A stretch of DNA of 64,000 nt, from NCBI GenBank assembly GCA_964601935.1, contig CAZROP010000001.1, forward strand, positions 185,867 through 249,866, read 5' to 3'. Positions 1 through 64,000 of this stretch are shown piece by piece (within the stretch, counting starts at the first letter, position 1; the number at the start of each line of letters is the position of its first letter). This DNA is from an uncultured Candidatus Saccharibacteria bacterium. GTDB taxonomy: Bacteria > Patescibacteriota > Minisyncoccia > Phycocordibacterales > UBA1006. The translations under genes and the position numbers were made by a program. Under the pieces are notes generated by a model. The model worked only from the letters and a program-made list of their open reading frames with translations, did no database searches and had not been told where the DNA came from.

Positions 1-127
1 TATGACGAATGAATTAAAGCTATATTTTTATAATAAGTAGAATTATACCATACTGAATCGGGAAGAATGTTATTCCCGAACACATCGACTACCTGGATAA
101 TTAGGTAATCGATGAGTCAAATTCATA

Positions 128-1336
128 CTAATTCTCTTTGATAATAGGAATACCCTTTACTTTACTGCCAGCAGCACAGTTTGTGTTACCATTCAGTCCT
201 GCCTGCTCGCTCGGTGTACCTGGTAAATAGTTACCTGTCAGTACACAGCCGCTGTGACATGCATTATCTGCATGATCTGCCTTGGTATCTTCTGGGTCAG
301 TGTTGTCTATACTATCAGAACATTCAGTACAGCTAAACGTTCCCAGTGTTCGTGTAACAGGCGAGGTTTCTGCATCAGGGTTAGTACAGGTCATCGAGAG
401 CACTGTCGAAGAACTCGTAGGCGTAAAGGTGAATGTCCGACTCGTTTGCGCCAAGTTCACTGCCTGAGAAGGCTGCCCTGTCAAATTCCATGTACATGAA
501 GTTCCGGCCACAGGAGTCACAGTATAATTCACAGTAATTGTCTGAGAAACCGTGTTATAGGGAGGCGTTGACTGCCTACAAGCCCCATTCCAACCACTTG
601 TCGTCCCTGCAATCTCTACTTCAAAGGAATCACGCACAAGCACGGCCTTGAACAGGCTACCTGCAAAGTCGATAAATGACAAGCCGCCCCATCCTATGGG
701 TGTAGCACAGTCAGCAGGTGACGCAACGAGACCCGCAGCATTCCATGCATGCCCCTGACCTAGGTATGATCCTGGTACTCCTGCTATTTGCGGGAATCTC
801 ACTGCAAAACTGACTGGACACGCTGTCGTTGCTGATGATGCGGGCATACTTGCGTTATCAAAGTATATACAGCCATTCCAGTTCCCATGCGCAGTTACAT
901 TAGACCAGCCAAATGACGACTGCATCGGAGACAATGCGCGGGCGGTACCTGTAAGTTTATACCCTGTTCCATCCGTCACTAACCGTGAAGGAACAGCTGC
1001 ACTGACTGGTCCTTGGCAGGAAGGACCAATGATCAAATCTGCTTGGTTAAAACTGATCCACCCTATATTGGGCGACCAGGCATACCCAGAACCAAGCCCA
1101 GTCGTTGCATCAAACGTAACACCATAGAGAGAGGATCCTGGCTCCTCTACATCGGTTGGATATCCAGCAGAATCCATTTGTTTACTACTGAGTTTGATCC
1201 ATCCTGTAGTCCATGACCATGCCCAACCATGGAGCAACAAATTAGTAGAAGGAGTCTGCGCAAAGGCAAATGTTCCCCACGCCAGAGTAATAATGAGAGT
1301 AATTGCGAAAGTGAGCTTTTTCATAAAATAGTACAA
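128..1336 (-). CDS. secreted repeat protein of unknown function (signal peptide, aromatic G-x-A-W / G-W-I repeats, Cys-containing C-terminus)
   Basis: 402-aa ORF. It has an N-terminal MKKLTFAITLIITLAWGTFAFA-Q signal. Repeats are HGWAWSWTTGWIKLS, GYAWSPNIGWISFN, GHAWNAAG and IGWGGLSFIDF. Confidence 0.6.
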   Translation of the reverse strand: MYYFMKKLTFAITLIITLAWGTFAFAQTPSTNLLLHGWAWSWTTGWIKLSSKQMDSAGYPTDVEEPGSSLYGVTFDATTGLGSGYAWSPNIGWISFNQADLIIGPSCQGPVSAAVPSRLVTDGTGYKLTGTARALSPMQSSFGWSNVTAHGNWNGCIYFDNASMPASSATTACPVSFAVRFPQIAGVPGSYLGQGHAWNAAGLVASPADCATPIGWGGLSFIDFAGSLFKAVLVRDSFEVEIAGTTSGWNGACRQSTPPYNTVSQTITVNYTVTPVAGTSCTWNLTGQPSQAVNLAQTSRTFTFTPTSSSTVLSMTCTNPDAETSPVTRTLGTFSCTECSDSIDNTDPEDTKADHADNACHSGCVLTGNYLPGTPSEQAGLNGNTNCAAGSKVKGIPIIKEN

Positions 1337-1413
1337 TATCAGTATACTAAATATTTACTACTAACACCCAATATTAATCCACTTATTCCTACTGACACCA
1401 GACATAAACATAT

Positions 1414-1440
1414 AAAACAACCCCAAAGCGGGGTTGTTTT
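1414..1440. terminator. bidirectional hairpin terminator downstream of rplL
   Basis: aaaacaacccc / aaagc loop / ggggttgtttt forms a perfect 11-bp stem with A/T runs on both sides. Confidence 0.7.
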
Positions 1441-1460
1441 ATATTTACAACAGAAAAGGA

Positions 1461-1853
1461 TTACTTAATTTCAACCTTTCCTCCTGCCTCTTCGATCTGC
1501 TTTTTCAGAGACTCTGCCTCTTCTTTCTTGACTCCAGATTTTAGAACCGATGGGATACCATCTACCAAATCCTTTGCCTCCTTCAGACCCAGACCCAGAG
1601 CTTCTTTGACTACCTTCATAACAGCAATCTTTGCTCCACCGTCTGCTGTCAGATGTACGTCAAATTCGCTTTTCTCCTCTGCCTCTGCTGCTGGACCTGC
1701 TCCACCTACTGCAGCAACAGCCTGTGCTGATACTCCGAACTTCTGCTCAAAAATCTTTACCAACTGATGTAGTTCGAGAACTGACATTTTTTCGATTTTC
1801 TCCACGATATCTTTGAATTGTGAAGGGATTTCTACTTGTGTTTCTTCATTCAT
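1461..1853 (-). CDS. rplL: 50S ribosomal protein L7/L12
   Basis: 130 aa with an Ala/Glu-rich hinge ([18 protein letters not shown]) and the C-terminal domain [24 protein letters not shown]...AGGKVEIK. Confidence 0.97.
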
Positions 1854-1883
1854 ATATTTTTTGTAAATAAACTAACCTAATAA

Positions 1884-2378
1884 TTATGATTGCTTTTCTG
1901 CAATCTTCCACAACGCGGTAGCCAACTGCTGAATAGGAGTATTGATGATATTCACGAACATTCCACGAAGTGTGTGTTGGTCAGGAATATTAGCAACCTC
2001 TGTCATTGCGGTACTATCCATGTAACGGGATTCAAATATACCTCCGAGGATCTGAACTTTTGGTGCGCGATCTTTGGATGCTTTTCGCCAAGCGAATAAT
2101 TCGCGGGCCGAAGCAGTAGGATCAGTACTCCAGGTAATAGCAATATTACCCTCGAGTGCAGGCATGGTGCCAGCAACATCAGATCCTAGAGCACGAGATA
2201 ACAGGGTCTTTTTGACAACCTGATATTCTACCCCTTCACTGCGTAACTGACGGCGCAAATCACTGACCTCTGCCACAGTTAGCGCATTGAATGATAGGAA
2301 TGTCACTGATCCAGCCTGCGCCAAATCCTGTGATAATTCAGATACCACTTCTACCTTTTTTTGTTTTGATATAGCCAT
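1884..2378 (-). CDS. rplJ: 50S ribosomal protein L10
   Basis: 164 aa, immediately upstream of rplL. The N-terminus MAISKQKKVEVVSELSQDL...FLSFNALTVAEVSDLRRQLR is typical of L10. Confidence 0.93.
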   Translation of the reverse strand: MAISKQKKVEVVSELSQDLAQAGSVTFLSFNALTVAEVSDLRRQLRSEGVEYQVVKKTLLSRALGSDVAGTMPALEGNIAITWSTDPTASARELFAWRKASKDRAPKVQILGGIFESRYMDSTAMTEVANIPDQHTLRGMFVNIINTPIQQLATALWKIAEKQS

Positions 2379-2722
2379 GTAATTATGGTGATAAAACGAG
2401 TATATAATTCGACCTGTACCAAAGAATTACGAACTAGCCGAGAAGCTGTTCGAACAAGAATCTCGGAAGGTCTTGCGCCATGCCCACAAACGTGGAGATG
2501 ACCGCCCTCTGTCTCTGATTCTTTGAATACCCTGCAAATCTACCATTTTTTTAGAGAAAGACAAGGACTTTGTGATTTAACCAAAGATACGAAATGACAC
2601 CCTTCTGTCACCCTGAATTTATTTCAGGGTTCATAGAGATAGCTGTACAGATGCTGAAATAAATTTATCTTGCCCTGTAGGTACAGCATGACACATCAAA
2701 GTTTGTTTTTATATTTAAACTT

Positions 2723-2995
2723 TTAAAACAACTTCTTCCCGAACAGTGTTCCAATAGCATCCTCGAATGGTTTGTGCAGAGTATTATAAATAATGAGAGC
2801 CAAAACAACCAAAACGGTCAGGGGAAGGATCAGGACTAGGCGCGTTATATTGCTTTTCAGGTCGCCATTTTCCTTTATCCACTTTTCCCATATTGGATAC
2901 AAATAGGCCATAACCCACATTGCAGGCAATACAATAGGTCCTAGTATAATCAGTTTCGTATACTGTACCCATTTAGGAGACGTCGCGGCTGCCAT
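2723..2995 (-). CDS. small integral membrane protein, unknown function
   Basis: 90-aa ORF with two clear hydrophobic spans. Confidence 0.4.
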   Translation of the reverse strand: MAAATSPKWVQYTKLIILGPIVLPAMWVMAYLYPIWEKWIKENGDLKSNITRLVLILPLTVLVVLALIIYNTLHKPFEDAIGTLFGKKLF

Positions 2996-3015
2996 ATCGT
3001 ACTATACTACCAAAG

Positions 3016-3498
3016 TTATACGCAGTATCGCAAGTGATAAAGCGCAATGGCTCCTGCAACACTAACATTGAAAGACTCTTTTGTGCCCTGCTGCGGGATT
3101 TCGATAACTCCATGGGCACTCTGCAAGACCTGCGCTGACACTCCGTCAATTTCATTACCTACAACCAGTGCAATAAACTCACCCATCAATGAAGATTTAC
3201 GTACAGCAGGAAGATTGATTGAATCATCGCTCTGTTCGAGTGCATATACGGACATTCCCTTCTCCTGCAAACCTGATAATGCTGCTGATATGTCAGGGTA
3301 GTATCTCCAAGGTATGATATCTTCTGCCCCCAGAGAAACCTTTGCGAAATCTTGTCGTTTTCTGCCAAATCTATCTATCGGCGTCGGCGTAGTGCCTACT
3401 AAATATAATTCTGCTACACCCAAACATTCTGCCGTACGAAACAGTGACCCGGTATTATGCACACTGCGTATATTCTCCAGTACCAGTGTTATATTCAT
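3016..3498 (-). CDS. SpoU/TrmH-family RNA 2'-O-methyltransferase
   Basis: 160 aa. Motifs are LENIRSVHNTGSLFRTAECLGV, VVGNEIDGVS and IPQQGTKESFNVSVAGAIALY (the SPOUT knot). Confidence 0.85.
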   Translation of the reverse strand: MNITLVLENIRSVHNTGSLFRTAECLGVAELYLVGTTPTPIDRFGRKRQDFAKVSLGAEDIIPWRYYPDISAALSGLQEKGMSVYALEQSDDSINLPAVRKSSLMGEFIALVVGNEIDGVSAQVLQSAHGVIEIPQQGTKESFNVSVAGAIALYHLRYCV

Positions 3499-3505
3499 AT
3501 CAATG

Positions 3506-3578
3506 TCCCCCCGGTAGGGCTCGAACCTACGACCGTCTCCTTAAAAGGGAGCTGCTCTACCATCTGAGCTACAGGGGG
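3506..3578 (-). tRNA. tRNA-Lys (anticodon UUU)
   Basis: Hand-folded cloverleaf on the minus strand: acceptor ccccctg/cgggggg, D arm gctc..gagc, anticodon loop cTTTTaa, T arm gtagg-ttcgagc-cctac. No CCA is encoded. Confidence 0.9.
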
Positions 3579-3611
3579 ATTCTTGTTCCAAGCAGCAATA
3601 TAATACCAGCT

Positions 3612-4508
3612 TTAGCGGAAAAGTCTATACAAACCTTTTACAAACAAGCTCGGATATTCGTTCTGTACCCACAGTGTTGCACCATCTGTTACAACACTGA
3701 ATGTCCCCCTGTCACAGGTAGTATACACAGGGATATTTAGGTAATTATACCTATCAACTGCCTGCGTACTGGGGTGCCCATACGAGTTTTTGCACGCGAA
3801 CGATACAATACCCATTTCAGGGCGTACTACCTTTAGAAACTCAAGGCTGGATGAAAAACGTGAGCCATGATGCGGGATTTTCAGAACAGACACATCTAAA
3901 CTATCAGCGCCATATCTCTGTAGTAGTGACGACTCAACTGATGAATCCATATCACCAGTAAATAAATAAGAAATACTGCCGTAGGATAGCTTTAAAACCG
4001 TTGAATAATTATTCACCTCCTCCGATGTATAACCTACCGACGGGTGCAATACCTCGATAGTGACTCCTGATGGCAAATCCATGCGATCACCTGCATATAG
4101 AGCACGAACTTCTGCAACCTCGTCTTGTTCGTCTGCTCGCGCGCGTAACGCAGTATCAGTATCCTTGGCAACACGATTATCGGCAACCTGGTATACACGA
4201 TATACATCCAGAACAGATGATACACCTCCGATATGGTCAGCATCTGGGTGTGTGACGATCAGCATGTCCAAACTTTTGTCATACAGAGGAACAACTGATT
4301 CCAGAGCCTGCACAACCCCATCATCAGGTCCTGCGTCGATCAGTATCTGGAATCCATTTGGATCAGTGACCAGAATTGCATCGCCCTGCCCTACATTCAG
4401 CATAGATACCCGCAAATACTCGTTGTCGGCACAAGCACCCAGGTAATACACAGCACCGAGAAGAGCAAAAACGACACATCCGATCAAGAACTTATACTTT
4501 ACTGACAT
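3612..4508 (-). CDS. membrane-anchored metallo-beta-lactamase-fold protein, ComEC/Rec2 C-terminal-domain-like
   Basis: 298 aa with an N-terminal TM. Motifs are MLNVGQGDAILV, THPDADHIGG and KIPHHGS. Confidence 0.8.
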   Translation of the reverse strand: MSVKYKFLIGCVVFALLGAVYYLGACADNEYLRVSMLNVGQGDAILVTDPNGFQILIDAGPDDGVVQALESVVPLYDKSLDMLIVTHPDADHIGGVSSVLDVYRVYQVADNRVAKDTDTALRARADEQDEVAEVRALYAGDRMDLPSGVTIEVLHPSVGYTSEEVNNYSTVLKLSYGSISYLFTGDMDSSVESSLLQRYGADSLDVSVLKIPHHGSRFSSSLEFLKVVRPEMGIVSFACKNSYGHPSTQAVDRYNYLNIPVYTTCDRGTFSVVTDGATLWVQNEYPSLFVKGLYRLFR

Positions 4509-4530
4509 GGTTGTAGTATAATCAAATTAT

Positions 4531-5136
4531 ATGGAAATAACACCCAAAACATTTACTATCCCAGCGAAACTGATCGGCAGCATAACCCCAACAACCATTG
4601 CAGAACATTTAAAGCTGTATCAAGGCTATGTTGCCAATGCAAACACTGTACTGACTAAAAAACAGGAATATATGAAGGACCCTGCAATGAATACCTACGA
4701 GATCAGCGAGCTCAATCGCCGACTATCATTCGAATATAACGGTATCACTAACCACGAACTTTATTTCGAACAAATAGAAGGCGGACCATCTGCCATTGAC
4801 ACCTCGAGTGCTCTCTATGCAAAAATAGTGGATCAATGGGGTTCATGGGACGCCTGGATCGCCGACTTTGTACAAACCGCAAAAACACGTGGTATCGGCT
4901 GGGCTATGCTGTATTATGATTCAGAGCGTGACTTCTTTATTAATTCCTGGGTAGATGAACAGCATATCGGCCATCTGGGATCATTGCACTGTATTTACGC
5001 TCTCGATATGTGGGAACACTCGTATGTATTGGATTATTTACCATCCGGCAAAGCATCCTACATACAGGACTACATGAGTAACACTAACTGGAATATACCT
5101 CAGGAACGGTATAACGCGATAACACATCAGGGTTAA
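4531..5136 (+). CDS. Fe/Mn-family superoxide dismutase
   Basis: 201 aa. Motifs are EYNGITNHELYF, GIGWAMLYYD and DMWEHSYVLDY. The ligand His in AEHLKLYQGYV aligns to the canonical position. Confidence 0.8.
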   Translation: MEITPKTFTIPAKLIGSITPTTIAEHLKLYQGYVANANTVLTKKQEYMKDPAMNTYEISELNRRLSFEYNGITNHELYFEQIEGGPSAIDTSSALYAKIVDQWGSWDAWIADFVQTAKTRGIGWAMLYYDSERDFFINSWVDEQHIGHLGSLHCIYALDMWEHSYVLDYLPSGKASYIQDYMSNTNWNIPQERYNAITHQG

Positions 5137-5246
5137 GACTTTTCATGTCGCAGTTTGACTACAGGTTTTCACGAACGAGTGAGTTCGGGTTATACCCAAC
5201 ATTGCACTCTAAGATATTTTTAGTATGGTGAGAATTATTACCTACT

Positions 5247-6344
5247 ATGTGTAACCTTCTGCATCATATGAAAAAGCATATACTTCTCATGCCGGGACGT
5301 AGTTTTGCATTTGTCATATGCGGAGTCTTTGCATGTGTAGGATTCTTGTTCTCTGTTGTCTTTGTAGGAATGAATGTGGGTCTGTTCAATGTTCGTGGGG
5401 CCGCAGCAGAACGCAATATATCAATAGGTATTACTACTCAGGCAAACGATCAGCCACAGACGAGAAGTGCGCTCTCCTGTATGATACATGCGCTCGATGC
5501 CGAGGCTCCTGATACTGCCCAGGCAATTTCGCAAACTCTATCGGTTACGAATGATATACCGCTCGCCACCACCATGACCCAACGCGCACTGGGCACAACA
5601 AAAAGCCTCCAGGCACAGAATATTATCACAGCATGCTCCGAGGTAGGACAGTTTATACAAGACAACATTCAGCGACGTACCTCCTATGTATGGGCAAATA
5701 GCCCAGAGTGGGCAACATTATCCGCAGCGCTGATTCGAGACCGCGAGCACATACAGCGTGCCGCCGCCGACGCACAAATCAACCCACGACTTATCGTCAC
5801 AGGCGTAATCGGCGAACAGTTCCGATTCTTTGCTGGGCAGCGCGAATCATTCAAACGATATTTTGAACCTCTCAAAATATTCGGCAGACTATCAAAATTC
5901 TCCTACGGTATAGCAGGGCTCAAACCTGATACCGTGCGACAGGTCGAATCCCATATCATAAATCCTGATAGTATCTTTTATCTAGGACCTCAATATGAAT
6001 CTATTATTCATTATACTGAATCAGAATTGGAACAATACGATGATCCACAGCTGGCTCGTATCACTGATCCTCATAATAATTACTATTCGTATCTCTACGT
6101 AGGATTATTTATGCGCCAGGCCATGCAGCAATGGGAACGATCAGGATTTCCTATCAATAATCAACCTGGGGTACTGGCAACCCTGTACAACCTAGGATTT
6201 AACCGGTCTTTACCTAAAAGTAATCCCGGCATAGGCGGAGCCATCATCAAAATTGGCAATACTGAATACACATTCGGACAAATCGGCGAAGAATTTTACT
6301 ACTCAGGAGAATTAGTATCAGAGTTTCCGTATCCTACTGAATAA
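5247..6344 (+). CDS. membrane-anchored hypothetical protein
   Basis: 365-aa ORF with one N-terminal TM (FAFVICGVFACVGFLFSVVFVGM). The start is probably MKKHILL at 5268. No motif was recognised. Confidence 0.5.
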   Translation: MCNLLHHMKKHILLMPGRSFAFVICGVFACVGFLFSVVFVGMNVGLFNVRGAAAERNISIGITTQANDQPQTRSALSCMIHALDAEAPDTAQAISQTLSVTNDIPLATTMTQRALGTTKSLQAQNIITACSEVGQFIQDNIQRRTSYVWANSPEWATLSAALIRDREHIQRAAADAQINPRLIVTGVIGEQFRFFAGQRESFKRYFEPLKIFGRLSKFSYGIAGLKPDTVRQVESHIINPDSIFYLGPQYESIIHYTESELEQYDDPQLARITDPHNNYYSYLYVGLFMRQAMQQWERSGFPINNQPGVLATLYNLGFNRSLPKSNPGIGGAIIKIGNTEYTFGQIGEEFYYSGELVSEFPYPTE

Positions 6345-6444
6345 TGGAGAGAAGCCTATGGAAAGAATCCATATTATCTCGTATAAAAAACATGACGCAA
6401 AGCATCATGGTTTCTTTTACTACGAACTACTGATTGAATACCTA

Positions 6445-7464
6445 CTAGCCCCCAATTACGATATCTTCAAGCGACTGAAATGCATTCTGTGCATTTGATA
6501 TTTGCTGCTTCAGACTTGATCGGTATTGATCCAGGAATTCCACCAGAGTGATCCCTTCTACCTCTACCTGAGTGGCAGCATTCGGGCCTACGTAACGCCA
6601 GTGCCAGGGTTCTGCACGGAATCCTGTGATAGCTTCTTTGCCCTCTGGATAACTGTTTACAAAACCAAATTCAGCAGCATTTTTATACAACCACTCTATT
6701 TGCTTGCCAGCTGTTAATGGAACACGCTTTCCATCTTCTTCTGCTGCGAAATCTGCTGATGTTCCCAGATTATGTTCGGACCGCCCTGGCAATGCTACAA
6801 TACGATGAGCATACTCTCCTATACGACGCACCATGACCTGTAGCAAGTAATCCTGCGAGTCTTCACCACGGTAGGATGAGGTTACATACAGGTTAACACC
6901 GTCATCTGCTGCTGCCTGGTACATACGCTTTAGCGCATGATAAGTTTCTGCCTCCAGACATACAGGACCATTAGAAGGTATCGAATTATCTAGTTCAAGG
7001 ACCAAATTGTTGGGTACATATTCACTCGGCAAGACACGTGCTTTATTCACATTATCCAGTCGGAAATCTGCTACATCGCGACTGGTCTGACCTACGGGGC
7101 AGTACAAAAAGGCATACAGCGAATTAATATTTTTCTTGGTCTCAGGTGCGAGCCATGCCTTGCCTGGTCCCTGGTGAACATTCAGAGTATCCCGCGTAAT
7201 TTTATCCCACACCCCAGAAGCATTGAGATCATACCCTCGCGAGCTCAGATAATGTTGAATTATCAGAATCTGCTGACGAGTGAGTTTTGAAGCATCTGAT
7301 GGAAAAGAAAAAGATGAATCCGTAGCTCTCCACGCATCCACCAATGAATAAGGTATATTCAAATATAATCGAGGATCAGTCTCGGTGTTCGTCACAGCAA
7401 AAGATATTCCTGGAACAGCCAATACCAAACAACATACAATAGAACACATCCGACGATACAACAT
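6445..7464 (-). CDS. D-alanyl-D-alanine carboxypeptidase, VanY/M15B-like, with a peptidoglycan-binding domain
   Basis: 339 aa with a signal/anchor. It has a PG_binding-like stretch IIQHYLSSRGYDLNASGVWDKITRDTL and zinc motifs PGRSEHNLGTSADF and EPWHWRYVG. Confidence 0.8.
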   Translation of the reverse strand: MLYRRMCSIVCCLVLAVPGISFAVTNTETDPRLYLNIPYSLVDAWRATDSSFSFPSDASKLTRQQILIIQHYLSSRGYDLNASGVWDKITRDTLNVHQGPGKAWLAPETKKNINSLYAFLYCPVGQTSRDVADFRLDNVNKARVLPSEYVPNNLVLELDNSIPSNGPVCLEAETYHALKRMYQAAADDGVNLYVTSSYRGEDSQDYLLQVMVRRIGEYAHRIVALPGRSEHNLGTSADFAAEEDGKRVPLTAGKQIEWLYKNAAEFGFVNSYPEGKEAITGFRAEPWHWRYVGPNAATQVEVEGITLVEFLDQYRSSLKQQISNAQNAFQSLEDIVIGG

Positions 7465-7562
7465 AGTACCTGTCGATTCTACCGCAGAGCAGGAAAAATC
7501 ACAAACTTATTACGGGGAAAGCACTGCTATCTATAGCAACTGAACTCTATCAATGCGTGAAT

Positions 7563-8072
7563 TTATTCAGAGACCTGCGACTCTCTATATACATTATAAG
7601 CCTCTACTAGCATCTCCCTCTTCTGGACTTCGTCAGGCCCTGCCAGAGCCTGCTGTATCATGCCCCAGACACTATGCAGCACTACTAGGGCTTCTTTTAT
7701 TTCTATAGCTAATTGTTCCTCCGTATCACCAGAAGCTATATATTGTTCAAATTCGGATATCTTTTCTTGTACGTCTTCTATAAACAACTGCATTTTTAGA
7801 GCAACGAATGCATCTTCTTTGTTATCAAATGTAGTTCTTTCACTATGTTTCGCTGTTTGAAACTGAAAGCGCATAGGATGCAGGTCACGCACATCAATCG
7901 GGCGCCAGCTATCATCCTGAAAATCCAGCCGCCATATCAAACCATCTGCATCTCCAAAGAATGCCTGTGTATCCGAAAAATACAACAATGCGACTTCTCC
8001 ATCCAGTAAACTCTCACATAAAGATGTGTCAAAAGGCACTATTTCGTTACTACCAGGTGTAGATTCGGTCAT
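7563..8072 (-). CDS. hypothetical protein
   Basis: 169-aa acidic ORF with no recognised motif. Confidence 0.45.
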   Translation of the reverse strand: MTESTPGSNEIVPFDTSLCESLLDGEVALLYFSDTQAFFGDADGLIWRLDFQDDSWRPIDVRDLHPMRFQFQTAKHSERTTFDNKEDAFVALKMQLFIEDVQEKISEFEQYIASGDTEEQLAIEIKEALVVLHSVWGMIQQALAGPDEVQKREMLVEAYNVYRESQVSE

Positions 8073-8170
8073 AGCTAGTATTATATAGGTTACTACAGAC
8101 TCGGCAAATCAGGATAGATATACCAGGGCTGGTATATTGGTAGATTTTAGCAGCTTTGGCAGATAATTAC

Positions 8171-8923
8171 CTATCCGAGACTGTATAGAAATCCATTTCT
8201 ACTCCAAAACCACAGTGGCGGATGCATTTCGATAGGTGCAATTCCGCTGCCTTCGAGTAGTACTCGCCAGCGTTCCGATATCTGCTCTTTCGTCAACGTC
8301 AATGATTCGTCTTTTGTGATAACACCCAGAATAACTGAGCACTGTGTAATATGAGTATCGGGTGCGATATCAATATACTCTCTACTACTCAGCTGAATCT
8401 GACCATACTCACCTAATATGAACGACCAGTAGTTAAATATTTTCGGACCTGATAGATAGGGAAATTTCTTCTTGTGTGTACGCTGTACTATGTCTTTTAA
8501 TTTCAAGAAATCATACTCTGTTGCACGTATTAAATTAGTGAAGCTACCCCATTCCTGTTGTATAGTTGTCGCAATGGTCTTCCAGGTAGTAACATGTTTA
8601 TTTGGTTGTAATGCTAACTTGTATTTCATTAATTTCTGACGTAATTCATCTTCAGGCATGTGAGCAACAGAATGAACATCAAAAACATCTCGCGTCGCAC
8701 TATCATTCCATGTTTTGTGTGCAGCTTCCCATAATTTATAACTATCCCGTTGATAGTTCAGTGCCATAGGCAGCGTAAAATACGCCAGCCTCATTCCCTG
8801 CTCTGTGTCAGAGAATCCAGGATTGCTGTCTTCGGGCATTTTTGTCTGACCGAGCTGCCCCGCGCGGAACGCCTCCAATAGCAGCCGACAGTTTTGGTGT
8901 AATGTATTAGTCATAACGATCAT
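8171..8923 (-). CDS. hypothetical protein, possibly a helix-hairpin-helix DNA-glycosylase-like protein
   Basis: 250-aa ORF. FPYLSGPKIFNYWSFILG resembles an HhH-type loop, and the gene is adjacent to a UDG-family gene. The call is weak. Confidence 0.3.
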   Translation of the reverse strand: MIVMTNTLHQNCRLLLEAFRAGQLGQTKMPEDSNPGFSDTEQGMRLAYFTLPMALNYQRDSYKLWEAAHKTWNDSATRDVFDVHSVAHMPEDELRQKLMKYKLALQPNKHVTTWKTIATTIQQEWGSFTNLIRATEYDFLKLKDIVQRTHKKKFPYLSGPKIFNYWSFILGEYGQIQLSSREYIDIAPDTHITQCSVILGVITKDESLTLTKEQISERWRVLLEGSGIAPIEMHPPLWFWSRNGFLYSLG

Positions 8924-8971
8924 CTATAGGATAGCACGCTAGAAACAGTTACATAAATCTGCTGGTTGCGC

Positions 8972-9637
8972 TCATATATTCTGCATAATAGCTTGGATAT
9001 CCTCGATCGCTTTTGGCATATTACGCTGCCCCATACCGACAGGATAATAGGTTGGGTGCACAGCAAATACTTTCCCATCAATGGTCAGGTCATATCTGCG
9101 ACATCTAGATTCCGAAACCTTGATCGGCTGCTGTAACAAATTTGATGCAACCTGATTACCAAACGCAATGATTACCCGGGGAGAAACCAATGCAATCTCT
9201 GCCAGGGTCACGTCTCTGCTCTCTCGAAATACCAGATCGGAAACATGGCGAGCATCACACTGAGTACAGCGTGCTAAGTTCGTTAGATAGTATTTATTCT
9301 TTGCGACCTGCTGATACAGCTGCTGCGCAAATTCGGGAGTCCATTCATGTGTTTTGAGTGCTTGAATATATGCATACGTTTTATCGTCAATGACACCTAA
9401 TCGATACATCAATTTCCAGGTATTTTTCAATCCTATCCATGGCGCACGCAATCCAGTCCACTCCTTTATTACAGTGATATTCCTCGCCGTCGGATTCATG
9501 AACAAAAACATCACGTCTGGATTGCGAATACAGCCCGTCCCATATAGTGCGGTATAATTACTATCGCCATATTTTGTCTGCAAGGAGTCTATTTCTGGCT
9601 TGAGACTATCTAATTGAAGCATACTTCGATTATACAC
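8972..9637 (-). CDS. uracil-DNA glycosylase superfamily protein
   Basis: 221 aa. It has a VMFLFMNPTARN pocket-like motif, AFGNQVASNLL and a C-terminal HPTYYP motif. Confidence 0.6.
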   Translation of the reverse strand: MYNRSMLQLDSLKPEIDSLQTKYGDSNYTALYGTGCIRNPDVMFLFMNPTARNITVIKEWTGLRAPWIGLKNTWKLMYRLGVIDDKTYAYIQALKTHEWTPEFAQQLYQQVAKNKYYLTNLARCTQCDARHVSDLVFRESRDVTLAEIALVSPRVIIAFGNQVASNLLQQPIKVSESRCRRYDLTIDGKVFAVHPTYYPVGMGQRNMPKAIEDIQAIMQNI

Positions 9638-9694
9638 TAGTGACTACGTAGCTTACCCCCCTTCCCCTCCTCTATGTGATTAGGTCTTACTTTA

Positions 9695-10240
9695 CTACTT
9701 GTTTGTATCACTGATTCGGCCCAGTAGCAACTCAAGCGAATCGTTTGGCGTAAATATGATCGGATTCTCGCTCTCGGTGGGACGCTCAAACTTGTGAGTA
9801 TCAGTCTCCATCCATTCTGACGGCACATCGTGGCGAGTTTTGTTGAGTTTATTTTGCAATTTCCGCTCCCTTAACACCTCGAATGGAGTATCTACAAAAA
9901 TAAGTACCGTGTTCACTCCAGCCTTTGACGCAATACTCCTGAGCTCGTTACGTTGCTCCACATAAAAGCAATTATCATCAATAATGACCGAATCTCCTAA
10001 TAGGAGTTTATTTTTTACACCCTGAATCAGGAGTTGCCACAATGCACCTCTCCAAATAGCATCATCATCTTCATCAGGTGTAGATTCAAGTTCTAATGAT
10101 TGTTCGATCGCAAAATATATATCATCTCGACCAATTATTGGTATATTTAGAGTCTCAGCTAATTTCTTTGAAAGAGTCGATTTTCCAGAAAATGACTCTC
10201 CACAGAGAATAATCAATTTTTGTTTACTTGTAGAGTTCAT
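9695..10240 (-). CDS. P-loop ATP-binding protein (AAA_33 / small kinase-like)
   Basis: 181 aa with Walker A CGESFSGKST and Walker B-like VIIDDN. Confidence 0.65.
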   Translation of the reverse strand: MNSTSKQKLIILCGESFSGKSTLSKKLAETLNIPIIGRDDIYFAIEQSLELESTPDEDDDAIWRGALWQLLIQGVKNKLLLGDSVIIDDNCFYVEQRNELRSIASKAGVNTVLIFVDTPFEVLRERKLQNKLNKTRHDVPSEWMETDTHKFERPTESENPIIFTPNDSLELLLGRISDTNK

Positions 10241-10253
10241 AATATTTATAGTG

Positions 10254-10949
10254 TTAGCAAAAGGTTTCTAGTAATCTATTCCAAAGCTTTTCAATGTCTT
10301 TCTCTTCATTCCAAATGTCTTCAATTTGTTTTCTCAATTCTTGGTGCTGCGGATAACCGATATCAGGATTACGTCTGAACGTATCTGGAAACTCGATATT
10401 GAGCAGAACAGTCAGCGCTTCTTTGAGGTCATTGTATCTTTGTTTGCCCATAATCTTTTCATGGATGACGCCGAATTTGTACCACGTATAAAAATGCCAC
10501 AACTCGTGCATTATTATCCTATTTGGTATAGGCGAAGATATCGTCACAAAAAAGCTATTATTCTCGATATTGTATGGGCAACGATTATTTACCGTCAAAA
10601 ATACCGTAATATCCTTTGGTAAAATAACACCAAAAATACCCTCAGCTTTTGCCTGGTAGTTATCTCGTACAGACAACCAGTCGCTTTCACATTTCGCCAA
10701 TTTCTCATCGACATTGATTGCATTATCTTTCAGATATTCTACTACGAAATCATTGATCTGTTTTTCTGTTGGACTATCTCCATATTCTGTTACCAGTTTT
10801 TCGTATACCTGTGTGGGTGTTTTTGAATTATTCGAACTAGCCCCATAGTTTATGAGACACCAAACATCTCTATCCTTTTCATAGACAAAATTAAGTTTCA
10901 AAGGATTGCCCTCGAAACTCACTCCTGACACTGTTTCGAGAAATTCCAT
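10254..10949 (-). CDS. hypothetical protein with an HExxH motif (putative metallopeptidase-like)
   Basis: 231-aa ORF. MHELWHF is the only recognisable motif. Confidence 0.4.
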   Translation of the reverse strand: MEFLETVSGVSFEGNPLKLNFVYEKDRDVWCLINYGASSNNSKTPTQVYEKLVTEYGDSPTEKQINDFVVEYLKDNAINVDEKLAKCESDWLSVRDNYQAKAEGIFGVILPKDITVFLTVNNRCPYNIENNSFFVTISSPIPNRIIMHELWHFYTWYKFGVIHEKIMGKQRYNDLKEALTVLLNIEFPDTFRRNPDIGYPQHQELRKQIEDIWNEEKDIEKLWNRLLETFC

Positions 10950-10953
10950 AATG

Positions 10954-11026
10954 GGTGACCACAGGGAATCGAACCCTGATCAGAGGTACCACAAACCTCT
11001 GTGTTAACCGTTACACCATGGCCACC
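10954..11026 (-). tRNA. tRNA-His (anticodon GUG) with encoded G-1
   Basis: Minus-strand cloverleaf: g(-1)+gtggcca / tggtcac acceptor, anticodon loop ttGTGgt, T arm caggg-ttcgatt-ccctg, discriminator C. Confidence 0.9.
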
Positions 11027-11142
11027 ATGACTACCCATTACAGGCATCAACCAGCAATATACCATACCCCGTTAGGGATTACCATACATCTATCGGTCCA
11101 TACGACGCCTGCTATCGATAACGCCCAACCCAGGCTTGTTCT

Positions 11143-12363
11143 TTATTCTGAAGAATTACCTTTCGCTACAATACCCTCCTGGTATTCATAACAGTATTTC
11201 AGGACCATCACCCATGCAATAATAATTGCTACAAAAATCAATATAAATGGCGCACGTATCCCAAATAACGAGGTAATACCCAGTAACAATGGACAGGCTG
11301 CGGCAGCCAATGCTGTATAGGCAGAGTCTACTCCTGATATATATCCCAATCCGTACTTGGTACCATAACTACTAATCATACTGACGCGATTCGCCATAGT
11401 CAGCCCATTCCATAAACAAAACCAGGCTAATGCTATATACAGATACTCTCGTGGAACAAATGCTAGTAGTACCGCTGCTAACGCAAATAGCGGCATAACA
11501 TGCTGCAAAACACGCCTGGGACGGATAAACTGTGCAACATATCTGACCACCAACCCCTGAACAACAGCGATACATACACCAGTGAACACAAAGGTATATC
11601 CCACTTCACGAACAGTCATACCAAAGTTAGTGTACAGATACAGCGACCAGTAGGTAGTGAATACTCCGAAACCTGCCACATATAGTACGCTGACGAGAAT
11701 ATGCGGAATCAGTTCGCGCTCTAGTCTGGGCAGTAACTTTGGTTTTATAGATTTGGTTGTATCCAAATTGGTGTTGGTTTCCCGGAAGAACCCTATAGTG
11801 ACCACCACCGACAGGAACGATAGCATAGCTGCAAATACGAGCGTGGATGACTCCATGGATAGGCCAAAGAGGTTAATACCGGCTCCCCCTACCAATGGAC
11901 CAATGACCATTCCAATACCGAACAAGGCCCCGACAATACCCAGTGCCTGTGTGCGCTTTTCAGGCTCTGCAATATCCAGCAAGGCTGCGCGTGCCACTGC
12001 AATATTTCCCGCTGTTCCACCATCAATAATACGTCCTACCGCTAGCAATAGTAATGATGATGCCTGCAAACCTATAATACTAAGGCCGTATCCAAGCACT
12101 GATCCACAGAAGGCAACCACTAGTACCCACTTCCGCCCTAATCTATCTGACAAGGTACCTAGAAATGGCGCCGAGAAGAATGCGCCGATAGGATGAAAGC
12201 CAATGACCAGGCTATACCAGATAATGGTGTTAATTTGCGTGTTGGTGCTAATAACAGGCAGGGTCATGGACTGGAATATAGCGGGTAGTACCGGGATCAA
12301 AATACCCAGAGACATTACATCTAATAAGATAATACCCAACAATATGGCCTTGTTACGTGTCAT
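11143..12363 (-). CDS. MFS transporter
   Basis: 406 aa with ~12 hydrophobic spans and the MFS loop motif GTLSDRLGRKWVL. Confidence 0.85.
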   Translation of the reverse strand: MTRNKAILLGIILLDVMSLGILIPVLPAIFQSMTLPVISTNTQINTIIWYSLVIGFHPIGAFFSAPFLGTLSDRLGRKWVLVVAFCGSVLGYGLSIIGLQASSLLLLAVGRIIDGGTAGNIAVARAALLDIAEPEKRTQALGIVGALFGIGMVIGPLVGGAGINLFGLSMESSTLVFAAMLSFLSVVVTIGFFRETNTNLDTTKSIKPKLLPRLERELIPHILVSVLYVAGFGVFTTYWSLYLYTNFGMTVREVGYTFVFTGVCIAVVQGLVVRYVAQFIRPRRVLQHVMPLFALAAVLLAFVPREYLYIALAWFCLWNGLTMANRVSMISSYGTKYGLGYISGVDSAYTALAAAACPLLLGITSLFGIRAPFILIFVAIIIAWVMVLKYCYEYQEGIVAKGNSSE

Positions 12364-12451
12364 AAATTATGCGAATAGTATACCATATGAGTGGTTTTAA
12401 TAATATGAGTATTGCCTAAAATATTGCCAAATAGCAGGTCAAATACTACAA

Positions 12452-13147
12452 TTGAATATCTGCCCAAGACCCTTCTCTAGCTCTATGAAAAATCAAATCA
12501 CACAAGTTCTACCCCGTAGCGCATGGGAAAAGGTCATAATTCAAGAAAACAACGAACCGCTGGTTGAAATGAAAGAAATTGATCGTCTAAAAATAGGATT
12601 GGTTTCAAAGTCGTATACACCTTCATTTTTCGTCCGCCAAACTGTTGCGGAAAAACTATATAGGGTTTCTGAGACGCTGCCTCAAGAAATGCATCTCGTT
12701 CTAATCGAAGGATACCGAACTATGCAAGCTCAGCAATCAGAGTGGAATAGAGTCTTCCAAGAATTGCAGCAAGAAAACCCAACATGGACACACGATCAAA
12801 TTGAATTTCAAGTACGACAATATGTTGCCAAACCCGCACCACTTGCAAATCATCACTGTGGCGGTGCTATTGATGTGACTCTTTGCTATAGTAACGGCGT
12901 GCTGCTGGATATGGGATCCTCCTATATTTCCGAAGCCCCGATCACGGATAAGGTTAGATTTCCTATGTTCTCTAGCGAGATTACAAAAGAGCAGCATATG
13001 AATCGTAAGATACTGAGAGACGCCATGGAGTCCGAAGACTTTATCTGGTATCCAGGAGAATGGTGGCACTACTGCTGGGGCGATAGAATGTGGGCAGTCT
13101 ACTCTAATCAAATAGAGTGTTATTACGGCCCCGCCTATTTAGAATAG
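12452..13147 (+). CDS. D-Ala-D-Ala dipeptidase (VanX/DdpX, peptidase M15D)
   Basis: Motifs are LIEGYRTMQAQ, HHCGGAIDVTL and EWWHY. The ORF starts at TTG, so the true start may be the ATG at 12485 (MKNQ...). Confidence 0.8.
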   Translation: MNICPRPFSSSMKNQITQVLPRSAWEKVIIQENNEPLVEMKEIDRLKIGLVSKSYTPSFFVRQTVAEKLYRVSETLPQEMHLVLIEGYRTMQAQQSEWNRVFQELQQENPTWTHDQIEFQVRQYVAKPAPLANHHCGGAIDVTLCYSNGVLLDMGSSYISEAPITDKVRFPMFSSEITKEQHMNRKILRDAMESEDFIWYPGEWWHYCWGDRMWAVYSNQIECYYGPAYLE

Positions 13148-13202
13148 TAACGTATCTAAAAAACCGACAACTTATCAGTCATCGGTTTTTGTTTTGTCGA
13201 TG

Positions 13203-13286
13203 TGCGCAAGAGAGGACTTGAACCTCCAAGGGATTGCTCCCGCTACCACCTCAAGGTAGTGCGTCTACCAGTTTCGCCACCTGCGC
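13203..13286 (-). tRNA. tRNA-Leu (anticodon GAG), class II with long variable arm
   Basis: Minus-strand fold: acceptor gcgcagg/cttgcgc, anticodon stem ctacc/ggtag with loop ttGAGgt, long variable arm, T arm ggagg-ttcaagt-cctct. Confidence 0.9.
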
Positions 13287-13369
13287 AGGCGTGCACACTA
13301 TATCAGAAAGACAATCTCTATACAATAGAATACAAAAATACCCCCGATTTGGGAGTATTTTTCGAAGAA

Positions 13370-13801
13370 CTATTCTGCTGATTCTGCCAGAGCCAATTCT
13401 GCCTCTGCTGCTAATTCCTTTTTAGATTTGGTATCAGCAACAAATGATACGAAATTGCGCATTTTGCGACGAATTTCGCGAGCAACCTTGGTACGGATGT
13501 AGTACAGTTTGCTACGGCGTACTACAGAACGCTTTACGACAGTGAATGATTCAATAGTTGTAGAATAGAGAGGAAATACACGCTCTACTCCGACACCATG
13601 TGAAATCTTGCGAACCGTGATGGTTGCGCCTGCCTCGCGGCCATGTTTGCGAGCTATGATAATACCTTCGAACGCCTGAAGACGGAAATTACCTCCTTTT
13701 TCTGGTACTTTTACCTGTACGCGAACAGTATCGCCCACACGAATATCCAGAGAAGCGCGCGCCTGTACTGATTCTGGCAAGTGAGTAATACTCGATGTCA
13801 T
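13370..13801 (-). CDS. rplS: 50S ribosomal protein L19 with a C-terminal extension
   Basis: 143 aa with [59 protein letters not shown]. Confidence 0.95.
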
Positions 13802-14062
13802 ATAGGACCAAAACTACCACAGAACAGGCGGTAATGCAAGAAATCTACGATGAACCCTGGAACTAATCAAATACCCTCTTCGCAAGAAAAGTGAGAAGTT
13901 TTTATAGGAAAACTTGCATACTTTCGAGAAAAGCGGCTCGCTCCGGTGCAGGCGAGAATGTGTGGGTTTTGATTAGCTCCGGGGTTTAAATTCGTAATAA
14001 ACGAGAGTATTATCGACCAATACAATTCTATACTGTTACTGTCCTATGATATACTACGCATT

Positions 14063-14635
14063 ATGATAGGATTTATTGCTGGCACCGTCCATTTTGTGCA
14101 TCCACGGATCAAATTGATAACTATTCTGACTACTGCTGGTATCGGCTACAACGTGCATGTACCCAATCAGGAATTCTATACCATAGGTGACTATGTCGAG
14201 CTGTATACCATCACCATAGTCCGTGAGGACGTACTCGACCTATATGGATTCGCATCCACCGAGGAGCGCGAGTTATGCGAACTCCTGATGAGTGTCAGTG
14301 GTGTTGGGCCCAAAACAGCTCTGAATATTACCAATAGCACTACCCCATCCCTGCTGGTTGATGCATTACGGACCAAAAATAGCACATTTATAGCAACACT
14401 GCCCGGTATCGGCAAAAAAAGCGCAGAAAAAATGATTATAGAATTACATGACAAGGTAAAGAACCTATCGTTCGAAGCAACAACATCGACCGTTCATAAT
14501 GATTTAATAGAAACACTGCTAGCAATGGGATATCAGCCGCGCGTTATCACAGAAACCATATCAGCACATGTATTCACAACAGAAACCCTCCAGGATCGTA
14601 TTCGTGAAGCCTTGGGCCTACTACAGAGAAATTAG
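14063..14635 (+). CDS. ruvA: Holliday junction DNA helicase subunit RuvA
   Basis: 190 aa. It has an MIGFIAGTV... N-terminal OB domain and HhH motifs SVSGVGPKTALNI and LPGIGKKSAEKMIIEL. Confidence 0.9.
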   Translation: MIGFIAGTVHFVHPRIKLITILTTAGIGYNVHVPNQEFYTIGDYVELYTITIVREDVLDLYGFASTEERELCELLMSVSGVGPKTALNITNSTTPSLLVDALRTKNSTFIATLPGIGKKSAEKMIIELHDKVKNLSFEATTSTVHNDLIETLLAMGYQPRVITETISAHVFTTETLQDRIREALGLLQRN

Positions 14636-14677
14636 CGAGATATTGGGTGGAATATACACTCTAATCTGAATAGACTA

Positions 14678-14974
14678 TTATCTTTGGTCCCCAATGTATG
14701 TATATGCAACTCTTTCTTCCATATTTCTAGTAAAGACCGTGACCTCAATACGTTTATATGAATTACCTTCATATATATCAATACTCTCCAAGGTGTTATC
14801 ATCGACTTCAGCCAGATAGCCACATACAATATCATAAGGATTTCCAGTATGAACCAACGAGATATAATGATAGTTAGTTGTTGTTATAGGGCTTTTACGG
14901 ATAACACATTTCCATCCGCGGACAAAAACACTCTGAATGGGTGTAATTTTAATCTTTGAAGAATCCAAAATCAA
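14678..14974 (-). CDS. gamma-glutamylcyclotransferase (AIG2/GGACT)-like protein, N-terminally short or truncated
   Basis: 98 aa. GYLAEVDDNTLESIDIYEGNSYKRIEVTV matches the family core, but the usual N-terminal YGTL motif is absent. Confidence 0.4.
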   Translation of the reverse strand: MILDSSKIKITPIQSVFVRGWKCVIRKSPITTTNYHYISLVHTGNPYDIVCGYLAEVDDNTLESIDIYEGNSYKRIEVTVFTRNMEERVAYTYIGDQR

Positions 14975-15010
14975 ACTACCCTAGGTAAATAAGTACATAT
15001 AACCAAGAAG

Positions 15011-16270
15011 CTACTCCAACCATTTTAACGTACCAGCAATGTCGTGTACCACCTCTGTCAATTCGGTACGCATTTTACATGCATAACCACCAGATTCTAT
15101 AGATTTAGGACTTATCACAATACGATACGGCATACCCATCAAATCTGCATCAGCCAGCTTCTGCCCTGCTCCTGCGTCACGATCATCTAGAATATAATCG
15201 ATAGCCATACTACGAAGATTATCTGTCAAAAGAGCTGTGTATTCTAATACACTCTCGTCCTCTGACATAAGTGCAACAATATGCACTGTATAAGGCGCAA
15301 TAGCACGTGGCCATACTAGTCCTTTATCATCAGACAGCAGTTCAGCAATAGCGCCGACGAGGCGGCTGACACCGATACCGTAACAACCCGCTATTATTGA
15401 CTGTTTTTCACCTTTTTCATCCGTGTAGTAGACATTCAGAGCATCAGTAAATCTACTCTCCAAAGGAAAGATATTTCCCACCTCGATAGCACGCTCTTCG
15501 GTTAATTCATCTGCTTTCCATCCTAATTTTTCAAGTATCTCATCATTGTATACCTCTTTGTTGATAGCACGACCGCTCGGGTGTACATAGATAGTATCTT
15601 CTCCAACAGGAGATAGTGTTTGATATTCATCACTAAAGCGTGTAGTAAATATTCCACCATCTGCATAGGTACGAATAGTTTTATCACCAATACCCAGACG
15701 ATTATATACACGTGTATATGCTGCAGCGATTAATTCATACAATTCCTCGTGCTCTTCCTGAGTACGTGAGAATGAATACATGTCCTTCATAACAAACTCA
15801 CGTCCGCGCAAGATTCCACTTTTGGCACGTAATTCATTGCGAAACTTGTTTTGAATCTGATACACCGAAAATGGTAAATCACGGTACGATGATACGTAAC
15901 TACTGATTGCGTCTACAATAGGTTCTTCATGGGTCAGCCCCATTCCCAACTCTGTACCATTGTTCAGCGTTGTTTTGAACCAATTATCTACCTTTGTGTC
16001 GTCCCATCGATCGGTAAGCTCAAAGATATCCTTTGACAACAATGTCGTCATGAATAATTCCTGGCCACCCACAGCGTTCATCTCTTCGCGGATTATAGTT
16101 TTTATCTTTTCCAGCACACGAAATCCGAGCGGCAGAAAAGCATATACCCCAGCAAGAACCTTGTGAATATACCCAGCACGTATCAATAATTGAGCGTTTC
16201 TGGATTGTTCATCTGCGGGAACCTCTTTGCGGGTTTTTGTGAATAATTGGGACATGCGGATATGACTCAT
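15011..16270 (-). CDS. proS: prolyl-tRNA synthetase (short form without the INS editing domain)
   Basis: 419 aa. It has MSQLFTKTRKEVPADEQSRNAQLLIRAGYI..., class II motifs (FRNELRAKSGILRGREF, GCYGIGVSRL) and a C-terminal anticodon-binding domain. Confidence 0.92.
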   Translation of the reverse strand: MSHIRMSQLFTKTRKEVPADEQSRNAQLLIRAGYIHKVLAGVYAFLPLGFRVLEKIKTIIREEMNAVGGQELFMTTLLSKDIFELTDRWDDTKVDNWFKTTLNNGTELGMGLTHEEPIVDAISSYVSSYRDLPFSVYQIQNKFRNELRAKSGILRGREFVMKDMYSFSRTQEEHEELYELIAAAYTRVYNRLGIGDKTIRTYADGGIFTTRFSDEYQTLSPVGEDTIYVHPSGRAINKEVYNDEILEKLGWKADELTEERAIEVGNIFPLESRFTDALNVYYTDEKGEKQSIIAGCYGIGVSRLVGAIAELLSDDKGLVWPRAIAPYTVHIVALMSEDESVLEYTALLTDNLRSMAIDYILDDRDAGAGQKLADADLMGMPYRIVISPKSIESGGYACKMRTELTEVVHDIAGTLKWLE

Positions 16271-16323
16271 ATGCGTGCATTATAGCATATATATGAATTT
16301 CCCCCACTTTTACAAAAAAAGTA

Positions 16324-16932
16324 CTATCTGTTGTCTTTTATATGAGTACAGTATCCTTCCTGCTGTTTTTTGCCGATCTGTGACCCCATAATCATAACAA
16401 AACCTTTTTTGACCTGCTCCCAGCGGTATACTAAAATATCGCATCCATCAGCTGTATCGTACTGCACGATGGAATGATTTTCCTTATCAAGGAAATAATT
16501 TGCTGTTGAGCTCTTTGTAAGGGTTAGCACCGTGCTCTGCCCTACAGAATCCTCTAACTTCATATAGCGGCGAGCCTCTGTAATAGAGTTATTTTCTCCC
16601 TGCATGAACATAACAAACTGATCTTTGCGATCGGTAGCATATACCCCTTCTGGAACACCATCACCCGTAATATCGAATGTATGTACTGGAGTTAATTTGG
16701 ATAGCTTTATTTTTAACTCTTCTGCTCTGGTACCCACCTTATCTTTCTCCTTTTCTATAAAGAATGTATTTTCTGTTAGAGGAATAGGAAACTTTTCATT
16801 ATCACTAGGTCCATTAGTTTTTTTAGAAGAGAGGGCGTAAAATGCAGCAACACCCACTACAACAACCGCTACACATAGTAAAGCTATTTTTTTCATTTTA
16901 TCATCACTACTCCATTTCTTATTCTTCTTCAT
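16324..16932 (-). CDS. membrane-anchored hypothetical protein
   Basis: 202-aa ORF with an N-terminal TM (IALLCVAVVVVGVAAFYAL). Confidence 0.45.
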   Translation of the reverse strand: MKKNKKWSSDDKMKKIALLCVAVVVVGVAAFYALSSKKTNGPSDNEKFPIPLTENTFFIEKEKDKVGTRAEELKIKLSKLTPVHTFDITGDGVPEGVYATDRKDQFVMFMQGENNSITEARRYMKLEDSVGQSTVLTLTKSSTANYFLDKENHSIVQYDTADGCDILVYRWEQVKKGFVMIMGSQIGKKQQEGYCTHIKDNR

Positions 16933-17016
16933 ATATAATTCTATTGTATAGAGATTGATGCACTATTCAATCATGTCTGTGGATAGAGGTTCTAAGTTTC
17001 TTGGTTATACCAGAAT

Positions 17017-17047
17017 AAAAGCCTTACTGCATCGCAGTAAGGCTTTT
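17017..17047 (-). terminator. hairpin terminator downstream of the 17067..17927 gene
   Basis: aaaagccttactgc / atc / gcagtaaggctttt forms a perfect 14-bp stem. Confidence 0.7.
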
Positions 17048-17066
17048 CTTAAAGTATCTACATACA

Positions 17067-17927
17067 CTACAGCGTGCAGAGAACGTACAGATTGAATGCT
17101 TGTGGATCCAGTGTCCAGGTAGCGACTACCTTCAGATTCACCATATGAATCTTCCAATTACGCTGTATGCCTGCCTGGATCTTCCATATATTAGGACCTT
17201 CTTTTTGATAAAAGCATCCTACGTCGGCAAATATCCTGTAGTCTTTCAATCCCGGAGCTGGTGCAGATATGAACACTCCTACCTCGCTATTTTTCGCCGA
17301 AATAAGTGCGAAAAATCTCTTATCTTCATACTGCATCGCGTATCCCCAACCAATAACTGTATCAGGTCGTACCCAGCCTGCGAATGTAAACCGGTTCCAT
17401 ACTGATATGACGTTGCGACCGAACTGACCTGCAAGATGGTATTCGGGCTTGAAGTTACGCAAGTGTACTCCTCCTAACACCCTGCCCGCTGAGTATTGAT
17501 ATTGTGCTCGCAGACCGGGAGCTTTCCCGGTAATCCGACTTTGTGCGGTTACTTCGAATTGACCACTACCTGTTACAGGCAACGGTCGCAACAGTGCAGC
17601 CGCAGGTGATGGAATATCCCCCAGGCTAAATGTCCAATGTGCATTGGGTTTCCAGTTAATACCCAGACTCAACGCTGGTTGCACACCCGAATCCCAGTAA
17701 CCCCAACCAGCCAGCAACACGTTGCCACCTAGCGACACCTCAAATCCGATACCAATTCTAATATCCCCAACTGTGGAGTTTTTGGTAGTGTCGAGCCGGT
17801 ATTGGTTCCCACCCAGAATACCAGCATATATATCAAGCTTCTTCCCCAAGGTATCAATAACAGTCAGTTGCGCGATTGCTGTATACCCTAGGCATACGCA
17901 AAGAATAGAAGAAATGATACTTTTCAT
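17067..17927 (-). CDS. secreted beta-strand-rich protein (porin/OMP-like pattern), unknown function
   Basis: 286 aa with the signal MKSIISSILCVCLGYTAIA-Q. The body is rich in Gly and aromatics with alternating hydrophobicity. Confidence 0.5.
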   Translation of the reverse strand: MKSIISSILCVCLGYTAIAQLTVIDTLGKKLDIYAGILGGNQYRLDTTKNSTVGDIRIGIGFEVSLGGNVLLAGWGYWDSGVQPALSLGINWKPNAHWTFSLGDIPSPAAALLRPLPVTGSGQFEVTAQSRITGKAPGLRAQYQYSAGRVLGGVHLRNFKPEYHLAGQFGRNVISVWNRFTFAGWVRPDTVIGWGYAMQYEDKRFFALISAKNSEVGVFISAPAPGLKDYRIFADVGCFYQKEGPNIWKIQAGIQRNWKIHMVNLKVVATWTLDPQAFNLYVLCTL

Positions 17928-19008
17928 TACACATGGTTTTTAATATTGAACAATCTTGCTTAAAAAACAAAACCGAACAAAACCAAGGAATAGGATCTAG
18001 AGCGCGAACGAATCCGCACACTATCCTATCGATGTAATGAAAAAATATTTTTCCTCTCCTCTCTGTATAGCTATGTGCCTCATACGGAACAACAATGTAT
18101 ACGTCATTGTAACAGTCTGGTGGCGGATGATAGATATCCGCAACAATTATCGTAGTAATATCCATACTGATTACTGTACTCATTTGTGCCGAAACACGTA
18201 GCGAACACACAACCGATAGAGATACCAACATCCCATGTCGCAGTATATGTCCTTGATTCAGAAGCAATTGAAATCCTTGGAGAATACCTAACCGTTTGGT
18301 TGGTAACTCCCTTACCAACAATCTCTCAGTTTTCGTCAGAGTACCTGTCAGCGATTTTTTGGTTCGTCGGACAAGTGTTTCTGCTACTATGCTGAAGTAA
18401 TGATCCTCAAACTTTCGTTTCAGGACCAGCCACAAGAACAAGGGCCAGAGTAATGTAACAAACAGAAGCTTGATAGGACTACCTGCGAATCGCCGGAAGT
18501 ATGGGTTTTCGTACACCCACAAACAGAACAATAATCCAACGAACGGCAATCCAAACAAGTACTGACGAAGCAACCAACTCAAGAGAGCTAACCATGCTGC
18601 TTTCCAATTAATCGGCTCCGCATCATCCAATTCTGGAAAATACTTGCTGCGTGCAGCATCAATGCTTGCCCGAGACGGGTTCTGTCTTTCCATAACTCGC
18701 ATGACTTCATTCTGTAGCAGTATAAATGCTGGTAGATTATCGGATCCCGTAAGATCATACCAGATCTGTTTCGCCGTATACAAATCGGCGAAATAACAAT
18801 CAGGGGTGTAGCTGTAGTATGCTGGTTCTGTGGCAGTAATCTTATGCAGTCTGCCCTTCCAGAACCTTTGAAGAGAGTCTATTGCAAACTGTGCGGTACC
18901 TGACGGTATCTCGTTTGCAGGTATATTGTATGTGTGCCAAAAACTCGTTGGCATACCAGTGTTCCAGATTAGCATCAGAAACACGGCAAGTTTGATAAAC
19001 TTTTTCAT
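17854..19008 (-). CDS. hypothetical membrane protein
   Basis: 384-aa ORF with an N-terminal signal/anchor and central TM cluster (LALLSWLLRQYLFGLPFVGLLFCLWVY, LLFVTLLWPLFLWLVL). Its 3' end overlaps the next gene by 74 nt. Confidence 0.45.
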   Translation of the reverse strand: MKKFIKLAVFLMLIWNTGMPTSFWHTYNIPANEIPSGTAQFAIDSLQRFWKGRLHKITATEPAYYSYTPDCYFADLYTAKQIWYDLTGSDNLPAFILLQNEVMRVMERQNPSRASIDAARSKYFPELDDAEPINWKAAWLALLSWLLRQYLFGLPFVGLLFCLWVYENPYFRRFAGSPIKLLFVTLLWPLFLWLVLKRKFEDHYFSIVAETLVRRTKKSLTGTLTKTERLLVRELPTKRLGILQGFQLLLNQGHILRHGMLVSLSVVCSLRVSAQMSTVISMDITTIIVADIYHPPPDCYNDVYIVVPYEAHSYTERRGKIFFHYIDRIVCGFVRALDPIPWFCSVLFFKQDCSILKTMCNEKYHFFYSLRMPRVYSNRATDCY

Positions 19009-19127
19009 GTTTCTGATGTTTTGAATTAAGAAATGTAATAATTATTGGGTTCATACTACGTCAGTCTGGATATATGTCAATAACTATCCTTATGAGTTTC
19101 GAGACTGTTATTAACCCAGCTCATCAC

Positions 19128-19154
19128 AAAAAACACCCTATTCGGGTGGTTTTT
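19128..19154 (-). terminator. intrinsic terminator directly after rplK
   Basis: Minus strand caccc-gaata-gggtg followed by T6. Confidence 0.6.
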
Positions 19155-19174
19155 GTTGTATTTAGTACTGCGTA

Positions 19175-19600
19175 TTATTCCGCGATCTTTACTCCCATCG
19201 AACGACAGGTTCCTTCTATCATCTTTATCACAGCATCGATGTCATTTGCATTAGAATACTGCATTTTCTCCTGTGCAATTTCTTCCATCTGCTTGCGAGT
19301 GATCTTACCTACGAATGATGAAGCATTTTTACCACTGCCTTTTGCTATGCCCAGTTTTGCTTTTATTAGCGCTGACATAGGAGAAGACTTGATAACATAA
19401 TCAAAAGAACGATCATCGTATGCCTGGAGAATAACATTCATGAGCATACCGTTTTTATCAGCGGTTTCTGCATTGAATTGCTTGATAAATTCACCGATAT
19501 TGACTCCCGCACCGCCCAATACTGGTCCCAAGGGAACTCCTGGAGCAGCCTTGCCACCTGGTACTACTAATTTGATTGTTTTTGTTGCTTTTTTTGCCAT
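19175..19600 (-). CDS. rplK: 50S ribosomal protein L11
   Basis: 141 aa with MAKKATKTIKLVVPGGKAAPGVPLGPVLGGAGVNIGEFIKQFNAET. Confidence 0.96.
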   Translation of the reverse strand: MAKKATKTIKLVVPGGKAAPGVPLGPVLGGAGVNIGEFIKQFNAETADKNGMLMNVILQAYDDRSFDYVIKSSPMSALIKAKLGIAKGSGKNASSFVGKITRKQMEEIAQEKMQYSNANDIDAVIKMIEGTCRSMGVKIAE

Positions 19601-19779
19601 AACACTGCTATATAATTACCTCTTCGTTGATTCGGCAGGTGAGAAGCATGGACCCTAGAAGAGGTTGTAAGGTACCATTCCTGACGAACTAAGATATTCA
19701 CTATAATGCCATATATTTAAATAAATGCAATATTTTAAACCTGCAATTACCGATGAGTATTGAAAATATTTTGATTATA

Positions 19780-20325
19780 TTATTTTTCTCGCCCACCCTT
19801 AAGAACCTCTGCGTACCATACAAGCTCCTTAACCATTAAAGCAATCTTTTCCTTGTATGAAAGGTCGATGATTTGACCATCAACATCAAACAAATTTTGA
19901 GCCACAGGAAACGGTAAAGAAGGGGAAATGGGGACCATACCCAAAGTGATAAGTGTCGGCAGGATAGCCTCCGCCATTCTTGAACCACCCCATTTCCCAC
20001 TTGATACACCAACAATAGCAACAGGCTTCTTTATATACTCCTCATCAAGAGAATCAATAAGTATTTTAAGCTCCCCAGGTATACCACGATTATATTCTGG
20101 ACTAACGATAATAAGTCCATCTGCTCTAGCCATAATATCTTGCCACGGTTTTACCATTTCGGAATATCCTACAGTTTTTCCAAACAGAAAATCTCGCACA
20201 TCAACAAATTGAGTTTCAAACGCGTTTAGATCGGATATTTCTTTGAAGACGTACTGAGCAACCTTTTCAGAAACGCGACCCTCACGCGCAGTACCAAGTA
20301 TTATGGGTATAAAAAGTTTCTTCAT
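19780..20325 (-). CDS. NAD(P)H-dependent FMN reductase (flavodoxin-like fold)
   Basis: 181 aa with ILGTAREGRVSEKVA and LIIVSPEYNRGIPGELKILIDSL. Confidence 0.75.
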   Translation of the reverse strand: MKKLFIPIILGTAREGRVSEKVAQYVFKEISDLNAFETQFVDVRDFLFGKTVGYSEMVKPWQDIMARADGLIIVSPEYNRGIPGELKILIDSLDEEYIKKPVAIVGVSSGKWGGSRMAEAILPTLITLGMVPISPSLPFPVAQNLFDVDGQIIDLSYKEKIALMVKELVWYAEVLKGGREK

Positions 20326-20423
20326 AAATTAATAGGTATATTATAGCTTGGATGTAGAATTTAAGTAATAAGGTTACCCTACATTCGTAGACACTCGGGT
20401 TTGCTTTTAATTATCACTACTTT

Positions 20424-20443
20424 TGCGGAGATGGCGGGATTCG
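20424..20443 (-). repeat. exact 20-nt duplicate of the tRNA-Ser 3' end
   Basis: tgcggagatggcgggattcg at 20424-20443 is identical to 20594-20613, which runs from the T-loop to the 3' end of tRNA-Ser plus 2 nt. Confidence 0.9.
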
Positions 20444-20595
20444 GTCACGCCGCATAGTCGCTCGATGCTCTCCTTCGATTCCTCAGGATCATATTCGCTC
20501 CTTGCAGCTCGACCCCTAATTCGAATCTGCCGTTTCCGTTTATCAAATATACTACAAATGCTCCTATGGGTCGCATTCATAGCATTTTGCTAATG

Positions 20596-20680
20596 CGGAG
20601 ATGGCGGGATTCGAACCCGCGAGGGGTTGCCCCCTGCTACCTTTCCAAGGTAGTGCACTCGACCACTATGCGACATCTCC
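20596..20680 (-). tRNA. tRNA-Ser (anticodon GGA), class II
   Basis: Minus-strand fold: acceptor ggagatg/catctcc, anticodon stem ctacc/ggtag with loop ttGGAaa, long variable arm, T arm gcggg-ttcgaat-cccgc. Confidence 0.9.
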
Positions 20681-20727
20681 AATCAACCTAGAGATACTAG
20701 CATAGTGTTAACGGTGTAACAATGGAA

Positions 20728-23700
20728 TTACGCTGCTTCTTGTAATTCTTCTCTTCCTTGCTCATTCAATGGAACAACTTTTGTACCGCTAGTTCTTTTA
20801 CGAGATAAAAAGTCTTTGAAATCTCTACCATTTTTTATTCGATCGACATGACTCTTTATCTGTTCATTAGTAGTACTCATTGATTCTACAACTTCTGGAG
20901 TAGTACTATTCTCCCGACCACGAGCTCTTCTTGCCAGCTGAGCTTGTATTTGCTCTGTAGTAGGACTTTTATTTTCTCTTGGTTTAGCATTTTCTATCCT
21001 TCTGCTCTGCCAAGAAGCTGTGGCTCTTTTTAGTGCAGGAGTAACGAATGCAGTACTTTGAAGCTGACCCTCCTCTTCTTTAGGTTTATCAAACACGCCA
21101 TCCCAGAAACTATCCCATCTATGTTCCTGTGTAAGGGTTTGAGATTCTGCGACGGGGGCTACATTTGCTTCTATTACACTTGATGTAGCAGAGGTTTGAT
21201 TGGTTTCTTCACCTGCAATAGGGGTATCAAACCCAAAGAATGAGGAATCATAACTCTGATTAGTAGTATTATTAATCGTCTGAGAGTTATTATCTTCAGC
21301 TTGCAGCCTATTACCTTGATTAGTATTATTAAGCTGTTCTCTATTATTTTCACCATCTCGAGCAAGAGAACGATCTCTCTGTAGAGTCCGCCTCTCATCA
21401 TTATCAGGCGTACGGCCTGGTTCTTGGTCTGGGTGTTTTTCCTTGTAGTCATCTGTCGGCCCCATAAATCGCTGGGCATGTATAGGTTGCACATGTATAT
21501 CAGTATCATATACATTAGGTGCTTCGTAGTCTATATCAAGGATTGGTTGATTCGAAAAGTTCTCACCCTGTATACGAGCCAACGAGCGTACATTGTACGG
21601 CATAGTATCTGAACCATCTCCCTCTAATACTTCTACTGCCAGTATCTGCCCTTTCAATTCGAATTTTCCATCTTCAGTCACATGAAGGAATTCAGAGTTA
21701 ACACCAGTATTCGGAATAAATGCCTTACCATTTTTATCAAATTCTATAAATACAGCACCTTTGTTACCGATACTATCACTTGTTACTAATTTTTCGCTTC
21801 CCTCGTAGAGCATTAACTTTATTTTTCCTTTTCCTACCATTTCTTTTATTTGATCTCCTGTCAGTTTATTACTACCAAATGTTGACTCATCGTTAAACAT
21901 GTCTGCAATCGACATTTCGTATCCCTTCACATTTCCATCAGCATCCCATATTACACCTGATCCATTTGGTCCTCCCCATTTTAGATCCAATTCATTGCGC
22001 GCAAATTCTTTGGTATCATAATCATAATAATTGTCCATTCGAACAGATTTGAATTCAGCTGGACGCTCTGCTCCATTATAAGAATCAAAATATGAACCTG
22101 GGACAGGTGTCTCTGTTATCGTGAATCCTTTCCCTGCTAATGCTTTCTGTATATCGTCCTGACCTATTACACCATCACCTGCGGCATCTGGTATAGAAAT
22201 GTTTACGCCATTCGGTCCTGTTAGTGCAACACCATTTCCCTGCTGCTCCAGACAGAACCCATCCGGTAGACGCACATCTGCAGATACCTTGCCATCTATA
22301 CCCTGGATGATAGAACTGTGAGACATGGTAGTCGTGCCTCCGCCTGTTATCAGATTTTTTAACTGCATCAGGAGTGTTGCCTTTTTCTCGGAATCTCGTT
22401 CTGTGAACCAACTTTCTACCAAACCCATCGTAGAATCATCTATCAATGCCCATATTTCAGCAGTTGCAATACCGAATGCAAATGATAGTGCAAATACGGC
22501 TGAACCTGTTATCGCTGCCTCTTTTGCGAGCATTGATTTCACCCCCCTCTTATGTTTAGAAATACTTTCTATCAACTCCTTTCTAGTTTTTGAAATCTCA
22601 GGATTTTCACGTGCATTTTGTAGAGCATTATTAAATTCATTACCAAGTTCTTTTTTTAATCCTGCACGTAGACGTGCCATTAGAACAGCAATTTCACGAT
22701 GTTGTGCTTCTACCTGACCCGGATCATACTGAATTAATTCTACCTTTTTAATATTACCTGACTTTATAAGATCTTCATAACGGATCAATAATTCCAGTTT
22801 TGATTCTAGGGGATACTCCTGACCAGCACGTAATTCGCTGATAATAGATTGTGCTGGTTGCAAATCCATGCTAAATTTTTCAAACTTTGCAGCAACTTTA
22901 TCATTACTATAGGTTTCTCCTGCAGCAGTGTTCTGGTAATACTGCTGTGCCTCGGTGGTTCTACGATTATACTGCGCTGATCCTGCGAATGCTCCACCTA
23001 TAACTGAACCTACGACTGGCACAGCTAATGTTGCTTCTGCTGCCTTTTTCGAAACTATTTTTGCGACTGATGCCGCAGCACCCGCGAGGACAGCCAGCGT
23101 TGTTCCATTAAACACTCTTGTGACTTTTATTTTTTCACACCATCTACCAAATCTACCTTTGTATTTCGATGATAACGAATGTTCTGCAATCGCTATTTTC
23201 AGAGAAATATGAAGTTCGTTTATATATCTAGCTTTCTCATCAGCGCTCAAACCCTCAAATAGAGACTTGACTTCTCTGCAGACCACAAAGAAATTATGAG
23301 CAGTTATTGTTTCCTGACCACCTCCTTGGATTCTGCGTAGTGTATCGAGCTGCTGATTTACTAACTCCTGATACGTAATTGTTTGACCTGTGGGTACTTC
23401 TGATCTGAAACTATCGATATCTTCCTGAGATTTCAGAAATTCTATCAAAAATGTTCTGAGATTTTCTGATACCTGTGCCTGTCGAGTTTCATTATTATCT
23501 ACATTATAGACCTTTTCACCTGCGCTCAAGATACTATCGTCACCACTAATCACACGATCAGCTGCTGATTCGTACAGTGCACGTGTTCTTGCCTCGCCAT
23601 CATCCTCACCCAAAAACACATTACGCTGTTCTGCTGTTTCCCGTAGTGCAGCAACACGGTGTTTTGCCTGTCGATACTCATGAACTATTGCATTTTTAGC

Positions 23701-23871
23701 TCTTGTGAACTGTCGTGCGATCCAGTTCTTTTTTTCTGCTGACTGTTCCTGAGCCCCTAATCGTTCTGCTGCCAATTTACGAGCATACTGTCGTTGAATA
23801 TCAGTCACATCAGCAATACCTACATTAACTTCTGTAGGTATTTCTTCAAAACTTGTTTCTCTGAGCAACAT
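20728..23871 (-). CDS. giant membrane protein of unknown function (coiled-coil N-terminus, two Gly/Ala-rich TM anchors, extracytoplasmic domain, Q/N/T-rich tail)
   Basis: 1047-aa uninterrupted ORF. The TM segments are TLAVLAGAAASVAKIV...LAVPVVGSVIGGAFAGSA and ITGSAVFALSFAFGIATAEIWALI. Confidence 0.7.
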   Translation of the reverse strand: MLLRETSFEEIPTEVNVGIADVTDIQRQYARKLAAERLGAQEQSAEKKNWIARQFTRAKNAIVHEYRQAKHRVAALRETAEQRNVFLGEDDGEARTRALYESAADRVISGDDSILSAGEKVYNVDNNETRQAQVSENLRTFLIEFLKSQEDIDSFRSEVPTGQTITYQELVNQQLDTLRRIQGGGQETITAHNFFVVCREVKSLFEGLSADEKARYINELHISLKIAIAEHSLSSKYKGRFGRWCEKIKVTRVFNGTTLAVLAGAAASVAKIVSKKAAEATLAVPVVGSVIGGAFAGSAQYNRRTTEAQQYYQNTAAGETYSNDKVAAKFEKFSMDLQPAQSIISELRAGQEYPLESKLELLIRYEDLIKSGNIKKVELIQYDPGQVEAQHREIAVLMARLRAGLKKELGNEFNNALQNARENPEISKTRKELIESISKHKRGVKSMLAKEAAITGSAVFALSFAFGIATAEIWALIDDSTMGLVESWFTERDSEKKATLLMQLKNLITGGGTTTMSHSSIIQGIDGKVSADVRLPDGFCLEQQGNGVALTGPNGVNISIPDAAGDGVIGQDDIQKALAGKGFTITETPVPGSYFDSYNGAERPAEFKSVRMDNYYDYDTKEFARNELDLKWGGPNGSGVIWDADGNVKGYEMSIADMFNDESTFGSNKLTGDQIKEMVGKGKIKLMLYEGSEKLVTSDSIGNKGAVFIEFDKNGKAFIPNTGVNSEFLHVTEDGKFELKGQILAVEVLEGDGSDTMPYNVRSLARIQGENFSNQPILDIDYEAPNVYDTDIHVQPIHAQRFMGPTDDYKEKHPDQEPGRTPDNDERRTLQRDRSLARDGENNREQLNNTNQGNRLQAEDNNSQTINNTTNQSYDSSFFGFDTPIAGEETNQTSATSSVIEANVAPVAESQTLTQEHRWDSFWDGVFDKPKEEEGQLQSTAFVTPALKRATASWQSRRIENAKPRENKSPTTEQIQAQLARRARGRENSTTPEVVESMSTTNEQIKSHVDRIKNGRDFKDFLSRKRTSGTKVVPLNEQGREELQEAA

Positions 23872-23885
23872 ACCGATATAGAAAT

Positions 23886-24233
23886 CTATTGAGACACCTC
23901 TGTCGGGGACACAGGTTCTTGCGACGATGAATTATCTGGGATGTAGAGTCTTCTGAACTCTAACATTTCTTTCGTAAGAAGCTCTGCCATATTAGGAACA
24001 TGTGCTGCGCAGAATTCCTGAATTTCAGCATCTGATGCTGTTTCTGTCATAGCATCGAATGTATCTAGTTTGTCTTTCGGTAATGCTGTAAAAATAGCAA
24101 CCTGAATACGCGTTTCCAATTGCTGCATAAAATCAGCTTTCATTTCGGCATAAATTTCCGGCTCTAGATCGCCAAAATTTTTGTCGTGCAGTATCTCGTC
24201 TATAAAATTTCCTAAAATTTCATCAGTGTTCAT
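23886..24233 (-). CDS. small acidic helical protein, partner of the giant protein (DUF5663-like from memory)
   Basis: 115 aa, 14 nt upstream of the 1047-aa gene. It aligns by eye with the ORF at 55096..55419. Confidence 0.55.
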   Translation of the reverse strand: MNTDEILGNFIDEILHDKNFGDLEPEIYAEMKADFMQQLETRIQVAIFTALPKDKLDTFDAMTETASDAEIQEFCAAHVPNMAELLTKEMLEFRRLYIPDNSSSQEPVSPTEVSQ

Positions 24234-24370
24234 AAGTACTATAAGGTGGAATTATACAATAACACCATCAGTATACACTGAACATAGATTATTGTATTGT
24301 GTATAACATTATAGTATTTATCGAAGAAACATTTGAAGATTGTGAATATAACTAAGTATAAAAGTATAAA

Positions 24371-24400
24371 AAACAAAACACCCTTACGGGTGTTTTGTTT
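24371..24400 (-). terminator. hairpin terminator after the 73-aa gene
   Basis: aaacaaaacaccc / ttac / gggtgttttgttt forms a perfect 13-bp stem. Confidence 0.7.
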
Positions 24401-24419
24401 TAGGTATTCTCAGAGAGAA

Positions 24420-24641
24420 TTACTGAGCAGGTACAACAACGTCTGTTGATACTTCAACAGGCTGTACTGCTGGCGCAGGCTGGATGTCTGTAACTGGTGC
24501 TCCCTCTACTGGAACTTCTTCTACAGCCTTGTTCTTCTTTCCGGTTACGATGATAATGATGATTATCACGATTACTGCAACAGCGATAAGGCTAGTTACG
24601 ATTGTATTTCCTTTGATCATAATAAATATAGATTCTTTCAA
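24420..24641 (-). CDS. small single-pass membrane protein with a Pro/Val-rich tail
   Basis: 73 aa with the TM segment IVTSLIAVAVIVIIIIIIV. It has its own terminator. Confidence 0.5.
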   Translation of the reverse strand: MKESIFIMIKGNTIVTSLIAVAVIVIIIIIIVTGKKNKAVEEVPVEGAPVTDIQPAPAVQPVEVSTDVVVPAQ

Positions 24642-24792
24642 ATGTTTTTAATAAAGTTGACATACCCTTTCCCCACAACAGAAGGGTGGATACGTATCTA
24701 TCGTATATCTTTACCCCAAAAATGCAACGGTCGTACGTGGAAAACAATAATTCCCGAGAAATGTCTACTTCGAGACCTCTGAAAATCCTTAT

Positions 24793-26382
24793 TTATACAT
24801 CGACCAACGGAGGTTTTGGACGGTACTGCAACGCATCCAGTATATGCCGGTCTTCAATAGTAGGAGACGATTCCATATCTGCAATCGTACGACCAATACG
24901 TATTACGCGATGATAGGCACGCGGTGACAAGTGCAGTTTTTCCGCGCTTTTCATCAATAACGTTCGTGCGCTATCTGACAAACCTACGGAATTCATATCA
25001 CGCGCCTGAATCAATGCATTAGGTGATCGTAATCCTGCAGACCCTGCACGTGTACTACCAAACGCACGTGCCTGTATGATATTTTGCCTGATCTGTGCAC
25101 TAGTTTCTCCTATAGAACTGTTATCATGCAAAGTTTCGTAGGAAATATGCTCTACCGGAACCCAGAGATCAATACGATCAACCAGAGGTCCTGATAGCTT
25201 TTTCCTATATTTTCGTATCTGAATTTCGCTACAGGTACAGCGTTTGACCCGTGACCCTGCAAATCCACATGGACAAGGATTCATAGCTGCAACTAATATA
25301 AAATTAGCAGGAAATTCTATTGTTCCTCGGGCACGCGATACAGTTACCACCTTATCCTCCAGCGGTTGCCGTAAACTTTCTAATACTTTTAGGTCAAATT
25401 CAGGGAATTCATCCAAAAACAACACACCGCGGTGCGCGAGACTCACTTCGCCAGGGCGTGGCACCGTGCCCCCACCTACTAATGCCACATAACTACTAGT
25501 ATGGTGCGGACTACGAAATGGCGGGTAATTAATAAATGACCCTTGTAGTGTTCCTGCGACTGAATGAATCCCTGTTACCTCTATGGCATCATCCAGTGAT
25601 AACTGAGGTAATAACCCAGTAAACGCACGGGCGAGCATGGTTTTGCCCGTTCCGGGCGGTCCGAACAAGGCAATACTATGGCCGCCTGCGGCGGCTATTT
25701 CTAACGCCCGTTTTGCCGATTCCTGACCTCGCACTGTCGATATGTCAGGATACTGTGGTGATTGTCGTAATAATGACTCGTCGAACTGGGCTATGGTAAT
25801 ATTCTGTACCTCTGTAGGTAGTTTTTGTTCCCGCATCATGCGTTCGAAACCATTCGTATCAATATGCGCTACAATATCCCGCAGATGATGTACGCCATAT
25901 ACGGTGATACCTTCCACTACCGATGCCTCATTGGCGTTTTCTTGCGGCACATATATGTCGGTATATCCCTGGTTCCGAGCCTCGATAGTCAACGGTAACA
26001 CCCCGCGTACTGACTGAATATCTCCATTCAGTGATAACTCACCTAAAAACAAGGACTTGTCACACTCACCCTGTATCGATCCGCTCGCTATCAAATACCC
26101 TATAGCTATTGCAATATCGTAATATGACCCTTCTTTGCGTAATTCTGCGGGCGATAACGATACAATTGTTTTTTGATTAGCATGTTTTGGCGACGGAAAA
26201 CCGCTATTATGCAACGCGGTGCCCACGCGCCCTCGAGATTCATCCACTGATTTATCAGGTACACCAATAATATCGAATTTATTAAGAGTATTATGAACAA
26301 TATCTACCTCGACCGTAACAACACTACCCGTAATACCTCGTGGCTGCGCCGAATGTACCCGTGCAAATGACGGCTTTTTCAT
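24793..26382 (-). CDS. YifB/ComM-family Mg-chelatase-like AAA+ ATPase
   Basis: It has a Lon-like N-terminal domain, Walker A GPPGTGKTM, Walker B VLFLDEF and a Cys cluster NPCPCGF. The start is set at MKKPSF (26382) because a terminator hairpin (26421-26444) lies inside the longer ORF. Confidence 0.9.
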   Translation of the reverse strand: MKKPSFARVHSAQPRGITGSVVTVEVDIVHNTLNKFDIIGVPDKSVDESRGRVGTALHNSGFPSPKHANQKTIVSLSPAELRKEGSYYDIAIAIGYLIASGSIQGECDKSLFLGELSLNGDIQSVRGVLPLTIEARNQGYTDIYVPQENANEASVVEGITVYGVHHLRDIVAHIDTNGFERMMREQKLPTEVQNITIAQFDESLLRQSPQYPDISTVRGQESAKRALEIAAAGGHSIALFGPPGTGKTMLARAFTGLLPQLSLDDAIEVTGIHSVAGTLQGSFINYPPFRSPHHTSSYVALVGGGTVPRPGEVSLAHRGVLFLDEFPEFDLKVLESLRQPLEDKVVTVSRARGTIEFPANFILVAAMNPCPCGFAGSRVKRCTCSEIQIRKYRKKLSGPLVDRIDLWVPVEHISYETLHDNSSIGETSAQIRQNIIQARAFGSTRAGSAGLRSPNALIQARDMNSVGLSDSARTLLMKSAEKLHLSPRAYHRVIRIGRTIADMESSPTIEDRHILDALQYRPKPPLVDV

Positions 26383-26420
26383 AGATAGCCAGTACTGTAA
26401 CACAAATAATTGTAATATCA

Positions 26421-26444
26421 AAAACACCCTCTATAGGGTGTTTT
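26421..26444 (-). terminator. hairpin terminator after the Tyr/Asn/Cys-rich gene
   Basis: aaaacaccct / ctat / agggtgtttt forms a perfect 10-bp stem. Confidence 0.7.
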
Positions 26445-26461
26445 ATCAAATTAAACTAGTA

Positions 26462-26899
26462 TTACCACTCGTAATAATTATAGTCGTAGCTGGAATTATT
26501 GTAGTTATTATTATAATTACGCCCACAATAGTAACATCGGTTAGCACTTGAATTATTACGTCGCGCATTTCTCTGCTGATTACATGCGCGATTAGTACAG
26601 ACTACTTGATCATTGTATCCGCCGTAGTTGCGATAATTATTGGTATTACACGAATATCCACAATTTGATTGGTATCGTGTTGTAGGGCGATAGTTATTAC
26701 AGCCACTATAACCACAATTACCGTTATAATACCCATTATTATAGCTGTAATCTATACTAAAGTCGACGTAGCTATAGTTACTACCATAATAGTAATCATC
26801 GTAATAACAATTAGAGTAATAATCACATGCAAAGGTAAGGCTCGGTAGTACGAAGCCGCCTGCGAGAATGATCATGAATGTTGATATAATCTTTTTCAT
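26462..26899 (-). CDS. secreted low-complexity Tyr/Asn/Cys-rich protein
   Basis: The signal MKKIISTFMIILAGGFVLPSLTFA is followed by ~120 aa dominated by Y, N, C, G and S (CDYYSNCYYDDYYYGSNYSY...). Confidence 0.55.
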   Translation of the reverse strand: MKKIISTFMIILAGGFVLPSLTFACDYYSNCYYDDYYYGSNYSYVDFSIDYSYNNGYYNGNCGYSGCNNYRPTTRYQSNCGYSCNTNNYRNYGGYNDQVVCTNRACNQQRNARRNNSSANRCYYCGRNYNNNYNNSSYDYNYYEW

Positions 26900-27157
26900 A
26901 TGAGTTAAGTGTATAGCTATATTATAAAAATGCAATAGATATTGATGTTATCGCGTATTTATCAACCAGTGATAGGGCGACAAGTATATCCGAGAAGTAC
27001 TAAAAACCATACGTATTTTAGAATCGTTTCGTGACTTGTAAGTTCTAAAACTACAAATGCGCAACGATACTCTATTTACTAAACTTGATATATATGGCGA
27101 TATATTCATATCATAGTGAATAATACACTATATTATTAATATGTCAAATTATAAAAC

Positions 27158-27187
27158 AAAAAACTCCTTTTTAATAAGGAGTTTTTT
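27158..27187. terminator. bidirectional terminator downstream of nusG
   Basis: aaaaaactcctt / 6-nt loop / aaggagtttttt. Confidence 0.7.
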
Positions 27188-27205
27188 GTTTCTCTTGCAT
27201 AAGTA

Positions 27206-27751
27206 CTACAATGCCTTGATATGCGTAAAATCCAGATCTACAGGAGTTTCGCGACCAAACATCGAGATAATGACTCGTGCACGTCCTGTTTCTGGGGATA
27301 GCTCGCTAATAACCCCATACTGGTCCTTGAACGGTCCTTCGAGCACACGAACCTTGTCATGTACCGCAAAGTCCGATTGATAGGTCACAGCGGTGTTTTC
27401 TGCCCGCTGCATGATGCGATTGAGCTCGTCCTCGGTAATCGGCACAGGCTGCGTTCCTGACCCCACAAAGCCCGTCACACGCGGTGTATTACGCACAATG
27501 TACCAGGAATCGTCGTCTACGATCATTTCTACTAGAACATACCCTGGATAGACCTTTTCATCCACAGTCTGCTTCTTTGCGCCCTTTATTTTTACCGTTT
27601 TTTCATGAGGAACCAGTACACTGAATATTTTATCCTGATATCCCAGAGATTCCACACGCTGACGCAAATTACGCGCCACAGCATCCTCGTAACCAGAATA
27701 AGTGTGTACTACATACCATGCACGCTGCCCTGAACTTTGTTGGCGAGACAT
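27206..27751 (-). CDS. nusG: transcription termination/antitermination factor NusG
   Basis: 181 aa. It has WYVVHTYSGYEDAV (NGN domain) and a C-terminal KOW motif (DKVRVLEGPFKDQYGVISEL). Confidence 0.95.
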   Translation of the reverse strand: MSRQQSSGQRAWYVVHTYSGYEDAVARNLRQRVESLGYQDKIFSVLVPHEKTVKIKGAKKQTVDEKVYPGYVLVEMIVDDDSWYIVRNTPRVTGFVGSGTQPVPITEDELNRIMQRAENTAVTYQSDFAVHDKVRVLEGPFKDQYGVISELSPETGRARVIISMFGRETPVDLDFTHIKAL

Positions 27752-27754
27752 ATA

Positions 27755-28108
27755 TTATTGATTAGGGTTATCGGTTGTTGTAGTAATCGGGTTTGAAATC
27801 TGCTGCTGTATTAAGGAATTGATATCGATAGGATTACCGTTTTCATCAGTAACACTCGCTCCAGTTGGGAGGAATGACGGCTGCTCGGTAACAGTTTCTG
27901 TACCTACGAGTGTTCGCAAACCCTTCAAACCTGCCAAAAATCCTGCATCTACCAGGCTAATAAAATATGAAAACCCGATAACGCACAGAATAACCAACGC
28001 CGTGAATGCAGCTACTTTACGTGGACGAGGCCAGGTTACATTACGTAATTCTGCATATACCTCGCGGAAAAACGTGAATTTAGGTAGTGCCATAGATAGT
28101 TTTGCCAT
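27755..28108 (-). CDS. secE: preprotein translocase subunit SecE with a C-terminal extension
   Basis: FFREVYAELRNVTWPRPRKVAAFTALVILCVIGFSYFISLVD. It lies immediately upstream of nusG. Confidence 0.88.
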   Translation of the reverse strand: MAKLSMALPKFTFFREVYAELRNVTWPRPRKVAAFTALVILCVIGFSYFISLVDAGFLAGLKGLRTLVGTETVTEQPSFLPTGASVTDENGNPIDINSLIQQQISNPITTTTDNPNQ

Positions 28109-28376
28109 ATACGCGTTATAATACTATAGATAGCGCATTTTTCAAGTAGTCTCACTATTTTAAACCGACATTTTCAATGTTATACACTTTTTTAAGGGTT
28201 TTCCCCAGGTATATACACAGAAATGTCGTTTATTAGTCTTTTATTACCCCCGTCTATTCAAAATAAAGACACTTTCGCAAGAGAAATAGGTAGTTATGTT
28301 TATTGTATAAGATGGGTAGTTCTCGAAATTTCTATGAACTTATTACGTTTCAACCTGAATGCTACAATAGTAGTCT

Positions 28377-28868
28377 ATGAAAGTTAGAGCATTTATATGT
28401 GCAATTTATAACCAGGAAAGCGAAAATGAGCTCTCTAGGTTTATTCTAAATCTAGAGAAAAATGGATATTCTGTACTAAATACTTGGGATAACAACGTAT
28501 GGGAAGCTCCAAAAGAGTATATTCAAGAGACAGGGGATACGCTGGAAAACAGAATTTTAATTATAAATAGCTTGTCTCTATCTGAAATTAGTAAATTAAA
28601 GCTATTTCTAATGGAACAGGAAGTAGAGTTTACAAAAAATAACAGAAGAACTCTCAATCTCAACCCTGGATACTTGTCTCCGAAAGGTATGTTCTTGATA
28701 ACACATAAAGACAACCCATATCGCAAAAGAGAAGAAATTGCGAATAATCTCTGGCAAGAAAAACAGTATGCCTACAACGGTTCAACATTTGAGATACTTG
28801 ATAATACTTTTTCTGAATACAGGGATAACGAAAGAATTGCTAAATTTACTAAATTATTTGACGAATAG
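28377..28868 (+). CDS. DUF4416-like protein (call from memory of the family motif)
   Basis: 163 aa. RRTLNLNPGYLSPKGMFLITHKD resembles the INIDPGYL core of DUF4416. Confidence 0.45.
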   Translation: MKVRAFICAIYNQESENELSRFILNLEKNGYSVLNTWDNNVWEAPKEYIQETGDTLENRILIINSLSLSEISKLKLFLMEQEVEFTKNNRRTLNLNPGYLSPKGMFLITHKDNPYRKREEIANNLWQEKQYAYNGSTFEILDNTFSEYRDNERIAKFTKLFDE

Positions 28869-28953
28869 AGCTCATTACTGCACACTGATATTGCTACATA
28901 GTGAAAAACATCCATAGTTCGGGAGTTATCGTGGAAAACATGGTGCTTAAACT

Positions 28954-29226
28954 CTATCTAATAATCACATCATTGATACTAAACTCGTGGGGATTACTGT
29001 TAATATACTGAACCAATCCATCCATACTGCAACGCGTTTGGAGTACCGTTTGTTCCGCAAAGGTTAAGTGTTGCAGTAATACCACCGTCTGCCCTATAAC
29101 AACCTGACGATTATTCAACGACATGCCTGTGCTATGACCTATATATTCCAAAGCTAGATCCTTTAAAACCTGGTCTCGCGACACAGTTTGTGCAAACATA
29201 TTCACCATTTCACTGATATGCTTCAT
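28954..29226 (-). CDS. small protein downstream of dnaN, possibly DUF721/DciA-like
   Basis: 90-aa ORF. The call rests on position after dnaN, with only weak pattern similarity. Confidence 0.3.
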   Translation of the reverse strand: MKHISEMVNMFAQTVSRDQVLKDLALEYIGHSTGMSLNNRQVVIGQTVVLLQHLTFAEQTVLQTRCSMDGLVQYINSNPHEFSINDVIIR

Positions 29227-29247
29227 ATACTATTAGATTTTTTCTTA

Positions 29248-30354
29248 TTATCGGCCTACCGGCATTAATAATGCTCTAAAATAGATATCATCTGGCGAGG
29301 TAACCATGATAGGGCGCATTGGATCTATACAGGAAAATACCACCCTATCCACAGACAGTACGTTCATTATTTTCATAATATTATCAGCATTTACGCGTAT
29401 CATGAGGTTTTCCTCGATATCTCCGACTATCAACGCTCTAAATGATGATTTACCCCGTCCACGGTCGTTATAATCCGTTTCGCAGACACACATACTCTCG
29501 TCTGTATTGGGCTTTAGCATTATTTTAGGGAACTGAGGGTCGGCGAATGGCTGTACTGTACGTAGTGCAGTACGTACCTCGTCACGTGTGGTCTCTATGG
29601 TAATAGGAAATTCTTTGGGAATGATTTGTTCATACTGAGGATACGAACCTGTGATAGTGCGTATTATCAATGTGTAATTTCCTGACTGAAACTGACAACT
29701 GCCTTCTGTCGCCACACAATCGACCTTTCCACTATTTCCTAGGCAATGTAGCACATGAGGCGTGTATTTATTAGGTAACAACACTGTCCCCTCCTCTAGC
29801 TCACAAGGTACTCGAGTCTCAGCCAGGTAAAAACTATCTGTCGCAGCAGCTACTAAAAACCCTTGTTTTATTGACAAAAACACCGATGCAAGCTCCGGTC
29901 GTATATCAGAAACCGCACAGGCGAATGACACCCGTTTGATAACATCAGATAGTAATGTAGACGATCCTGTATACCAAGTATCTCCAACGAGTTCAGCGAA
30001 CTCCTGAACAGTTTCATGGGGATAGGTTTTAATGTCCGCCTCCGAATCCCCTGAAACGACATGTACCACACCTTCTACTATCTCCAATGTCACTTCGCCG
30101 AGGTTTTTGATAGTACTCAGAAACCCTATCAGGACATTCTGATCGATAGCGACACGTCCTGCATCATCAACAGATACAAACGGTATGATGACGCGTCCCG
30201 ATACCCCTAGACCATGCGCCAGCACCTCTACGTGATCTGTGGCAACAGTGAGACACGTGTACGCTAGGATAGGTTGCGCTGGATGGCGTGTTGGTAATTT
30301 TGATACTGATTGTAGCGCATCCAGTAGAGTTTTCCCCTGCAAGGTCAGTTTCAT
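29248..30354 (-). CDS. dnaN: DNA polymerase III beta subunit (sliding clamp)
   Basis: 368 aa. It has an MKLTLQGKTLLDALQSVSKL...PILAYTCL N-terminus, three-domain length and an ATDSFYLAE-type motif. Confidence 0.85.
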   Translation of the reverse strand: MKLTLQGKTLLDALQSVSKLPTRHPAQPILAYTCLTVATDHVEVLAHGLGVSGRVIIPFVSVDDAGRVAIDQNVLIGFLSTIKNLGEVTLEIVEGVVHVVSGDSEADIKTYPHETVQEFAELVGDTWYTGSSTLLSDVIKRVSFACAVSDIRPELASVFLSIKQGFLVAAATDSFYLAETRVPCELEEGTVLLPNKYTPHVLHCLGNSGKVDCVATEGSCQFQSGNYTLIIRTITGSYPQYEQIIPKEFPITIETTRDEVRTALRTVQPFADPQFPKIMLKPNTDESMCVCETDYNDRGRGKSSFRALIVGDIEENLMIRVNADNIMKIMNVLSVDRVVFSCIDPMRPIMVTSPDDIYFRALLMPVGR

Positions 30355-30590
30355 AGTAGGTATAGTTAACCATGAAAAAGAAAAAGTTATTATTATTAGG
30401 GGTGTGGGTTATGGGGATTGAGCACTACACCCTTATCAGTATAGAGATAATAGAGATGCTTCATACTGGATAACTATGGGTAGATTGCTCAATACTCGGG
30501 GAAAACCTCACTATATACCGATACTATCAGGTTGTTGTGGGTAACTGATAGGGTATATCCCCAGGAAGAGTACGGGTTATCACCAGGGTG

Positions 30591-33305
30591 CTAGGGTGCG
30601 CACAGGGTGTTCGCTCTATCACGAGTTAGGCTATCCCAAATACCAGGAGGCTCCTCTAGTCCGCGCGGCTGCATAATAGTGGTGTAGTTCTGTAGTTGGA
30701 AATCTTTTACTGCTTCTTCGGTTTTGGATTCAAAAGTGCCGGTGACTTCTATACTATAGCCTTGTTGTACTAGAAAGAGTTGTACTCGCTGGATCTCTGA
30801 AGTGTCAGTGCTATCACGGGTGAGTTCAGTGATAAATGGTGCCGAGCATGCCGATACGGACTGTTCGCCCAGGGCGACCTGTTCTATTGTCGATACGCGG
30901 GGTTCTGTATCGGGGATATCCAATTCCTGTAGCCCGGTACGCACTCGTACATCATTGAGGACTTTATTTGCTTTACCTCGACTGAATTTGAAGAAGTTGC
31001 CAGTAGCGTGACCTACTCCAGCCTGGATCAGAATATCGCTGTCGTTGTTCTGATAGGTGTTCACGGCCTGGGTAGTTTCAGGTCCGAAGTATCCATTCAC
31101 CTCGAGATCAGTGCCAAGATAGTAGTTGAGGAATTCTTGAATACGTTTTACTTCTTCAGGATAAGTTGGTCCGAGGTTCTGGTTCATGTCTTTGAGAAAT
31201 AGATACTCTTCCAGAGATTGTGGTAGCGGTTTGTTTGTGTTGAATGGGGATGTCTCTATCGTTTCTTTTGTTATAGAAGGCTGATTTTTTGATACCTCTT
31301 TGATACTTTCTTTTGTAGTTGTCGTTTTTATCGTGGTGTTCGTAGTCAGAGAAGGTACAGTAGTTGGTGTTTTTTCTGCTGTTGAACTTACCGCGGTGGT
31401 ACTTGATTTTGAAAGAGGATTGTAAGTATCTACGGAAGTAGCCAAAGCCAATCGAATCGAACCTCTGTCGAGAGCGGTACCTTGTGATAATGAATCGGAC
31501 AGAGTTCTGCTGTCTGTTATGAGTACACCGTCCATTGATCCGAGGATTGGTAGATTAAATGCATCAGAACTTTCCGGTATAAATCCTGTACTACCTGATG
31601 CTAATAATAGTAGGAGTGTAGCAATAGTCGCCTTTTTGACATGTTTTTTTGCTACCTGATGACGTACTTTTTTGTGAATCTGTTTATGTACCGGTATCGA
31701 TTTGTTTTCTGGTTTGCTACTGCTGAATAGTGCTTGTATGAGAGCTATTACAATAGTACTACCTAGTACTATTGCTCCTATGGATGCAAGGAGGAAGAGT
31801 AATTGGTTGATAGAGATATCAGTATACATATAGTAGGTCACTATTCGTGTATACATAACGTATCCACCGAGTGCGATACACCCTATCAGACCTATAAATA
31901 TAGTGAATAATAGGAAATTACTTGTAGGTTTTGTAGTATGTACCGATGTTGTGATTCGTTTCATACGCATAACGGTTGGTGTCCGCGTATCTTTGTGCTT
32001 CATAGATGCATACTGCCCCCATAATGTGCCCAGCATATAGAATAACCCTCCTATCATCAATGTGAATCCTATATCAGATAAAATATCTCCTGTTAGTGAC
32101 CAGGTATAGGGCAGCTTTTCGATTACATGTGCAGAAGAAGCACTGTACGCCTGAACATTTTGTACAAAGGGTACCACTAATGCTACAACAAATAAAACAT
32201 AGTTTGCGATATGGAGAGCCGCTGTTTCAGGGGATCGTGTGCTTCCTTTGTGTGCTTTATGATGGAGTAGTGTAGCAATACAGAGCACTGCCAAGAATCC
32301 TAGTGTTATAGGTAATAACTCATAAGTTTCTATAAATGTTCGTAGAGAGGTTTTCCAGTCTACGTTTTGCAGCGAACGTGTTTGTATAGCGTTTTCTTCT
32401 TCTGGTGTTGTTATGACTTTGGTGCCGAGTGCCAGACGTAATGGCTCTGTACTCTGTGTGTAATAATGATCGCCTGCTGGTGTGATAATAGTGGTAATGG
32501 ATGTTTCAGTATTAGGTAATAGAGATGCTAATACATCAGGAGTCAGTGATGCCATACGAAGCCTGTGCCCAGATAGGTTACTCGATTCAGAAATATATTG
32601 AACGGTTTCTCTATTTGCAGTAAAAGGAGTAATTTCTGATAGTGAAGGTAGCTCACCATTCTGTAGTGCATACGCGGAAGCAGGTATAAATACTAATGTA
32701 CATACTGCAACAGCAACTAATTTATACCAAGAGTTGGATAACTGCATTAATACTTGTGCAGTATTTTTGAATAGAGAGAAATCTTGTGAATACTTTAGGG
32801 GTCTACGTCTGTCAGGTTCTCCATCATCAAGACACAAGCCATCCTGTGGGCTCGATGAGCTGGAAACACATACTGCACGCTCTCCTGAATAGGAAGATGG
32901 TGTTGCAGATGTATTTCCGGTAGAAGCTATAAGGTATGGAGACTGGATATATGTTGATGTAGATACTGTGCGACCACTGCGTGTTGCAGTTTTTGGTGCT
33001 GTTGCATAAACATGACTGCGTTCCTGTCGGATACGACTAGAAAGAGTACGTGGAGATTTCGATGTGATAGTTGTACGAGAATCCATCAGAGAACTTTGTG
33101 TTTGCGCACGCTGCGATACTGCGCGCTTGAACTCACCAGAAATATCTTTCTTTTGTGCAGTAACCGTTGTGGCGCGATTCCATACCTGTACAATCGGTGA
33201 CGGAGTTGCAGCGTGTGTGAACTTCTGTGTCTTTGATCGTGCACGAGAAGTACGTACGGACGACTGGGTGTTCATATGAACATGAGAGAGAGTTGATGTG
33301 CTCAT
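30591..33305 (-). CDS. large polytopic membrane protein with two C-terminal peptidoglycan-binding (PG_binding_1-like) domains
   Basis: 904 aa with a Ser/Thr-rich N-terminus and ~8 TM spans. The C-terminal repeats are IQEFLNYYLGTDLEVNGYFGPETTQAVNTYQ and VQLFLVQQGYSIEVTGTFESKTEEAVKDFQ. Confidence 0.65.
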   Translation of the reverse strand: MSTSTLSHVHMNTQSSVRTSRARSKTQKFTHAATPSPIVQVWNRATTVTAQKKDISGEFKRAVSQRAQTQSSLMDSRTTITSKSPRTLSSRIRQERSHVYATAPKTATRSGRTVSTSTYIQSPYLIASTGNTSATPSSYSGERAVCVSSSSSPQDGLCLDDGEPDRRRPLKYSQDFSLFKNTAQVLMQLSNSWYKLVAVAVCTLVFIPASAYALQNGELPSLSEITPFTANRETVQYISESSNLSGHRLRMASLTPDVLASLLPNTETSITTIITPAGDHYYTQSTEPLRLALGTKVITTPEEENAIQTRSLQNVDWKTSLRTFIETYELLPITLGFLAVLCIATLLHHKAHKGSTRSPETAALHIANYVLFVVALVVPFVQNVQAYSASSAHVIEKLPYTWSLTGDILSDIGFTLMIGGLFYMLGTLWGQYASMKHKDTRTPTVMRMKRITTSVHTTKPTSNFLLFTIFIGLIGCIALGGYVMYTRIVTYYMYTDISINQLLFLLASIGAIVLGSTIVIALIQALFSSSKPENKSIPVHKQIHKKVRHQVAKKHVKKATIATLLLLLASGSTGFIPESSDAFNLPILGSMDGVLITDSRTLSDSLSQGTALDRGSIRLALATSVDTYNPLSKSSTTAVSSTAEKTPTTVPSLTTNTTIKTTTTKESIKEVSKNQPSITKETIETSPFNTNKPLPQSLEEYLFLKDMNQNLGPTYPEEVKRIQEFLNYYLGTDLEVNGYFGPETTQAVNTYQNNDSDILIQAGVGHATGNFFKFSRGKANKVLNDVRVRTGLQELDIPDTEPRVSTIEQVALGEQSVSACSAPFITELTRDSTDTSEIQRVQLFLVQQGYSIEVTGTFESKTEEAVKDFQLQNYTTIMQPRGLEEPPGIWDSLTRDRANTLCAP

Positions 33306-33887
33306 AATAGTTATTGATAAAGATGGATTGTTAATAATAAAGTATCACATCGAGTGTAGAGAATTATGTCCTATACACTTCGATAGTACGAGTATACATG
33401 TCTATTACTAAGTAACGCAAAACAACTGTGTGGATAAAAGACATATTAATGTGGTAAAACAGGTGGATAGACTGAGTATAGTGTCTTTTATAATGTGCAG
33501 ATACTAGTGCACTAGTGTGGAGAGAGCTAATCCAAAGTTACTAGAAATATATTCAACTAATACTTTGTTGTCTTGGATGCTTTTTGGTTATGTCTTTTAA
33601 TATTCTGTCTTCACAGGTCCCGACCTGGGGTTATAAAAACAAGGAGTATAACGACTATGTTTTTCTATGCAAGGCCCAGGAATTAGAAAGATAGCAGGAC
33701 TTCGTAAGCGTATACCTCCCAGAATAAGCTTAAAGTGATAATATAGTCTCTATAGGCCCTCAAATAAATTCAGGGTGACAGATCAAAGTGATTTTTCCTT
33801 AAAAATATGTATCCTGGGATGACAAAGTAAAACCCCTGCCGTATAGAGAGGGGTTTTTAGATGAGAGCACGGTACGACAGAGGAACC

Positions 33888-36074
33888 TTAAGCTGTACCA
33901 GACAATCTCTTCATAGAAAGACCGATACGATCTCGTTCTTTGTCTACAGAAACAATGATTGCTTCTACGGATTGTCCTTGCGATAGCTTATCGCTTACAC
34001 GTGAAACGCGATCTTTGGATATTTCAGAGATATGAATCATACCTGAAGTATTCCCCCACTCTACAATGGCGCCTGTTTCGTCAATAATTTTAACTACCAC
34101 TGCTGTTACACGCTCACCTACAACCCATTCATGAGTCATGTCCTCTATAATTTTGCGTGCCGCAGAAGGTCCTGAAAAAGATTGGCTTGTTTCAGCTAGT
34201 CCTTTTTCTGGGTGACCAGTAATAAATATTCTTCCGTCGTCCTCAATGCTGATAGTGGTTTTTGTGTCCTTTTGAATCTTTTGGATAGTCTTACCTCCGC
34301 CACCTATAACCAAACCTATCTTTTCTGGATCAATTTGTAGTATTTCAATACGCGGTGCGTATGGTGATAATATAGGTCGAGGTACAGAAATAGCATCAGT
34401 AATCGTCTTTAAAAGCGTTTCATGTGCAACACGGGCCGCTCGAACTGCCTCGCGACACACAGAAACAGGGATACTCGCTAATTTTATATCCATCTGGATG
34501 GCAGTGATACCTGCACTTGTTCCTGCAACTTTGAAATCCATATCTCCATGATGATCCTCGGGGCCCTGAATATCGGTCAATAAAGCATATTTGCTAGTAA
34601 CTGCATCCATCATGAGTCCTATAGAAATTCCAACTACCGGTCGGGTAATAGGTACTCCAGCATCCATTAGAGCCAGAGTTGCAGCACAAACACTGGCCTG
34701 ACTGGTTGATCCGTTAGATGAAAGACATTCTGATACTACACGGATAGTATAGGGAAATAGGTCTACATTAGGGATAACTGGCTCGAGAGCCTTCTGAGCC
34801 AGAGCTCCATGGCCCAATTCGCGTCTGCCAGTTGATCCTATACGACCAGTTTCTCCTGTGCTGTAGGGAGGAAAGTTGTAGTGATGCCAAAATCGCTCCT
34901 CTCCGGCACTATCCATAGATTCATGCATCAAATTACTATCGGGTCCAGCCAGTGTTGCAACTGACAGTACATGTGTTTCACCGCGGTAGAATATGCCACT
35001 ACCATGTAATCTGTCGGATATACCTCCTGCCTGGGCATATAATGGACGTACTTCATCCATTTTTCGACCATCAGCACGTTTTTTGTCTTGTAGTGCTGCA
35101 GTGTGGAGGACTTCATCAATCTTGTGATCCAAAAAGTCACTAGAATTGTGAAAGGGATCAGATTCTTTTTCTATTTGTGGGTTTTCTTCAGTAACTTTTT
35201 TATATTCTTTTCGTTCTTCCTCGATTATCTCCTTCCAGGTAGTGAATATCTGTCCTATACGAGATTTACTGTCAGTACCAAACAGATCGCGTTCTATAAT
35301 CAGTCGCATACGTGTCTCGTATATGTCTGATAATTTTTGAGAAAATACCGGGAATTCGATTACTTTTTTTGTTTTTCCTACTGTAGTACGTAATTCAGTT
35401 ATCCAGGATGTCCATTGTGCTGTAATAGACACAGTCGTGTCTAATAATTGATCAAATAGCTCAGGAGATACCTCAGCAGAGCCCATTTCTATCATGTTTA
35501 CTGCTGTACCATTGCCACATACCAGTAGATCTGCAGATAGAAAAGGCGTAATCGACATATTAGGTTGATAGGGGTTAATAGATATTTCTTGAGAATTTGA
35601 ATTCAATAATACACCACTACGAGCACAGCCAATAGGTCCATTCCACGGAATGTCTGATATGTGTAACGCCATAGATGCTGCGTTTGTAGCCAAGACAACA
35701 GGATCGTAATCTCCAACAGAAAGTACGGTTACGATGATTTGTACGGAGTTTTTGATACGGCTATCGAATAAAGGACGTAATGTTCTGTCTATAATACGTG
35801 ATGCTAACGTTGCATTCAGGCTGGGACGTCCCTCGCGACGCTGGTAAGGACCGCCAGCTATTTTGCCAGATGCATAGAATCGCTCGGTATATTCGACAGT
35901 CAAATTGAAATATCCAGGATTCTTGTGTGTATCATCACCCATAGTGATCGCAGCCAGCACTACTGTTCCGTTTGCTGATAGCATTATTGACCCGTTTGCC
36001 TGTCCTGCTAAATCGGTGAGGTGCGCCGTAACTGTGGTTCCTGATATGTCCTTTATATAGGTTGTGTGTTTCAT
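33888..36074 (-). CDS. pnp: polynucleotide phosphorylase
   Basis: Two RNase PH domains, a KH domain (IGLVIGGGGKTIQKIQ) and a C-terminal S1 domain. The start is taken at MKHTTY (36074); the ORF is open to 36137. Confidence 0.95.
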   Translation of the reverse strand: MKHTTYIKDISGTTVTAHLTDLAGQANGSIMLSANGTVVLAAITMGDDTHKNPGYFNLTVEYTERFYASGKIAGGPYQRREGRPSLNATLASRIIDRTLRPLFDSRIKNSVQIIVTVLSVGDYDPVVLATNAASMALHISDIPWNGPIGCARSGVLLNSNSQEISINPYQPNMSITPFLSADLLVCGNGTAVNMIEMGSAEVSPELFDQLLDTTVSITAQWTSWITELRTTVGKTKKVIEFPVFSQKLSDIYETRMRLIIERDLFGTDSKSRIGQIFTTWKEIIEEERKEYKKVTEENPQIEKESDPFHNSSDFLDHKIDEVLHTAALQDKKRADGRKMDEVRPLYAQAGGISDRLHGSGIFYRGETHVLSVATLAGPDSNLMHESMDSAGEERFWHHYNFPPYSTGETGRIGSTGRRELGHGALAQKALEPVIPNVDLFPYTIRVVSECLSSNGSTSQASVCAATLALMDAGVPITRPVVGISIGLMMDAVTSKYALLTDIQGPEDHHGDMDFKVAGTSAGITAIQMDIKLASIPVSVCREAVRAARVAHETLLKTITDAISVPRPILSPYAPRIEILQIDPEKIGLVIGGGGKTIQKIQKDTKTTISIEDDGRIFITGHPEKGLAETSQSFSGPSAARKIIEDMTHEWVVGERVTAVVVKIIDETGAIVEWGNTSGMIHISEISKDRVSRVSDKLSQGQSVEAIIVSVDKERDRIGLSMKRLSGTA

Positions 36075-36359
36075 AGATGGTTCTGTTATGTCGAGTAATA
36101 AAGTATTGATTAGATTAATCAATAGATCTGTAACCAATCGCCAGTATTCATAAGGGTATTCATACTAATAGCATAACCAGAATGCCAGAGTAGTGTATTT
36201 CACGACTCTGATAGTGATTATGTGAATTAATATTCAGAGTATGAAGAGCCTGAGAATACGAGCAGGTTGGTGGATCAAGTACGAGTATAGCATATAGACG
36301 AGTGACTACCTAATCAGTGGATACAGAGAGGTTTTTCGGGTAATCGGCTGTTGAATAAA

Positions 36360-36400
36360 CAAAAACATCTCGTTTCCATAATGGAAACGAGATGTTTTTG
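36360..36400. terminator. strong bidirectional hairpin separating the pilin cluster from pnp
   Basis: caaaaacatctcgtttcca / taa / tggaaacgagatgtttttg forms a perfect 19-bp stem. Confidence 0.8.
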
Positions 36401-36511
36401 TTATTAGATAAAGTATACGCATACTTTTCACTCCTGCGAGTAGTTTCTCCACAAACAAAAAACCACTGTCATGACGCAGTGGTTTTTGTAGATACTAACT
36501 AGATAAACCTA

Positions 36512-37012
36512 TTATGGACATTTCACAGTCGCAGGTGTTCCAGCAGCAGCAGCAATAGTTACTACACTGGATGAAGCAGCAATCTGTTTGTTGGATCCTG
36601 CTGAGTCAGCACACCATGCAGTACTACCTGCACCACTCTTCAATAATGTGACCGCAGCCCAAGAAACTGAGTTACTAGAACATGCAGTTGCCACTGTTGT
36701 TGATGTTGAAACGGCAGCACCTGCTGTACTTGCAGCTACTGTTGTCGCAGGTAAGTAGGCCTGTCCTGCTGCCAACACTCCATCATATGTCTTACTTGTA
36801 GTAGCACATACAGTTTGATAACCTGTTGTTGTTTCATCGTAAATAACTTCTGCCGAAGCTCTCACATTAGATATATTACCCTTGATCGCAGCATCAGCAC
36901 CTTTCACACGCGCACTGTTTACTGAACCAATCACTACTGTTGCAAGAACACCAATGATGGCAATAACCACGAGAAGCTCTATCAGAGTAAAACCTCGTAA
37001 TTTTATACTCAT
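36512..37012 (-). CDS. type IV pilin / pseudopilin-like protein (paralog 1)
   Basis: 166 aa with the class III signal MSIKLRG|FTLIELLVVIAIIGVLA. The C-terminal IAAAAGTPATVKCP is shared by all three paralogs. Confidence 0.9.
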   Translation of the reverse strand: MSIKLRGFTLIELLVVIAIIGVLATVVIGSVNSARVKGADAAIKGNISNVRASAEVIYDETTTGYQTVCATTSKTYDGVLAAGQAYLPATTVAASTAGAAVSTSTTVATACSSNSVSWAAVTLLKSGAGSTAWCADSAGSNKQIAASSSVVTIAAAAGTPATVKCP

Positions 37013-37069
37013 AGTATATTAAATTGTTAAGTTGATAATATGATAGAGAATTTACGTATTATTCTCTAT
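36783..37069. repeat. 287-bp perfect direct repeat (copy A) covering the pilin 5' coding region plus 57 nt upstream
   Basis: It is base-for-base identical to 37531-37817 by manual alignment. Confidence 0.9.
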
Positions 37070-37070
37070 C
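37042..37070 (-). promoter_or_regulatory. conserved palindrome upstream of each pilin gene (also at 37790-37817 and 38471-38497)
   Basis: (g)atagagaat-ttacgtatt-attctctat(c) lies 30-58 nt upstream of each pilin start codon. Confidence 0.5.
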
Positions 37071-37253
37071 ATGTAACAATCATATCAGTCATTACTAAGT
37101 TTTCATTATGAATAATTGGGTAAACTGTGGAGATCTAGTATGGGTATACGCACCAATTTAGTATGTGTGACATAGTGAGTACACTAGCTCTGGAAAATAC
37201 AAAGACCACTGTCGATTGACAGTGGTCTCGGTAAATACTAGTTATGTAACACA

Positions 37254-37760
37254 CTATGGACATTTCACAGTAGCTGGCGTCCCAGCTGCCGCGGCAATAG
37301 ATACTGTATAAGCTGTGGTCAGTGTAATCTGCTCATTAGACCCCGATGAATCAGCGCACCATGCTGTTAACCCTGCTGTTCCTCGTAGTGGTACCGCTGC
37401 AACCCAAGAAATCCCATTACTAACACATACACCCAGTGTTGTTGGTGCGCCAGTATTAGTTGCAGTACCGCTTGTATTGGCGGTTACTGTCGCGTCAGAT
37501 CTGTGTACCTTTGCTGCCGCTAATACCCCTTCATATGTCTTACTTGTAGTAGCACATACAGTTTGATAACCTGTTGTTGTTTCATCGTAAATAACTTCTG
37601 CCGAAGCTCTCACATTAGATATATTACCCTTGATCGCAGCATCAGCACCTTTCACACGCGCACTGTTTACTGAACCAATCACTACTGTTGCAAGAACACC
37701 AATGATGGCAATAACCACGAGAAGCTCTATCAGAGTAAAACCTCGTAATTTTATACTCAT
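37254..37760 (-). CDS. type IV pilin / pseudopilin-like protein (paralog 2)
   Basis: 168 aa. The first 76 residues are identical to paralog 1. Confidence 0.9.
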   Translation of the reverse strand: MSIKLRGFTLIELLVVIAIIGVLATVVIGSVNSARVKGADAAIKGNISNVRASAEVIYDETTTGYQTVCATTSKTYEGVLAAAKVHRSDATVTANTSGTATNTGAPTTLGVCVSNGISWVAAVPLRGTAGLTAWCADSSGSNEQITLTTAYTVSIAAAAGTPATVKCP

Positions 37761-37817
37761 AGTATATTAAATTGTTAAGTTGATAATATGATAGAGAATT
37801 TACGTATTATTCTCTAT
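37531..37817. repeat. 287-bp perfect direct repeat (copy B)
   Basis: It is identical to 36783-37069. Confidence 0.9.
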
Positions 37818-37933
37818 ATAGCTGTATAATAACAGACTTAATAACTGTTTATATTTAATTTTCTCGAACCCTGTGGAGATCTAGAACAATATAAAAACTA
37901 CTATCTGTCGATAGTAGTTTTTATTATTCATAC

Positions 37934-38431
37934 TTATGGACATTTCACGGTAGGAGGCGTCCCAGCTGCGGCGGCGATGGTTACACTACCAACAACGGCA
38001 GGTACTGATTTGTTAGACCCCGATGAATCAGCGCACCATGCAGTCGAATAGTTTGCTCCTTTGAGAGGAGAAACAGCAGCCCATGATACTCCATTACTAA
38101 CGCAAACAGCTAATATCCCTGATGCCGTATTTGCTGCTGCACCAGTTGTGTTGGATGCTACGGTTATAGTAGATCCGTGTACTTTCGCTGCGGCGAGAAC
38201 ACCTTCGTATCCTTTGCTGGTAGTAGCACATACACTCGTGTAATTACCTGTTTCATCATAAATAGTTTCTGCTGTAGTGCGTACATTCGATATATTCCCC
38301 TTGATAGCTGCGTCTGCTGCTTTTACTCTTGCACTGTTTACTGAACCAATCACTACTGTTGCAAGAACACCAATGATGGCAATAACCACGAGAAGCTCTA
38401 TCAGAGTAAAACCTCGTAATTTTATAATCAT
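37934..38431 (-). CDS. type IV pilin / pseudopilin-like protein (paralog 3)
   Basis: 165 aa with MIIKLRG|FTLIELLVVIAIIGVLATVVIGSVNSARVK. Confidence 0.9.
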   Translation of the reverse strand: MIIKLRGFTLIELLVVIAIIGVLATVVIGSVNSARVKAADAAIKGNISNVRTTAETIYDETGNYTSVCATTSKGYEGVLAAAKVHGSTITVASNTTGAAANTASGILAVCVSNGVSWAAVSPLKGANYSTAWCADSSGSNKSVPAVVGSVTIAAAAGTPPTVKCP

Positions 38432-38640
38432 ACGTTTCTAATATTACCATTGTTAAGTTTATAAAATCTGATAGAGAATTTACGTATTATTCTCTATATA
38501 TCTATGGTATCAGAATAATTCTGTGAAAGGCTGGATAGTATCTGTTAATTGTGGAGAATGTGAAATCTAGTTGTGAGTAGATTTATTGATACCTTACAAG
38601 AATTAATCTATTTTAGATTCTTGATTTGCTGATTAACTAT

Positions 38641-38676
38641 AACAAACCCCTGAACAGTTGTTCAGGGGTTTGTTTG
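38641..38676 (-). terminator. hairpin terminator after rpsO
   Basis: aacaaacccctgaaca / gt / tgttcaggggtttgtt forms a 16-bp stem. Confidence 0.75.
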
Positions 38677-38688
38677 GAAGAGGTAGTA

Positions 38689-38973
38689 CTATTTTCGCAG
38701 TTCCAGTTTTTCGATCAGAGCAGTGTAGGCTGCGACATCATGCTTTTTTATGTAGTTTAGCATACGGCGGCGAGTTGAAACGAGTTTCACTAATCCCATT
38801 CTACTCGACAGATCTTTCTTGTGGATCTTGAGGTGCTCGGTGAGCTCCTTTATGCGAGCAGTCAGGAGAGCAACCTGTACGGGAGCAGATCCTGTATCGT
38901 TCGTCGATTTCTGATGAGGCTTGATAATTCTGGTTTTTGTTTTTGAAGTCATCATAGATGGTTCGCGAGACAA
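38689..38973 (-). CDS. rpsO: 30S ribosomal protein S15
   Basis: [50 protein letters not shown]. Confidence 0.95.
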
Positions 38974-39011
38974 CTAGTTGTGTAACCGATTGTTCGTATT
39001 AGTTTGTAACA

Positions 39012-39992
39012 ATGCTATACTATAGCCATATTATAGTTATGTCAAGTCATGCTGCTTTGCGCCAATTCTTGGAACATTTAGAAATCGAACGTGGTCGATC
39101 CTCGCTCACTCTGCGTAACTATGAACATTATTTGACCACACTGTTCAATGTGATGAAGATCGAGTCTGTGGCTCAGATCGATGCAGATGTTATTCGCGAG
39201 TTTCGGTTGTGGTTGAATCGTCAGCCAGGCGCACGAGCACGAGGTCAGACAGATTCTCTGATGAAACGACGCACTCAAAATTACTACCTCATCGCTCTGC
39301 GATCATTCCTACGGTATGCGATGAAACGGGGTTGGACGCAGTTTGCTCCTGACAATATCGAACTCGCCCGTGTCGGTGATCGTCACATTGATATGATATC
39401 TGCTGATGAGCTTTCCAGAATAATGTCATCATTTGATACGACTACTCGTTCAGGTGTTCGGGACCGAGCTATACTCGAACTCCTCTACTCGACCGGATTG
39501 CGTGTATCAGAATTGGTGTCACTAAACTGTGACCTGGATCTATCCCGCGATGAACTGTCGATTCGCGGTAAGGGTGACAAGGTGCGACTCGTATTCGTTT
39601 CACCAGATGCTCGCATATGGTTGAAAAAATACCTCGGACTTCGTGCCGATGCACAGGATGCTCTGTTCGTCGATGAGCGTGCCAGCGCCGCAGAGTCATC
39701 GGATCGCGAGGCACGCCTAACGCCTCGATCTGTGGAACGTATTGTCGCCGCCGCCGCGGTACGTGCTGGTATCGGAAAGAAGGTGACCCCACATATCATT
39801 CGTCATTCGTTCGCGACAGGTCTATTGGAAAATGGCGCGGACATTCGTTCGGTGCAGACACTGCTCGGTCATGCGCATATCGGGACAACGCAGATCTACA
39901 CGCATGTCACTGACAAACATCTAAAAGATGTATTCAAAAAATTTCACAAACCGACAGATACCTCGGTTACAGAAAAAACCTCTGACACGTAG
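39012..39992 (+). CDS. xerC: tyrosine site-specific recombinase, XerC/XerD family
   Basis: It has an SSLTLRNYEHYL core-binding domain and catalytic motifs LLYSTGLRVSEL, HIIRHSFAT and LLGHAHIGTTQIYTHV. The start may be 39039 (MSSHAAL). Confidence 0.9.
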   Translation: MLYYSHIIVMSSHAALRQFLEHLEIERGRSSLTLRNYEHYLTTLFNVMKIESVAQIDADVIREFRLWLNRQPGARARGQTDSLMKRRTQNYYLIALRSFLRYAMKRGWTQFAPDNIELARVGDRHIDMISADELSRIMSSFDTTTRSGVRDRAILELLYSTGLRVSELVSLNCDLDLSRDELSIRGKGDKVRLVFVSPDARIWLKKYLGLRADAQDALFVDERASAAESSDREARLTPRSVERIVAAAAVRAGIGKKVTPHIIRHSFATGLLENGADIRSVQTLLGHAHIGTTQIYTHVTDKHLKDVFKKFHKPTDTSVTEKTSDT

Positions 39993-40300
39993 TCGGAGGT
40001 TTTTTGTTTCATTATCCCTTCTCTTTCCGTCATTCTGAGTTTATCTTAGAATCCACAAACTCTCACTCCCAGATTAAACTTATGTAATACTGCAACCTCT
40101 CTGGACCCTGAAATGAATTTATCATGCCCTATGGGTACAGGGTGACAGAGAGTGTAGTGATGAGCTATTCCAGTACACGTGTGTAACCCAATAAAACAAG
40201 CGTTACACTCGCCTATATAATCAGTGCAAATAAATAAGCCAACTACCCGAGGAGTAGTTGGCCGTAATAGTTATACTGGTTTTTCATTAGATTCTATTCC

Positions 40301-41716
40301 TTAGCTGGTCTTCAGTCGTTGTGAGAGACCTAGAACAATCGCAAGTATTCCTGTTAGCAGAGCGACAGTAGTTGGTTGCCAGTCATAGTGTTTTATCGCT
40401 AACATAATACTGAGCGATATCAGGAGTCCTGCCAGTGCAACCCTTGTTTCATAAATCGACAACATGGTCGTTCCATATTGTCGGCGTAGCTTGTTCGGTA
40501 TGCTGCCGGCTATAGATCCTGCATGCACTCGTCCAAATATGCCTGCAGTAGTAAAGATGCTCAGTATTATTCCGGCAACTAAAAGCCCATCTATAAATTT
40601 TGTGCAGATCATAAGAACTCCGATCAGTACGATTGATGACTTCAGTACAAGAAACTCCATTCTTGTTTGTCCTTCATCGTTGCGACGTTTGTAGTTGTTC
40701 GTTTTTTCAAACATAACAACAAACATGCCGCCAATAACACTGAATAGAATTGTCGCTGCTGTCACAACCCAAATGGGTATATGATGGATCAACGCGATTG
40801 GTTCTGTTATGGGTACCCAGATCAATTTCACTACCTGGGCAATTGTTGCGAATGATAAACCAATGAGAACAAATGATCTCACTGATTTTTCTTTGCGTAA
40901 TGTTACCCAGCTTGCAACTAGTATTTCCTTCCAGGGAAGCTTACTCTGCACCTGGATGGGTATCGTCTGATGATACATATGCCACCACACGTATCCAACG
41001 AGTAGAGCACAAATCCCTGCTCCGACTAGCCATACCCCAGCAGGATTCCAGCTAGTTGCTAGGAATCCTCCGGCAGTCCCAGTTGCAAACATAAATACCG
41101 ATATGAAACCAAATACTTCTTTTGCTGATTTGCGACAAAAGTTATTTGATTCCAACTCTATAAGGGCTGTATCGATTCCTTCTTTGTTCCGGTTCTGAAG
41201 CTTCGCCTTGAGGTGGTAGGTGTTTTCGATAATATTGCGGTACCATACACCGAGTACGCCAGACACGCACGCGCCTGCGATACCGAATGTGATTTCAGCC
41301 AATACTGATGTAGTCCATGTACCTATTCCATACAATAAGTATGAGAATAGGAACATCGTCGTTCCGAACAAATATACTTTCCTTCGCCCAAGTCTACTAT
41401 CCGCCAAAATTCCAAAAGGAATGTTTAATAGAAAATAGGTAGCGTGGTAGATTGCCTGTAGCGTTGCTGCACCCTGAAATCCAAATGTCTGCTGTACGAA
41501 TACTGCATACATACCGGCTTTCAGTCCGACCGCAATCGCTAGTATTATTTGCGAGTTCCGGAAAAATACCGATACTCGTCGTCTATGACCTTTGAGGTCT
41601 TTCTGTAGTCGCTGGATTTCCAGCTCGCTCAAATCTTCGCCCTCAACAAAATCAAATTCCTCTGTTTTCTTAAAGGTGAAGATTTTGCTGTACTCATGCA
41701 AGAGATACTTCTTCAC
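40301..41716 (-). CDS. MFS-like polytopic membrane transporter with an N-terminal cytoplasmic extension
   Basis: 471 aa with ~12 TM spans and the motif LADSRLGRRKVYL. Confidence 0.6.
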   Translation of the reverse strand: MKKYLLHEYSKIFTFKKTEEFDFVEGEDLSELEIQRLQKDLKGHRRRVSVFFRNSQIILAIAVGLKAGMYAVFVQQTFGFQGAATLQAIYHATYFLLNIPFGILADSRLGRRKVYLFGTTMFLFSYLLYGIGTWTTSVLAEITFGIAGACVSGVLGVWYRNIIENTYHLKAKLQNRNKEGIDTALIELESNNFCRKSAKEVFGFISVFMFATGTAGGFLATSWNPAGVWLVGAGICALLVGYVWWHMYHQTIPIQVQSKLPWKEILVASWVTLRKEKSVRSFVLIGLSFATIAQVVKLIWVPITEPIALIHHIPIWVVTAATILFSVIGGMFVVMFEKTNNYKRRNDEGQTRMEFLVLKSSIVLIGVLMICTKFIDGLLVAGIILSIFTTAGIFGRVHAGSIAGSIPNKLRRQYGTTMLSIYETRVALAGLLISLSIMLAIKHYDWQPTTVALLTGILAIVLGLSQRLKTS

Positions 41717-41839
41717 GTGACGTTAGTGCTTTATGTGTGAATCAAATTTGTTTAGATATGAGTTTCACCATACCTTATTTATAGATTATGTCAAATTATT
41801 GAACCAGGATATATGGCTATCATGCTATACTGCATCCAT

Positions 41840-42742
41840 ATGAAATTTGTATCATGGAATGTGAACGGTCTGCGTGCCGTGACGAAAAAAGGATTCTTCC
41901 CCACCTACGTCGCGAGTGGAGAATATGATGTGATATTTCTAATGGAGACAAAATCAGAAATCGGTCAGCTATCTGATGAGGTAATATCGATTTCGGGATA
42001 CTCGTTCATGTTGCAGCCGAGTACCTACAAAAAAGGATACGCAGGTGTCGGCATGTATGTCCGCGATGGATTGTCGGCTGTGATCGAGACCGGATTTTCT
42101 CATGACTGTGCATTGCATGACGAGGAGCGCATTATGACTGTATCACTCGTACATCCTATTCACGGACGGATTGCGATCACAGGAGCATACTTCCCGAACG
42201 GTGCGCGCGGCAGTGTAAAGAGGGGTGGAGATGTAGAGACTAATAATCGAGTTTCTGATGAGTCAAACCCCCTCCCGACCTCCCCCTTTTCTAGTGGGAG
42301 GAGCTTGAAAACAGCTGCAGACTTCGGATCGAACCTGGAATACAAGCTGGCATTTTTTACCGAGTTTCAGAATCACATGGAGCACCTGGAGAAATCCCAT
42401 GATCATGTACTAGTTTGTGGTGACATCAATATTGCACACCACCCTATTGATCTGGCACGACCCGAGTCGAACAAAAATTCTGTAGGATTCTTGCCGGTCG
42501 AGCGTGCGCGACTAGATGCATGGCATAGCGATGGGTGGAGAGATATATGGCGAGAACTGCATAGCGATGAAGTGGTATACAGTTGGTGGGATGTTATCAG
42601 TGGTGCGCGTGCACGCAATGTTGGATGGCGTATTGATGCATGGTGGATGCGGCAGTCATCACTACCGATCATCGACGAGATCAGATACGATACAGAACAA
42701 ATGGGTTCGGATCATTGTCCTGTGGTGGTAATTCTGAAATAA
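41840..42742 (+). CDS. xth: exodeoxyribonuclease III (Xth/ExoA family) carrying a ~40-codon internal insertion
   Basis: It has an MKFVSWNVNGLRA start, LMETK, GDINIAH and GSDHCPVVV. The insertion lies between FPNG and LEYKL (nt 42212-42331). Confidence 0.9.
   Translation: MKFVSWNVNGLRAVTKKGFFPTYVASGEYDVIFLMETKSEIGQLSDEVISISGYSFMLQPSTYKKGYAGVGMYVRDGLSAVIETGFSHDCALHDEERIMTVSLVHPIHGRIAITGAYFPNGARGSVKRGGDVETNNRVSDESNPLPTSPFSSGRSLKTAADFGSNLEYKLAFFTEFQNHMEHLEKSHDHVLVCGDINIAHHPIDLARPESNKNSVGFLPVERARLDAWHSDGWRDIWRELHSDEVVYSWWDVISGARARNVGWRIDAWWMRQSSLPIIDEIRYDTEQMGSDHCPVVVILK
42264..42303 (+). repeat. solo copy of the DUF559-cassette terminal repeat inside the xth coding sequence
   Basis: caaaccccctcccgacctcccccttttctagtgggaggag matches caaaccccacctcaatcctcccctttgctaggggaggaa (57236-57275) at roughly three quarters of positions by eye. 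Confidence 0.6.
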
Positions 42743-42762
42743 CGGAGATTCATTTCAGCAGA

Positions 42763-42799
42763 AAAACCACCCGCACTGCGTAGCAATGCGGGTGGTTTT
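42763..42799 (+). terminator. intrinsic terminator after xth
   Basis: aaaaccacccgca / 11-nt loop / tgcgggtggtttt followed by gtttt. Confidence 0.75.
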
Positions 42800-42901
42800 G
42801 TTTTAGCCATTAAAGTCTTCATTATCTAACCCAAAATGAAATCCGCCAGCATCAGAATGATGTGGCGGATCCGAACGGACTAGTATGAAAAAAATCTTTC
42901 G

Positions 42902-43120
42902 TTAGTTCGATTCCGGAAGATCTGGAATCTTTTTGTTTTTGAAGCCATCAATCTTTTCTAGGGAATCTTGTCTCTGATCCAGCTCTTTTTGGTGAAGAGC
43001 TTTTTCGATGGCGTTCTTCTCCTCCGTTGTCTTTTTGATCTGCTGGTCATAATAAGGGTCGCAGCTTCCGAGGACTAAGATACAAACTGCCAGAAATACA
43101 ACAGTAGTAAGTTACTTCAT
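42902..43120 (-). pseudogene. small lipoprotein gene interrupted by an in-frame TAA at codon 3
   Basis: The minus-strand frame reads atg aag TAA ctt act... = MK*LTTVVFLAVCILVLGSCDPYYDQQ...PESN*. 69 codons remain open after the stop, and there is a lipobox-like LGSC. Confidence 0.55.
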
Positions 43121-43286
43121 GATGTTTATGTTTTGTATTAAACTAGCATTCATCTGAGTATTTGTCAAATACTATAGTTGCTGTATATGTTCGTGGGTCC
43201 TAGGGTCTATCACAAGAAAAAATCCGTGAACAGTCAAATTGACTGTTCACGGACTTTCAAGGATTTACTGTATCAGGCTTGCTTAA

Positions 43287-44021
43287 TCAGAAAGGATACT
43301 CTTGCAAGAGGCTATCCGGGTTACTCACTAATAAGGCCGTTTGCTCTGCCGACAACTGTGTCAGAGTATACCAGGCTACTTTTTCCTGCCAGGTGCTTCC
43401 TTTCGCCTTATCCTGTATTGCAAACTTTATGCGGTAGTAGTTATCGGCTTCTGGTTGTGTGTCCGAGTCGCCGAGTGCTGCAATCAGAAATTCATCAAGA
43501 GTAGAAAAATATTCCATGCTTTGAGTTGATATAACCCAGGTGAAAGATTCACATGGGTTTTTTGTCAACCCATTGAGTGGTGTAAAGTGCGGCATATAGA
43601 GCGCCTCTTCACTGGTCTGTAATAAGTACCAGGTGTTGTAGTATAAGTAATTCTCGAAAGAATCCACGTACACCCTACCTGTTAATGCGATTTCTGTAAA
43701 AGGTACTTCAGGTGTTTCAACATCGTTCCAGTCCTTAACATATAACGGTGTCGTTGGTGTACCTATATACACGGGTACATTACTGTATCGTACATAGTAT
43801 ACCGCCCCTGTATCTTCTATCGTTGTATTCAGCGAGTCTCGTAATGAGAGCGCAACGCTATCCATCATTTCTGCAAAGCCTTTGACTGTTGATGATTGAT
43901 ATTGATAGTCGGTGGGTTTTGCGATACTTCCTAATCCAAGAAAGATGAAAAATAGAAGTAAACAAATACCCGAGAACTGTACAAACCCGGATGGGTCTGC
44001 GATGTTAAAGAGCTTACTCAT
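43287..44021 (-). CDS. membrane-anchored hypothetical protein
   Basis: 244-aa ORF with an N-terminal TM (GICLLLFFIFLGLGSI). Confidence 0.5.
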   Translation of the reverse strand: MSKLFNIADPSGFVQFSGICLLLFFIFLGLGSIAKPTDYQYQSSTVKGFAEMMDSVALSLRDSLNTTIEDTGAVYYVRYSNVPVYIGTPTTPLYVKDWNDVETPEVPFTEIALTGRVYVDSFENYLYYNTWYLLQTSEEALYMPHFTPLNGLTKNPCESFTWVISTQSMEYFSTLDEFLIAALGDSDTQPEADNYYRIKFAIQDKAKGSTWQEKVAWYTLTQLSAEQTALLVSNPDSLLQEYPF

Positions 44022-44170
44022 TGTTTTTCGATTTTTATATATGAATGATTATATACTACTCTCCATATAAAAATGTTGTTGTCAATTGTGTATTCCTACC
44101 CGAAAGCTCGTATATTGACTATTCCCTACTATCATAGTAGTGTTTGCGCAAACAAATAAAATATTTTGCC

Positions 44171-44680
44171 ATGAAGAAGAATATCTTGTATACCGTTGCG
44201 ATGGTGCTCGGGTTGAGTACATTCACAGTGCCGCTGGCGGCACAAACTGAAATGATTTCCGTTAATGGATTGGAGCCCACTCCATCCTATGTAGCCGCGG
44301 GCTACATGATGCAGGGTGTTGGTAACCCGCTGGTTCCCCGGATTTACCACACAACCCAGGGAGATACTGAATTTATCGCCAATATTCGCTGGAACTCTGA
44401 GGCTCAAGAGTGGAGCCTTGTACTGTATCAAAGCTGCCTCGGGAACCTGCGCCTGGACAAGGGTGAAAGCCCAGCAGATGGGTGCTGGTCTATCCCGTTG
44501 GCGGCGTTCTACATGTCGCAGCGAGCGGATGGCGGGCTGCATTATGCCGCTCAATCGGGAGCGGTACCCTGGAACTCCGTAGAGATAACCGCGCTAGTTC
44601 TCCAGTTCTGGATCGAGCTTTCCCAGTACCAGTGGAACGGTAGCCCATCAGTTATACACGCACCATTCGCGGGTGGTTAG
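44171..44680 (+). CDS. secreted hypothetical protein
   Basis: It has the signal MKKNILYTVAMVLGLSTFTVPLAA-Q. The ORF is open from 44144. Confidence 0.5.
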   Translation: MKKNILYTVAMVLGLSTFTVPLAAQTEMISVNGLEPTPSYVAAGYMMQGVGNPLVPRIYHTTQGDTEFIANIRWNSEAQEWSLVLYQSCLGNLRLDKGESPADGCWSIPLAAFYMSQRADGGLHYAAQSGAVPWNSVEITALVLQFWIELSQYQWNGSPSVIHAPFAGG

Positions 44681-44868
44681 CGGGTAGATGCAATTATGGG
44701 TTATCTCTAAAACCTTTGTTGAAGTATTGGTTATTGTACGATATGTACACAAACCAGGAATCAACAAGGGTTTTTTGATTTGTCAGGGTAGATAGGGAAA
44801 TTAAGTACATATACTTGACCTAATAGACATTATATGTTAATATAGATTCAAACAAAAAAACTAAATCA

Positions 44869-45312
44869 ATGAAGAAAGTAAATTTTGTTCTTGCGATCGT
44901 TGCATTTGTAACTCTGGCTAATCCACTTGCTGGGCAAATGGACCAGTATAATTTTTTAACCACTGCTGCGTTGGCCACGGTTACTTTGGCTGATACTGCA
45001 GAAACAGGAATGAATATTGTGAAAGTATGGCCCTACAACAACCCGTTTCAGGTTGAGAAAACCACTATCCGTCATGAGATGGGGACAGAAGTTTGGTACG
45101 AAGTCCAATGTTACTTCTGGCTGTTCTACCGCGGAAAAGTTCGCGTGGAGTGGAACGTCAGTGTAGCAATCCTACCTTGGAATGCTAACAGCGACGGAGG
45201 CAGGTTATTCAGTACCAATCTGGATGCCGGAGTTGGGAGAAAACTCACTAATAAAGAGAAGAAGCTAATCTCGCAAGGTATCCTGTATCTCCTTATCGAA
45301 AGCAAGATGTAA
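44869..45312 (+). CDS. secreted hypothetical protein
   Basis: 147 aa with the signal MKKVNFVLAIVAFVTLANPLAG-Q. Confidence 0.5.
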   Translation: MKKVNFVLAIVAFVTLANPLAGQMDQYNFLTTAALATVTLADTAETGMNIVKVWPYNNPFQVEKTTIRHEMGTEVWYEVQCYFWLFYRGKVRVEWNVSVAILPWNANSDGGRLFSTNLDAGVGRKLTNKEKKLISQGILYLLIESKM

Positions 45313-45468
45313 TGGTCCTGTAATTTTGATAAACTGTTAATCCTATACACCGCATGTATGCGTGTCACTGGGATTAACAGTTTTCATTTTGTTGGGACTT
45401 CCCTGTTTGATATGTTCTGTCTTCTGTATGTAGTATAAAACCCCTGATTAATCAGGGGTTGTTCGTTA

Positions 45469-45918
45469 TTATTGTTGAAAGGTTTGGATATTCTTGCCTA
45501 TGCTTGCCTGATCCTCGTTGTGTAACTGTATTGTCTGGACGAGCTGTTCCAGGGCATCAATACGTTCAATAAAACCAGGAATAACCTCACGGACTTCGGA
45601 CAGGTGTCCTAACCTGTCTGCCTCGCTGAGAGCATCCAGGTCCACTGATAACTGAACCAGTATATTCTGCCAGTCTTGCAGTGATCCATTGAGTTGTTGT
45701 GCTCTGCGTTCATAGTTTCCTGGATGAGAGAAGAAATCCAGTACCAGACCCATGCGCTGAGACATGTTCTGTTCATAGTTTGCTGACTTATACGTGGCAG
45801 ACTCGTCCAGTCGTTGGAGGATGTTCGCCATACGCTGTCGGCATTTTGTTACAGATTCTGCAAATTGTGCCATTGCTTGGTCAAATAAAGATATCTCGCT
45901 CGGTTGTGATTCGGTCAT
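45469..45918 (-). CDS. hypothetical helical protein
   Basis: 149-aa ORF flanked by terminator hairpins (45438-45460). Confidence 0.45.
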   Translation of the reverse strand: MTESQPSEISLFDQAMAQFAESVTKCRQRMANILQRLDESATYKSANYEQNMSQRMGLVLDFFSHPGNYERRAQQLNGSLQDWQNILVQLSVDLDALSEADRLGHLSEVREVIPGFIERIDALEQLVQTIQLHNEDQASIGKNIQTFQQ

Positions 45919-46047
45919 ATACCAGTATTGTTACATGATGATTATACAGGTGCAAGCAGTCTGGATTGTGGGTGATTATTCGGCCGATCTGGTCCAAAAC
46001 AAAACCACCCCTTGCGGAGTGGTCTGTTTGATTTCATCGATAAATGG

Positions 46048-46443
46048 TTAGTAACCACCACCGAATCCACCACTGTTCTGGTCGTTACCATAGTCACGGC
46101 GAGGAGCACGCTGGCCACCACCGAATCCACCACGGTCACCTCCACCAAAGCCTCCTGAACGTCCACCTCCACCGTTAAAATCACGGCGCTGTGGGCGATC
46201 GGTCATAGGACGAGCCTCGTTGACCATAATATTGCGTCCCATGAATTCTGTATTATTCAAGGCAGCTATTGCAGCGTTTGCTTCTGCATCAGGCATTTCC
46301 ACGAATGCGATACCGCGTGAACGGGTTGGATTATCGCGCTCCATGATGATGGTTGCTGTTTCTACAGTACCGAATGCGCTGAATAATTCGCGAAGATCTT
46401 CTTCACGAGACTGCCAAGAAAGGTTGCCTACGTATATTTTCAT
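46048..46443 (-). CDS. RRM-type RNA-binding protein with a Gly/Arg-rich tail
   Basis: RNP2 MKIYVGNL, RNP1 RGIAFVEM and a C-terminal GGGGRSGGFGGGDRGGFGGG. Confidence 0.92.
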   Translation of the reverse strand: MKIYVGNLSWQSREEDLRELFSAFGTVETATIIMERDNPTRSRGIAFVEMPDAEANAAIAALNNTEFMGRNIMVNEARPMTDRPQRRDFNGGGGRSGGFGGGDRGGFGGGQRAPRRDYGNDQNSGGFGGGY

Positions 46444-46948
46444 AGAAAATGAGGGAAATTAGGTTATATAGTTCAGAGAGCTATAGTTCCTAGATTCCAA
46501 GGGTTGTACTGACTGTTTCATGCGAAACGAGTCGATTTGTTTTTATAATCGACATGTTGTCTCGCGTTACTTGTTACCTGTCTCTTTACCCAGTACTGAC
46601 GTCATGACTCGCCTGTACCAATAAACTCACATTCTCAAAAACCAGCCAGAGATACTATGTCGCGCATAGTGTATCATGCGTGGGGTGTAAAAGCAAAGTT
46701 ATTGACCTTTTTTCTTCCGTCTTCCCAGGCGTAGCGATAGCGGAGATCTGGGATACAGGATTAGAAAAACTCACTGGAGTGTTGTAAGTATGCTGAATCC
46801 TGGATCCCGGGTTGACTATTCATATAGTCGGACCTTGTCCTTCCTTATGAATATGTCCCCCGGGAAGACAGGAAGATTTACGCAAAGCCTTGCGCATTCG
46901 TATAATATGGGTTATTGTGAATTAAATTTCATTAAAATCCACACGGTT

Positions 46949-47263
46949 ATGAGAAAGTTATACATTTTTTTCTGTACCAAATTTGTTAGTTTGACTACGT
47001 GGGCGATGTGCTGGCATTATATTTATTCAGGAGCTGCCCTTCCTGTGAAGAAGGTGGTCAAGACACACTCCTATCACAAAAGGTTAAAGCGTTGGTGGCA
47101 TTGTCGAAAGCTACGATTGCGTATTTGGGTCGACAAAGTGATCTGGGGTAAGGAAGAGGAGATTATACTTGGTGCCGACAGTTCGGTACATCAGGTGCGT
47201 CCTCCAGATGGTTATACTCAAATAAATAAGGATAATTTCCCCCGCCCCGCATTACCTGATTGA
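46949..47263 (+). CDS. doubtful small basic protein
   Basis: The ORF has an MRKLYIFFCTKFVSL start and is followed by a hairpin plus T-run (47289-47350). Its W/C/H/K-rich composition is atypical. Confidence 0.25.
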   Translation: MRKLYIFFCTKFVSLTTWAMCWHYIYSGAALPVKKVVKTHSYHKRLKRWWHCRKLRLRIWVDKVIWGKEEEIILGADSSVHQVRPPDGYTQINKDNFPRPALPD

Positions 47264-47574
47264 AGGACGCTAGTGTTAGAACTAAAAGACCTGATTTTAC
47301 CGAACATATCGATATATTCGATTGTTGCAGTAAGATCAGGTTTTTCTTTTGTTGGATATAAAAATACCCGATAATCTTTATGATTACGGGTGGTTTTATG
47401 ACTAAAGCTAGTTTCTAAAAAAGTGCAGGGTCTTTCCTGGAGGTATGAGGAGAGGACCAGGAGACCCTGCGCGAGTATAGCTTGTTATTCAGTAGTGTAC
47501 TCCGTATAGATAATTATGCAAGGGAGTATTAAAAAACTGCTATGTCCTTTCAGATCAGATATAGCAGTAGTTGG

Positions 47575-47648
47575 TCCAGAGGGTCCTCCCCGAATTCCCC
47601 TAATCTGTAACTTGTGAGGGAGGCCCTTGTTCCCTCTGGATTTTTTTT
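47575..47648 (+). terminator. nested hairpin followed by T8 (plus-strand terminator-like)
   Basis: tccagaggg(47575-83)/ccctctgga(47632-40) encloses cctccc/gggagg, then tttttttt follows. Confidence 0.55.
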
Positions 47649-47909
47649 GAAAAGTCGGCACCCAGCGCCACAGCGACCCCTGTACCACGTTGTTGTTCTG
47701 GGTCAGGGCACTAGGTGCTCAACTTTTCTATTTGTTCATAGTGTTGAGCCCTACACTACTAGTATTTATTGCAAAGTCAACAGTAACCAGTCATCCTGAT
47801 CATTTTGGAATAATAAAAAACTGCTGTCATCTCGGAGAGAAACAGCAGCTTGTTGCGGCGATCATTCATCATGACCCCCTAATATAACCCCAAAAAACCA
47901 AATGAAAAC

Positions 47910-47950
47910 TTCTTTCGGTGCTGTAACTAAACGCTACGGCACTGAAAGAA
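47910..47950 (-). terminator. 16-bp hairpin plus T-rich tail on the minus strand
   Basis: ttctttcggtgctgta pairs with tacggcactgaaagaa (2 G-U pairs). The minus strand continues gttttcatttggtttttt. Confidence 0.6.
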
Positions 47951-47990
47951 TGATTTTCTATAAAAAATATGCTCTCTGGAATTTACACCT

Positions 47991-48018
47991 AGTATATACC
48001 CTCTTGATTCATTGTCAA
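47991..48018 (-). promoter_or_regulatory. sigma70-like promoter on the minus strand
   Basis: TTGACA (48018-48013), 16-nt spacer, TATACT (47996-47991). It sits ~35 nt upstream of the 47950-47910 hairpin. Confidence 0.45.
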
Positions 48019-48502
48019 GAACGCCTGTTCATATTCAGGGTATCTTTGTAAGTATTGTCAAAATAAAAAGTCCCAGAATGGTTACAACGGGCGCTGTGTC
48101 ATCCTCTCTCACGGAGATACAAAAAACCGCTCGCAGATTTTGTACCGAAGGAAAACTGTCCTAGGGGCTAAAAATGGAGCGGCTTCACATGAAACAAATT
48201 TACGTCTTGAGGGTTTCGGTATTAAAGAGAGGTCGACCACTGCTGCCAGTATCGACCTCCCGAAAAACACCTAAAACCCTATTTTTTTCTGTATCATTCG
48301 GTTCGAACGGATTAGCATAATTATATGCTTATAATCCTACATCGTCAATATAATTCAAATAAAAAGGCTGACTCGAAAACATAAAAAGAATTCGGGTCAG
48401 ACTGTGTATGAGAGGATAATCAACGAATGAAATAATAAAAAATCCCCCTTTTGCTGGCCCACTCTACACCCGATTGCGGATTTGTCCAATAGGTATTAAA
48501 AA

Positions 48503-48534
48503 ACGGGAGCCACTGGTGATCTTTGTGGCCCCGT
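48503..48534 (-). terminator. intrinsic terminator on the minus strand
   Basis: acgggagccac pairs with gtggccccgt. On the minus strand T6 follows (plus-strand A6 at 48498-48503). Confidence 0.6.
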
Positions 48535-48673
48535 TCAGGGTTGTTGCGCCTCTGGTAGAGTCCGCAACGGGTATATGTGGAGTGAGCTCGTTTTCTTTGA
48601 ATTAGGTCGGGACCTGAATACTGTCCCGACCAGTATATTCAAAAAACAGCAGGTATAGGGTCAATTGAGTAAT

Positions 48674-48701
48674 AGTATAGAGACATGTTCCGGTTTGTCA
48701 A
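48674..48701 (-). promoter_or_regulatory. sigma70-like promoter on the minus strand
   Basis: TTGACA (48701-48696), 16-nt spacer, TATACT (48679-48674). Confidence 0.45.
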
Positions 48702-48852
48702 CCCTAGACGGTAATAAAAACCCCTGCAAGGTCACCCATGGGGTAACTACTGCAAGGATCGAGGTTTCGCCTTCTGAAGCTATAAAAGTGTAGTCAGATT
48801 TCCAGTATACTGAAAATATAATGCGTGACTATTGTGGTGGGGTTATAAAAAA

Positions 48853-48897
48853 CCGCTTCATCGGGAGTCTCGGTCGCTAAAACGAGTGATGAAGCGG
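48853..48897 (-). terminator. intrinsic terminator on the minus strand
   Basis: ccgcttcatc pairs with gatgaagcgg (10 bp). On the minus strand T6 follows (plus-strand A6 at 48847-48852). Confidence 0.6.
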
Positions 48898-49064
48898 AGT
48901 AATATCTGGGCGCATGGCATTAGGTGGGGCGCCCAGAACAAAAAACGTATGACGATCTAATAGTGAGGCGTAGCCTACAGGAATTATCGGGCATTGTCAA
49001 GAATTGCAGATGTTAATCGGGTACACATTGTCCTATAACGTCGTATTGTCAAACACCGTGTCTC

Positions 49065-50576
49065 TTAGGAGACACGGTGTTTTTGTCGTAACAGGGCTAT
49101 TTCTTCTGCCTCGCGAATTTCGCGCTCTCGTTTCCCTGCTTCACCGAGGTTTTTCAGTTCGCTGTCGGATAGATTTTGTAGTTCCGTCACACGTGTACCC
49201 AGATATTCACGTGTATTACGAGTATCGTCATCCAAGACCTCTTCTAGGAGCGTGTTCAGTATCCATCCCAGACGTGGCCCTGGGTTCACATGAAACTCGT
49301 TCATCAGATCGTTGCCGTTCAGCGCCAGCATGGTGACCGACAGTGGACTGCGCAGTGCCTCCTCTATCATTGCCTCATATTTACGTAGTCGATAGGGTTC
49401 TGCGTCCTTTTTGCCCATTCCTATGCGATCGCTGCGCCGTACACGCATGAGATCCCATATCAAATCCTCACCTACGTTGACTATCATACGGCGTACGGCA
49501 GATAGTGTGATAGTTTCTGTATCCGAAAAGAACATATGATATCGGACAAGCTTCTCTACTTTGTCCGATAGATCTCGAGGATATTTCATGCGCTCCATTA
49601 TTTTGCGTACCATTTTGGCGCCAATAACCTCGTGTCCATAAAATGTCCATATTCCAGCCTGTTCATCGCGTCTACGGCTGCGTGGTTTTCCTATATCGTG
49701 GAATAGCGCAGCCAGGCACACGTGCAGCGGCCATTCCTGCCATACCGCATTCTGACAGGCATTCAAATTATGAGTAAATACATCATAGATATGGCTTCGG
49801 GATTGCTCGCAACCATGGCCTTCTAGCAATTCAGGGAGAATAATGGCGAGCAATCCAGTTTCATGTGCAACCTCTATCCCCTTTTTGGGCTCCGCAGACA
49901 TAACCATTTTGGTGAATTCATCACGAATACGTTCTATAGAGACGGTCTTTGTTTCGTCCATGAGTTGTTTCATAGCGTATGCGGTCTCTGGTTCAATGGT
50001 AAATCCGAGCTGGGCTGAAAATCGTATCGCTCGCATAATTCGTAATGGGTCTTCTGAAAAACGCTCAAACGGACTGCCTATGGTGCGAATAGTCTTGGAT
50101 AATATGTCAGAAACTCCGCCTGTATTGTCGTGTAACAGATGTTTCACTGTGTCATACACTAATGCATTCATCGTAAAGTCTCGCCGAGAGAGATCATCCA
50201 TCAGATTGGTACTAAAAGACACATTATCAGGATGACGTTTATCGCTATACTCTGACTCTGTCCTGTATGGAGTTGCATGAATTTCGCGTAGTCCGGACGA
50301 CTGTTCGTTATCAGGGAATATAAAAGACACAGTACCAAAGGGGTTTTCGTATACGACACGAATACTAGAAGATTCTGCTACAGCTATCATCTGATCGGGT
50401 GTGGCAGAGGTGGTGATATCCCAGTCGTGAGGATCACGATTCATCAGCAGGTCGCGCACGCAGCCACCAACGAGAAATGCCTCGTGTCCATTAGATTGTA
50501 GTAATTCTATAACACGTGCTGGTTCTGTAGGGATATCGAATTGAATTGCAACCGAATTGGTATCAGGAGTAGTCAT
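49065..50576 (-). CDS. cca: CCA-adding enzyme / tRNA nucleotidyltransferase with an HD domain
   Basis: 503 aa with LVGGCVRDLLMNRDPHDWDITT, RRDFTMNAL and the HD motif LFHDIGK. A hairpin (49053-49080) overlaps the stop codon. Confidence 0.9.
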   Translation of the reverse strand: MTTPDTNSVAIQFDIPTEPARVIELLQSNGHEAFLVGGCVRDLLMNRDPHDWDITTSATPDQMIAVAESSSIRVVYENPFGTVSFIFPDNEQSSGLREIHATPYRTESEYSDKRHPDNVSFSTNLMDDLSRRDFTMNALVYDTVKHLLHDNTGGVSDILSKTIRTIGSPFERFSEDPLRIMRAIRFSAQLGFTIEPETAYAMKQLMDETKTVSIERIRDEFTKMVMSAEPKKGIEVAHETGLLAIILPELLEGHGCEQSRSHIYDVFTHNLNACQNAVWQEWPLHVCLAALFHDIGKPRSRRRDEQAGIWTFYGHEVIGAKMVRKIMERMKYPRDLSDKVEKLVRYHMFFSDTETITLSAVRRMIVNVGEDLIWDLMRVRRSDRIGMGKKDAEPYRLRKYEAMIEEALRSPLSVTMLALNGNDLMNEFHVNPGPRLGWILNTLLEEVLDDDTRNTREYLGTRVTELQNLSDSELKNLGEAGKREREIREAEEIALLRQKHRVS

Positions 50577-50732
50577 AATGTCCTTTTAGTATAGGTGAAT
50601 TATATCATGGGTAGAGTAGGTTGTCAGGAAGGTGTGCAGGGCATGACTATTGTTGTAGTCTGCACATGGATTGGTGTCATTGTGTGGATACAATCACCAG
50701 GAATATGGACAACTAGAGTAAAATAGTGGTAT

Positions 50733-52802
50733 ATGAGTGAACGCACGCCCGGAGAAGAAATCCTAGAAAACGCCGAGAATACTCCAGAAAGATTAATAAA
50801 TGCTCATATATTGAACGATATAGAGTTACAGTATGCATTACAGTTATTCCCTGTAGAAACTCTAGAATCTGTGCAAGAGAAAAGTCACGAAAAGATAGTA
50901 GATGAGCGAGTAACAATGCTGAACCGTTCGTGCATGTATGACGAGGTCAAGCCAGGAGAGGAGGGTATGCATCGACCAGAGCGTGCATATACTCCATTTT
51001 CGAAACTACGGTTCATAGCACCTCCTACTGAAGAGGTTGCAAATGAACTGCGATCACTGGGGGTGGTTCATGTGAAACAGTCTCTCGAGGCAACGAGACA
51101 GGCCCAAGATCTAGCACAATTTACCGAAATGGTCGAATGGTACGAAACACAAGAGCAGGCAAAACAGGAATGTTTAGAAGTTCTTCGTTCTTTACAAGAG
51201 AGCGCACAAGATGATTTACATGAGCTGGCTTTGCTCTTTCAGAAGATAGAGACTTCTTCTTCGGAGGCTGGTCACATGAATTACGAGCACGCGCAGAAAT
51301 GGGCGTACCAACTACTGATGGGAGGGCCTCTCACGAACAGTGTACAGTCGAGCGGAGGAGGACTGCGCGATACCTTCGAGGCATACATTTCTAATGTAGA
51401 GAACCTAAGGCAGCCGGCATACTACACCGATTTGTTGGTTGAAATACAAAATCACCAACGTGCTATAGAAATACTGAAGAGTTTGCCAGCGGCTACAGAC
51501 CCAGGATTGCAGGAGAAGTATAGAATCTGGCGGCAGATGAATACTCTTTTCAGAGGAGATGTAGAGGATAAGGTCTATACGTTCATGACCGAACAGGTAG
51601 GATATAATCAGACAAAACAGGGTATCCACATCCACAATCGTGTACCCAAAAGCTATCAACCTACACGTGGTCAGTATTCTCCTAAATACGGGTACAATGA
51701 TGCAAAGAATAAGCAACAAGAACTAATGCCTCGGGTGGAGCTTGCTCTGGAGAGCGCAACTCGATTCGTCGATACGACAGTCGCTCGTGCGCAGATGGAG
51801 TACGAAGTACTGCATCTGCCCGCGACAGAAACAAAATACGTTTCACCTGATGACGCGGCGAAGTATCTGAAACACGAGAAAGACAAGCGAGTAATAGAAG
51901 CACGAAAAGCAGCTGAGTTATTAGGTCGTAGACCAGAGACGTTTGCGCGGACTGTGGTTGATGCGGGGAACTTTACAGGAGAAGTCAGCTTTACTCTGAG
52001 GCCAAGAGATATGTTACCTGATATACATGCTGAGATACAAGAGCTAGAGAGACAAATCGTGGATTTGGGGATCGAGATAGGTAAATTGACGAAATCGGCT
52101 GATTCCATGAAAGATTCATTGGAAAAGGGTAGGGCGTATGATAGTTCGTCTAAACTTTATAAATTGGTTGTGTCACCTCCTATTGTTAACACAACCTGGA
52201 CTGAGCATGGCAACAAGCTTGATGATATAAAAAACTTAACATCAAAAAAGACAGACATAGAGCAAAATCTCGAGGTATTGCAAGCAGAATTAGAAACACA
52301 ATCACGACACCAATCTAATATATCGTTTGACTGGGAAAATGAGTGTATAAATATGATTACTAGAGGTGAATACCTGGGTTATGATATGAAACAGGGCGAA
52401 GTATCGGATATAGGGGCAGATTTTGATGTGGTGGCGTTCAAAAGATCACTATATAATCGTCTGTCTGGTGGTAGTAAGTCTATTTCAGAATTAGAACTGC
52501 GTAATTTGCAGAATGATATTGTTACATTCCTAGGCTTGGTATCCCGATGGGGGTTGTCGCCTGCAGAACAAACAGCATTAGACCATTATGATTCTGTGTT
52601 GCAGCGAGTCAGTAAAGGCGAATCGCGTACTCCAGAATGGTTACAGGGCGTGCCATTTGATGCGAAACAGGTGTACGAACATGCACTCGATGTTGTAATG
52701 CCTGCACAGGAAGCAGCTTTGGGTGTTGTAGATGGAAATGTATCTGTTGAAGTAGTGGCTGACGCGTATATGCGGTTGTACGGCGATAATAATGAAAAGT
52801 AA
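50733..52802 (+). CDS. large soluble hypothetical protein (coiled-coil-rich ORFan)
   Basis: 689-aa uninterrupted ORF with no TM segment and no recognised motif. It has its own terminator at 52825-52861. Confidence 0.55.
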   Translation: MSERTPGEEILENAENTPERLINAHILNDIELQYALQLFPVETLESVQEKSHEKIVDERVTMLNRSCMYDEVKPGEEGMHRPERAYTPFSKLRFIAPPTEEVANELRSLGVVHVKQSLEATRQAQDLAQFTEMVEWYETQEQAKQECLEVLRSLQESAQDDLHELALLFQKIETSSSEAGHMNYEHAQKWAYQLLMGGPLTNSVQSSGGGLRDTFEAYISNVENLRQPAYYTDLLVEIQNHQRAIEILKSLPAATDPGLQEKYRIWRQMNTLFRGDVEDKVYTFMTEQVGYNQTKQGIHIHNRVPKSYQPTRGQYSPKYGYNDAKNKQQELMPRVELALESATRFVDTTVARAQMEYEVLHLPATETKYVSPDDAAKYLKHEKDKRVIEARKAAELLGRRPETFARTVVDAGNFTGEVSFTLRPRDMLPDIHAEIQELERQIVDLGIEIGKLTKSADSMKDSLEKGRAYDSSSKLYKLVVSPPIVNTTWTEHGNKLDDIKNLTSKKTDIEQNLEVLQAELETQSRHQSNISFDWENECINMITRGEYLGYDMKQGEVSDIGADFDVVAFKRSLYNRLSGGSKSISELELRNLQNDIVTFLGLVSRWGLSPAEQTALDHYDSVLQRVSKGESRTPEWLQGVPFDAKQVYEHALDVVMPAQEAALGVVDGNVSVEVVADAYMRLYGDNNEK

Positions 52803-52824
52803 GTTTGCAGTCTTTAGCAAGACA

Positions 52825-52861
52825 GAACAAAACCCGCTGCCAAGGGCAGCGGGTTTTGTTC
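52825..52861 (+). terminator. intrinsic terminator after the 689-aa gene
   Basis: gaacaaaacccgctgcc / aag / ggcagcgggttttgttc forms a perfect 17-bp stem. Confidence 0.8.
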
Positions 52862-52968
52862 TACGTGAAACCTGTATCGGTGTCATAGTACAGTGGATAA
52901 TGCCTGAAATTACAAGCAATTGATTGATATACTGGGTTAGACATCGGTATGCGCCGATCTTGTAGTGT

Positions 52969-55047
52969 ATGACATCACCAGAAAATACTGTTCCACAAAG
53001 AGATCCGATTCCAGGTGTAGGACATCCGGACGGGCTTTTGCCTGAGGAACAGGATTGGTGGAACGCACTACAGCGAGAAAAAGCGTCTCTAGCGCAAAAT
53101 GAGGGTATGGTATTGTCGCCTGTGATAGCACAATCTTCGCGTAGTTGGGATTCAGTTCAGATCCCGAAAGGTCGTAGAGAAGGCGGGCGATCTGCATCTA
53201 CTCTCGAAACATTGCGAACCAAAGGGGTTCATTCAGGCTCTGCGCTGGAACAAAAGATCTTAAATTCAGTTAGCGCTCCTACGAGTCCTATTACCTGGGA
53301 AGCAGTTGTTGCGACAAGAGCTCGATTAACTCCTCGATTAGAACAGGCTTTGGCAGCAGCAGATCCGCACCTGGCGTATGTATACGAGAGGTCACTGTCT
53401 CGTTCAGCCGCGAATATTACCTCGAACGATACATCAGCACGAACTGCAAAAATCATACCAATAGGCCAACCTCTAGGGGTAAGTTTGCGTGAGGCGGCGC
53501 TTGTAGATGACCAGGATGGTATCGAGATGCCTCAGATGCAGATTGCTTCGGTAGCAGCATCTGCCGATGTACCCGATGTAGAAACAGTCGGCGAGCCTGT
53601 TGCACCAGCGGCAGTAGCACCAGAGGTACATTCTGATGAGCCTATTTCTCTGCAGGAATTGGTTGATAGGGTAAACAGAAATGTATCAACTGTACAGGAG
53701 TCTCTGGATCTTGCAATAGAGCCTGTTGCACCAGCAATAGAAGAAGACCATAACTGGGCAGAACAGGTGCATCTATCAACTGAACGGTATTCTAGTACAC
53801 TAGAATCTGCGTACAATGAAGCATATTTGAATCTTCATAGAGGGGCGCATTGCAGTTGGTTATCGAATTCTACACATAGAGAAACATTACTCAATCAGGA
53901 GTGTCAGATAGCGCGTCGTGAATTGGTACTGGCTCTCGTGAATCAACGCCGGCAGCAGAATAACGGCGTACTCAGTCGTGCTGACCTGATTCAGATAGAA
54001 CAGAGCGTGGTACAGCAAGAGCGTATCACATTGGATACTCTTGGACAGCAGTATGCGCAACACGCAGACATGCGCATGGTTCGTAATGTTCCAGAATTGG
54101 CAAATATTGCGCGTGCTCGCGGTGCAGCAGTGATGGAACGAGGCAGACAAGGTGTCACACGTGTAACAGGTATGTTGTCGAGATTATGGACTAGAACTGC
54201 AGGGCAGAGTGATACCGTACAGAGAGCACAAGAATCCATGACGGCACACAGTCGTCGCGTGCGCGGTTGGGTGGATAGGCGATTGGGATCAGAGCGAGTT
54301 GCACAGATGCAGCATGTAGCGGTGCGTATTGCTGTACCTACTGTATTTACCATTGCTACGGGTGGAGCACTGCTGCCGGTGATAGCAGGTGCAACAGTGG
54401 CTACGGCTACGGGTGCTGGTATTGATGCCGGATATCGTGCAGTCACTAGGTCGCAGAATCGTGCCGACCAGAGCATACCCATTGCTCCTGAAAATGTAGA
54501 CGCAATGTTAGTTGATGCGCAACAGGAAGCGGCAATTAGGAATCGGGAGCGACGTATTGCGCGCTGGGTGTCTACCATTACATCCTCTCTCGTGGGAATA
54601 GTAACAGGGCATTGGACAGCAGATGCGATGCAGGCTCACACTAATACGCCAACATCTGGGCCTGCACCGAAACCAACGCAGCCTATTATCGAAAAACCAC
54701 CCATCCCATTTATAGAACACACTGTTGCTATTCAAAATGGGTCAGGCGAAGGGTTTACTCAGGCGGTTAATCGCTTATTATCAGTGACGCCAACAGATCA
54801 AGTGCCAGCATTGATTACTGACTTCGCACGAGTACATAATGTACCTATCGTTAACGGTCATTATCAGATGACTCCAGAACAGGCGCGAGCGTTTGCCGAA
54901 CAGGTACGTGCAATCGATACATTCGGTCGTTCAATCATTATGCAGCCGGGTGATACAGTAGGATTCGATGCGGAAGGACAGCTGGTACATACACATGCAG
55001 GAGTGAGCCGCGCAGTAACAGGCGCATTACGCGGGAAATGGATGTAG
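52969..55047 (+). CDS. large membrane protein of unknown function (same architecture as the 1047-aa protein)
   Basis: 692 aa. It has RRVRGWVDRRL, a Gly/Ala-rich TM hairpin (IAVPTVFTIATGGALLPVIAGATVATATGAGIDAG), a second TM (WVSTITSSLVGIVTGHW) and a C-terminal domain. Confidence 0.65.
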   Translation: MTSPENTVPQRDPIPGVGHPDGLLPEEQDWWNALQREKASLAQNEGMVLSPVIAQSSRSWDSVQIPKGRREGGRSASTLETLRTKGVHSGSALEQKILNSVSAPTSPITWEAVVATRARLTPRLEQALAAADPHLAYVYERSLSRSAANITSNDTSARTAKIIPIGQPLGVSLREAALVDDQDGIEMPQMQIASVAASADVPDVETVGEPVAPAAVAPEVHSDEPISLQELVDRVNRNVSTVQESLDLAIEPVAPAIEEDHNWAEQVHLSTERYSSTLESAYNEAYLNLHRGAHCSWLSNSTHRETLLNQECQIARRELVLALVNQRRQQNNGVLSRADLIQIEQSVVQQERITLDTLGQQYAQHADMRMVRNVPELANIARARGAAVMERGRQGVTRVTGMLSRLWTRTAGQSDTVQRAQESMTAHSRRVRGWVDRRLGSERVAQMQHVAVRIAVPTVFTIATGGALLPVIAGATVATATGAGIDAGYRAVTRSQNRADQSIPIAPENVDAMLVDAQQEAAIRNRERRIARWVSTITSSLVGIVTGHWTADAMQAHTNTPTSGPAPKPTQPIIEKPPIPFIEHTVAIQNGSGEGFTQAVNRLLSVTPTDQVPALITDFARVHNVPIVNGHYQMTPEQARAFAEQVRAIDTFGRSIIMQPGDTVGFDAEGQLVHTHAGVSRAVTGALRGKWM

Positions 55048-55095
55048 GGTGTAATTCTTGCTCTTGAATCTAGTTGGGTATGATATACTAATTCT

Positions 55096-55419
55096 ATGAC
55101 AAATTTGCATGACATTACTAGTGCGTTCGCGCAGGTGTACGGATTCGATCCTGTCGATACCAGTGATAACGGTGCAGGATTGACAGGACAGCTGCTGGTG
55201 ACGTTGATGGAGCGTTTAGTAGCACGATCATACAGCTATCTAGGTGTTGACGATCAACGCATACTGGATGATATGCTGGACGCTGATGCAGAACCGGATG
55301 CTGTGATTGGATTTTTGTCGCAGCGTATTCCTGTATTTGCACAAGTAGTAATGGAGATTATCACAGAGATGAAGAACTCTATAGATGAAGTAGAGAAGAT
55401 TGCAGAGAGTGTAGTATAA
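55096..55419 (+). CDS. small acidic helical protein, partner of the 692-aa protein (DUF5663-like from memory)
   Basis: 107 aa. LMERLVARSYSYLGVDDQRILDDMLDADAEPDAVIGFLSQRIPVFAQVVMEIITEM aligns by eye with 23886..24233. Confidence 0.55.
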   Translation: MTNLHDITSAFAQVYGFDPVDTSDNGAGLTGQLLVTLMERLVARSYSYLGVDDQRILDDMLDADAEPDAVIGFLSQRIPVFAQVVMEIITEMKNSIDEVEKIAESVV

Positions 55420-55442
55420 TTCTTTGAATAGTGTGAGTATGC

Positions 55443-55472
55443 AAAAACCACCTGTAGCATCAGGTGGTTTTT
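55443..55472. terminator. bidirectional terminator between the 107-aa gene and cmk
   Basis: aaaaaccacctg / tagcat / caggtggttttt. Confidence 0.8.
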
Positions 55473-55548
55473 TGTAATGATGTTATTGGTAAAAAATAAC
55501 GCCTATCTGGAAAAATTCCAGATAGGCGGCATATACTGTCCTGTACTC

Positions 55549-56403
55549 TTATATAGATACAACCAACTGCTCAGGCTTTGGCAGTTGAGCGATCAGCTGC
55601 TGCACTGTTGCTTCCATTGGTCCATCATTCATGACCGTGGTCATATCAACAGTTTTTACGAGAGGGTGTATTTCTCTAGAGCCATCGAGTTGATCACGCC
55701 GGGTCAGCTTTAGATGGAGTTCGTTATACTCATCTGGTTTGTTTTCCCAGTCAGGAAGTATTCGCATGATCCTTATGTGTAAGCTACATGTAAGAAAAAA
55801 CTTTGCATAGGCGTTAGGAAACAATGCAGATCCGATATGACGACCTTCCACAACCAATACTTTATTGCCGTACACGAACACCTGTTCAATACAGGCTTGT
55901 AGTAGTATCAAGTCTGCGAGGAGTCTTACCTCCAGATCCTGTGCATACTCCGCGACACTGTTTGTCACGAATTTGCTCTGTAGTTCTGCTTCATGTTGCC
56001 CTAACTCTTTGGGGCTCGGGTAGTATATATCGTCTGTAGCCACTCCTCTGAGCCTGTGTAGTGTAATCCACCGGAAATAGTCCCCGGTAGACAGTGCGAC
56101 CCCGCCCAGTTGTCGAGCTGCTTCGGTGCTGACGGCACCTTTACCGCTTTTCCCTGGGCCGTCCAAGGTAATAATCTGGACACCCATAAGTTGCAGTAAG
56201 TGGGCTGTTACCAAACCCGCAAAATCAGCTAGCTGAGGTTTATCGGGGCACTCGAAATCTTCTGGGAACCCCTCGTTTCTTTTTTGGTTAAAAATCGCAA
56301 GATCTCCCCATACATGTTGGAGCAGTAGTAACTGCTGCTCACAAACTTGTTTGGGACCATTAATCCACGCCCATATAGGTGTTGTTTTTTGCATGATTCG
56401 CAA
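55549..56403 (-). CDS. cmk: cytidylate kinase with an ~85-aa N-terminal extension
   Basis: ITLDGPGKSGKGAVSTEAARQLGGVALSTGDYFR and C-terminal RRDQLDGSREIHPL. Confidence 0.75.
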   Translation of the reverse strand: MRIMQKTTPIWAWINGPKQVCEQQLLLLQHVWGDLAIFNQKRNEGFPEDFECPDKPQLADFAGLVTAHLLQLMGVQIITLDGPGKSGKGAVSTEAARQLGGVALSTGDYFRWITLHRLRGVATDDIYYPSPKELGQHEAELQSKFVTNSVAEYAQDLEVRLLADLILLQACIEQVFVYGNKVLVVEGRHIGSALFPNAYAKFFLTCSLHIRIMRILPDWENKPDEYNELHLKLTRRDQLDGSREIHPLVKTVDMTTVMNDGPMEATVQQLIAQLPKPEQLVVSI

Positions 56404-56568
56404 AAATTAAATGAAAAAATATTGTTCTAATACTAAAATCCCATTCTAGTGTGTTGTGGCGCAAAGTCAATCTTATGGATGTCGGGCAGATGGGTGTTAA
56501 TGCGGTCAGGGTTATTTGCGTTTGGGGCTGGTTTCGGTATACTAGAATCTGTAGGTAATTAGTCTATT

Positions 56569-56639
56569 GCGGTCATAGTTTATTGGTAAAACACGTCCTT
56601 GCCAAGGATGAGAGCGGAGTTCGATTCTCCGTGGCCGCA
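56569..56639 (+). tRNA. tRNA-Gly (anticodon GCC)
   Basis: Acceptor gcggtca/tggccgc, D stem gttt/aaac, anticodon stem cgtcc/ggatg with loop ttGCCaa, T arm cggag-ttcgatt-ctccg. A terminator hairpin follows at 56646-56685. Confidence 0.9.
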
Positions 56640-56796
56640 CAAATAACAAGAAAAAACGCGACCTCAGAAGCGTTTTTTCTTGTATATTTTGCGGAAACCA
56701 CCACGGAGAATTGAACCGGGGTCGCGAAATACTCTGCGAATATGGGCGTAAGCGAATACCGAGTATAGATATTTTGTTGGCCGCACACTGGTTCTG

Positions 56797-56836
56797 TTCC
56801 CTCCCCTCGCAAAGGGGAGAGTTAGGGTGGGGTTTG
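56797..56836. repeat. left terminal inverted repeat of the DUF559 cassette
   Basis: ttccctcccctcgcaaaggggagagttagggtggggtttg. Its reverse complement matches 57236-57275 at ~33 of 40 positions. It contains the internal hairpin ctcccct/aggggag. Confidence 0.75.
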
Positions 56837-56876
56837 ATTACTCACGAGCATTATATTAGAGTAGCAAGTATATTGT

Positions 56877-57302
56877 ATGGCTATTTTTACGAAACAGAAC
56901 TCTGCCTATTTGGAAAAACGCAGGCACTTGCGAATCAATATGACTCCAGAAGAGCGTACACTTTGGTACTATCTAAAGCATCAGCAAACAGGATATAAAT
57001 GGCGCAGGCAATACAGTGTTGATAATTATATTGTTGACTTTGCTTGTATACAGCAACGTCTAATTATAGAGATTGACGGCGGGGATCATTTGATGAAGCA
57101 AGAATACGATGCAGTCCGCCAAGAGTATATTCAATCTTTAGGGTGGTGTGTACTCAGGTTTGGAAACAATGAAGTGCGAGAACAACTAGAAAGTGTTGTT
57201 AGTAGGATATACGAGTTATTGTATCAACTGTACGACCAAACCCCACCTCAATCCTCCCCTTTGCTAGGGGAGGAACCCCGAACACCGAAACCAGAAATAT
57301 AG
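56877..57302 (+). CDS. DUF559 (Vsr-like / PD-(D/E)xK) endonuclease-domain protein
   Basis: 141 aa with MTPEERTLWYYLK...YKWRRQYSVDNYIVDFACIQQRLIIEIDGGDH...GWCVLRFGNNEV. Confidence 0.85.
   Translation: MAIFTKQNSAYLEKRRHLRINMTPEERTLWYYLKHQQTGYKWRRQYSVDNYIVDFACIQQRLIIEIDGGDHLMKQEYDAVRQEYIQSLGWCVLRFGNNEVREQLESVVSRIYELLYQLYDQTPPQSSPLLGEEPRTPKPEI
57236..57275. repeat. right terminal inverted repeat of the DUF559 cassette (inside the ORF 3' end)
   Basis: ccaaaccccacctcaatcctcccctttgctaggggaggaa. Confidence 0.75.
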
Positions 57303-57395
57303 TTTTTGCATACGTGGTGATGGACAATAAACAACCTTTGTGGCAGTATGGACATAAAATTCTGAAACCAATTTTTTAAAATAAAAGCAGAGGCT

Positions 57396-57944
57396 ATGCG
57401 TCATTATGAGGATTACTTAATCATCGGGAGCCTTTTAGTTATTCTCCTATTGATTATCAGATGTTTAAAGCGTCGTCATGCGCGCTTGGCTGATCTTGTG
57501 CGGGTTTACCAGCAGGATAATGGTAGGGGAAATCAGATCGCCGCAGGCACGGAGCTATTCAACGGATACCAGGTTCTTCGTGAAATGGATGGACAATTGG
57601 TTATGCAGTATACTGATCCATCCTCGGGCAAAATCACAGTACTGATCCGGTGTTATCAGCTTTGGCAGCTGACATCTGGTCGGAACGAGATCCTGGTTGT
57701 CGGCTACGATCTAGAGGGGTGCATCGTGGATGTTTTACAGGTACAGGCTCGAGAAGATGATTTTGGCGAAATCGCCCTGGTTTCTATAGACTTCTCGACG
57801 AAAGAACCAATCGACTATATTTATATACTCGATGGCGGGGGTTTGTGCGTTTGCGAGAAAGGTAGTGAAGAACAGGTGCTGTGGCCAGAAGGTCGGATAC
57901 AGGATGCTTTTGGCGAGCACCAGTTGAGAATGTCGGAAGGGTAG
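57396..57944 (+). CDS. membrane-anchored hypothetical protein
   Basis: 182 aa with an N-terminal TM (YLIIGSLLVILLLII). A terminator hairpin follows at 57961-57996. Confidence 0.5.
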   Translation: MRHYEDYLIIGSLLVILLLIIRCLKRRHARLADLVRVYQQDNGRGNQIAAGTELFNGYQVLREMDGQLVMQYTDPSSGKITVLIRCYQLWQLTSGRNEILVVGYDLEGCIVDVLQVQAREDDFGEIALVSIDFSTKEPIDYIYILDGGGLCVCEKGSEEQVLWPEGRIQDAFGEHQLRMSEG

Positions 57945-58235
57945 AATCCTACCAATTGCAACACCTTGTGAGCTTTATTGTAAGCTCACAAGGTGTTTTG
58001 TCTACATTGTTCCAATGGTATCTAGTGCCACGTGAAACGGAGGGATAGTGAGGAGGGTTCGGGTAGGGTGAATGGGTAATTGGGCAGAAATGTACACTTG
58101 ACATATATACACTCAAATGCGATAATATTTGGTAATTTGTACGGATCGTTTCTATCTGTAGGACAGTCCAAACAAGGCTTGAAAATATTTCCAAAACCGT
58201 ATCAGGTGATGAGCCTGGTCACAATACTGATCGCC

Positions 58236-58955
58236 ATGAACGCGAAAAAAATCATTCTTATCGCTGGAATTTGTATTTTCGCAGTAGCTGCAACCCTGTT
58301 GGCTACCAATATCGCCCCGAACAGTTTCCTGGGCGACATCCGCGAGGATGTCTTTGGTAAGCGAACAGGACTGTTCGCTGCCACTACAGCGCCCAACACG
58401 GGCCCTCAAAGCTTTTTGGAAGCAGAGCAGACTCGGTATATTACAGAGCGCGCTGCCCTCGGCGATCACACGGTTACCGTTGGCGACAATTCCATCGGGA
58501 ATGCGGCTACTACCACCCGCGATCCCGAGGTTGTGGAGGTTGAAGGGGATGCCGCGGCAGACCCCAGGGATCGGCGACCCGAGGAGGCAAGAGAATTAAC
58601 CGACGCCGATTTGGCAGCAGGAGTGGGTGACCGCACCCATGAAGGGGAGAAAATGCTGGAAGATATGACGGTAGGAACTAAGATTACCCGGATCTCCGAT
58701 GGTAAAAGCCTAAAGGTTGTTGGCCTGAGCGCTAATGGCCGGGTCGTGGAAGTGACATTCCGAGATGGGTACGGCGGGGAGCCTGTATTCCAGCTGACTC
58801 TTAAGGGCACTGTCTATACTGGCCCTGGCTTGTCCGACAAGGGGATGACGGATATCAACCTCTCCGAGACAGAAGAGGGTGTGCTCATCCTGTCGTGGAC
58901 GAATAGTCTGGGTGGAGACTCGGAGGTTCGGTTCCCGCTCGCCGACGTTCGCTGA
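58236..58955 (+). CDS. membrane-anchored hypothetical protein
   Basis: It has an MNAKKIILIAGICIFAVAATLLA anchor, and the ORF is open from 58080. By eye it is more GC-rich than its surroundings. Confidence 0.5.
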   Translation: MNAKKIILIAGICIFAVAATLLATNIAPNSFLGDIREDVFGKRTGLFAATTAPNTGPQSFLEAEQTRYITERAALGDHTVTVGDNSIGNAATTTRDPEVVEVEGDAAADPRDRRPEEARELTDADLAAGVGDRTHEGEKMLEDMTVGTKITRISDGKSLKVVGLSANGRVVEVTFRDGYGGEPVFQLTLKGTVYTGPGLSDKGMTDINLSETEEGVLILSWTNSLGGDSEVRFPLADVR

Positions 58956-59258
58956 AAGAGTATCAAGAGTTTTCTCAAAAACGCATTAGTAATTGTACAC
59001 GAGCAGTATACATCACCCTCTGGGGTTGGTGGCACTACGTTCTGTATCAATTGCTGATGCGTTTTTACTTTTTCTTCGTCTTACCAGCCTTCGAATTGGG
59101 ATGTGTAAAGGAGAGGGCGGGTACCCCCTTGACAATCGTCGAATAATCTGTAGCTTGGTGATTAGTATCAATCTGGGTTAATGCTCAGAAAGAACATAAA
59201 ATAAACTATTTTTTTCACTGCTGGCGCATATACACGCTGGCTAAAATATGACAAAGCC

Positions 59259-60419
59259 ATGAGGGCATTTCTCTATTCATTATTTTTGTTGTTTGCTACT
59301 ACTCTGACAACAACAAGTACGAACGCACAGACGACCGCTACTACAATTTTTGAATCTTTGACTGCGCAAGGGCTGGACCAGCTCACTGAATATCGCAAGG
59401 GGTTAAATCCTCGTATCTGGCTCTTGCAGAAAGGTGGCATCGAGAAGACCAAAGAAGTCTCCGAAGGTGGAAACTTTACTGCAACCTATCTTTACCTGGG
59501 AGAAAAAAAGAAATTCACTGGCACATGGCTTTGGGGAGTGAAAGCGAACGGACGCGAAGTTGCCGCAAGCCTGAACCCGGAAGCCTACACTGCAACAAAA
59601 AGTAGCACTGGGTTTATGCCGGTCAAGAAACCGAAAGCTGCAACTCCGTCTAAAGAGGACAACCTGAGCCCTCTCGAAACTGAGATAGACGTTCAGGCTG
59701 CACTGTTTACAGCAGCGCTCTCTATTACTGCGCTGAGCGAACAGAATGCGGATCAGCAACTCCGGATTGAGGACTTGGAAGAAGAAAATCGGGGGCAGGC
59801 GGAAGATATCTTATTCCTGGAGACCTTGCTACTCGATCATGACAGCTTGATCTATTTGTTGCTACGGCAGCAGGCTCAGGCTGCCCAAGGAAAAACTTCA
59901 GCCCAGCCTAAAACTTTCTGTTCCAGGGCTCCTCGCAGCGGTTTCATTGGAGCACAGTATAGCCAAGGGATGGTTAAAGGAATGGAGGGGCTGGGTCTGG
60001 CTGAAAGCGCTGACTTTGAGACCTATGGAATCAATGTAGGTGGGGCATTTCCAATCCAAGGACGCGTGTCGGTATCGGCAGGTCTCAGTGGTACTGTAGG
60101 GAAAATGGTTCCTCGGGGCGCTGAACTCCAGCCGGGTGAAAAACTTACAGCACAAGTAATAGGCGCAACGCTGGGATTCAACTATGAAGTCGCAGGCAGG
60201 CTGTATGTAGGTGCAGGGGGAGAGGTCAGGATCGCTCACTGGAAGTATCAGTACTCTGATTTCAATGCTCTCAATCTCACAGGAAGTGTAGTGTCAGTTG
60301 CACCATATGCCCAACTGGGCTACTGGGGTCGAGGATTTGGTATCTGGGGTCGCTACGACAGTGACAAAACACTGAGCGCAGGGATCGCTTACCATGTCCC
60401 GTACAAAATAAAAAATTAA
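59259..60419 (+). CDS. secreted protein with a coiled-coil middle and a C-terminal beta-barrel-like (OMP-like) domain
   Basis: 386 aa with the signal MRAFLYSLFLLFATTLTTTSTNA-Q. The C-terminal ~170 aa is Gly/aromatic-rich with alternating strands (GATLGFNYEVAGRLYVGAGGEVRIAHWKY...LSAGIAYHVPYKIKN). Confidence 0.5.
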   Translation: MRAFLYSLFLLFATTLTTTSTNAQTTATTIFESLTAQGLDQLTEYRKGLNPRIWLLQKGGIEKTKEVSEGGNFTATYLYLGEKKKFTGTWLWGVKANGREVAASLNPEAYTATKSSTGFMPVKKPKAATPSKEDNLSPLETEIDVQAALFTAALSITALSEQNADQQLRIEDLEEENRGQAEDILFLETLLLDHDSLIYLLLRQQAQAAQGKTSAQPKTFCSRAPRSGFIGAQYSQGMVKGMEGLGLAESADFETYGINVGGAFPIQGRVSVSAGLSGTVGKMVPRGAELQPGEKLTAQVIGATLGFNYEVAGRLYVGAGGEVRIAHWKYQYSDFNALNLTGSVVSVAPYAQLGYWGRGFGIWGRYDSDKTLSAGIAYHVPYKIKN

Positions 60420-60451
60420 GGCAAAAGGATAGTCCTATTGCTACAATTCAT

Positions 60452-60509
60452 AAACGCGTTGGCGAGATCAGGTGTGCAGTTGCATGCAGGATCATTCGCC
60501 AACGCGTTT
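60452..60509 (+). terminator. long hairpin terminator after the 386-aa gene
   Basis: aaacgcgttggcga (60452-65) pairs with tcgccaacgcgttt (60496-509), followed by ttttt. Confidence 0.75.
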
Positions 60510-60603
60510 TTTTATTCTTCCTATTTATGATTTCAATAGTACGCGCGAGCAGTCATAATAATTCATTTTTCTTCCTCAGGTTATATGATATACTCGTGTT
60601 TCT

Positions 60604-61119
60604 ATGTCACTACTCCACAAATATTTACCCGAGGTGGTCTACGGATCCATTGATGGAACGGTAACTACATTCGCTATTATTGCGGGCGCTGCGGGCGCGG
60701 GATTCCCACCAGCGGTGATGTTGGTGTTGGGGGTATCCAACGTTCTGGCGGACGCATGGTCTATGGCGTCATCCAATTATCTATCCGCCAAATCAGAATC
60801 TCAGCGTGATGGCGATGATCATTCGCATCATAACGCGCTGTCATCTGCTGCGGCAACATTCGCATCATTCGTCCTGGTAGGATGTATTCCGCTGCTATCA
60901 TATATTGCATCATTCGCGTTCGGTATCGGGCAGGGGCATGAATTCGTATCATCAATCATACTTACGGGTGCTGCATTCATATTCATTGGTACTATGCGTG
61001 GTCGTGTTGCAGGCGTGTCAGTGGTGCGCGCTGCTGTGGAGACATTAGTGATTGGTGCAGTTGCCGCCAGTGTTGCCTATTTCGTAGGATCATGGATAGA
61101 AGTGCTGATACGCGGATAG
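60604..61119 (+). CDS. VIT1/CCC1-family iron/manganese transporter (short form)
   Basis: 171 aa with VYGSIDGTVTTFAIIAGAAGAG and NVLADAWSMASSNYLSAKSE. Confidence 0.75.
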   Translation: MSLLHKYLPEVVYGSIDGTVTTFAIIAGAAGAGFPPAVMLVLGVSNVLADAWSMASSNYLSAKSESQRDGDDHSHHNALSSAAATFASFVLVGCIPLLSYIASFAFGIGQGHEFVSSIILTGAAFIFIGTMRGRVAGVSVVRAAVETLVIGAVAASVAYFVGSWIEVLIRG

Positions 61120-61150
61120 TCTCTCTGCAATAAACTGTACATCACAAAAA

Positions 61151-61182
61151 ACAGCCTCGTCGAGAACTCTCGACGAGGCTGT
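61151..61182. terminator. bidirectional terminator between the VIT1 gene and the 742-aa gene
   Basis: acagcctcgtcgag / aact / ctcgacgaggctgt forms a perfect 14-bp stem. Confidence 0.8.
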
Positions 61183-61209
61183 TGTATAATAGGGTTCTTC
61201 CTTTGTAGA

Positions 61210-63438
61210 CTATTGGCGGACCTTGGTCTTATCGTTAGAACTCCTGCCTATTTCATGGATCCAATTGAGCATCCGTTGGCGGCGTGTGAGAGGTGCTTCT
61301 GCTAGTGTGTCAGGATTCTGGATCCGTTCTTGGATCCGTCGTTTCAGTGTTGTTAATGCAGCATTGTAGTCTTCTCCCTCATTCAACATTCGGAAGAATT
61401 CGATAAAATCATTCGGTTGTGCGTACTGAATGCCGTAACGGTCTCCTGCATCACGCTCGCTGTCCGTCGAGTTCTCCTGGGTCTGCTCTTTTATATTCTC
61501 GTAACCTCGGTTGGTTAGAATAGGTGCTAGTTCTTGTAGCACGAGCACTGACCACAGTTTTCTGTCAGAGAATGTCCGGTGCCAGGTTGTAATAGATAGA
61601 ACATAATTCAGCAGAGCACCCAAGAGCGCTTCTAATTGTTCAGCGGCCTTTGCTCTTGTCCAAAAGGAATTGTTGCAGGTAGTTGCAGGTAGGACCGTGA
61701 TACTCCTACTAGCTTCCAACTTTTCCGCAATATACTCCTCAATTCGGAATACCCACTGCTCGTGTTCCCAGAACCGATACTCTTTGAGCAACAGTATGAG
61801 CGTAGAGAGACTGGTAATTATAGAAATGATTCCTATCGTCATGCAGAAGTACATATACCAGGCAGGAACTTCTGTGTCAGACAGAACCCTCATCGCATAC
61901 TGAGTCACTAGGATGCTTCCAATGAATCCAATAAACACTATTCTTCTTACTTCATATACAAAATAGCGTCTTCCCATTCGGTGACTTTTGATCATAATCT
62001 GAGTAACCCATAATGTGGCGGCAGCCAGAATGATAATGATTGTTCCACTGGGAGACAGTATAAATCCGTGGACCAGTGCTATCGCCATGGTTGCTGCACA
62101 GGGAATGAATATGGTGACCAGTGCAATCATCGGGTCCTTCTTCCAGTTCACTAGTTTGTCTACACCCCGTGCTAGCATATAGGCAATGATTGTAGCAATG
62201 GTGAAGCTGATAACCCCAGGGATGCCAACGTCCATAGTCAGAACCAGACCTGTCCATACTGCAGGTGCTCCTACCAGCACCACTGTCAGGAGCATGATGC
62301 CGAGTACTGCGAAAGTGGCGCTAGCTAGGGCCCAGGCATGCGCCTTGGCCACTGTCCGTGCTGCTTTGCGTTCCTCATGCAGGTTGTAGTTCAATTCTGC
62401 AACTTCTATTAAGCAGGCTGCTGCACTTTCTGCTACAATTTCCCCGATATCATTTCTATTGAGCAATAGTTCTACCCACGCCGATAAATCAGCGCACTCT
62501 ATATACTGCAGTGTGTGAGAGCACTCATGCGAACTCAAAGCTGTCGCGATCTCCTCCAGTTTCTGGATTTCCTCGGTCGTGATAGTAGGCGCATACTTCT
62601 TCGTCAGGACTAATGCCCAATGGTTCCGTCCTTGGAAACGTTCATCGCAAGTTGCTATTCGGTAGAGGACTTGTGCAAGTTGCTTTACCGTTTCAACAGG
62701 TACGGTGCTCATCCTGTTCGTGTTCAGCCTGATTCTGTAGTGCGGCATAGTTAATGCCTCTGCCAGTTCGTACTTCATCTTGAGCATCCTTCGCCCTGGG
62801 AAAAACCCATGCTGGTTCAGCAGTCTTGTGGTTGCCCAGAGCGATGCTGCGCCAGCGAGATGCGCTAGGATTAGAATCCATATACCTATGCCACTCCCCT
62901 GGATACTACTGATCAATATAGCACCTGCAGATATCATGAGCATTAACATAGTGCATGCTACTATAAACCAATAGTAGTATTCCCCCAATCCGTAACGTTG
63001 TTTGCCATAGCGATGGATCGCTATGGCTGCAACGTAGGTCGCGATACCCATACCTGTTACAATCAGTCCTGCTCCAATCCAGGGCATAGTGTGCATCATG
63101 AACGTCAAGTCATGCATCCAGCCAGACTGGTAGGTATTCAGTAACGGTAGTACTATCCAGTGCCAGAGCAGGCTCAGGGCTGCGGTTACGTAGATCAGTT
63201 CTTGTACGTCCGTGACCCAGAATGGATCTTGGAATTTTACTTTGCGCTTCAGTCCGGCATAGCCGATACTGGCAATTGTTGCAGTAGTAATCGCAGCAGA
63301 TGCTGCGGACAGTCCTAATAGTCCCCATAGGAAAACTCCTATGATTGTCGCAATAATACCTGCGACAATTGCCAGTGCGATTGCAAACGCGCTGGCTGGA
63401 CTAGGACTGTCAATCATGGAGTCCATCAACTTCTTCAT
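61210..63438 (-). CDS. large polytopic membrane protein built from an internal duplication (TM bundle plus soluble domain, twice)
   Basis: 742-aa ORF. RNHWALVLTKKYAPTIT (aa ~271-287) matches RKLWSVLVLQELAPILT (aa ~626-642). QYIECADLSAWVELLLNRND matches QYAQPNDFIEFFRMLNEGED. Confidence 0.6.
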   Translation of the reverse strand: MKKLMDSMIDSPSPASAFAIALAIVAGIIATIIGVFLWGLLGLSAASAAITTATIASIGYAGLKRKVKFQDPFWVTDVQELIYVTAALSLLWHWIVLPLLNTYQSGWMHDLTFMMHTMPWIGAGLIVTGMGIATYVAAIAIHRYGKQRYGLGEYYYWFIVACTMLMLMISAGAILISSIQGSGIGIWILILAHLAGAASLWATTRLLNQHGFFPGRRMLKMKYELAEALTMPHYRIRLNTNRMSTVPVETVKQLAQVLYRIATCDERFQGRNHWALVLTKKYAPTITTEEIQKLEEIATALSSHECSHTLQYIECADLSAWVELLLNRNDIGEIVAESAAACLIEVAELNYNLHEERKAARTVAKAHAWALASATFAVLGIMLLTVVLVGAPAVWTGLVLTMDVGIPGVISFTIATIIAYMLARGVDKLVNWKKDPMIALVTIFIPCAATMAIALVHGFILSPSGTIIIILAAATLWVTQIMIKSHRMGRRYFVYEVRRIVFIGFIGSILVTQYAMRVLSDTEVPAWYMYFCMTIGIISIITSLSTLILLLKEYRFWEHEQWVFRIEEYIAEKLEASRSITVLPATTCNNSFWTRAKAAEQLEALLGALLNYVLSITTWHRTFSDRKLWSVLVLQELAPILTNRGYENIKEQTQENSTDSERDAGDRYGIQYAQPNDFIEFFRMLNEGEDYNAALTTLKRRIQERIQNPDTLAEAPLTRRQRMLNWIHEIGRSSNDKTKVRQ

Positions 63439-63582
63439 TACTCGTATATTTTTTATGTGTAAAAGATGAATTTAAATTTCCCTCAAACTACCACGTATGA
63501 ATATCCCGGTCAAGAAAAAACCTCCCAAAACACACACGTGTGTTCCAGGAGGCTTGTACAAAACATACTATGAAAACTAGTC

Positions 63583-63918
63583 TTAATTGCGCAGATACAG
63601 CTTTCTTGCTCCTACGAGCAGTAATACTGCTGCAACCAATCCAGATAATACCCAGATCCTCACCCCTGTGTCTACGGGATAAAAGGCATGGAAGGTTTCA
63701 ATCATGGAATAGATCAGGAGCATTATTGCTATGATCACAATACGCTCTTTGCGATCCGTTGGCGCGACCCGTTCAGCAGTTATTGCCGCGCCTATATAGG
63801 TGGCAGCTCCTCCAGCGGCAAAGGCATCGATACTAGAATAACCTAACCACAAGACAGTTGTAATACCACCTCTCCCGACAGTACAGGCACCACATACCAG
63901 AACGTGCTTCGCATCCAT
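63583..63918 (-). CDS. small integral membrane protein
   Basis: 111 aa with 3-4 hydrophobic spans. Confidence 0.45.
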   Translation of the reverse strand: MDAKHVLVCGACTVGRGGITTVLWLGYSSIDAFAAGGAATYIGAAITAERVAPTDRKERIVIIAIMLLIYSMIETFHAFYPVDTGVRIWVLSGLVAAVLLLVGARKLYLRN

Positions 63919-64000
63919 TCTGTTTTGCTCTGTCGCTTGAGTAATTGGTCATGTCGTGTCTGTGCTTGCTTCAGGATCTCCTTTACAGGAAGCATGACTT

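Follow-up and report, generated by a model that had tools for sequence, protein, structure and literature searches.

A lineage-restricted gene pair for a predicted membrane protein and a small acidic protein in an uncultured member of the Patescibacteria

Genomes of Patescibacteria encode many lineage-specific envelope proteins of unassigned role, which are thought to underlie the host-attached lifestyle. FtsN and RodZ are bitopic envelope scaffolds, which consist of a cytoplasmic N-terminus, a transmembrane (TM) segment, a Pro-rich linker, and a small C-terminal domain binding to the envelope. The locus described here (locus B) is part of a stretch of 64,000 nucleotides, which we call the window, and encodes a protein of 692 aa (B_big) followed by one of 107 aa (B_small). 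The likeness of B_big to FtsN and RodZ is one of layout alone (predicted cytoplasmic part, anchor, Pro-rich stalk, and small outside domain) and not of membership; B_big differs from them by an extra hydrophobic hairpin, by the far greater size of its cytoplasmic part, and by a dedicated small partner. Pfam detected in B_big neither a SPOR, LysM or DUF4115 domain nor any other peptidoglycan-binding domain (LysM, SPOR, PG_binding). A further system for comparison is locus A of the same window, whose small protein A_small matches the Pfam family DUF5663 (PF18908) with an E-value of 2.9e-8 and 34.6 bits (gathering score: 23.7 bits); a search of the literature for DUF5663 and PF18908 yielded no publication.

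As judged from these libraries, neither B_big nor B_small belongs to a described family: both lack matches in Pfam, NCBIfam, PHROGs, and PADLOC, and PDB sequence and profile searches with both gave nothing significant. For the C-terminal domain of B_big, no Pfam match was found at E <= 10 with the domains of three organisms and their consensus, and its profile had no PDB hit below E 0.35. A LysM-like or LytR_C-like reading of this domain, made by eye, was dropped, as no model supports it and the NGSG motif is not conserved. The best PDB profile match of B_small was EsxA at E 1.2. A WXG100 (Esx) identity was nevertheless rejected: the three known sequences contain no W-x-G, and the AlphaFold2 (AF2) model has five helices and is not a two-helix hairpin.

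Gene layout and transcription signals

The original prediction proved accurate with respect to the layout: both open reading frames (ORFs) and the terminator hairpin are found where it had placed them, and the motifs it quoted occur in the translation. Its label "giant", however, is overstated for a protein of 692 aa. The features are listed below; L002 and L010 designate two other uncultured Patescibacteria, and P0007 is the B_big relative of L002.

52824..52862, + strand: strong hairpin 3' of the upstream 689-aa gene (perfect 18-bp stem, -32.8 kcal/mol, z = -7.9)
52904..52933, + strand: promoter-like site for B_big, CTGAAA, 18 nt, TG, TATACT (consensus match alone)
52969..55047, + strand: gene of the predicted 692-aa membrane protein B_big (ORF; relative P0007; partial copy in L010)
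55084..55089, + strand: -10 box TATACT, separated by 6 nt from the ATG of B_small (equal geometry in 3/3 loci)
55096..55419, + strand: gene of the 107-aa acidic, predicted helical partner B_small (ORF; orthologues in L002 and L010)
55443..55473, no strand assigned: intrinsic terminator hairpin between an A-run and a T-run (folding energy on both strands)

The gap between the two genes is 48 nt. A TAG at 52963-52965 leaves no possible stop-free 5' extension of the B_big ORF. The hairpin at 52824..52862 probably separates the transcript of the 689-aa gene from B_big. Starting at the promoter-like site, the B_big transcript would have a leader of ~28 nt without a Shine-Dalgarno sequence; the count of such sites in this region was not above shuffle expectation in the consensus scan. 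The idea that the upstream gene, whose product is coiled-coil-like, is a third component of the module was rejected, because this gene is not similar to its 431-aa counterpart in L002 (E about 0.1) and because of the strong hairpin that precedes B_big.

The start codon of B_small is fixed by the N-terminus M-x-NLHDIT, which is common to B_small and its orthologues in L002 and L010. Upstream of this codon, the three loci read TATACT-aattct-ATG (window), TATACT-acacat-ATG (L002), and TATAAT-aactct-ATG (L010), and in none of them a Shine-Dalgarno sequence is present. This -10 geometry suggests transcription of B_small from a separate promoter into a leaderless mRNA. A -10 box directly before the ATG in combination with a missing Shine-Dalgarno sequence is common among the genes of the window.

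At the 3' end of the locus, the terminator stem (55448-55454 / 55461-55467) has a folding energy of -19.2 kcal/mol on the + strand (z = -5.5 compared to shuffles) and of -17.2 kcal/mol on the - strand. Because A5 and T6 flank the stem, the hairpin could work in both directions, in agreement with the strong bidirectional terminator that had been predicted. The list produced by the consensus scan does not contain this terminator. A separate hairpin, at 55500-55528, belongs to the convergent cmk gene.

Conservation and origin of the pair

HMMER, run in full against 1.84 billion representative proteins, yielded a single relative of B_big, P0007 (839 aa), which matches residues 587-674 with a phmmer E-value of 7.4e-4 for the whole library (pairwise E 6e-12, 38% identity). 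P0007 is the positional orthologue in L002, where its gene is located between those of the CCA-adding enzyme and cmk, as in the window; it is followed by the gene of a 129-aa homologue of B_small (43% identity, tblastn E 7e-26). A third, partial copy of B_big comprising the C-terminal domain was found in L010; 50 nt downstream is a small gene, whose product (115 aa) is a B_small orthologue with an identity of 47-51%. Among these relatives, sequence identity is 43-51% for the small protein and 35-40% for the C-terminal domain of the large one. The latter, with a length of ~110 aa, is the only part of B_big that is recognisable across relatives; the first ~580 residues diverged beyond recognition. 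In all three known family members (window, L002, and L010) the small gene lies directly downstream of the large one, and thus the pairing that had been predicted withstood the comparison. Because the pair is conserved in two other uncultured Patescibacteria, we judge from these sequences that B_big and B_small are real genes and not chance ORFs.

Searches beyond these organisms returned no further members. Word-indexed searches with B_big, B_small, and A_small retrieved the queries alone, and in an exact-cluster look-up all three were singletons, as was ribosomal protein L11. A synteny search of GTDB genomes via the CCA-adding enzyme led to Patescibacteria at about 50% CCA identity, none of which has the locus. 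Locus B is an ordinary lineage-restricted orphan pair, with members so far in three related uncultured Patescibacteria.

It had also been predicted that B_big is comparatively GC-rich, which is the case: its GC content is 0.497, and genes average 0.443 (sd 0.040). Codon positions 1 and 2 (0.631 and 0.488) account for the excess, whereas GC3 is 0.372 and lies below the mean of 0.403; the high value is due to a composition rich in Ala, Gly, Arg, and Pro. The codon-usage distance of B_big to the pooled genes (0.58) is among the smallest. On the basis of GC3 and codon usage, a foreign origin of the locus was rejected. In addition, viral contigs, phage records, and plasmid records were scanned without a match, and the PADLOC anti-phage models matched neither B_big nor B_small, P0007 or the small protein of L002. 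With typical GC3 and codon usage and no phage, plasmid or defence-system matches, locus B is native to this genome.

The conserved adjacency argues only weakly for a functional link, because the three genomes are related and two of them have a wider neighbourhood in common. The two proteins might be functionally independent and their genes adjacent through the conserved gene order of close relatives, with B_small having a role unrelated to the membrane protein. We consider this rather unlikely, although several observations point that way. A separate -10 box precedes the small gene in 3/3 loci; in L002 the two genes lie 205 nt apart, with a terminator-like hairpin and also a 58-nt palindrome between them; the neighbourhood from CCA to cmk is conserved in L002 regardless of the pair. 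Moreover, there is no deep co-occurrence signal, since the more distant Patescibacteria with a CCA-adding enzyme about 50% identical have neither gene. Against independence, the rest of the interval is not conserved, yet the pair was kept in equal order: the gene 5' of the large one encodes 689 aa in the window versus 431 aa in L002 without any similarity, and additional genes are present in L002. No other pieces of the interval are as well conserved as the small protein and the C-terminal domain; identity between window and L002 is 43% and 38%, respectively, compared to 25% for cmk.

Predicted topology and possible roles

Based on composition, hydropathy, and charge, B_big can be divided into the following segments (KD, Kyte-Doolittle hydropathy).

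52969..53748, + strand: residues 1-260, N-terminal region with abundant Ser, Pro, Ala, and Glu and a net charge of -16 (composition)
53749..54303, + strand: residues 261-445, Arg/Gln-rich pre-membrane region ending in SRRVRGWVDRRL (R 14%, net +7)
54304..54426, + strand: residues 446-486, 41-residue hydrophobic stretch rich in Gly, Ala, Thr, and Val (KD maximum 1.9-2.0 (1.96))
54427..54564, + strand: residues 487-532, predicted cytoplasmic loop containing 8 Arg or Lys (composition)
54565..54615, + strand: residues 533-549, putative third membrane segment WVSTITSSLVGIVTGHW (KD 1.28, 15-residue window)
54616..54714, + strand: residues 550-582, Pro/Thr-rich linker, 24% Pro (composition)
54715..55044, + strand: residues 583-692, conserved C-terminal domain (identity of 35-40% among three organisms)

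Residues 1-260, for which no similarity to the orthologue P0007 was detectable, are probably cytoplasmic and, to judge by their composition, disordered. Residues 261-445 are probably helical; the pI of residues 300-445 is 11.55, and SRRVRGWVDRRL corresponds to residues 427-438. In this region, weak collinear BLAST matches to P0007 occur at 322-358 and 406-434 (E about 0.08 and above). The stretch 446-486 contains the motifs GATVATATG and ATGAGIDAG and has Arg-rich flanks on both sides; applying the positive-inside rule, we read it as a helical hairpin (in-in) with small-xxx-small motifs. The third segment begins with WVSTITSSLVGIVTG (residues 533-547), whose hydrophobicity is weak; it is preceded by RNRERRIAR, and the 16 residues that follow contain no Lys or Arg. 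P0007 and the L010 protein have longer Pro-rich linkers at the position equivalent to 550-582. Taken together, hydropathy and charge suggest that B_big resides in the cytoplasmic membrane with the N-terminus inside and the C-terminus outside. These profiles are compatible with the proposed topology (cytoplasmic N-terminus, hydrophobic hairpin, short basic loop, TM, and outside C-terminal domain), and the succession of segments in P0007 is the same. A placement of the C-terminus in the cytoplasm is a possible alternative, since the third segment is only weakly hydrophobic.

The C-terminal domain has the motifs IQNG-GFT-A and S-I/V-I/V-M-x-P-x-D-x-I/V-GFD; its AF2 model, computed from the single sequence, is of low confidence (pLDDT 61). 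B_small is acidic (19 D+E versus 6 K+R, pI 4.05), and the corresponding single-sequence AF2 model is all-helical with five helices and a pLDDT of 83.

One might ask whether the C-terminal domain is an effector, which is delivered to or displayed at the cell surface, and B_small the matching immunity protein. In polymorphic toxin loci, immunity genes are typically small, lie downstream, and have a promoter of their own, a pattern to which the gene of B_small would conform. In 3/3 loci the domain and the small acidic protein form a co-conserved unit, a feature which alone is not diagnostic, while the N-terminus varies freely. However, polymorphic toxins have a constant N-terminus and a variable C-terminus, which is the reverse of the situation at locus B. 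Neither a secretion or trafficking domain nor a known toxin domain was found with Pfam and NCBIfam in the whole protein or the isolated C-terminal domain, and PADLOC and PHROGs gave no match. The internal membrane segments would hold the protein in the membrane of its producer. The domain is near neutral (pI 6.2) and possesses one invariant His alone, with no catalytic-looking cluster. A toxin-immunity-like function is very improbable.

In our opinion, the best explanation is a lineage-restricted two-gene module, most likely an envelope-spanning scaffold with a docked acidic partner, and we put it forward tentatively. In such a scaffold, the N-terminal ~445 residues of B_big would form a cytoplasmic, acidic, and probably disordered part, whose last stretch is helical and very basic (pI about 11.5). 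The small-xxx-small motifs of the Gly/Ala-rich hairpin, which is complemented by the weak third TM, would favour tight helix packing or oligomerisation. The Pro-rich stalk would display the small conserved domain outside the membrane, where it might bind a component of the cell envelope or of a host surface; this step is of low certainty. Equally uncertain are the steps assigned to the five-helix protein B_small (pI 4), which might stay in the cytoplasm, dock on the basic helices near the membrane, and serve as an adaptor or regulator of B_big. B_small could also act independently, as its gene is apparently transcribed on its own.

Relation to locus A and DUF5663

Locus B had been proposed to parallel locus A, which consists of A_big (1047 aa, 20728..23871, - strand) and A_small (115 aa, 23886..24233, - strand). 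The parallel may hold for the generic architecture: by hydropathy, the predicted order of parts is the same in A_big and B_big, namely a helical N-terminus without signal peptide, a Gly/Ala double hydrophobic segment, a charged loop, a TM, and a C-terminal part; hydropathy windows and charge counts agree among B_big, P0007, and A_big. It does not extend to the sequences of the large proteins, which are alike neither directly nor at the profile level (BLASTP best E 0.21; phmmer E 0.43-0.44 in a set of 10; hhalign E 0.24 with 24 aligned columns). The loop comprises 150 aa in A_big and 46 aa in B_big, and the C-terminal part of A_big (570 aa) is unrelated to the 110-aa domain of B_big, whose HMM finds no match there. 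Gene order is reversed as well: in locus A the small gene precedes the large one with a gap of 14 nt, whereas in locus B the large gene comes first and the small one has its own -10 box.

For the small proteins the similarity is marginal. A_small resembles the B_small family in size (115 aa and 107-129 aa, respectively), in being acidic (pI about 4.1), and in the adjoining gene of a large membrane protein; the B_small model is all-helical and DUF5663 is a small helical family. BLASTP found no match between B_small and A_small, which are about 18% identical, and the motifs M-x-NLHDIT and SYL-x-x-DQ-x-ILD are invariant in, and specific to, the B_small family. The DUF5663 model did not match B_small, the 129-aa protein of L002, the 115-aa protein of L010, or their consensus, neither at E <= 1 nor at E <= 10.

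Both loci could represent one ancient class, in which a small helical protein of the DUF5663 type is combined with a polytopic glycine-zipper membrane protein and the large partners diverged or were swapped beyond recognition. This is unlikely in our view, although several observations speak for it. A_small is a DUF5663 member, and with every method the B_small family aligns with it weakly across the whole domain in one and the same register (hhalign E 0.0055 and 0.036). Of 2,669 six-frame segments, A_small scored best with an HMM of the three B_small proteins (E 0.51), and its score was reached by only 2 of 5,000 composition-matched shuffles (p about 4e-4). Conversely, phmmer with A_small ranked the small protein of L002 first, with E-values of 0.056 in the 2,669-segment set and 2e-4 in a set of 10. 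The succession of helical N-terminus, Gly/Ala hairpin, loop, TM, and C-terminal part that is predicted for both large proteins would also fit a single class. On the other side are the failure of the DUF5663 model with all three B_small proteins, the low identity, the hhalign probabilities of 1-7%, which are due to very thin profiles, the lacking similarity of the large proteins, and the opposite gene order and transcription layout. Judged from these comparisons, the link between the loci seems weak and at best very distant; the small partners are at most of ancient common origin, and there is no evidence of a recent duplication or a separate horizontal acquisition.

A still wider reading appears quite improbable to us: throughout Patescibacteria, small acidic DUF5663-like helical proteins might serve polytopic glycine-zipper membrane proteins as dedicated partners in the cytoplasm and constitute with them an undescribed envelope-spanning two-protein class, the outside domains of which would evolve fast through contact with the host cell or with the envelope of these episymbionts; the genome would then contain two deeply diverged examples, loci A and B.

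Locus B is real and native, and present libraries do not allow its classification; the evidence for two parallel loci is thin, and nothing at the locus suggests a new mechanism or is relevant to a long-standing question. The comparison with A_small hints, without demonstrating it, that proteins of the DUF5663 type may cooperate with membrane proteins. To the lineage-specific envelope proteins of Patescibacteria, B_big and B_small add a family with three known members, which is characterised by a defined conserved domain, predicted to lie outside the membrane, and a conserved small partner.

Genes, signals and predicted membrane topology of locus B

Locus B encodes a large membrane protein, B_big, followed by a small acidic protein, B_small. 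All sequence features quoted for it in the original prediction were found in the translation, which makes that description accurate. The terminator proposed behind B_small is likewise real, as judged by its stem, the flanking runs and the folding energy.

Genes and signals of locus B
52824-52862: very stable hairpin 3' of the upstream 689-aa gene (-32.8 kcal/mol)
52969..55047 (+): B_big, 692 aa (ORF call)
55096..55419 (+): B_small, 107 aa (ORF call)
55443-55473: intrinsic terminator after B_small, 7-bp G+C-rich stem with A5 and T6 runs on either side (-19.2 kcal/mol, z = -5.5)
55500-55528: hairpin of the convergent cmk gene, distinct from the B_small terminator

The upstream limit of the B_big ORF is set by an in-frame TAG (52963-52965). 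Since the hairpin at 52824-52862 follows the 689-aa gene, B_big is probably not co-transcribed with this gene. The 689-aa product (50733..52802, +) is acidic (net charge -34) and has no TM segment; its matches in Pfam, NCBIfam and PADLOC were all sub-threshold and of coiled-coil type (DUF2680, CENP-F, SMC-related, LmuB). Inside the B_big gene lies a 195-aa antisense ORF (53991..54578, -), which is probably no gene but a side effect of the Ala/Gly/Arg-rich reading frame.

Segments of B_big (residues)
1-260: rich in Ser, Pro, Ala and Glu, net charge -16
261-445: rich in Arg and Gln; pI 11.55 over residues 300-445
427-438: motif SRRVRGWVDRRL
446-486: 41-residue hydrophobic stretch, Gly/Ala/Thr/Val-rich, with small-xxx-small motifs; Kyte-Doolittle (KD) up to 1.96
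487-532: loop containing eight basic residues (Arg or Lys)
533-549: weakly hydrophobic segment WVSTITSSLVGIVTGHW, KD 1.28
550-582: Pro-rich linker (24% Pro)
583-692: C-terminal domain, conserved

A signal peptide is absent from B_big. The long hydrophobic stretch has Arg-rich flanks at both ends, and none of the 16 residues following the last hydrophobic segment is basic; by the positive-inside rule, these features suggest that the N-terminus is cytoplasmic and is followed by a helical hairpin, a loop on the cytoplasmic side and a third, weakly hydrophobic TM segment, which would place the C-terminus outside.

Occurrence and conservation of the pair

Word-indexed searches in a set of 5.8 billion proteins recovered nothing beyond the queries. 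A full HMMER pass through 1.84 billion representative proteins yielded one relative of B_big, the 839-aa protein P0007, which has the same succession of segments and matches only residues 587-674 (library E 7.4e-4, pairwise E 6e-12, 38% identity). The 423-kb metagenome contig L002 carries its gene in the interval bounded by cmk and the gene of the CCA-adding enzyme, neighbours that B_big has as well in the window; a 129-aa ORF, 43% identical to B_small, follows. A third locus, L010, emerged from a metagenome scan that started from the alignment of the small proteins: the end of a large ORF with a B_big-type C-terminal domain and, 50 nt downstream, a 115-aa B_small homologue. Thus, the small ORF is conserved beside the large gene in all three organisms, as the original prediction required, and the large gene comes first in each. 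The nearest relatives of the CCA enzyme among GTDB species genomes (49-54% identity) are from Patescibacteria, namely Saccharibacteria, Paceibacterota and 'Patescibacteria group' MAGs; locus B is absent from all of these, and its family appears to be restricted to a narrow clade.

Relative to cmk (25% identical between window and L002), B_small (43%) and the C-terminal domain of B_big (38%) are well conserved, a comparison of evolutionary rates that needs caution because the CCA enzyme is unusually conserved and cmk stands at 25%. The first ~580 residues of B_big have diverged from P0007 past detection, save for a few weak collinear matches. The CCA-adding enzyme (window 49065..50576, -; L002 5682-7210) reaches 74% nucleotide and about 82% amino acid identity, and all other shared neighbours stay below 50% at the amino acid level; this pattern could have arisen by gene transfer or from an assembly error, or else reflect unusual conservation. 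In L002, a frameshift near 6326 splits the CCA gene into ORFs of 331 and 174 aa.

The CCA gene and cmk seem to bound a variable region that houses envelope proteins. In L002, the position of the 689-aa gene is taken by an unrelated-looking 431-aa acidic protein abutting the large gene. Between the large and small genes, a terminator-like hairpin (12527-12571) is closely followed by a perfect 58-nt palindrome (12591-12648; two 29-nt arms, no spacer); the 48-nt spacer in the window lacks this palindrome. L002 also has, between the small gene and cmk, a 736-aa Ser/Thr-rich repeat protein (13524-15734, +) with a hydrophobic, signal-peptide-like N-terminus and no Pfam match, which is absent from the window. 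The tRNA gene adjoining cmk (56569-56639, +) is 91% identical to an L002 tRNA (21934-22009), which lies in opposite orientation about 5 kb past cmk.

B_small is acidic (net charge -13, pI 4.05), and its AlphaFold2 single-sequence model has five helices (mean pLDDT 83). The N-terminus M-x-NLHDIT is invariant across the three loci with synonymously differing codons, which confirms the start codon. At all three loci a -10 box (TATACT or TATAAT) ends exactly 6 nt upstream of the ATG and a Shine-Dalgarno sequence is absent, which suggests that B_small is transcribed from a promoter of its own into a leaderless mRNA. Shine-Dalgarno sequences are nearly absent window-wide (3 weak matches in 49 larger ORFs), and in many genes a TATAAT or TATACT box stops about 6-8 nt short of the start codon (e.g. 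3612..4508 (-), 4531..5136 (+), 7563..8072 (-), 14063..14635 (+), 15011..16270 (-) and 55096..55419 (+)). The genome seems to use leaderless mRNAs as a rule, and the pattern is not special to B_small.

Relation to locus A

The parallel drawn originally to locus A, the other such pair in the window, is weakly supported: the large proteins agree at most in a generic architecture predicted from hydropathy and charge, the small ones show marginal similarity, and the gene order is reversed. Between B_big and the 1047-aa A_big no similarity was detectable (BLASTP best E 0.21; hhalign E 0.24 over 24 columns), and what they share would be a generic architecture only. The 115-aa A_small is a DUF5663 member (PF18908, 2.9e-8); the Pfam model matched neither the three locus-B small proteins nor their consensus, even at E <= 10. 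Comparing A_small with the B_small family, hhalign gave E-values of 0.0055 and 0.036, but since each profile was built from just two or three sequences, the probabilities came to no more than 1-7%. A profile HMM derived from all three B_small sequences ranked A_small first of 2,669 six-frame segments (E 0.51), a score reached by only 2 of 5,000 composition-matched shuffles; with A_small as phmmer query, the L002 small protein ranked first. All sensitive comparisons gave the same full-domain register. Remote homology of the small proteins is thus close to an even call, and we do not assign B_small to DUF5663. An ancient class 'DUF5663 plus membrane protein', shared by both loci, ranks second among the alternatives to the reading preferred below.

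The higher GC content noted for B_big holds, and resides in codon positions 1 and 2; its GC3 (0.372, mean 0.403) and codon usage are typical of the window, and neither recent duplication nor horizontal acquisition of locus B, as had been considered, is supported.

Elsewhere in the window, a tRNA (20596-20680, -) lies directly downstream of the A_big gene. Three paralogues arranged in tandem, each about 166 aa long (36512..37012, 37254..37760, 37934..38431, -), have an unusually high GC2 of about 0.57; two share identical 40-nt upstream regions, and the one scanned carries the N-terminal methylation motif of type IV pilins. In a 904-aa protein (30591..33305, -), two PG_binding_1 repeats at the C-terminus (6e-14) are the only recognised domains.

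Putative role of the pair

Of the readings considered, an envelope-spanning scaffold is the most likely, at low certainty. The small conserved domain of B_big, predicted to lie outside on its proline-rich stalk, would bind an envelope or host-surface component, and the acidic, helical B_small would dock on the very basic, membrane-adjacent helices presumed to be on the cytoplasmic side of B_big. The basis of this putative partnership is conserved adjacency, co-conservation and complementary charge; that the two proteins are independent neighbours is the foremost alternative. A toxin-immunity-like pair comes third; the predicted membrane anchoring of B_big, the lack of any toxin or trafficking domain and the reversed conservation pattern argue against it. 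Overall, the two genes of locus B form a genuine orphan pair, though an ordinary one, of a poorly sampled Patescibacteria clade.

What the first reader, a model, noticed from the sequence alone, without database searches (positions are those of the whole stretch)
56778..57302. DUF559 endonuclease gene framed by ~40-bp terminal inverted repeats: a possible selfish cassette next to tRNA-Gly
The DUF559 (Vsr-like nuclease fold) ORF at 56877..57302 is bracketed by two repeats. The left one is ttccctcccctcgcaaaggggagagttagggtggggtttg (56797-56836). The right one is ccaaaccccacctcaatcctcccctttgctaggggaggaa (57236-57275). They are inverted copies of each other, matching at ~33 of 40 positions.

Each arm carries its own small hairpin (ctcccct/aggggag). 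The right arm supplies the ORF's C-terminal tail (PPQSSPLLGEEPR). The cassette begins 10 nt after a 10-nt duplicate of the tRNA-Gly 3' end (56778-56787).

A degenerate third arm-like sequence lies at ~58044-58075 (gaggagggttcgggtagggtgaatggg). A clear solo copy lies inside xth and is reported separately. An endonuclease gene carried between inverted repeats, with solo repeats elsewhere, resembles a nuclease-associated mobile or MITE-generating element. As far as I know no transposition mechanism is established for DUF559.
Basis: partly seen in the sequence, partly recalled or inferred. Interest (0 to 1): 0.55.

Follow-up and report, generated by a model that had tools for sequence, protein, structure and literature searches.

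The report
DUF559 nuclease gene between triplex-repeat arms
A small nuclease gene of unknown function sits between two inverted copies of a known but unexplained bacterial repeat (BoxC/PIT/"triplex motif"); the same compact gene-plus-arms unit recurs across many bacterial phyla, which suggests this nuclease family may be the missing partner of those repeats.

Summary
The core observation holds. Arms 56800-56836 and 57237-57273 are 37 nt and 86% complementary, and they bracket an intact DUF559 gene. A third copy lies in frame inside xth. The proposed "third arm" at 58044-58075 is no better than chance.

The arms are variants of a known repeat, called BoxC, PIT or TM (intrastrand triplex motif). 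Each has a C-box, a loop, G-box1, a 3-nt spacer, and a G-box2 that mirrors G-box1.

The arrangement is general.
- Of 76 assessable DUF559 loci from many phyla, 57 have flanking inverted arms, against 2 of 73 controls.
- In three pairs of related units, homology stops at the outer ends of the arms and the flanks are unrelated. The unit is therefore discrete, about 440-500 bp (window 56798-57276).
- Gene-less inverted arm pairs (42-93 nt apart) and solo arms also occur. Near-identical ~82-bp minis sit in unrelated contexts. xth orthologues carry an in-frame pair where the window keeps one arm.

The best reading is a compact nuclease-plus-repeat element, analogous to REP/RAYT. Nuclease action on the arms is inferred, not shown. 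The tRNA-Gly adjacency is incidental.

I found no paper linking DUF559 to these repeats. The main TM study reported finding no mobility gene near them.

The parts
56798..57276 (+). Whole unit: left arm, short leader, DUF559 gene, right arm (about 479 bp)
   Evidence: Homology with the closest related unit (L003, 65% aa) runs from the left arm to the right arm, and the flanks are unrelated. The same boundary behaviour is seen in L013/L022 and L060/L071.
56799..56836 (+). Left arm, triplex-motif type. C-box 56799-56807; loop 56808-56812; G-box1 56813-56821; spacer TTA 56822-56824; G-box2 56825-56833; then TTG.
   Evidence: 8 of 9 mirror/triplex-compatible triads at a 3-nt spacer. Hairpin -7.0 kcal/mol.
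56877..57302 (+). DUF559 (Vsr-like / EDxHD-type PD-(D/E)XK) nuclease ORF, 141 aa. The domain is residues 14-115 (56916-57221). The last ~21 residues are read-through of the right arm and flank.
   Evidence: PF04480 E 5.5e-35. PDB 3HRL E 1.1e-22. All family-invariant residues are present: E65, D67, G68, H71, D78, R81, R94.
57237..57274 (-). Right arm, an inverted copy of the left arm. On the minus strand: C-box 57274-57266; loop 57265-57261; G-box1 57260-57252; spacer 57251-57249; G-box2 57248-57240.
   Evidence: 9 of 9 triads. Hairpin -9.9 kcal/mol, z -3.45.
42264..42301 (-). Solo arm of the same family, in frame inside xth (ORF 41813-42742). It is the remnant of an inverted gene-less arm pair that is still intact in xth orthologues.
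   Evidence: 9 of 9 triads. Orthologues P0123/L086 and P0124/L087 carry both arms at the same site, and ordinary Xth proteins lack the insert.
56569..56640 (+). tRNA-Gly(GCC). This is neighbouring context only, not part of the unit.
   Evidence: tRNA adjacency is absent from related loci.
56778..56787 (+). 10-nt duplicate of the tRNA-Gly 3' end, 11 nt upstream of the left arm. It probably marks a separate small rearrangement at the tRNA.
   Evidence: An inverted T-arm fragment lies at 56701-56716 (I5). The Logan contig L001 ends at window position 56786.

Best explanation
The region 56798-57276 is one copy of a compact nuclease-plus-repeat element. It consists of an intact DUF559 (Vsr-like, EDxHD-type) endonuclease gene whose two ends are inverted copies of a BoxC/PIT/TM-type repeat.

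Each arm is a hairpin (C-box, loop, G-box1) followed after 3 nt by a G-box2 that mirrors G-box1. This is the architecture that folds into an intrastrand purine-motif triplex in single-stranded DNA.

Shown here:
- The arms plus gene form a discrete unit that occurs in unrelated genomic contexts and in many phyla.
- The two arms of a unit evolve in concert.
- The same arm family also exists as short gene-less inverted pairs and as solo copies. One of these is the remnant inside xth in this window.

Inferred:
- The DUF559 nuclease recognises and cuts the folded or paired arms, or gene-less arm pairs.
- A PD-(D/E)XK nuclease cannot re-ligate DNA. Spread would therefore occur by host repair or recombination that copies an arm-bounded unit into the break. 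This is homing-like, using the roughly 40-nt arms as homology.
- The relationship would be functionally analogous to REP/REPIN repeats and their RAYT gene.
- In some lineages the unit is simply inherited vertically.
For: - The inverted repeat and hairpins are real and non-random.
- Generality: of 76 assessable DUF559 loci from Proteobacteria, Patescibacteria, Chloroflexota, Melainabacteria, Elusimicrobiota, Spirochaetota, Bacteroidota and others, 57 have a flanking inverted repeat with score >=30, against 2 of 73 displaced controls. 59 have C-box hairpins on both sides. Hairpin density is 3.95/kb in the flank zones and 0.20/kb elsewhere. The scan found 247 hairpins against 8 in shuffled loci.
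- Many database homologues carry N-terminal 'PSPLAGEGG' and C-terminal 'PSPARGEG' tails. These are translated arms.
- Discrete unit: homology starts and stops at the outer ends of the arms, with unrelated flanks, in window/L003, L013/L022 (83% nt) and L060/L071 (82% nt; MAGs assigned to different phyla).
- Arm architecture: at a fixed 3-nt spacer, G-box2 has G opposite G in 89% of cases and A/T opposite A in 77%. Other registers give 21-32%. A perfect mirror relation holds in 88 of 190 arms, against 17 for a direct relation and 14 for swapped arms.
- Full and miniature forms: the distance from a '+' arm to the next '-' arm is bimodal. 16 pairs are 42-93 nt apart and 37 pairs are 342-501 nt apart.
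- A metagenome scan with the window's arm type gave 1 full unit, 5-6 gene-less pairs and several solos. L093, L095 and L097 are near-identical ~82-bp minis in unrelated flanks.
- Insertion into a gene: xth orthologues at 61-67% identity carry an in-frame inverted arm pair at one site, and other Xth proteins lack it.
- Concerted evolution of the two arms: the loops are identical in 16 of 60 units, against 0.8 expected for random pairing.
- The nuclease is intact and of the fold used by the homing endonuclease I-Bth0305I (PMC3239194, PMC3384342).
- TM loci are hypervariable between E. coli strains and no mobility gene had been found near them (PMC4666352).
Against: - No biochemical or genetic evidence links DUF559 to the arms. 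Cleavage of the arms is pure inference.
- No empty or occupied polymorphism was found for this locus, or for any orthologous site examined. The Neisseria loci and the Burkholderiales loci L018/L031/L036/L049 keep the unit at the same syntenic site. That looks like stable vertical inheritance.
- No target-site duplication is visible.
- Arm box sequence does not co-vary with protein divergence (Spearman -0.03, Mantel not significant). There is therefore no sign of co-evolving sequence-specific recognition.
- About a quarter of DUF559 loci lack recognisable arms.
- E. coli has 23 TM copies but only one atypically placed copy near its single DUF559 gene, ycjD (PMC4666352).
- Miniature pairs are not obvious deletion derivatives of full units; the spacers are unrelated.
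- Triplex formation was not detected in vivo by Holder et al. (PMC4666352).
Confidence: 0.5

Rival explanations
1. Passenger model. The BoxC/TM arms are moved or generated by some other, unidentified process, such as replication slippage or recombination at triplex/hairpin DNA, or an unknown enzyme. DUF559 is merely cargo trapped between two arms. It would be a host-beneficial repair or defence nuclease carried in a composite-element-like fashion, and it does not act on the arms.
For: - Gene-less pairs and solos far outnumber full units.
- E. coli has 23 TM copies with essentially no cassette-type DUF559 (PMC4666352).
- There is no arm-protein co-variation.
- Two arms about 1.5 kb apart enclose a different ORF in L094/L096, although those arms are dissimilar from each other.
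Against: - The cargo is almost always the same small nuclease family, at a very constant distance from the arms. The downstream hairpin starts about 29-35 nt after the domain end in most loci.
- The enrichment at DUF559 flanks is 20-fold.
- Random cargo capture would give diverse genes.
Confidence: 0.22
2. Host-gene model. DUF559 is an ordinary chromosomal nuclease gene, and the arms are cis-acting expression elements. They would act like REP sequences, as mRNA-stabilising 3' hairpins, insulators or autoregulatory operators, with no mobility of the unit.
For: - Syntenic, apparently vertical retention occurs in Burkholderiales and Neisseria.
- The right arm lies immediately after or over the stop codon, as expected for a 3' stabiliser.
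- ycjD is conserved in E. coli.
Against: - Homology between related units ends exactly at the arm ends, in unrelated contexts and across phyla.
- Identical minis without any gene are dispersed in unrelated flanks.
- An arm pair is inserted inside the xth coding sequence.
- The mirror (triplex) relation of G-box2 to G-box1 has no role in an RNA hairpin, and purine-motif triplexes do not form in RNA (PMC4666352).
- PIT elements showed no promoter or terminator activity (cited in PMC4666352).
Confidence: 0.13
3. Invertible-segment model. The inverted arms serve as recombination sites that flip the DUF559 gene, as phase variation or a programmed inversion.
For: - 'DUF559 domain-containing protein' is enriched (odds ratio 14.3) among predicted programmed-inversion targets in Milman et al. 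(PMC9881135).
- Arm homogenisation could come from recombination between the inverted repeats.
Against: - No invertase or recombinase gene is seen beside the unit in the window.
- Flipping a gene that carries its own leader between symmetric arms changes nothing obvious.
- Four Neisseria loci that are about 95% identical, and the L023/L048 pair, are collinear through the unit.
- The enrichment in that study is explained simply by the inverted arms overlapping annotated CDS ends, and it was not validated there.
Confidence: 0.05

Closest known systems
BoxC / PIT elements / TM (TMECO) intrastrand triplex motif repeats (Bergler 1992; Bachellier 1999; Hoyne & Maher 2000; Holder et al. 2015, PMC4666352)
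   Same: - The arms have the same architecture: C-box, a 3-6 nt loop, G-box1, a 3-nt spacer, and a mirror G-box2.
- They occur as solos and as close inverted pairs.
- They are found across many bacteria.
- Their loci are unstable.
- From the coordinates in Table 1 of that paper, four of the five E. coli pairs have the same inward G-box2 polarity as the DUF559 arms.
   Different: - The window arms do not match the strict E. coli consensus. They read CCTCCCCT / AGGGGAG / GGGTGGGG, where E. coli has CCCTCNCCC / GGGNGAGGG / GGGNGAGGG.
- The published work found no associated gene and no mobility function. Here the arms are the termini of a unit carrying a nuclease gene.
REP/REPIN repeats and their RAYT (REP-associated tyrosine transposase) genes, 'REPtrons'
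   Same: - A usually low-copy nuclease gene is flanked by inverted copies of a short hairpin-forming repeat.
- The repeat is otherwise dispersed as inverted doublets and singlets.
- Some lineages show vertical retention.
   Different: - The enzyme is a PD-(D/E)XK/Vsr-like nuclease, not an HUH Y1 transposase. It has no covalent intermediate and no strand-joining chemistry.
- The repeats have no GTAG tetranucleotide.
- The repeats have a third, triplex-compatible box.
- Copy numbers seen here are low.
Free-standing homing endonuclease genes of the EDxHD family (I-Bth0305I; PMC3239194, PMC3384342)
   Same: - The catalytic fold and motif are related: E65, D67, H71 and D78 are conserved in the DUF559 alignment.
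- It is a small selfish-looking nuclease gene found in many unrelated contexts.
   Different: - I-Bth0305I is intron-encoded in a phage recA gene.
- It has a long N-terminal DNA-binding region.
- It has no flanking inverted repeats.
- Homing is unproven for DUF559.
IS elements and their MITEs
   Same: - Terminal inverted repeats bound a single ORF.
- Shorter gene-less derivatives with the same ends are dispersed in the genome.
   Different: - No DDE, serine or tyrosine transposase is present.
- No target-site duplications were seen.
- The unit is only about 480 bp.
- The minis are not simple internal deletions of the full unit.
Rickettsia palindromic elements (RPE)
   Same: A palindromic repeat is inserted in frame within a protein-coding gene and is tolerated as extra peptide, as for the xth insert.
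   Different: - The sequence family is different.
- RPEs have no known associated nuclease gene.

Membership tests
DUF559 (Pfam PF04480; Vsr-like / EDxHD PD-(D/E)XK nucleases) | Significant match to the family profile over the whole domain | tested here: met
   E 5.5e-35, 120 bits against a cutoff of 20.6. Residues 14-115 match profile positions 6-108 of 109. PDB 3HRL E 1.1e-22.
DUF559 (Pfam PF04480; Vsr-like / EDxHD PD-(D/E)XK nucleases) | Conserved catalytic-type residues (E..D..H..D motif) | tested here: met
   E65, D67, G68, H71 and D78 are invariant across 35 aligned homologues and present in the window protein.
DUF559 (Pfam PF04480; Vsr-like / EDxHD PD-(D/E)XK nucleases) | Nuclease activity | not testable with these tools
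   No biochemical data. Depositors call 3HRL only 'endonuclease-like protein'.
BoxC / PIT / TM intrastrand triplex motif repeats | C-rich box, 3-6 nt loop and complementary G-rich box forming a hairpin | tested here: met
   All three window copies have 7-9 bp stems with 5-nt loops.
BoxC / PIT / TM intrastrand triplex motif repeats | A second G-rich box after a 3-nt spacer that mirrors G-box1 (G*G, A*A or T*A triads) | tested here: met
   Window left arm 8/9 triads, right arm 9/9, xth copy 9/9, all at a spacer of 3. Family-wide figures are 89% and 77% at spacer 3 only.
BoxC / PIT / TM intrastrand triplex motif repeats | Match to the strict E. coli TMECO consensus CCCTCNCCC N3-6 GGGNGAGGG N3 GGGNGAGGG | tested here: not met
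   The window arms read CCCTCCCCT / AGGGGAGAG / GGGTGGGGT. They are a sequence variant of the class, not the E. coli subfamily (PMC4666352).
BoxC / PIT / TM intrastrand triplex motif repeats | Actual triplex formation | not testable with these tools
   Shown in vitro for E. coli oligonucleotides only, and not detected in vivo (PMC4666352).
REP / RAYT system (REPtron) | Gene encodes an HUH Y1 (IS200/IS605-like) transposase | tested here: not met
   The only Pfam hits are DUF559 and MTES_1575.
REP / RAYT system (REPtron) | Gene flanked by inverted copies of the repeat that is dispersed elsewhere as doublets and singlets | tested here: met
REP / RAYT system (REPtron) | Repeat carries the conserved GTAG (or CGTC) head | tested here: not met
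   The arm sequences contain no such conserved tetranucleotide.
Insertion sequence / MITE | Terminal inverted repeats at the exact ends of the mobile unit | tested here: met
   Homology between related units ends at the arm ends.
Insertion sequence / MITE | Recognised transposase | tested here: not met
Insertion sequence / MITE | Target-site duplication | tested here: not met
   No direct repeat abuts the arms in the window, L003, L013, L022, L060 or L071.
Homing endonuclease gene | Occupied and empty alleles of the same site, with cleavage of the empty allele | tested here: inconclusive
   No alternative context was found for the window locus. Syntenic groups all carry the unit. Cleavage is not testable here.
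Programmed invertible segment | Both orientations present among close relatives, and a site-specific recombinase nearby | tested here: not met
   Related Neisseria loci are collinear. No recombinase lies next to the unit in the window.

The most novel reading that the evidence does not exclude
DUF559 nucleases are the long-missing partner enzymes of the BoxC/PIT/TM triplex-motif repeats. On this reading they are structure-specific (hairpin/triplex) PD-(D/E)XK nucleases that cut folded arms or arm pairs and so drive copying of arm-bounded units and minis. That would be a second, mechanistically distinct REPIN/RAYT-like repeat-nuclease partnership, spread over more than ten bacterial phyla. It would give a function both to one of the commonest uncharacterised nuclease families and to an orphan repeat class known since the 1990s.
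Probability: 0.35. Interest if true: 0.85.

Novelty: new variant of a known kind. Interest (0 to 1): 0.7.

Why it matters
BoxC/PIT/TM repeats have been known in E. coli and hundreds of other genomes for about 30 years. They have no known origin, function or mobilising enzyme. The most thorough study explicitly looked for mobility genes near them and found none (PMC4666352).

DUF559 is a very widespread nuclease family. It has a solved structure (3HRL) but no assigned function.

The two form one discrete unit across phyla. That turns both puzzles into a testable hypothesis: does this nuclease cut these arms? It also explains two other observations:
- DUF559 annotations carry odd 'PSPLAGEGG/PSPARGEG' tails.
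- DUF559 scored as a 'programmed inversion' target (PMC9881135).

If confirmed, it would be a repeat-spreading system built on a non-ligating nuclease and a triplex-forming DNA structure.

Tried and rejected
- Rfam: no family matches the arms, either in the window (E <= 1) or in 20 related loci.
- Third arm at 58044-58075: rejected as chance.
- tRNA-targeting or integrase-type island: rejected as a family property. Only 1 of 60 loci has any tRNA in about 6 kb.
- Sigma-70 promoter or intrinsic terminator in the arms: none found.
- Arm-protein co-variation (Mantel test): null.
- Empty site for this locus, via exact look-ups of the DUF559 protein and of the downstream 182-aa protein: only the same arrangement was found.
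- E. coli as a polymorphism test bed: E. coli has only ycjD, which is not a canonical cassette.
- Plasmid carriage: rare, 46 of 72,556 records, and many of those are chromids or mislabelled chromosomes.
- Miniature pairs as internal-deletion derivatives of the full unit: comparing the L086 spacer with the L003 interior by eye showed no similarity.
- Wide arm pair in L094/L096 as an alternative-cargo unit: the two arms are dissimilar, so they are probably two independent solos.
- Literature: nine full-text searches found no paper connecting DUF559/ycjD/COG2852 with BoxC/PIT/TM repeats or with flanking inverted repeats. Subscription-only papers are not covered.
- Organism of the window: not determined.
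Full report
**1. What is in the window**

tRNA-Gly(GCC) lies at 56569-56640. ORF 56877-57302 (141 aa) is a DUF559 protein: PF04480, E 5.5e-35, domain at residues 14-115. Its nearest solved relative is 3HRL, an 'endonuclease-like protein', at E 1.1e-22. All residues that are invariant in an alignment of 35 homologues are present (E65, D67, G68, H71, D78, R81, R94). The gene therefore looks intact.

The ORF is bracketed by inverted arms at 56800-56836 and 57237-57273. They are 37 nt long, 86% complementary and 400 nt apart. Each arm has its own hairpin, CCTCCCCT-N5-AGGGGAG. This pattern occurs only at the arms, against 0.07 matches expected by chance. As single-stranded DNA the hairpins fold at -7.0 and -9.9 kcal/mol.

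A purpose-built scan of the whole 64 kb finds exactly three such elements: the two arms, and a copy at 42264-42301 that lies in frame in xth.

It matches 16 of 25 positions, which is within the range of the best chance match in shuffles (16-19). It has no C-box and does not fold.

The 10-nt duplicate of the tRNA 3' end at 56778-56787 is real.

**2. The arms are non-coding ends of a discrete unit**

The closest homologue is P0002 (65% aa) on contig L003. It is flanked by arms of the same type, with a core of 26 nt that is 100% complementary, but its ORF stops before the right arm. Aligning the two loci shows similarity from the left arm to the right arm and none outside.

The window unit is therefore about 56798-57276. 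The ORF's tail, PPQSSPLLGEEPRTPKPEI, is read-through of the arm and 27 nt of flank.

Two other pairs behave identically:
- L013/L022 are 83% identical over about 503 bp.
- L060/L071 are 82% identical over about 441 bp, and the two MAGs are assigned to different phyla.

In both pairs homology begins and ends at the outer ends of the inverted arms, and the flanks are unrelated. No target-site duplication is visible in any of them.

**3. The arrangement is general for DUF559**

The alignment of database homologues already shows many with N-terminal 'PSPLAGEGG..GRVWG' and C-terminal 'TPHP..PSPARGEG' extensions. These are translated arms.

I fetched 80 DUF559 loci from one-genome-per-species contigs. 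They span Gamma-, Beta- and Alphaproteobacteria, Desulfobacterota, Bdellovibrionota, Chloroflexota, Melainabacteria, several Patescibacteria classes, Elusimicrobiota, Spirochaetota and Bacteroidota. Of the 76 loci with enough flank:
- 57 have a flanking inverted repeat scoring >=30, against 2 of 73 displaced controls (median 44 versus 19).
- 59 have a C-box hairpin on both sides.
- 68 have a C-box hairpin on at least one side.
- Hairpin density is 3.95/kb next to the gene and 0.20/kb elsewhere.
- The scan finds 247 hairpins in the loci against 8 in shuffled copies.

The downstream hairpin usually starts 29-35 nt after the domain end. The upstream hairpin ends 30-90 nt before the domain start.

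About a quarter of loci lack arms. A few, such as L052 and L061, have the opposite arm polarity.

**4. What the arms are**

Every arm has the same plan: a C-box, a 3-6 nt loop, G-box1, a short spacer, and G-box2.

A full-text search for the box sequences led to Holder et al. 2015 (PMC4666352). This is the BoxC repeat of E. coli, later called the PIT element and then the TM/TMECO intrastrand triplex motif. That paper reports the following:
- The consensus is CCCTCNCCC N3-6 GGGNGAGGG N3 GGGNGAGGG.
- E. coli MG1655 has 23 copies, five of them as close inverted pairs.
- The motif is present in more than 260 genomes.
- It forms a triplex in vitro as single-stranded DNA, but this was not detected in vivo.
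- TM loci are unusually variable between strains.

[quoted passage not shown] The word 'endonuclease' does not occur in the paper.

My own test of the architecture on 182 unique arms used only a G-richness filter for G-box2. At a fixed 3-nt spacer, G-box2 carries G opposite G in 89% of positions and A/T opposite A in 77%. Every other register gives 21-32%. A perfect mirror relation holds in 88 of 190 arms, against 17 for a direct-repeat relation and 14 after swapping G-box2 between arms.

A mirror repeat is what a purine-motif triplex needs, and it has no meaning for an RNA hairpin. The window's three copies give 8/9, 9/9 and 9/9 compatible triads. They are sequence variants of the class and do not fit the strict E. 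coli consensus.

Rfam has no family for the arms.

**5. Full units, minis and solos**

The distance from a '+' arm to the next '-' arm in the loci is bimodal. 16 pairs are 42-93 nt apart and carry no gene. 37 pairs are 342-501 nt apart and carry DUF559.

A metagenome scan with the window's own arm subtype returned 14 loci: one full unit (the L003 contig), five or six gene-less inverted pairs, and several solos. Three of the pairs (L093, L095, L097, all from one metagenome) are near-identical ~82-bp elements embedded in unrelated sequence.

The xth copy in the window is the remnant of such a pair. xth orthologues at 61-67% identity (P0123/L086, P0124/L087, P0125, P0126) carry an in-frame inverted pair at the same position. 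In L086 it reads arm, 43 nt, arm. L086 comes from the same sample as L003, and its arms differ from those of the L003 DUF559 unit by only one or two bases. The 80% orthologue has no recognisable arm. More distant Xth proteins lack the insert altogether.

The two arms of a unit resemble each other more than arms of other units do. The loops are identical in 16 of 60 units, and within one mismatch in 27 of 60. Random pairing gives 0.8 and 3.0.

**6. What does not fit a simple selfish-element story**

- Burkholderiales loci (L018/L031/L036/L049) share syntenic flanks with the unit at the same site. Several Neisseria species are collinear through it. The unit can therefore be stably inherited.
- Arm box sequence does not co-vary with protein divergence (r = -0.03).
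- E. coli has a single DUF559 gene, ycjD, with only one TM copy (Holder's no. 9). That copy lies about 165 nt downstream, between ycjD and fabI, in atypical polarity.
- DUF559 is rare on plasmids.
- I found no empty allele for the window locus.
- tRNA adjacency is not a family trait, at 1 of 60 loci. The duplicated tRNA end and the inverted T-arm fragment at 56701-56716 point to a separate small rearrangement at tRNA-Gly.

**7. Mechanism**

Shown:
- A discrete arm-gene-arm unit occurs in unrelated contexts.
- Gene-less pairs and solos of the same arm family are dispersed, including inside a coding gene.
- The arm architecture is triplex-compatible and conserved.
- The two arms of a unit evolve in concert.

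Inferred:
- The DUF559 nuclease acts on the arms or on arm pairs. Recognition is probably by structure, given the lack of sequence co-variation.
- The enzyme's fold can cut DNA but cannot join it. Propagation would therefore go through host repair that copies an arm-bounded unit into the break.
- This works like homing, and in its genomic logic like REP/REPIN with RAYT. It is not a member of either family: it has no HUH transposase, no GTAG, and no demonstrated homing.

I put about 0.5 on this model. The rivals are DUF559 as passive cargo of independently spreading arms (0.22), a host gene with cis-regulatory arms (0.13), and an invertible segment (0.05). The enrichment of 'DUF559 domain-containing protein' among predicted programmed inversions (PMC9881135) is most simply explained by these inverted arms overlapping annotated CDS ends.

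**8. Novelty**

DUF559 is a known family and the arm is a known repeat. The EDxHD/Vsr-like fold is known from the homing endonuclease I-Bth0305I (PMC3239194, PMC3384342).

Their systematic association as one unit appears in none of the papers I could search. It also runs against the explicit negative statement in the main TM paper. Subscription-only literature was not searchable, so prior description cannot be excluded.

I rate it a new variant of a known kind: a repeat family with a resident nuclease gene. The window copy is an ordinary member of that wider, apparently undescribed module.

Noticed in passing
window 56635-56787: Between tRNA-Gly and the unit there are three features: a 25-nt terminator-like hairpin (56635-56659 / 56670-56694), an inverted 16-nt copy of the tRNA T-arm (56701-56716, 94% complementary to 56619-56634), and the 10-nt direct duplicate of the tRNA 3' end. 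This looks like the scar of a rearrangement or integration at tRNA-Gly that is unrelated to the DUF559 unit.
   Followed up: partly
L001 position 1 (= window 56786): A Logan contig from SRR13208889 that carries the identical DUF559 gene ends exactly after the tRNA-end duplicate, 12 nt before the left arm. This suggests a branch in the assembly graph, and so strain variation, at that point.
   Followed up: no
L046 3595-4350 (Rouxiella silvae): Directly downstream of a DUF559 gene, an 88-bp unit is repeated 8.6 times in tandem. Each unit holds a complete '+' arm followed by a C-rich half-arm.
   Followed up: partly
L023 3442-5902 (Neisseria mucosa): A 280-bp unit containing an inverted arm pair with a 92-93 nt spacer is repeated 8.8 times next to the DUF559 gene. 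N. meningitidis (L048) aligns on both sides of this array, so the array appears to be expanded in N. mucosa.
   Followed up: partly
window 42230-42320 and xth orthologues (A5 columns about 150-235): The xth clade has a hypervariable in-frame insert of 20-90 residues at one surface position. The insert derives from an arm pair that decayed differently in each lineage. Exonuclease III evidently tolerates it.
   Followed up: yes
L085 1718-1740 (E. coli MG1655 about 1351217-1351239): The one TM/BoxC copy near E. coli's only DUF559 gene lies between fabI (envM) and ycjD. From memory, BoxC was first described next to envM, so it may have been found beside a DUF559 gene without the link being drawn.
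   Followed up: partly
L043 2910-2986 / 3323-3399; L033 2809-2932 / 3335-3458 (Legionella): The Legionella units have much longer inverted ends, 77 nt with 2 mismatches in L043 and about 124 nt in L033. They also carry an extra GC hairpin between G-box1 and G-box2. PMC12308824 reports DUF559-containing repeats as intragenomic recombination hotspots in L. pneumophila.
   Followed up: no
L094 157-1683 and L096 663-2189: Two arms about 1.5 kb apart enclose a 222-aa ORF of unknown function instead of DUF559. The two arms differ in sequence, so this is probably two solos rather than an alternative-cargo unit.
   Followed up: partly
L060 4740-5217 / L071 3400-3877: Besides the DUF559 unit, these two MAGs of different assigned phyla share a second isolated 478-bp segment (82% identical) that encodes a 164-aa ORF, with no arms. 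This could be another small horizontally moving gene, or a binning problem.
   Followed up: no
window, large ORFs (20728-23871, 30591-33305, 50733-52802, 52969-55047, 61210-63438, 128-1336): Six of eight large proteins tested have no NCBIfam match at E <= 1e-10. The closest relatives of Xth and DUF559 are unnamed metagenome proteins. The genome therefore belongs to a poorly described lineage; Patescibacteria is only a guess from the weak Xth and DUF559 neighbours.
   Followed up: no
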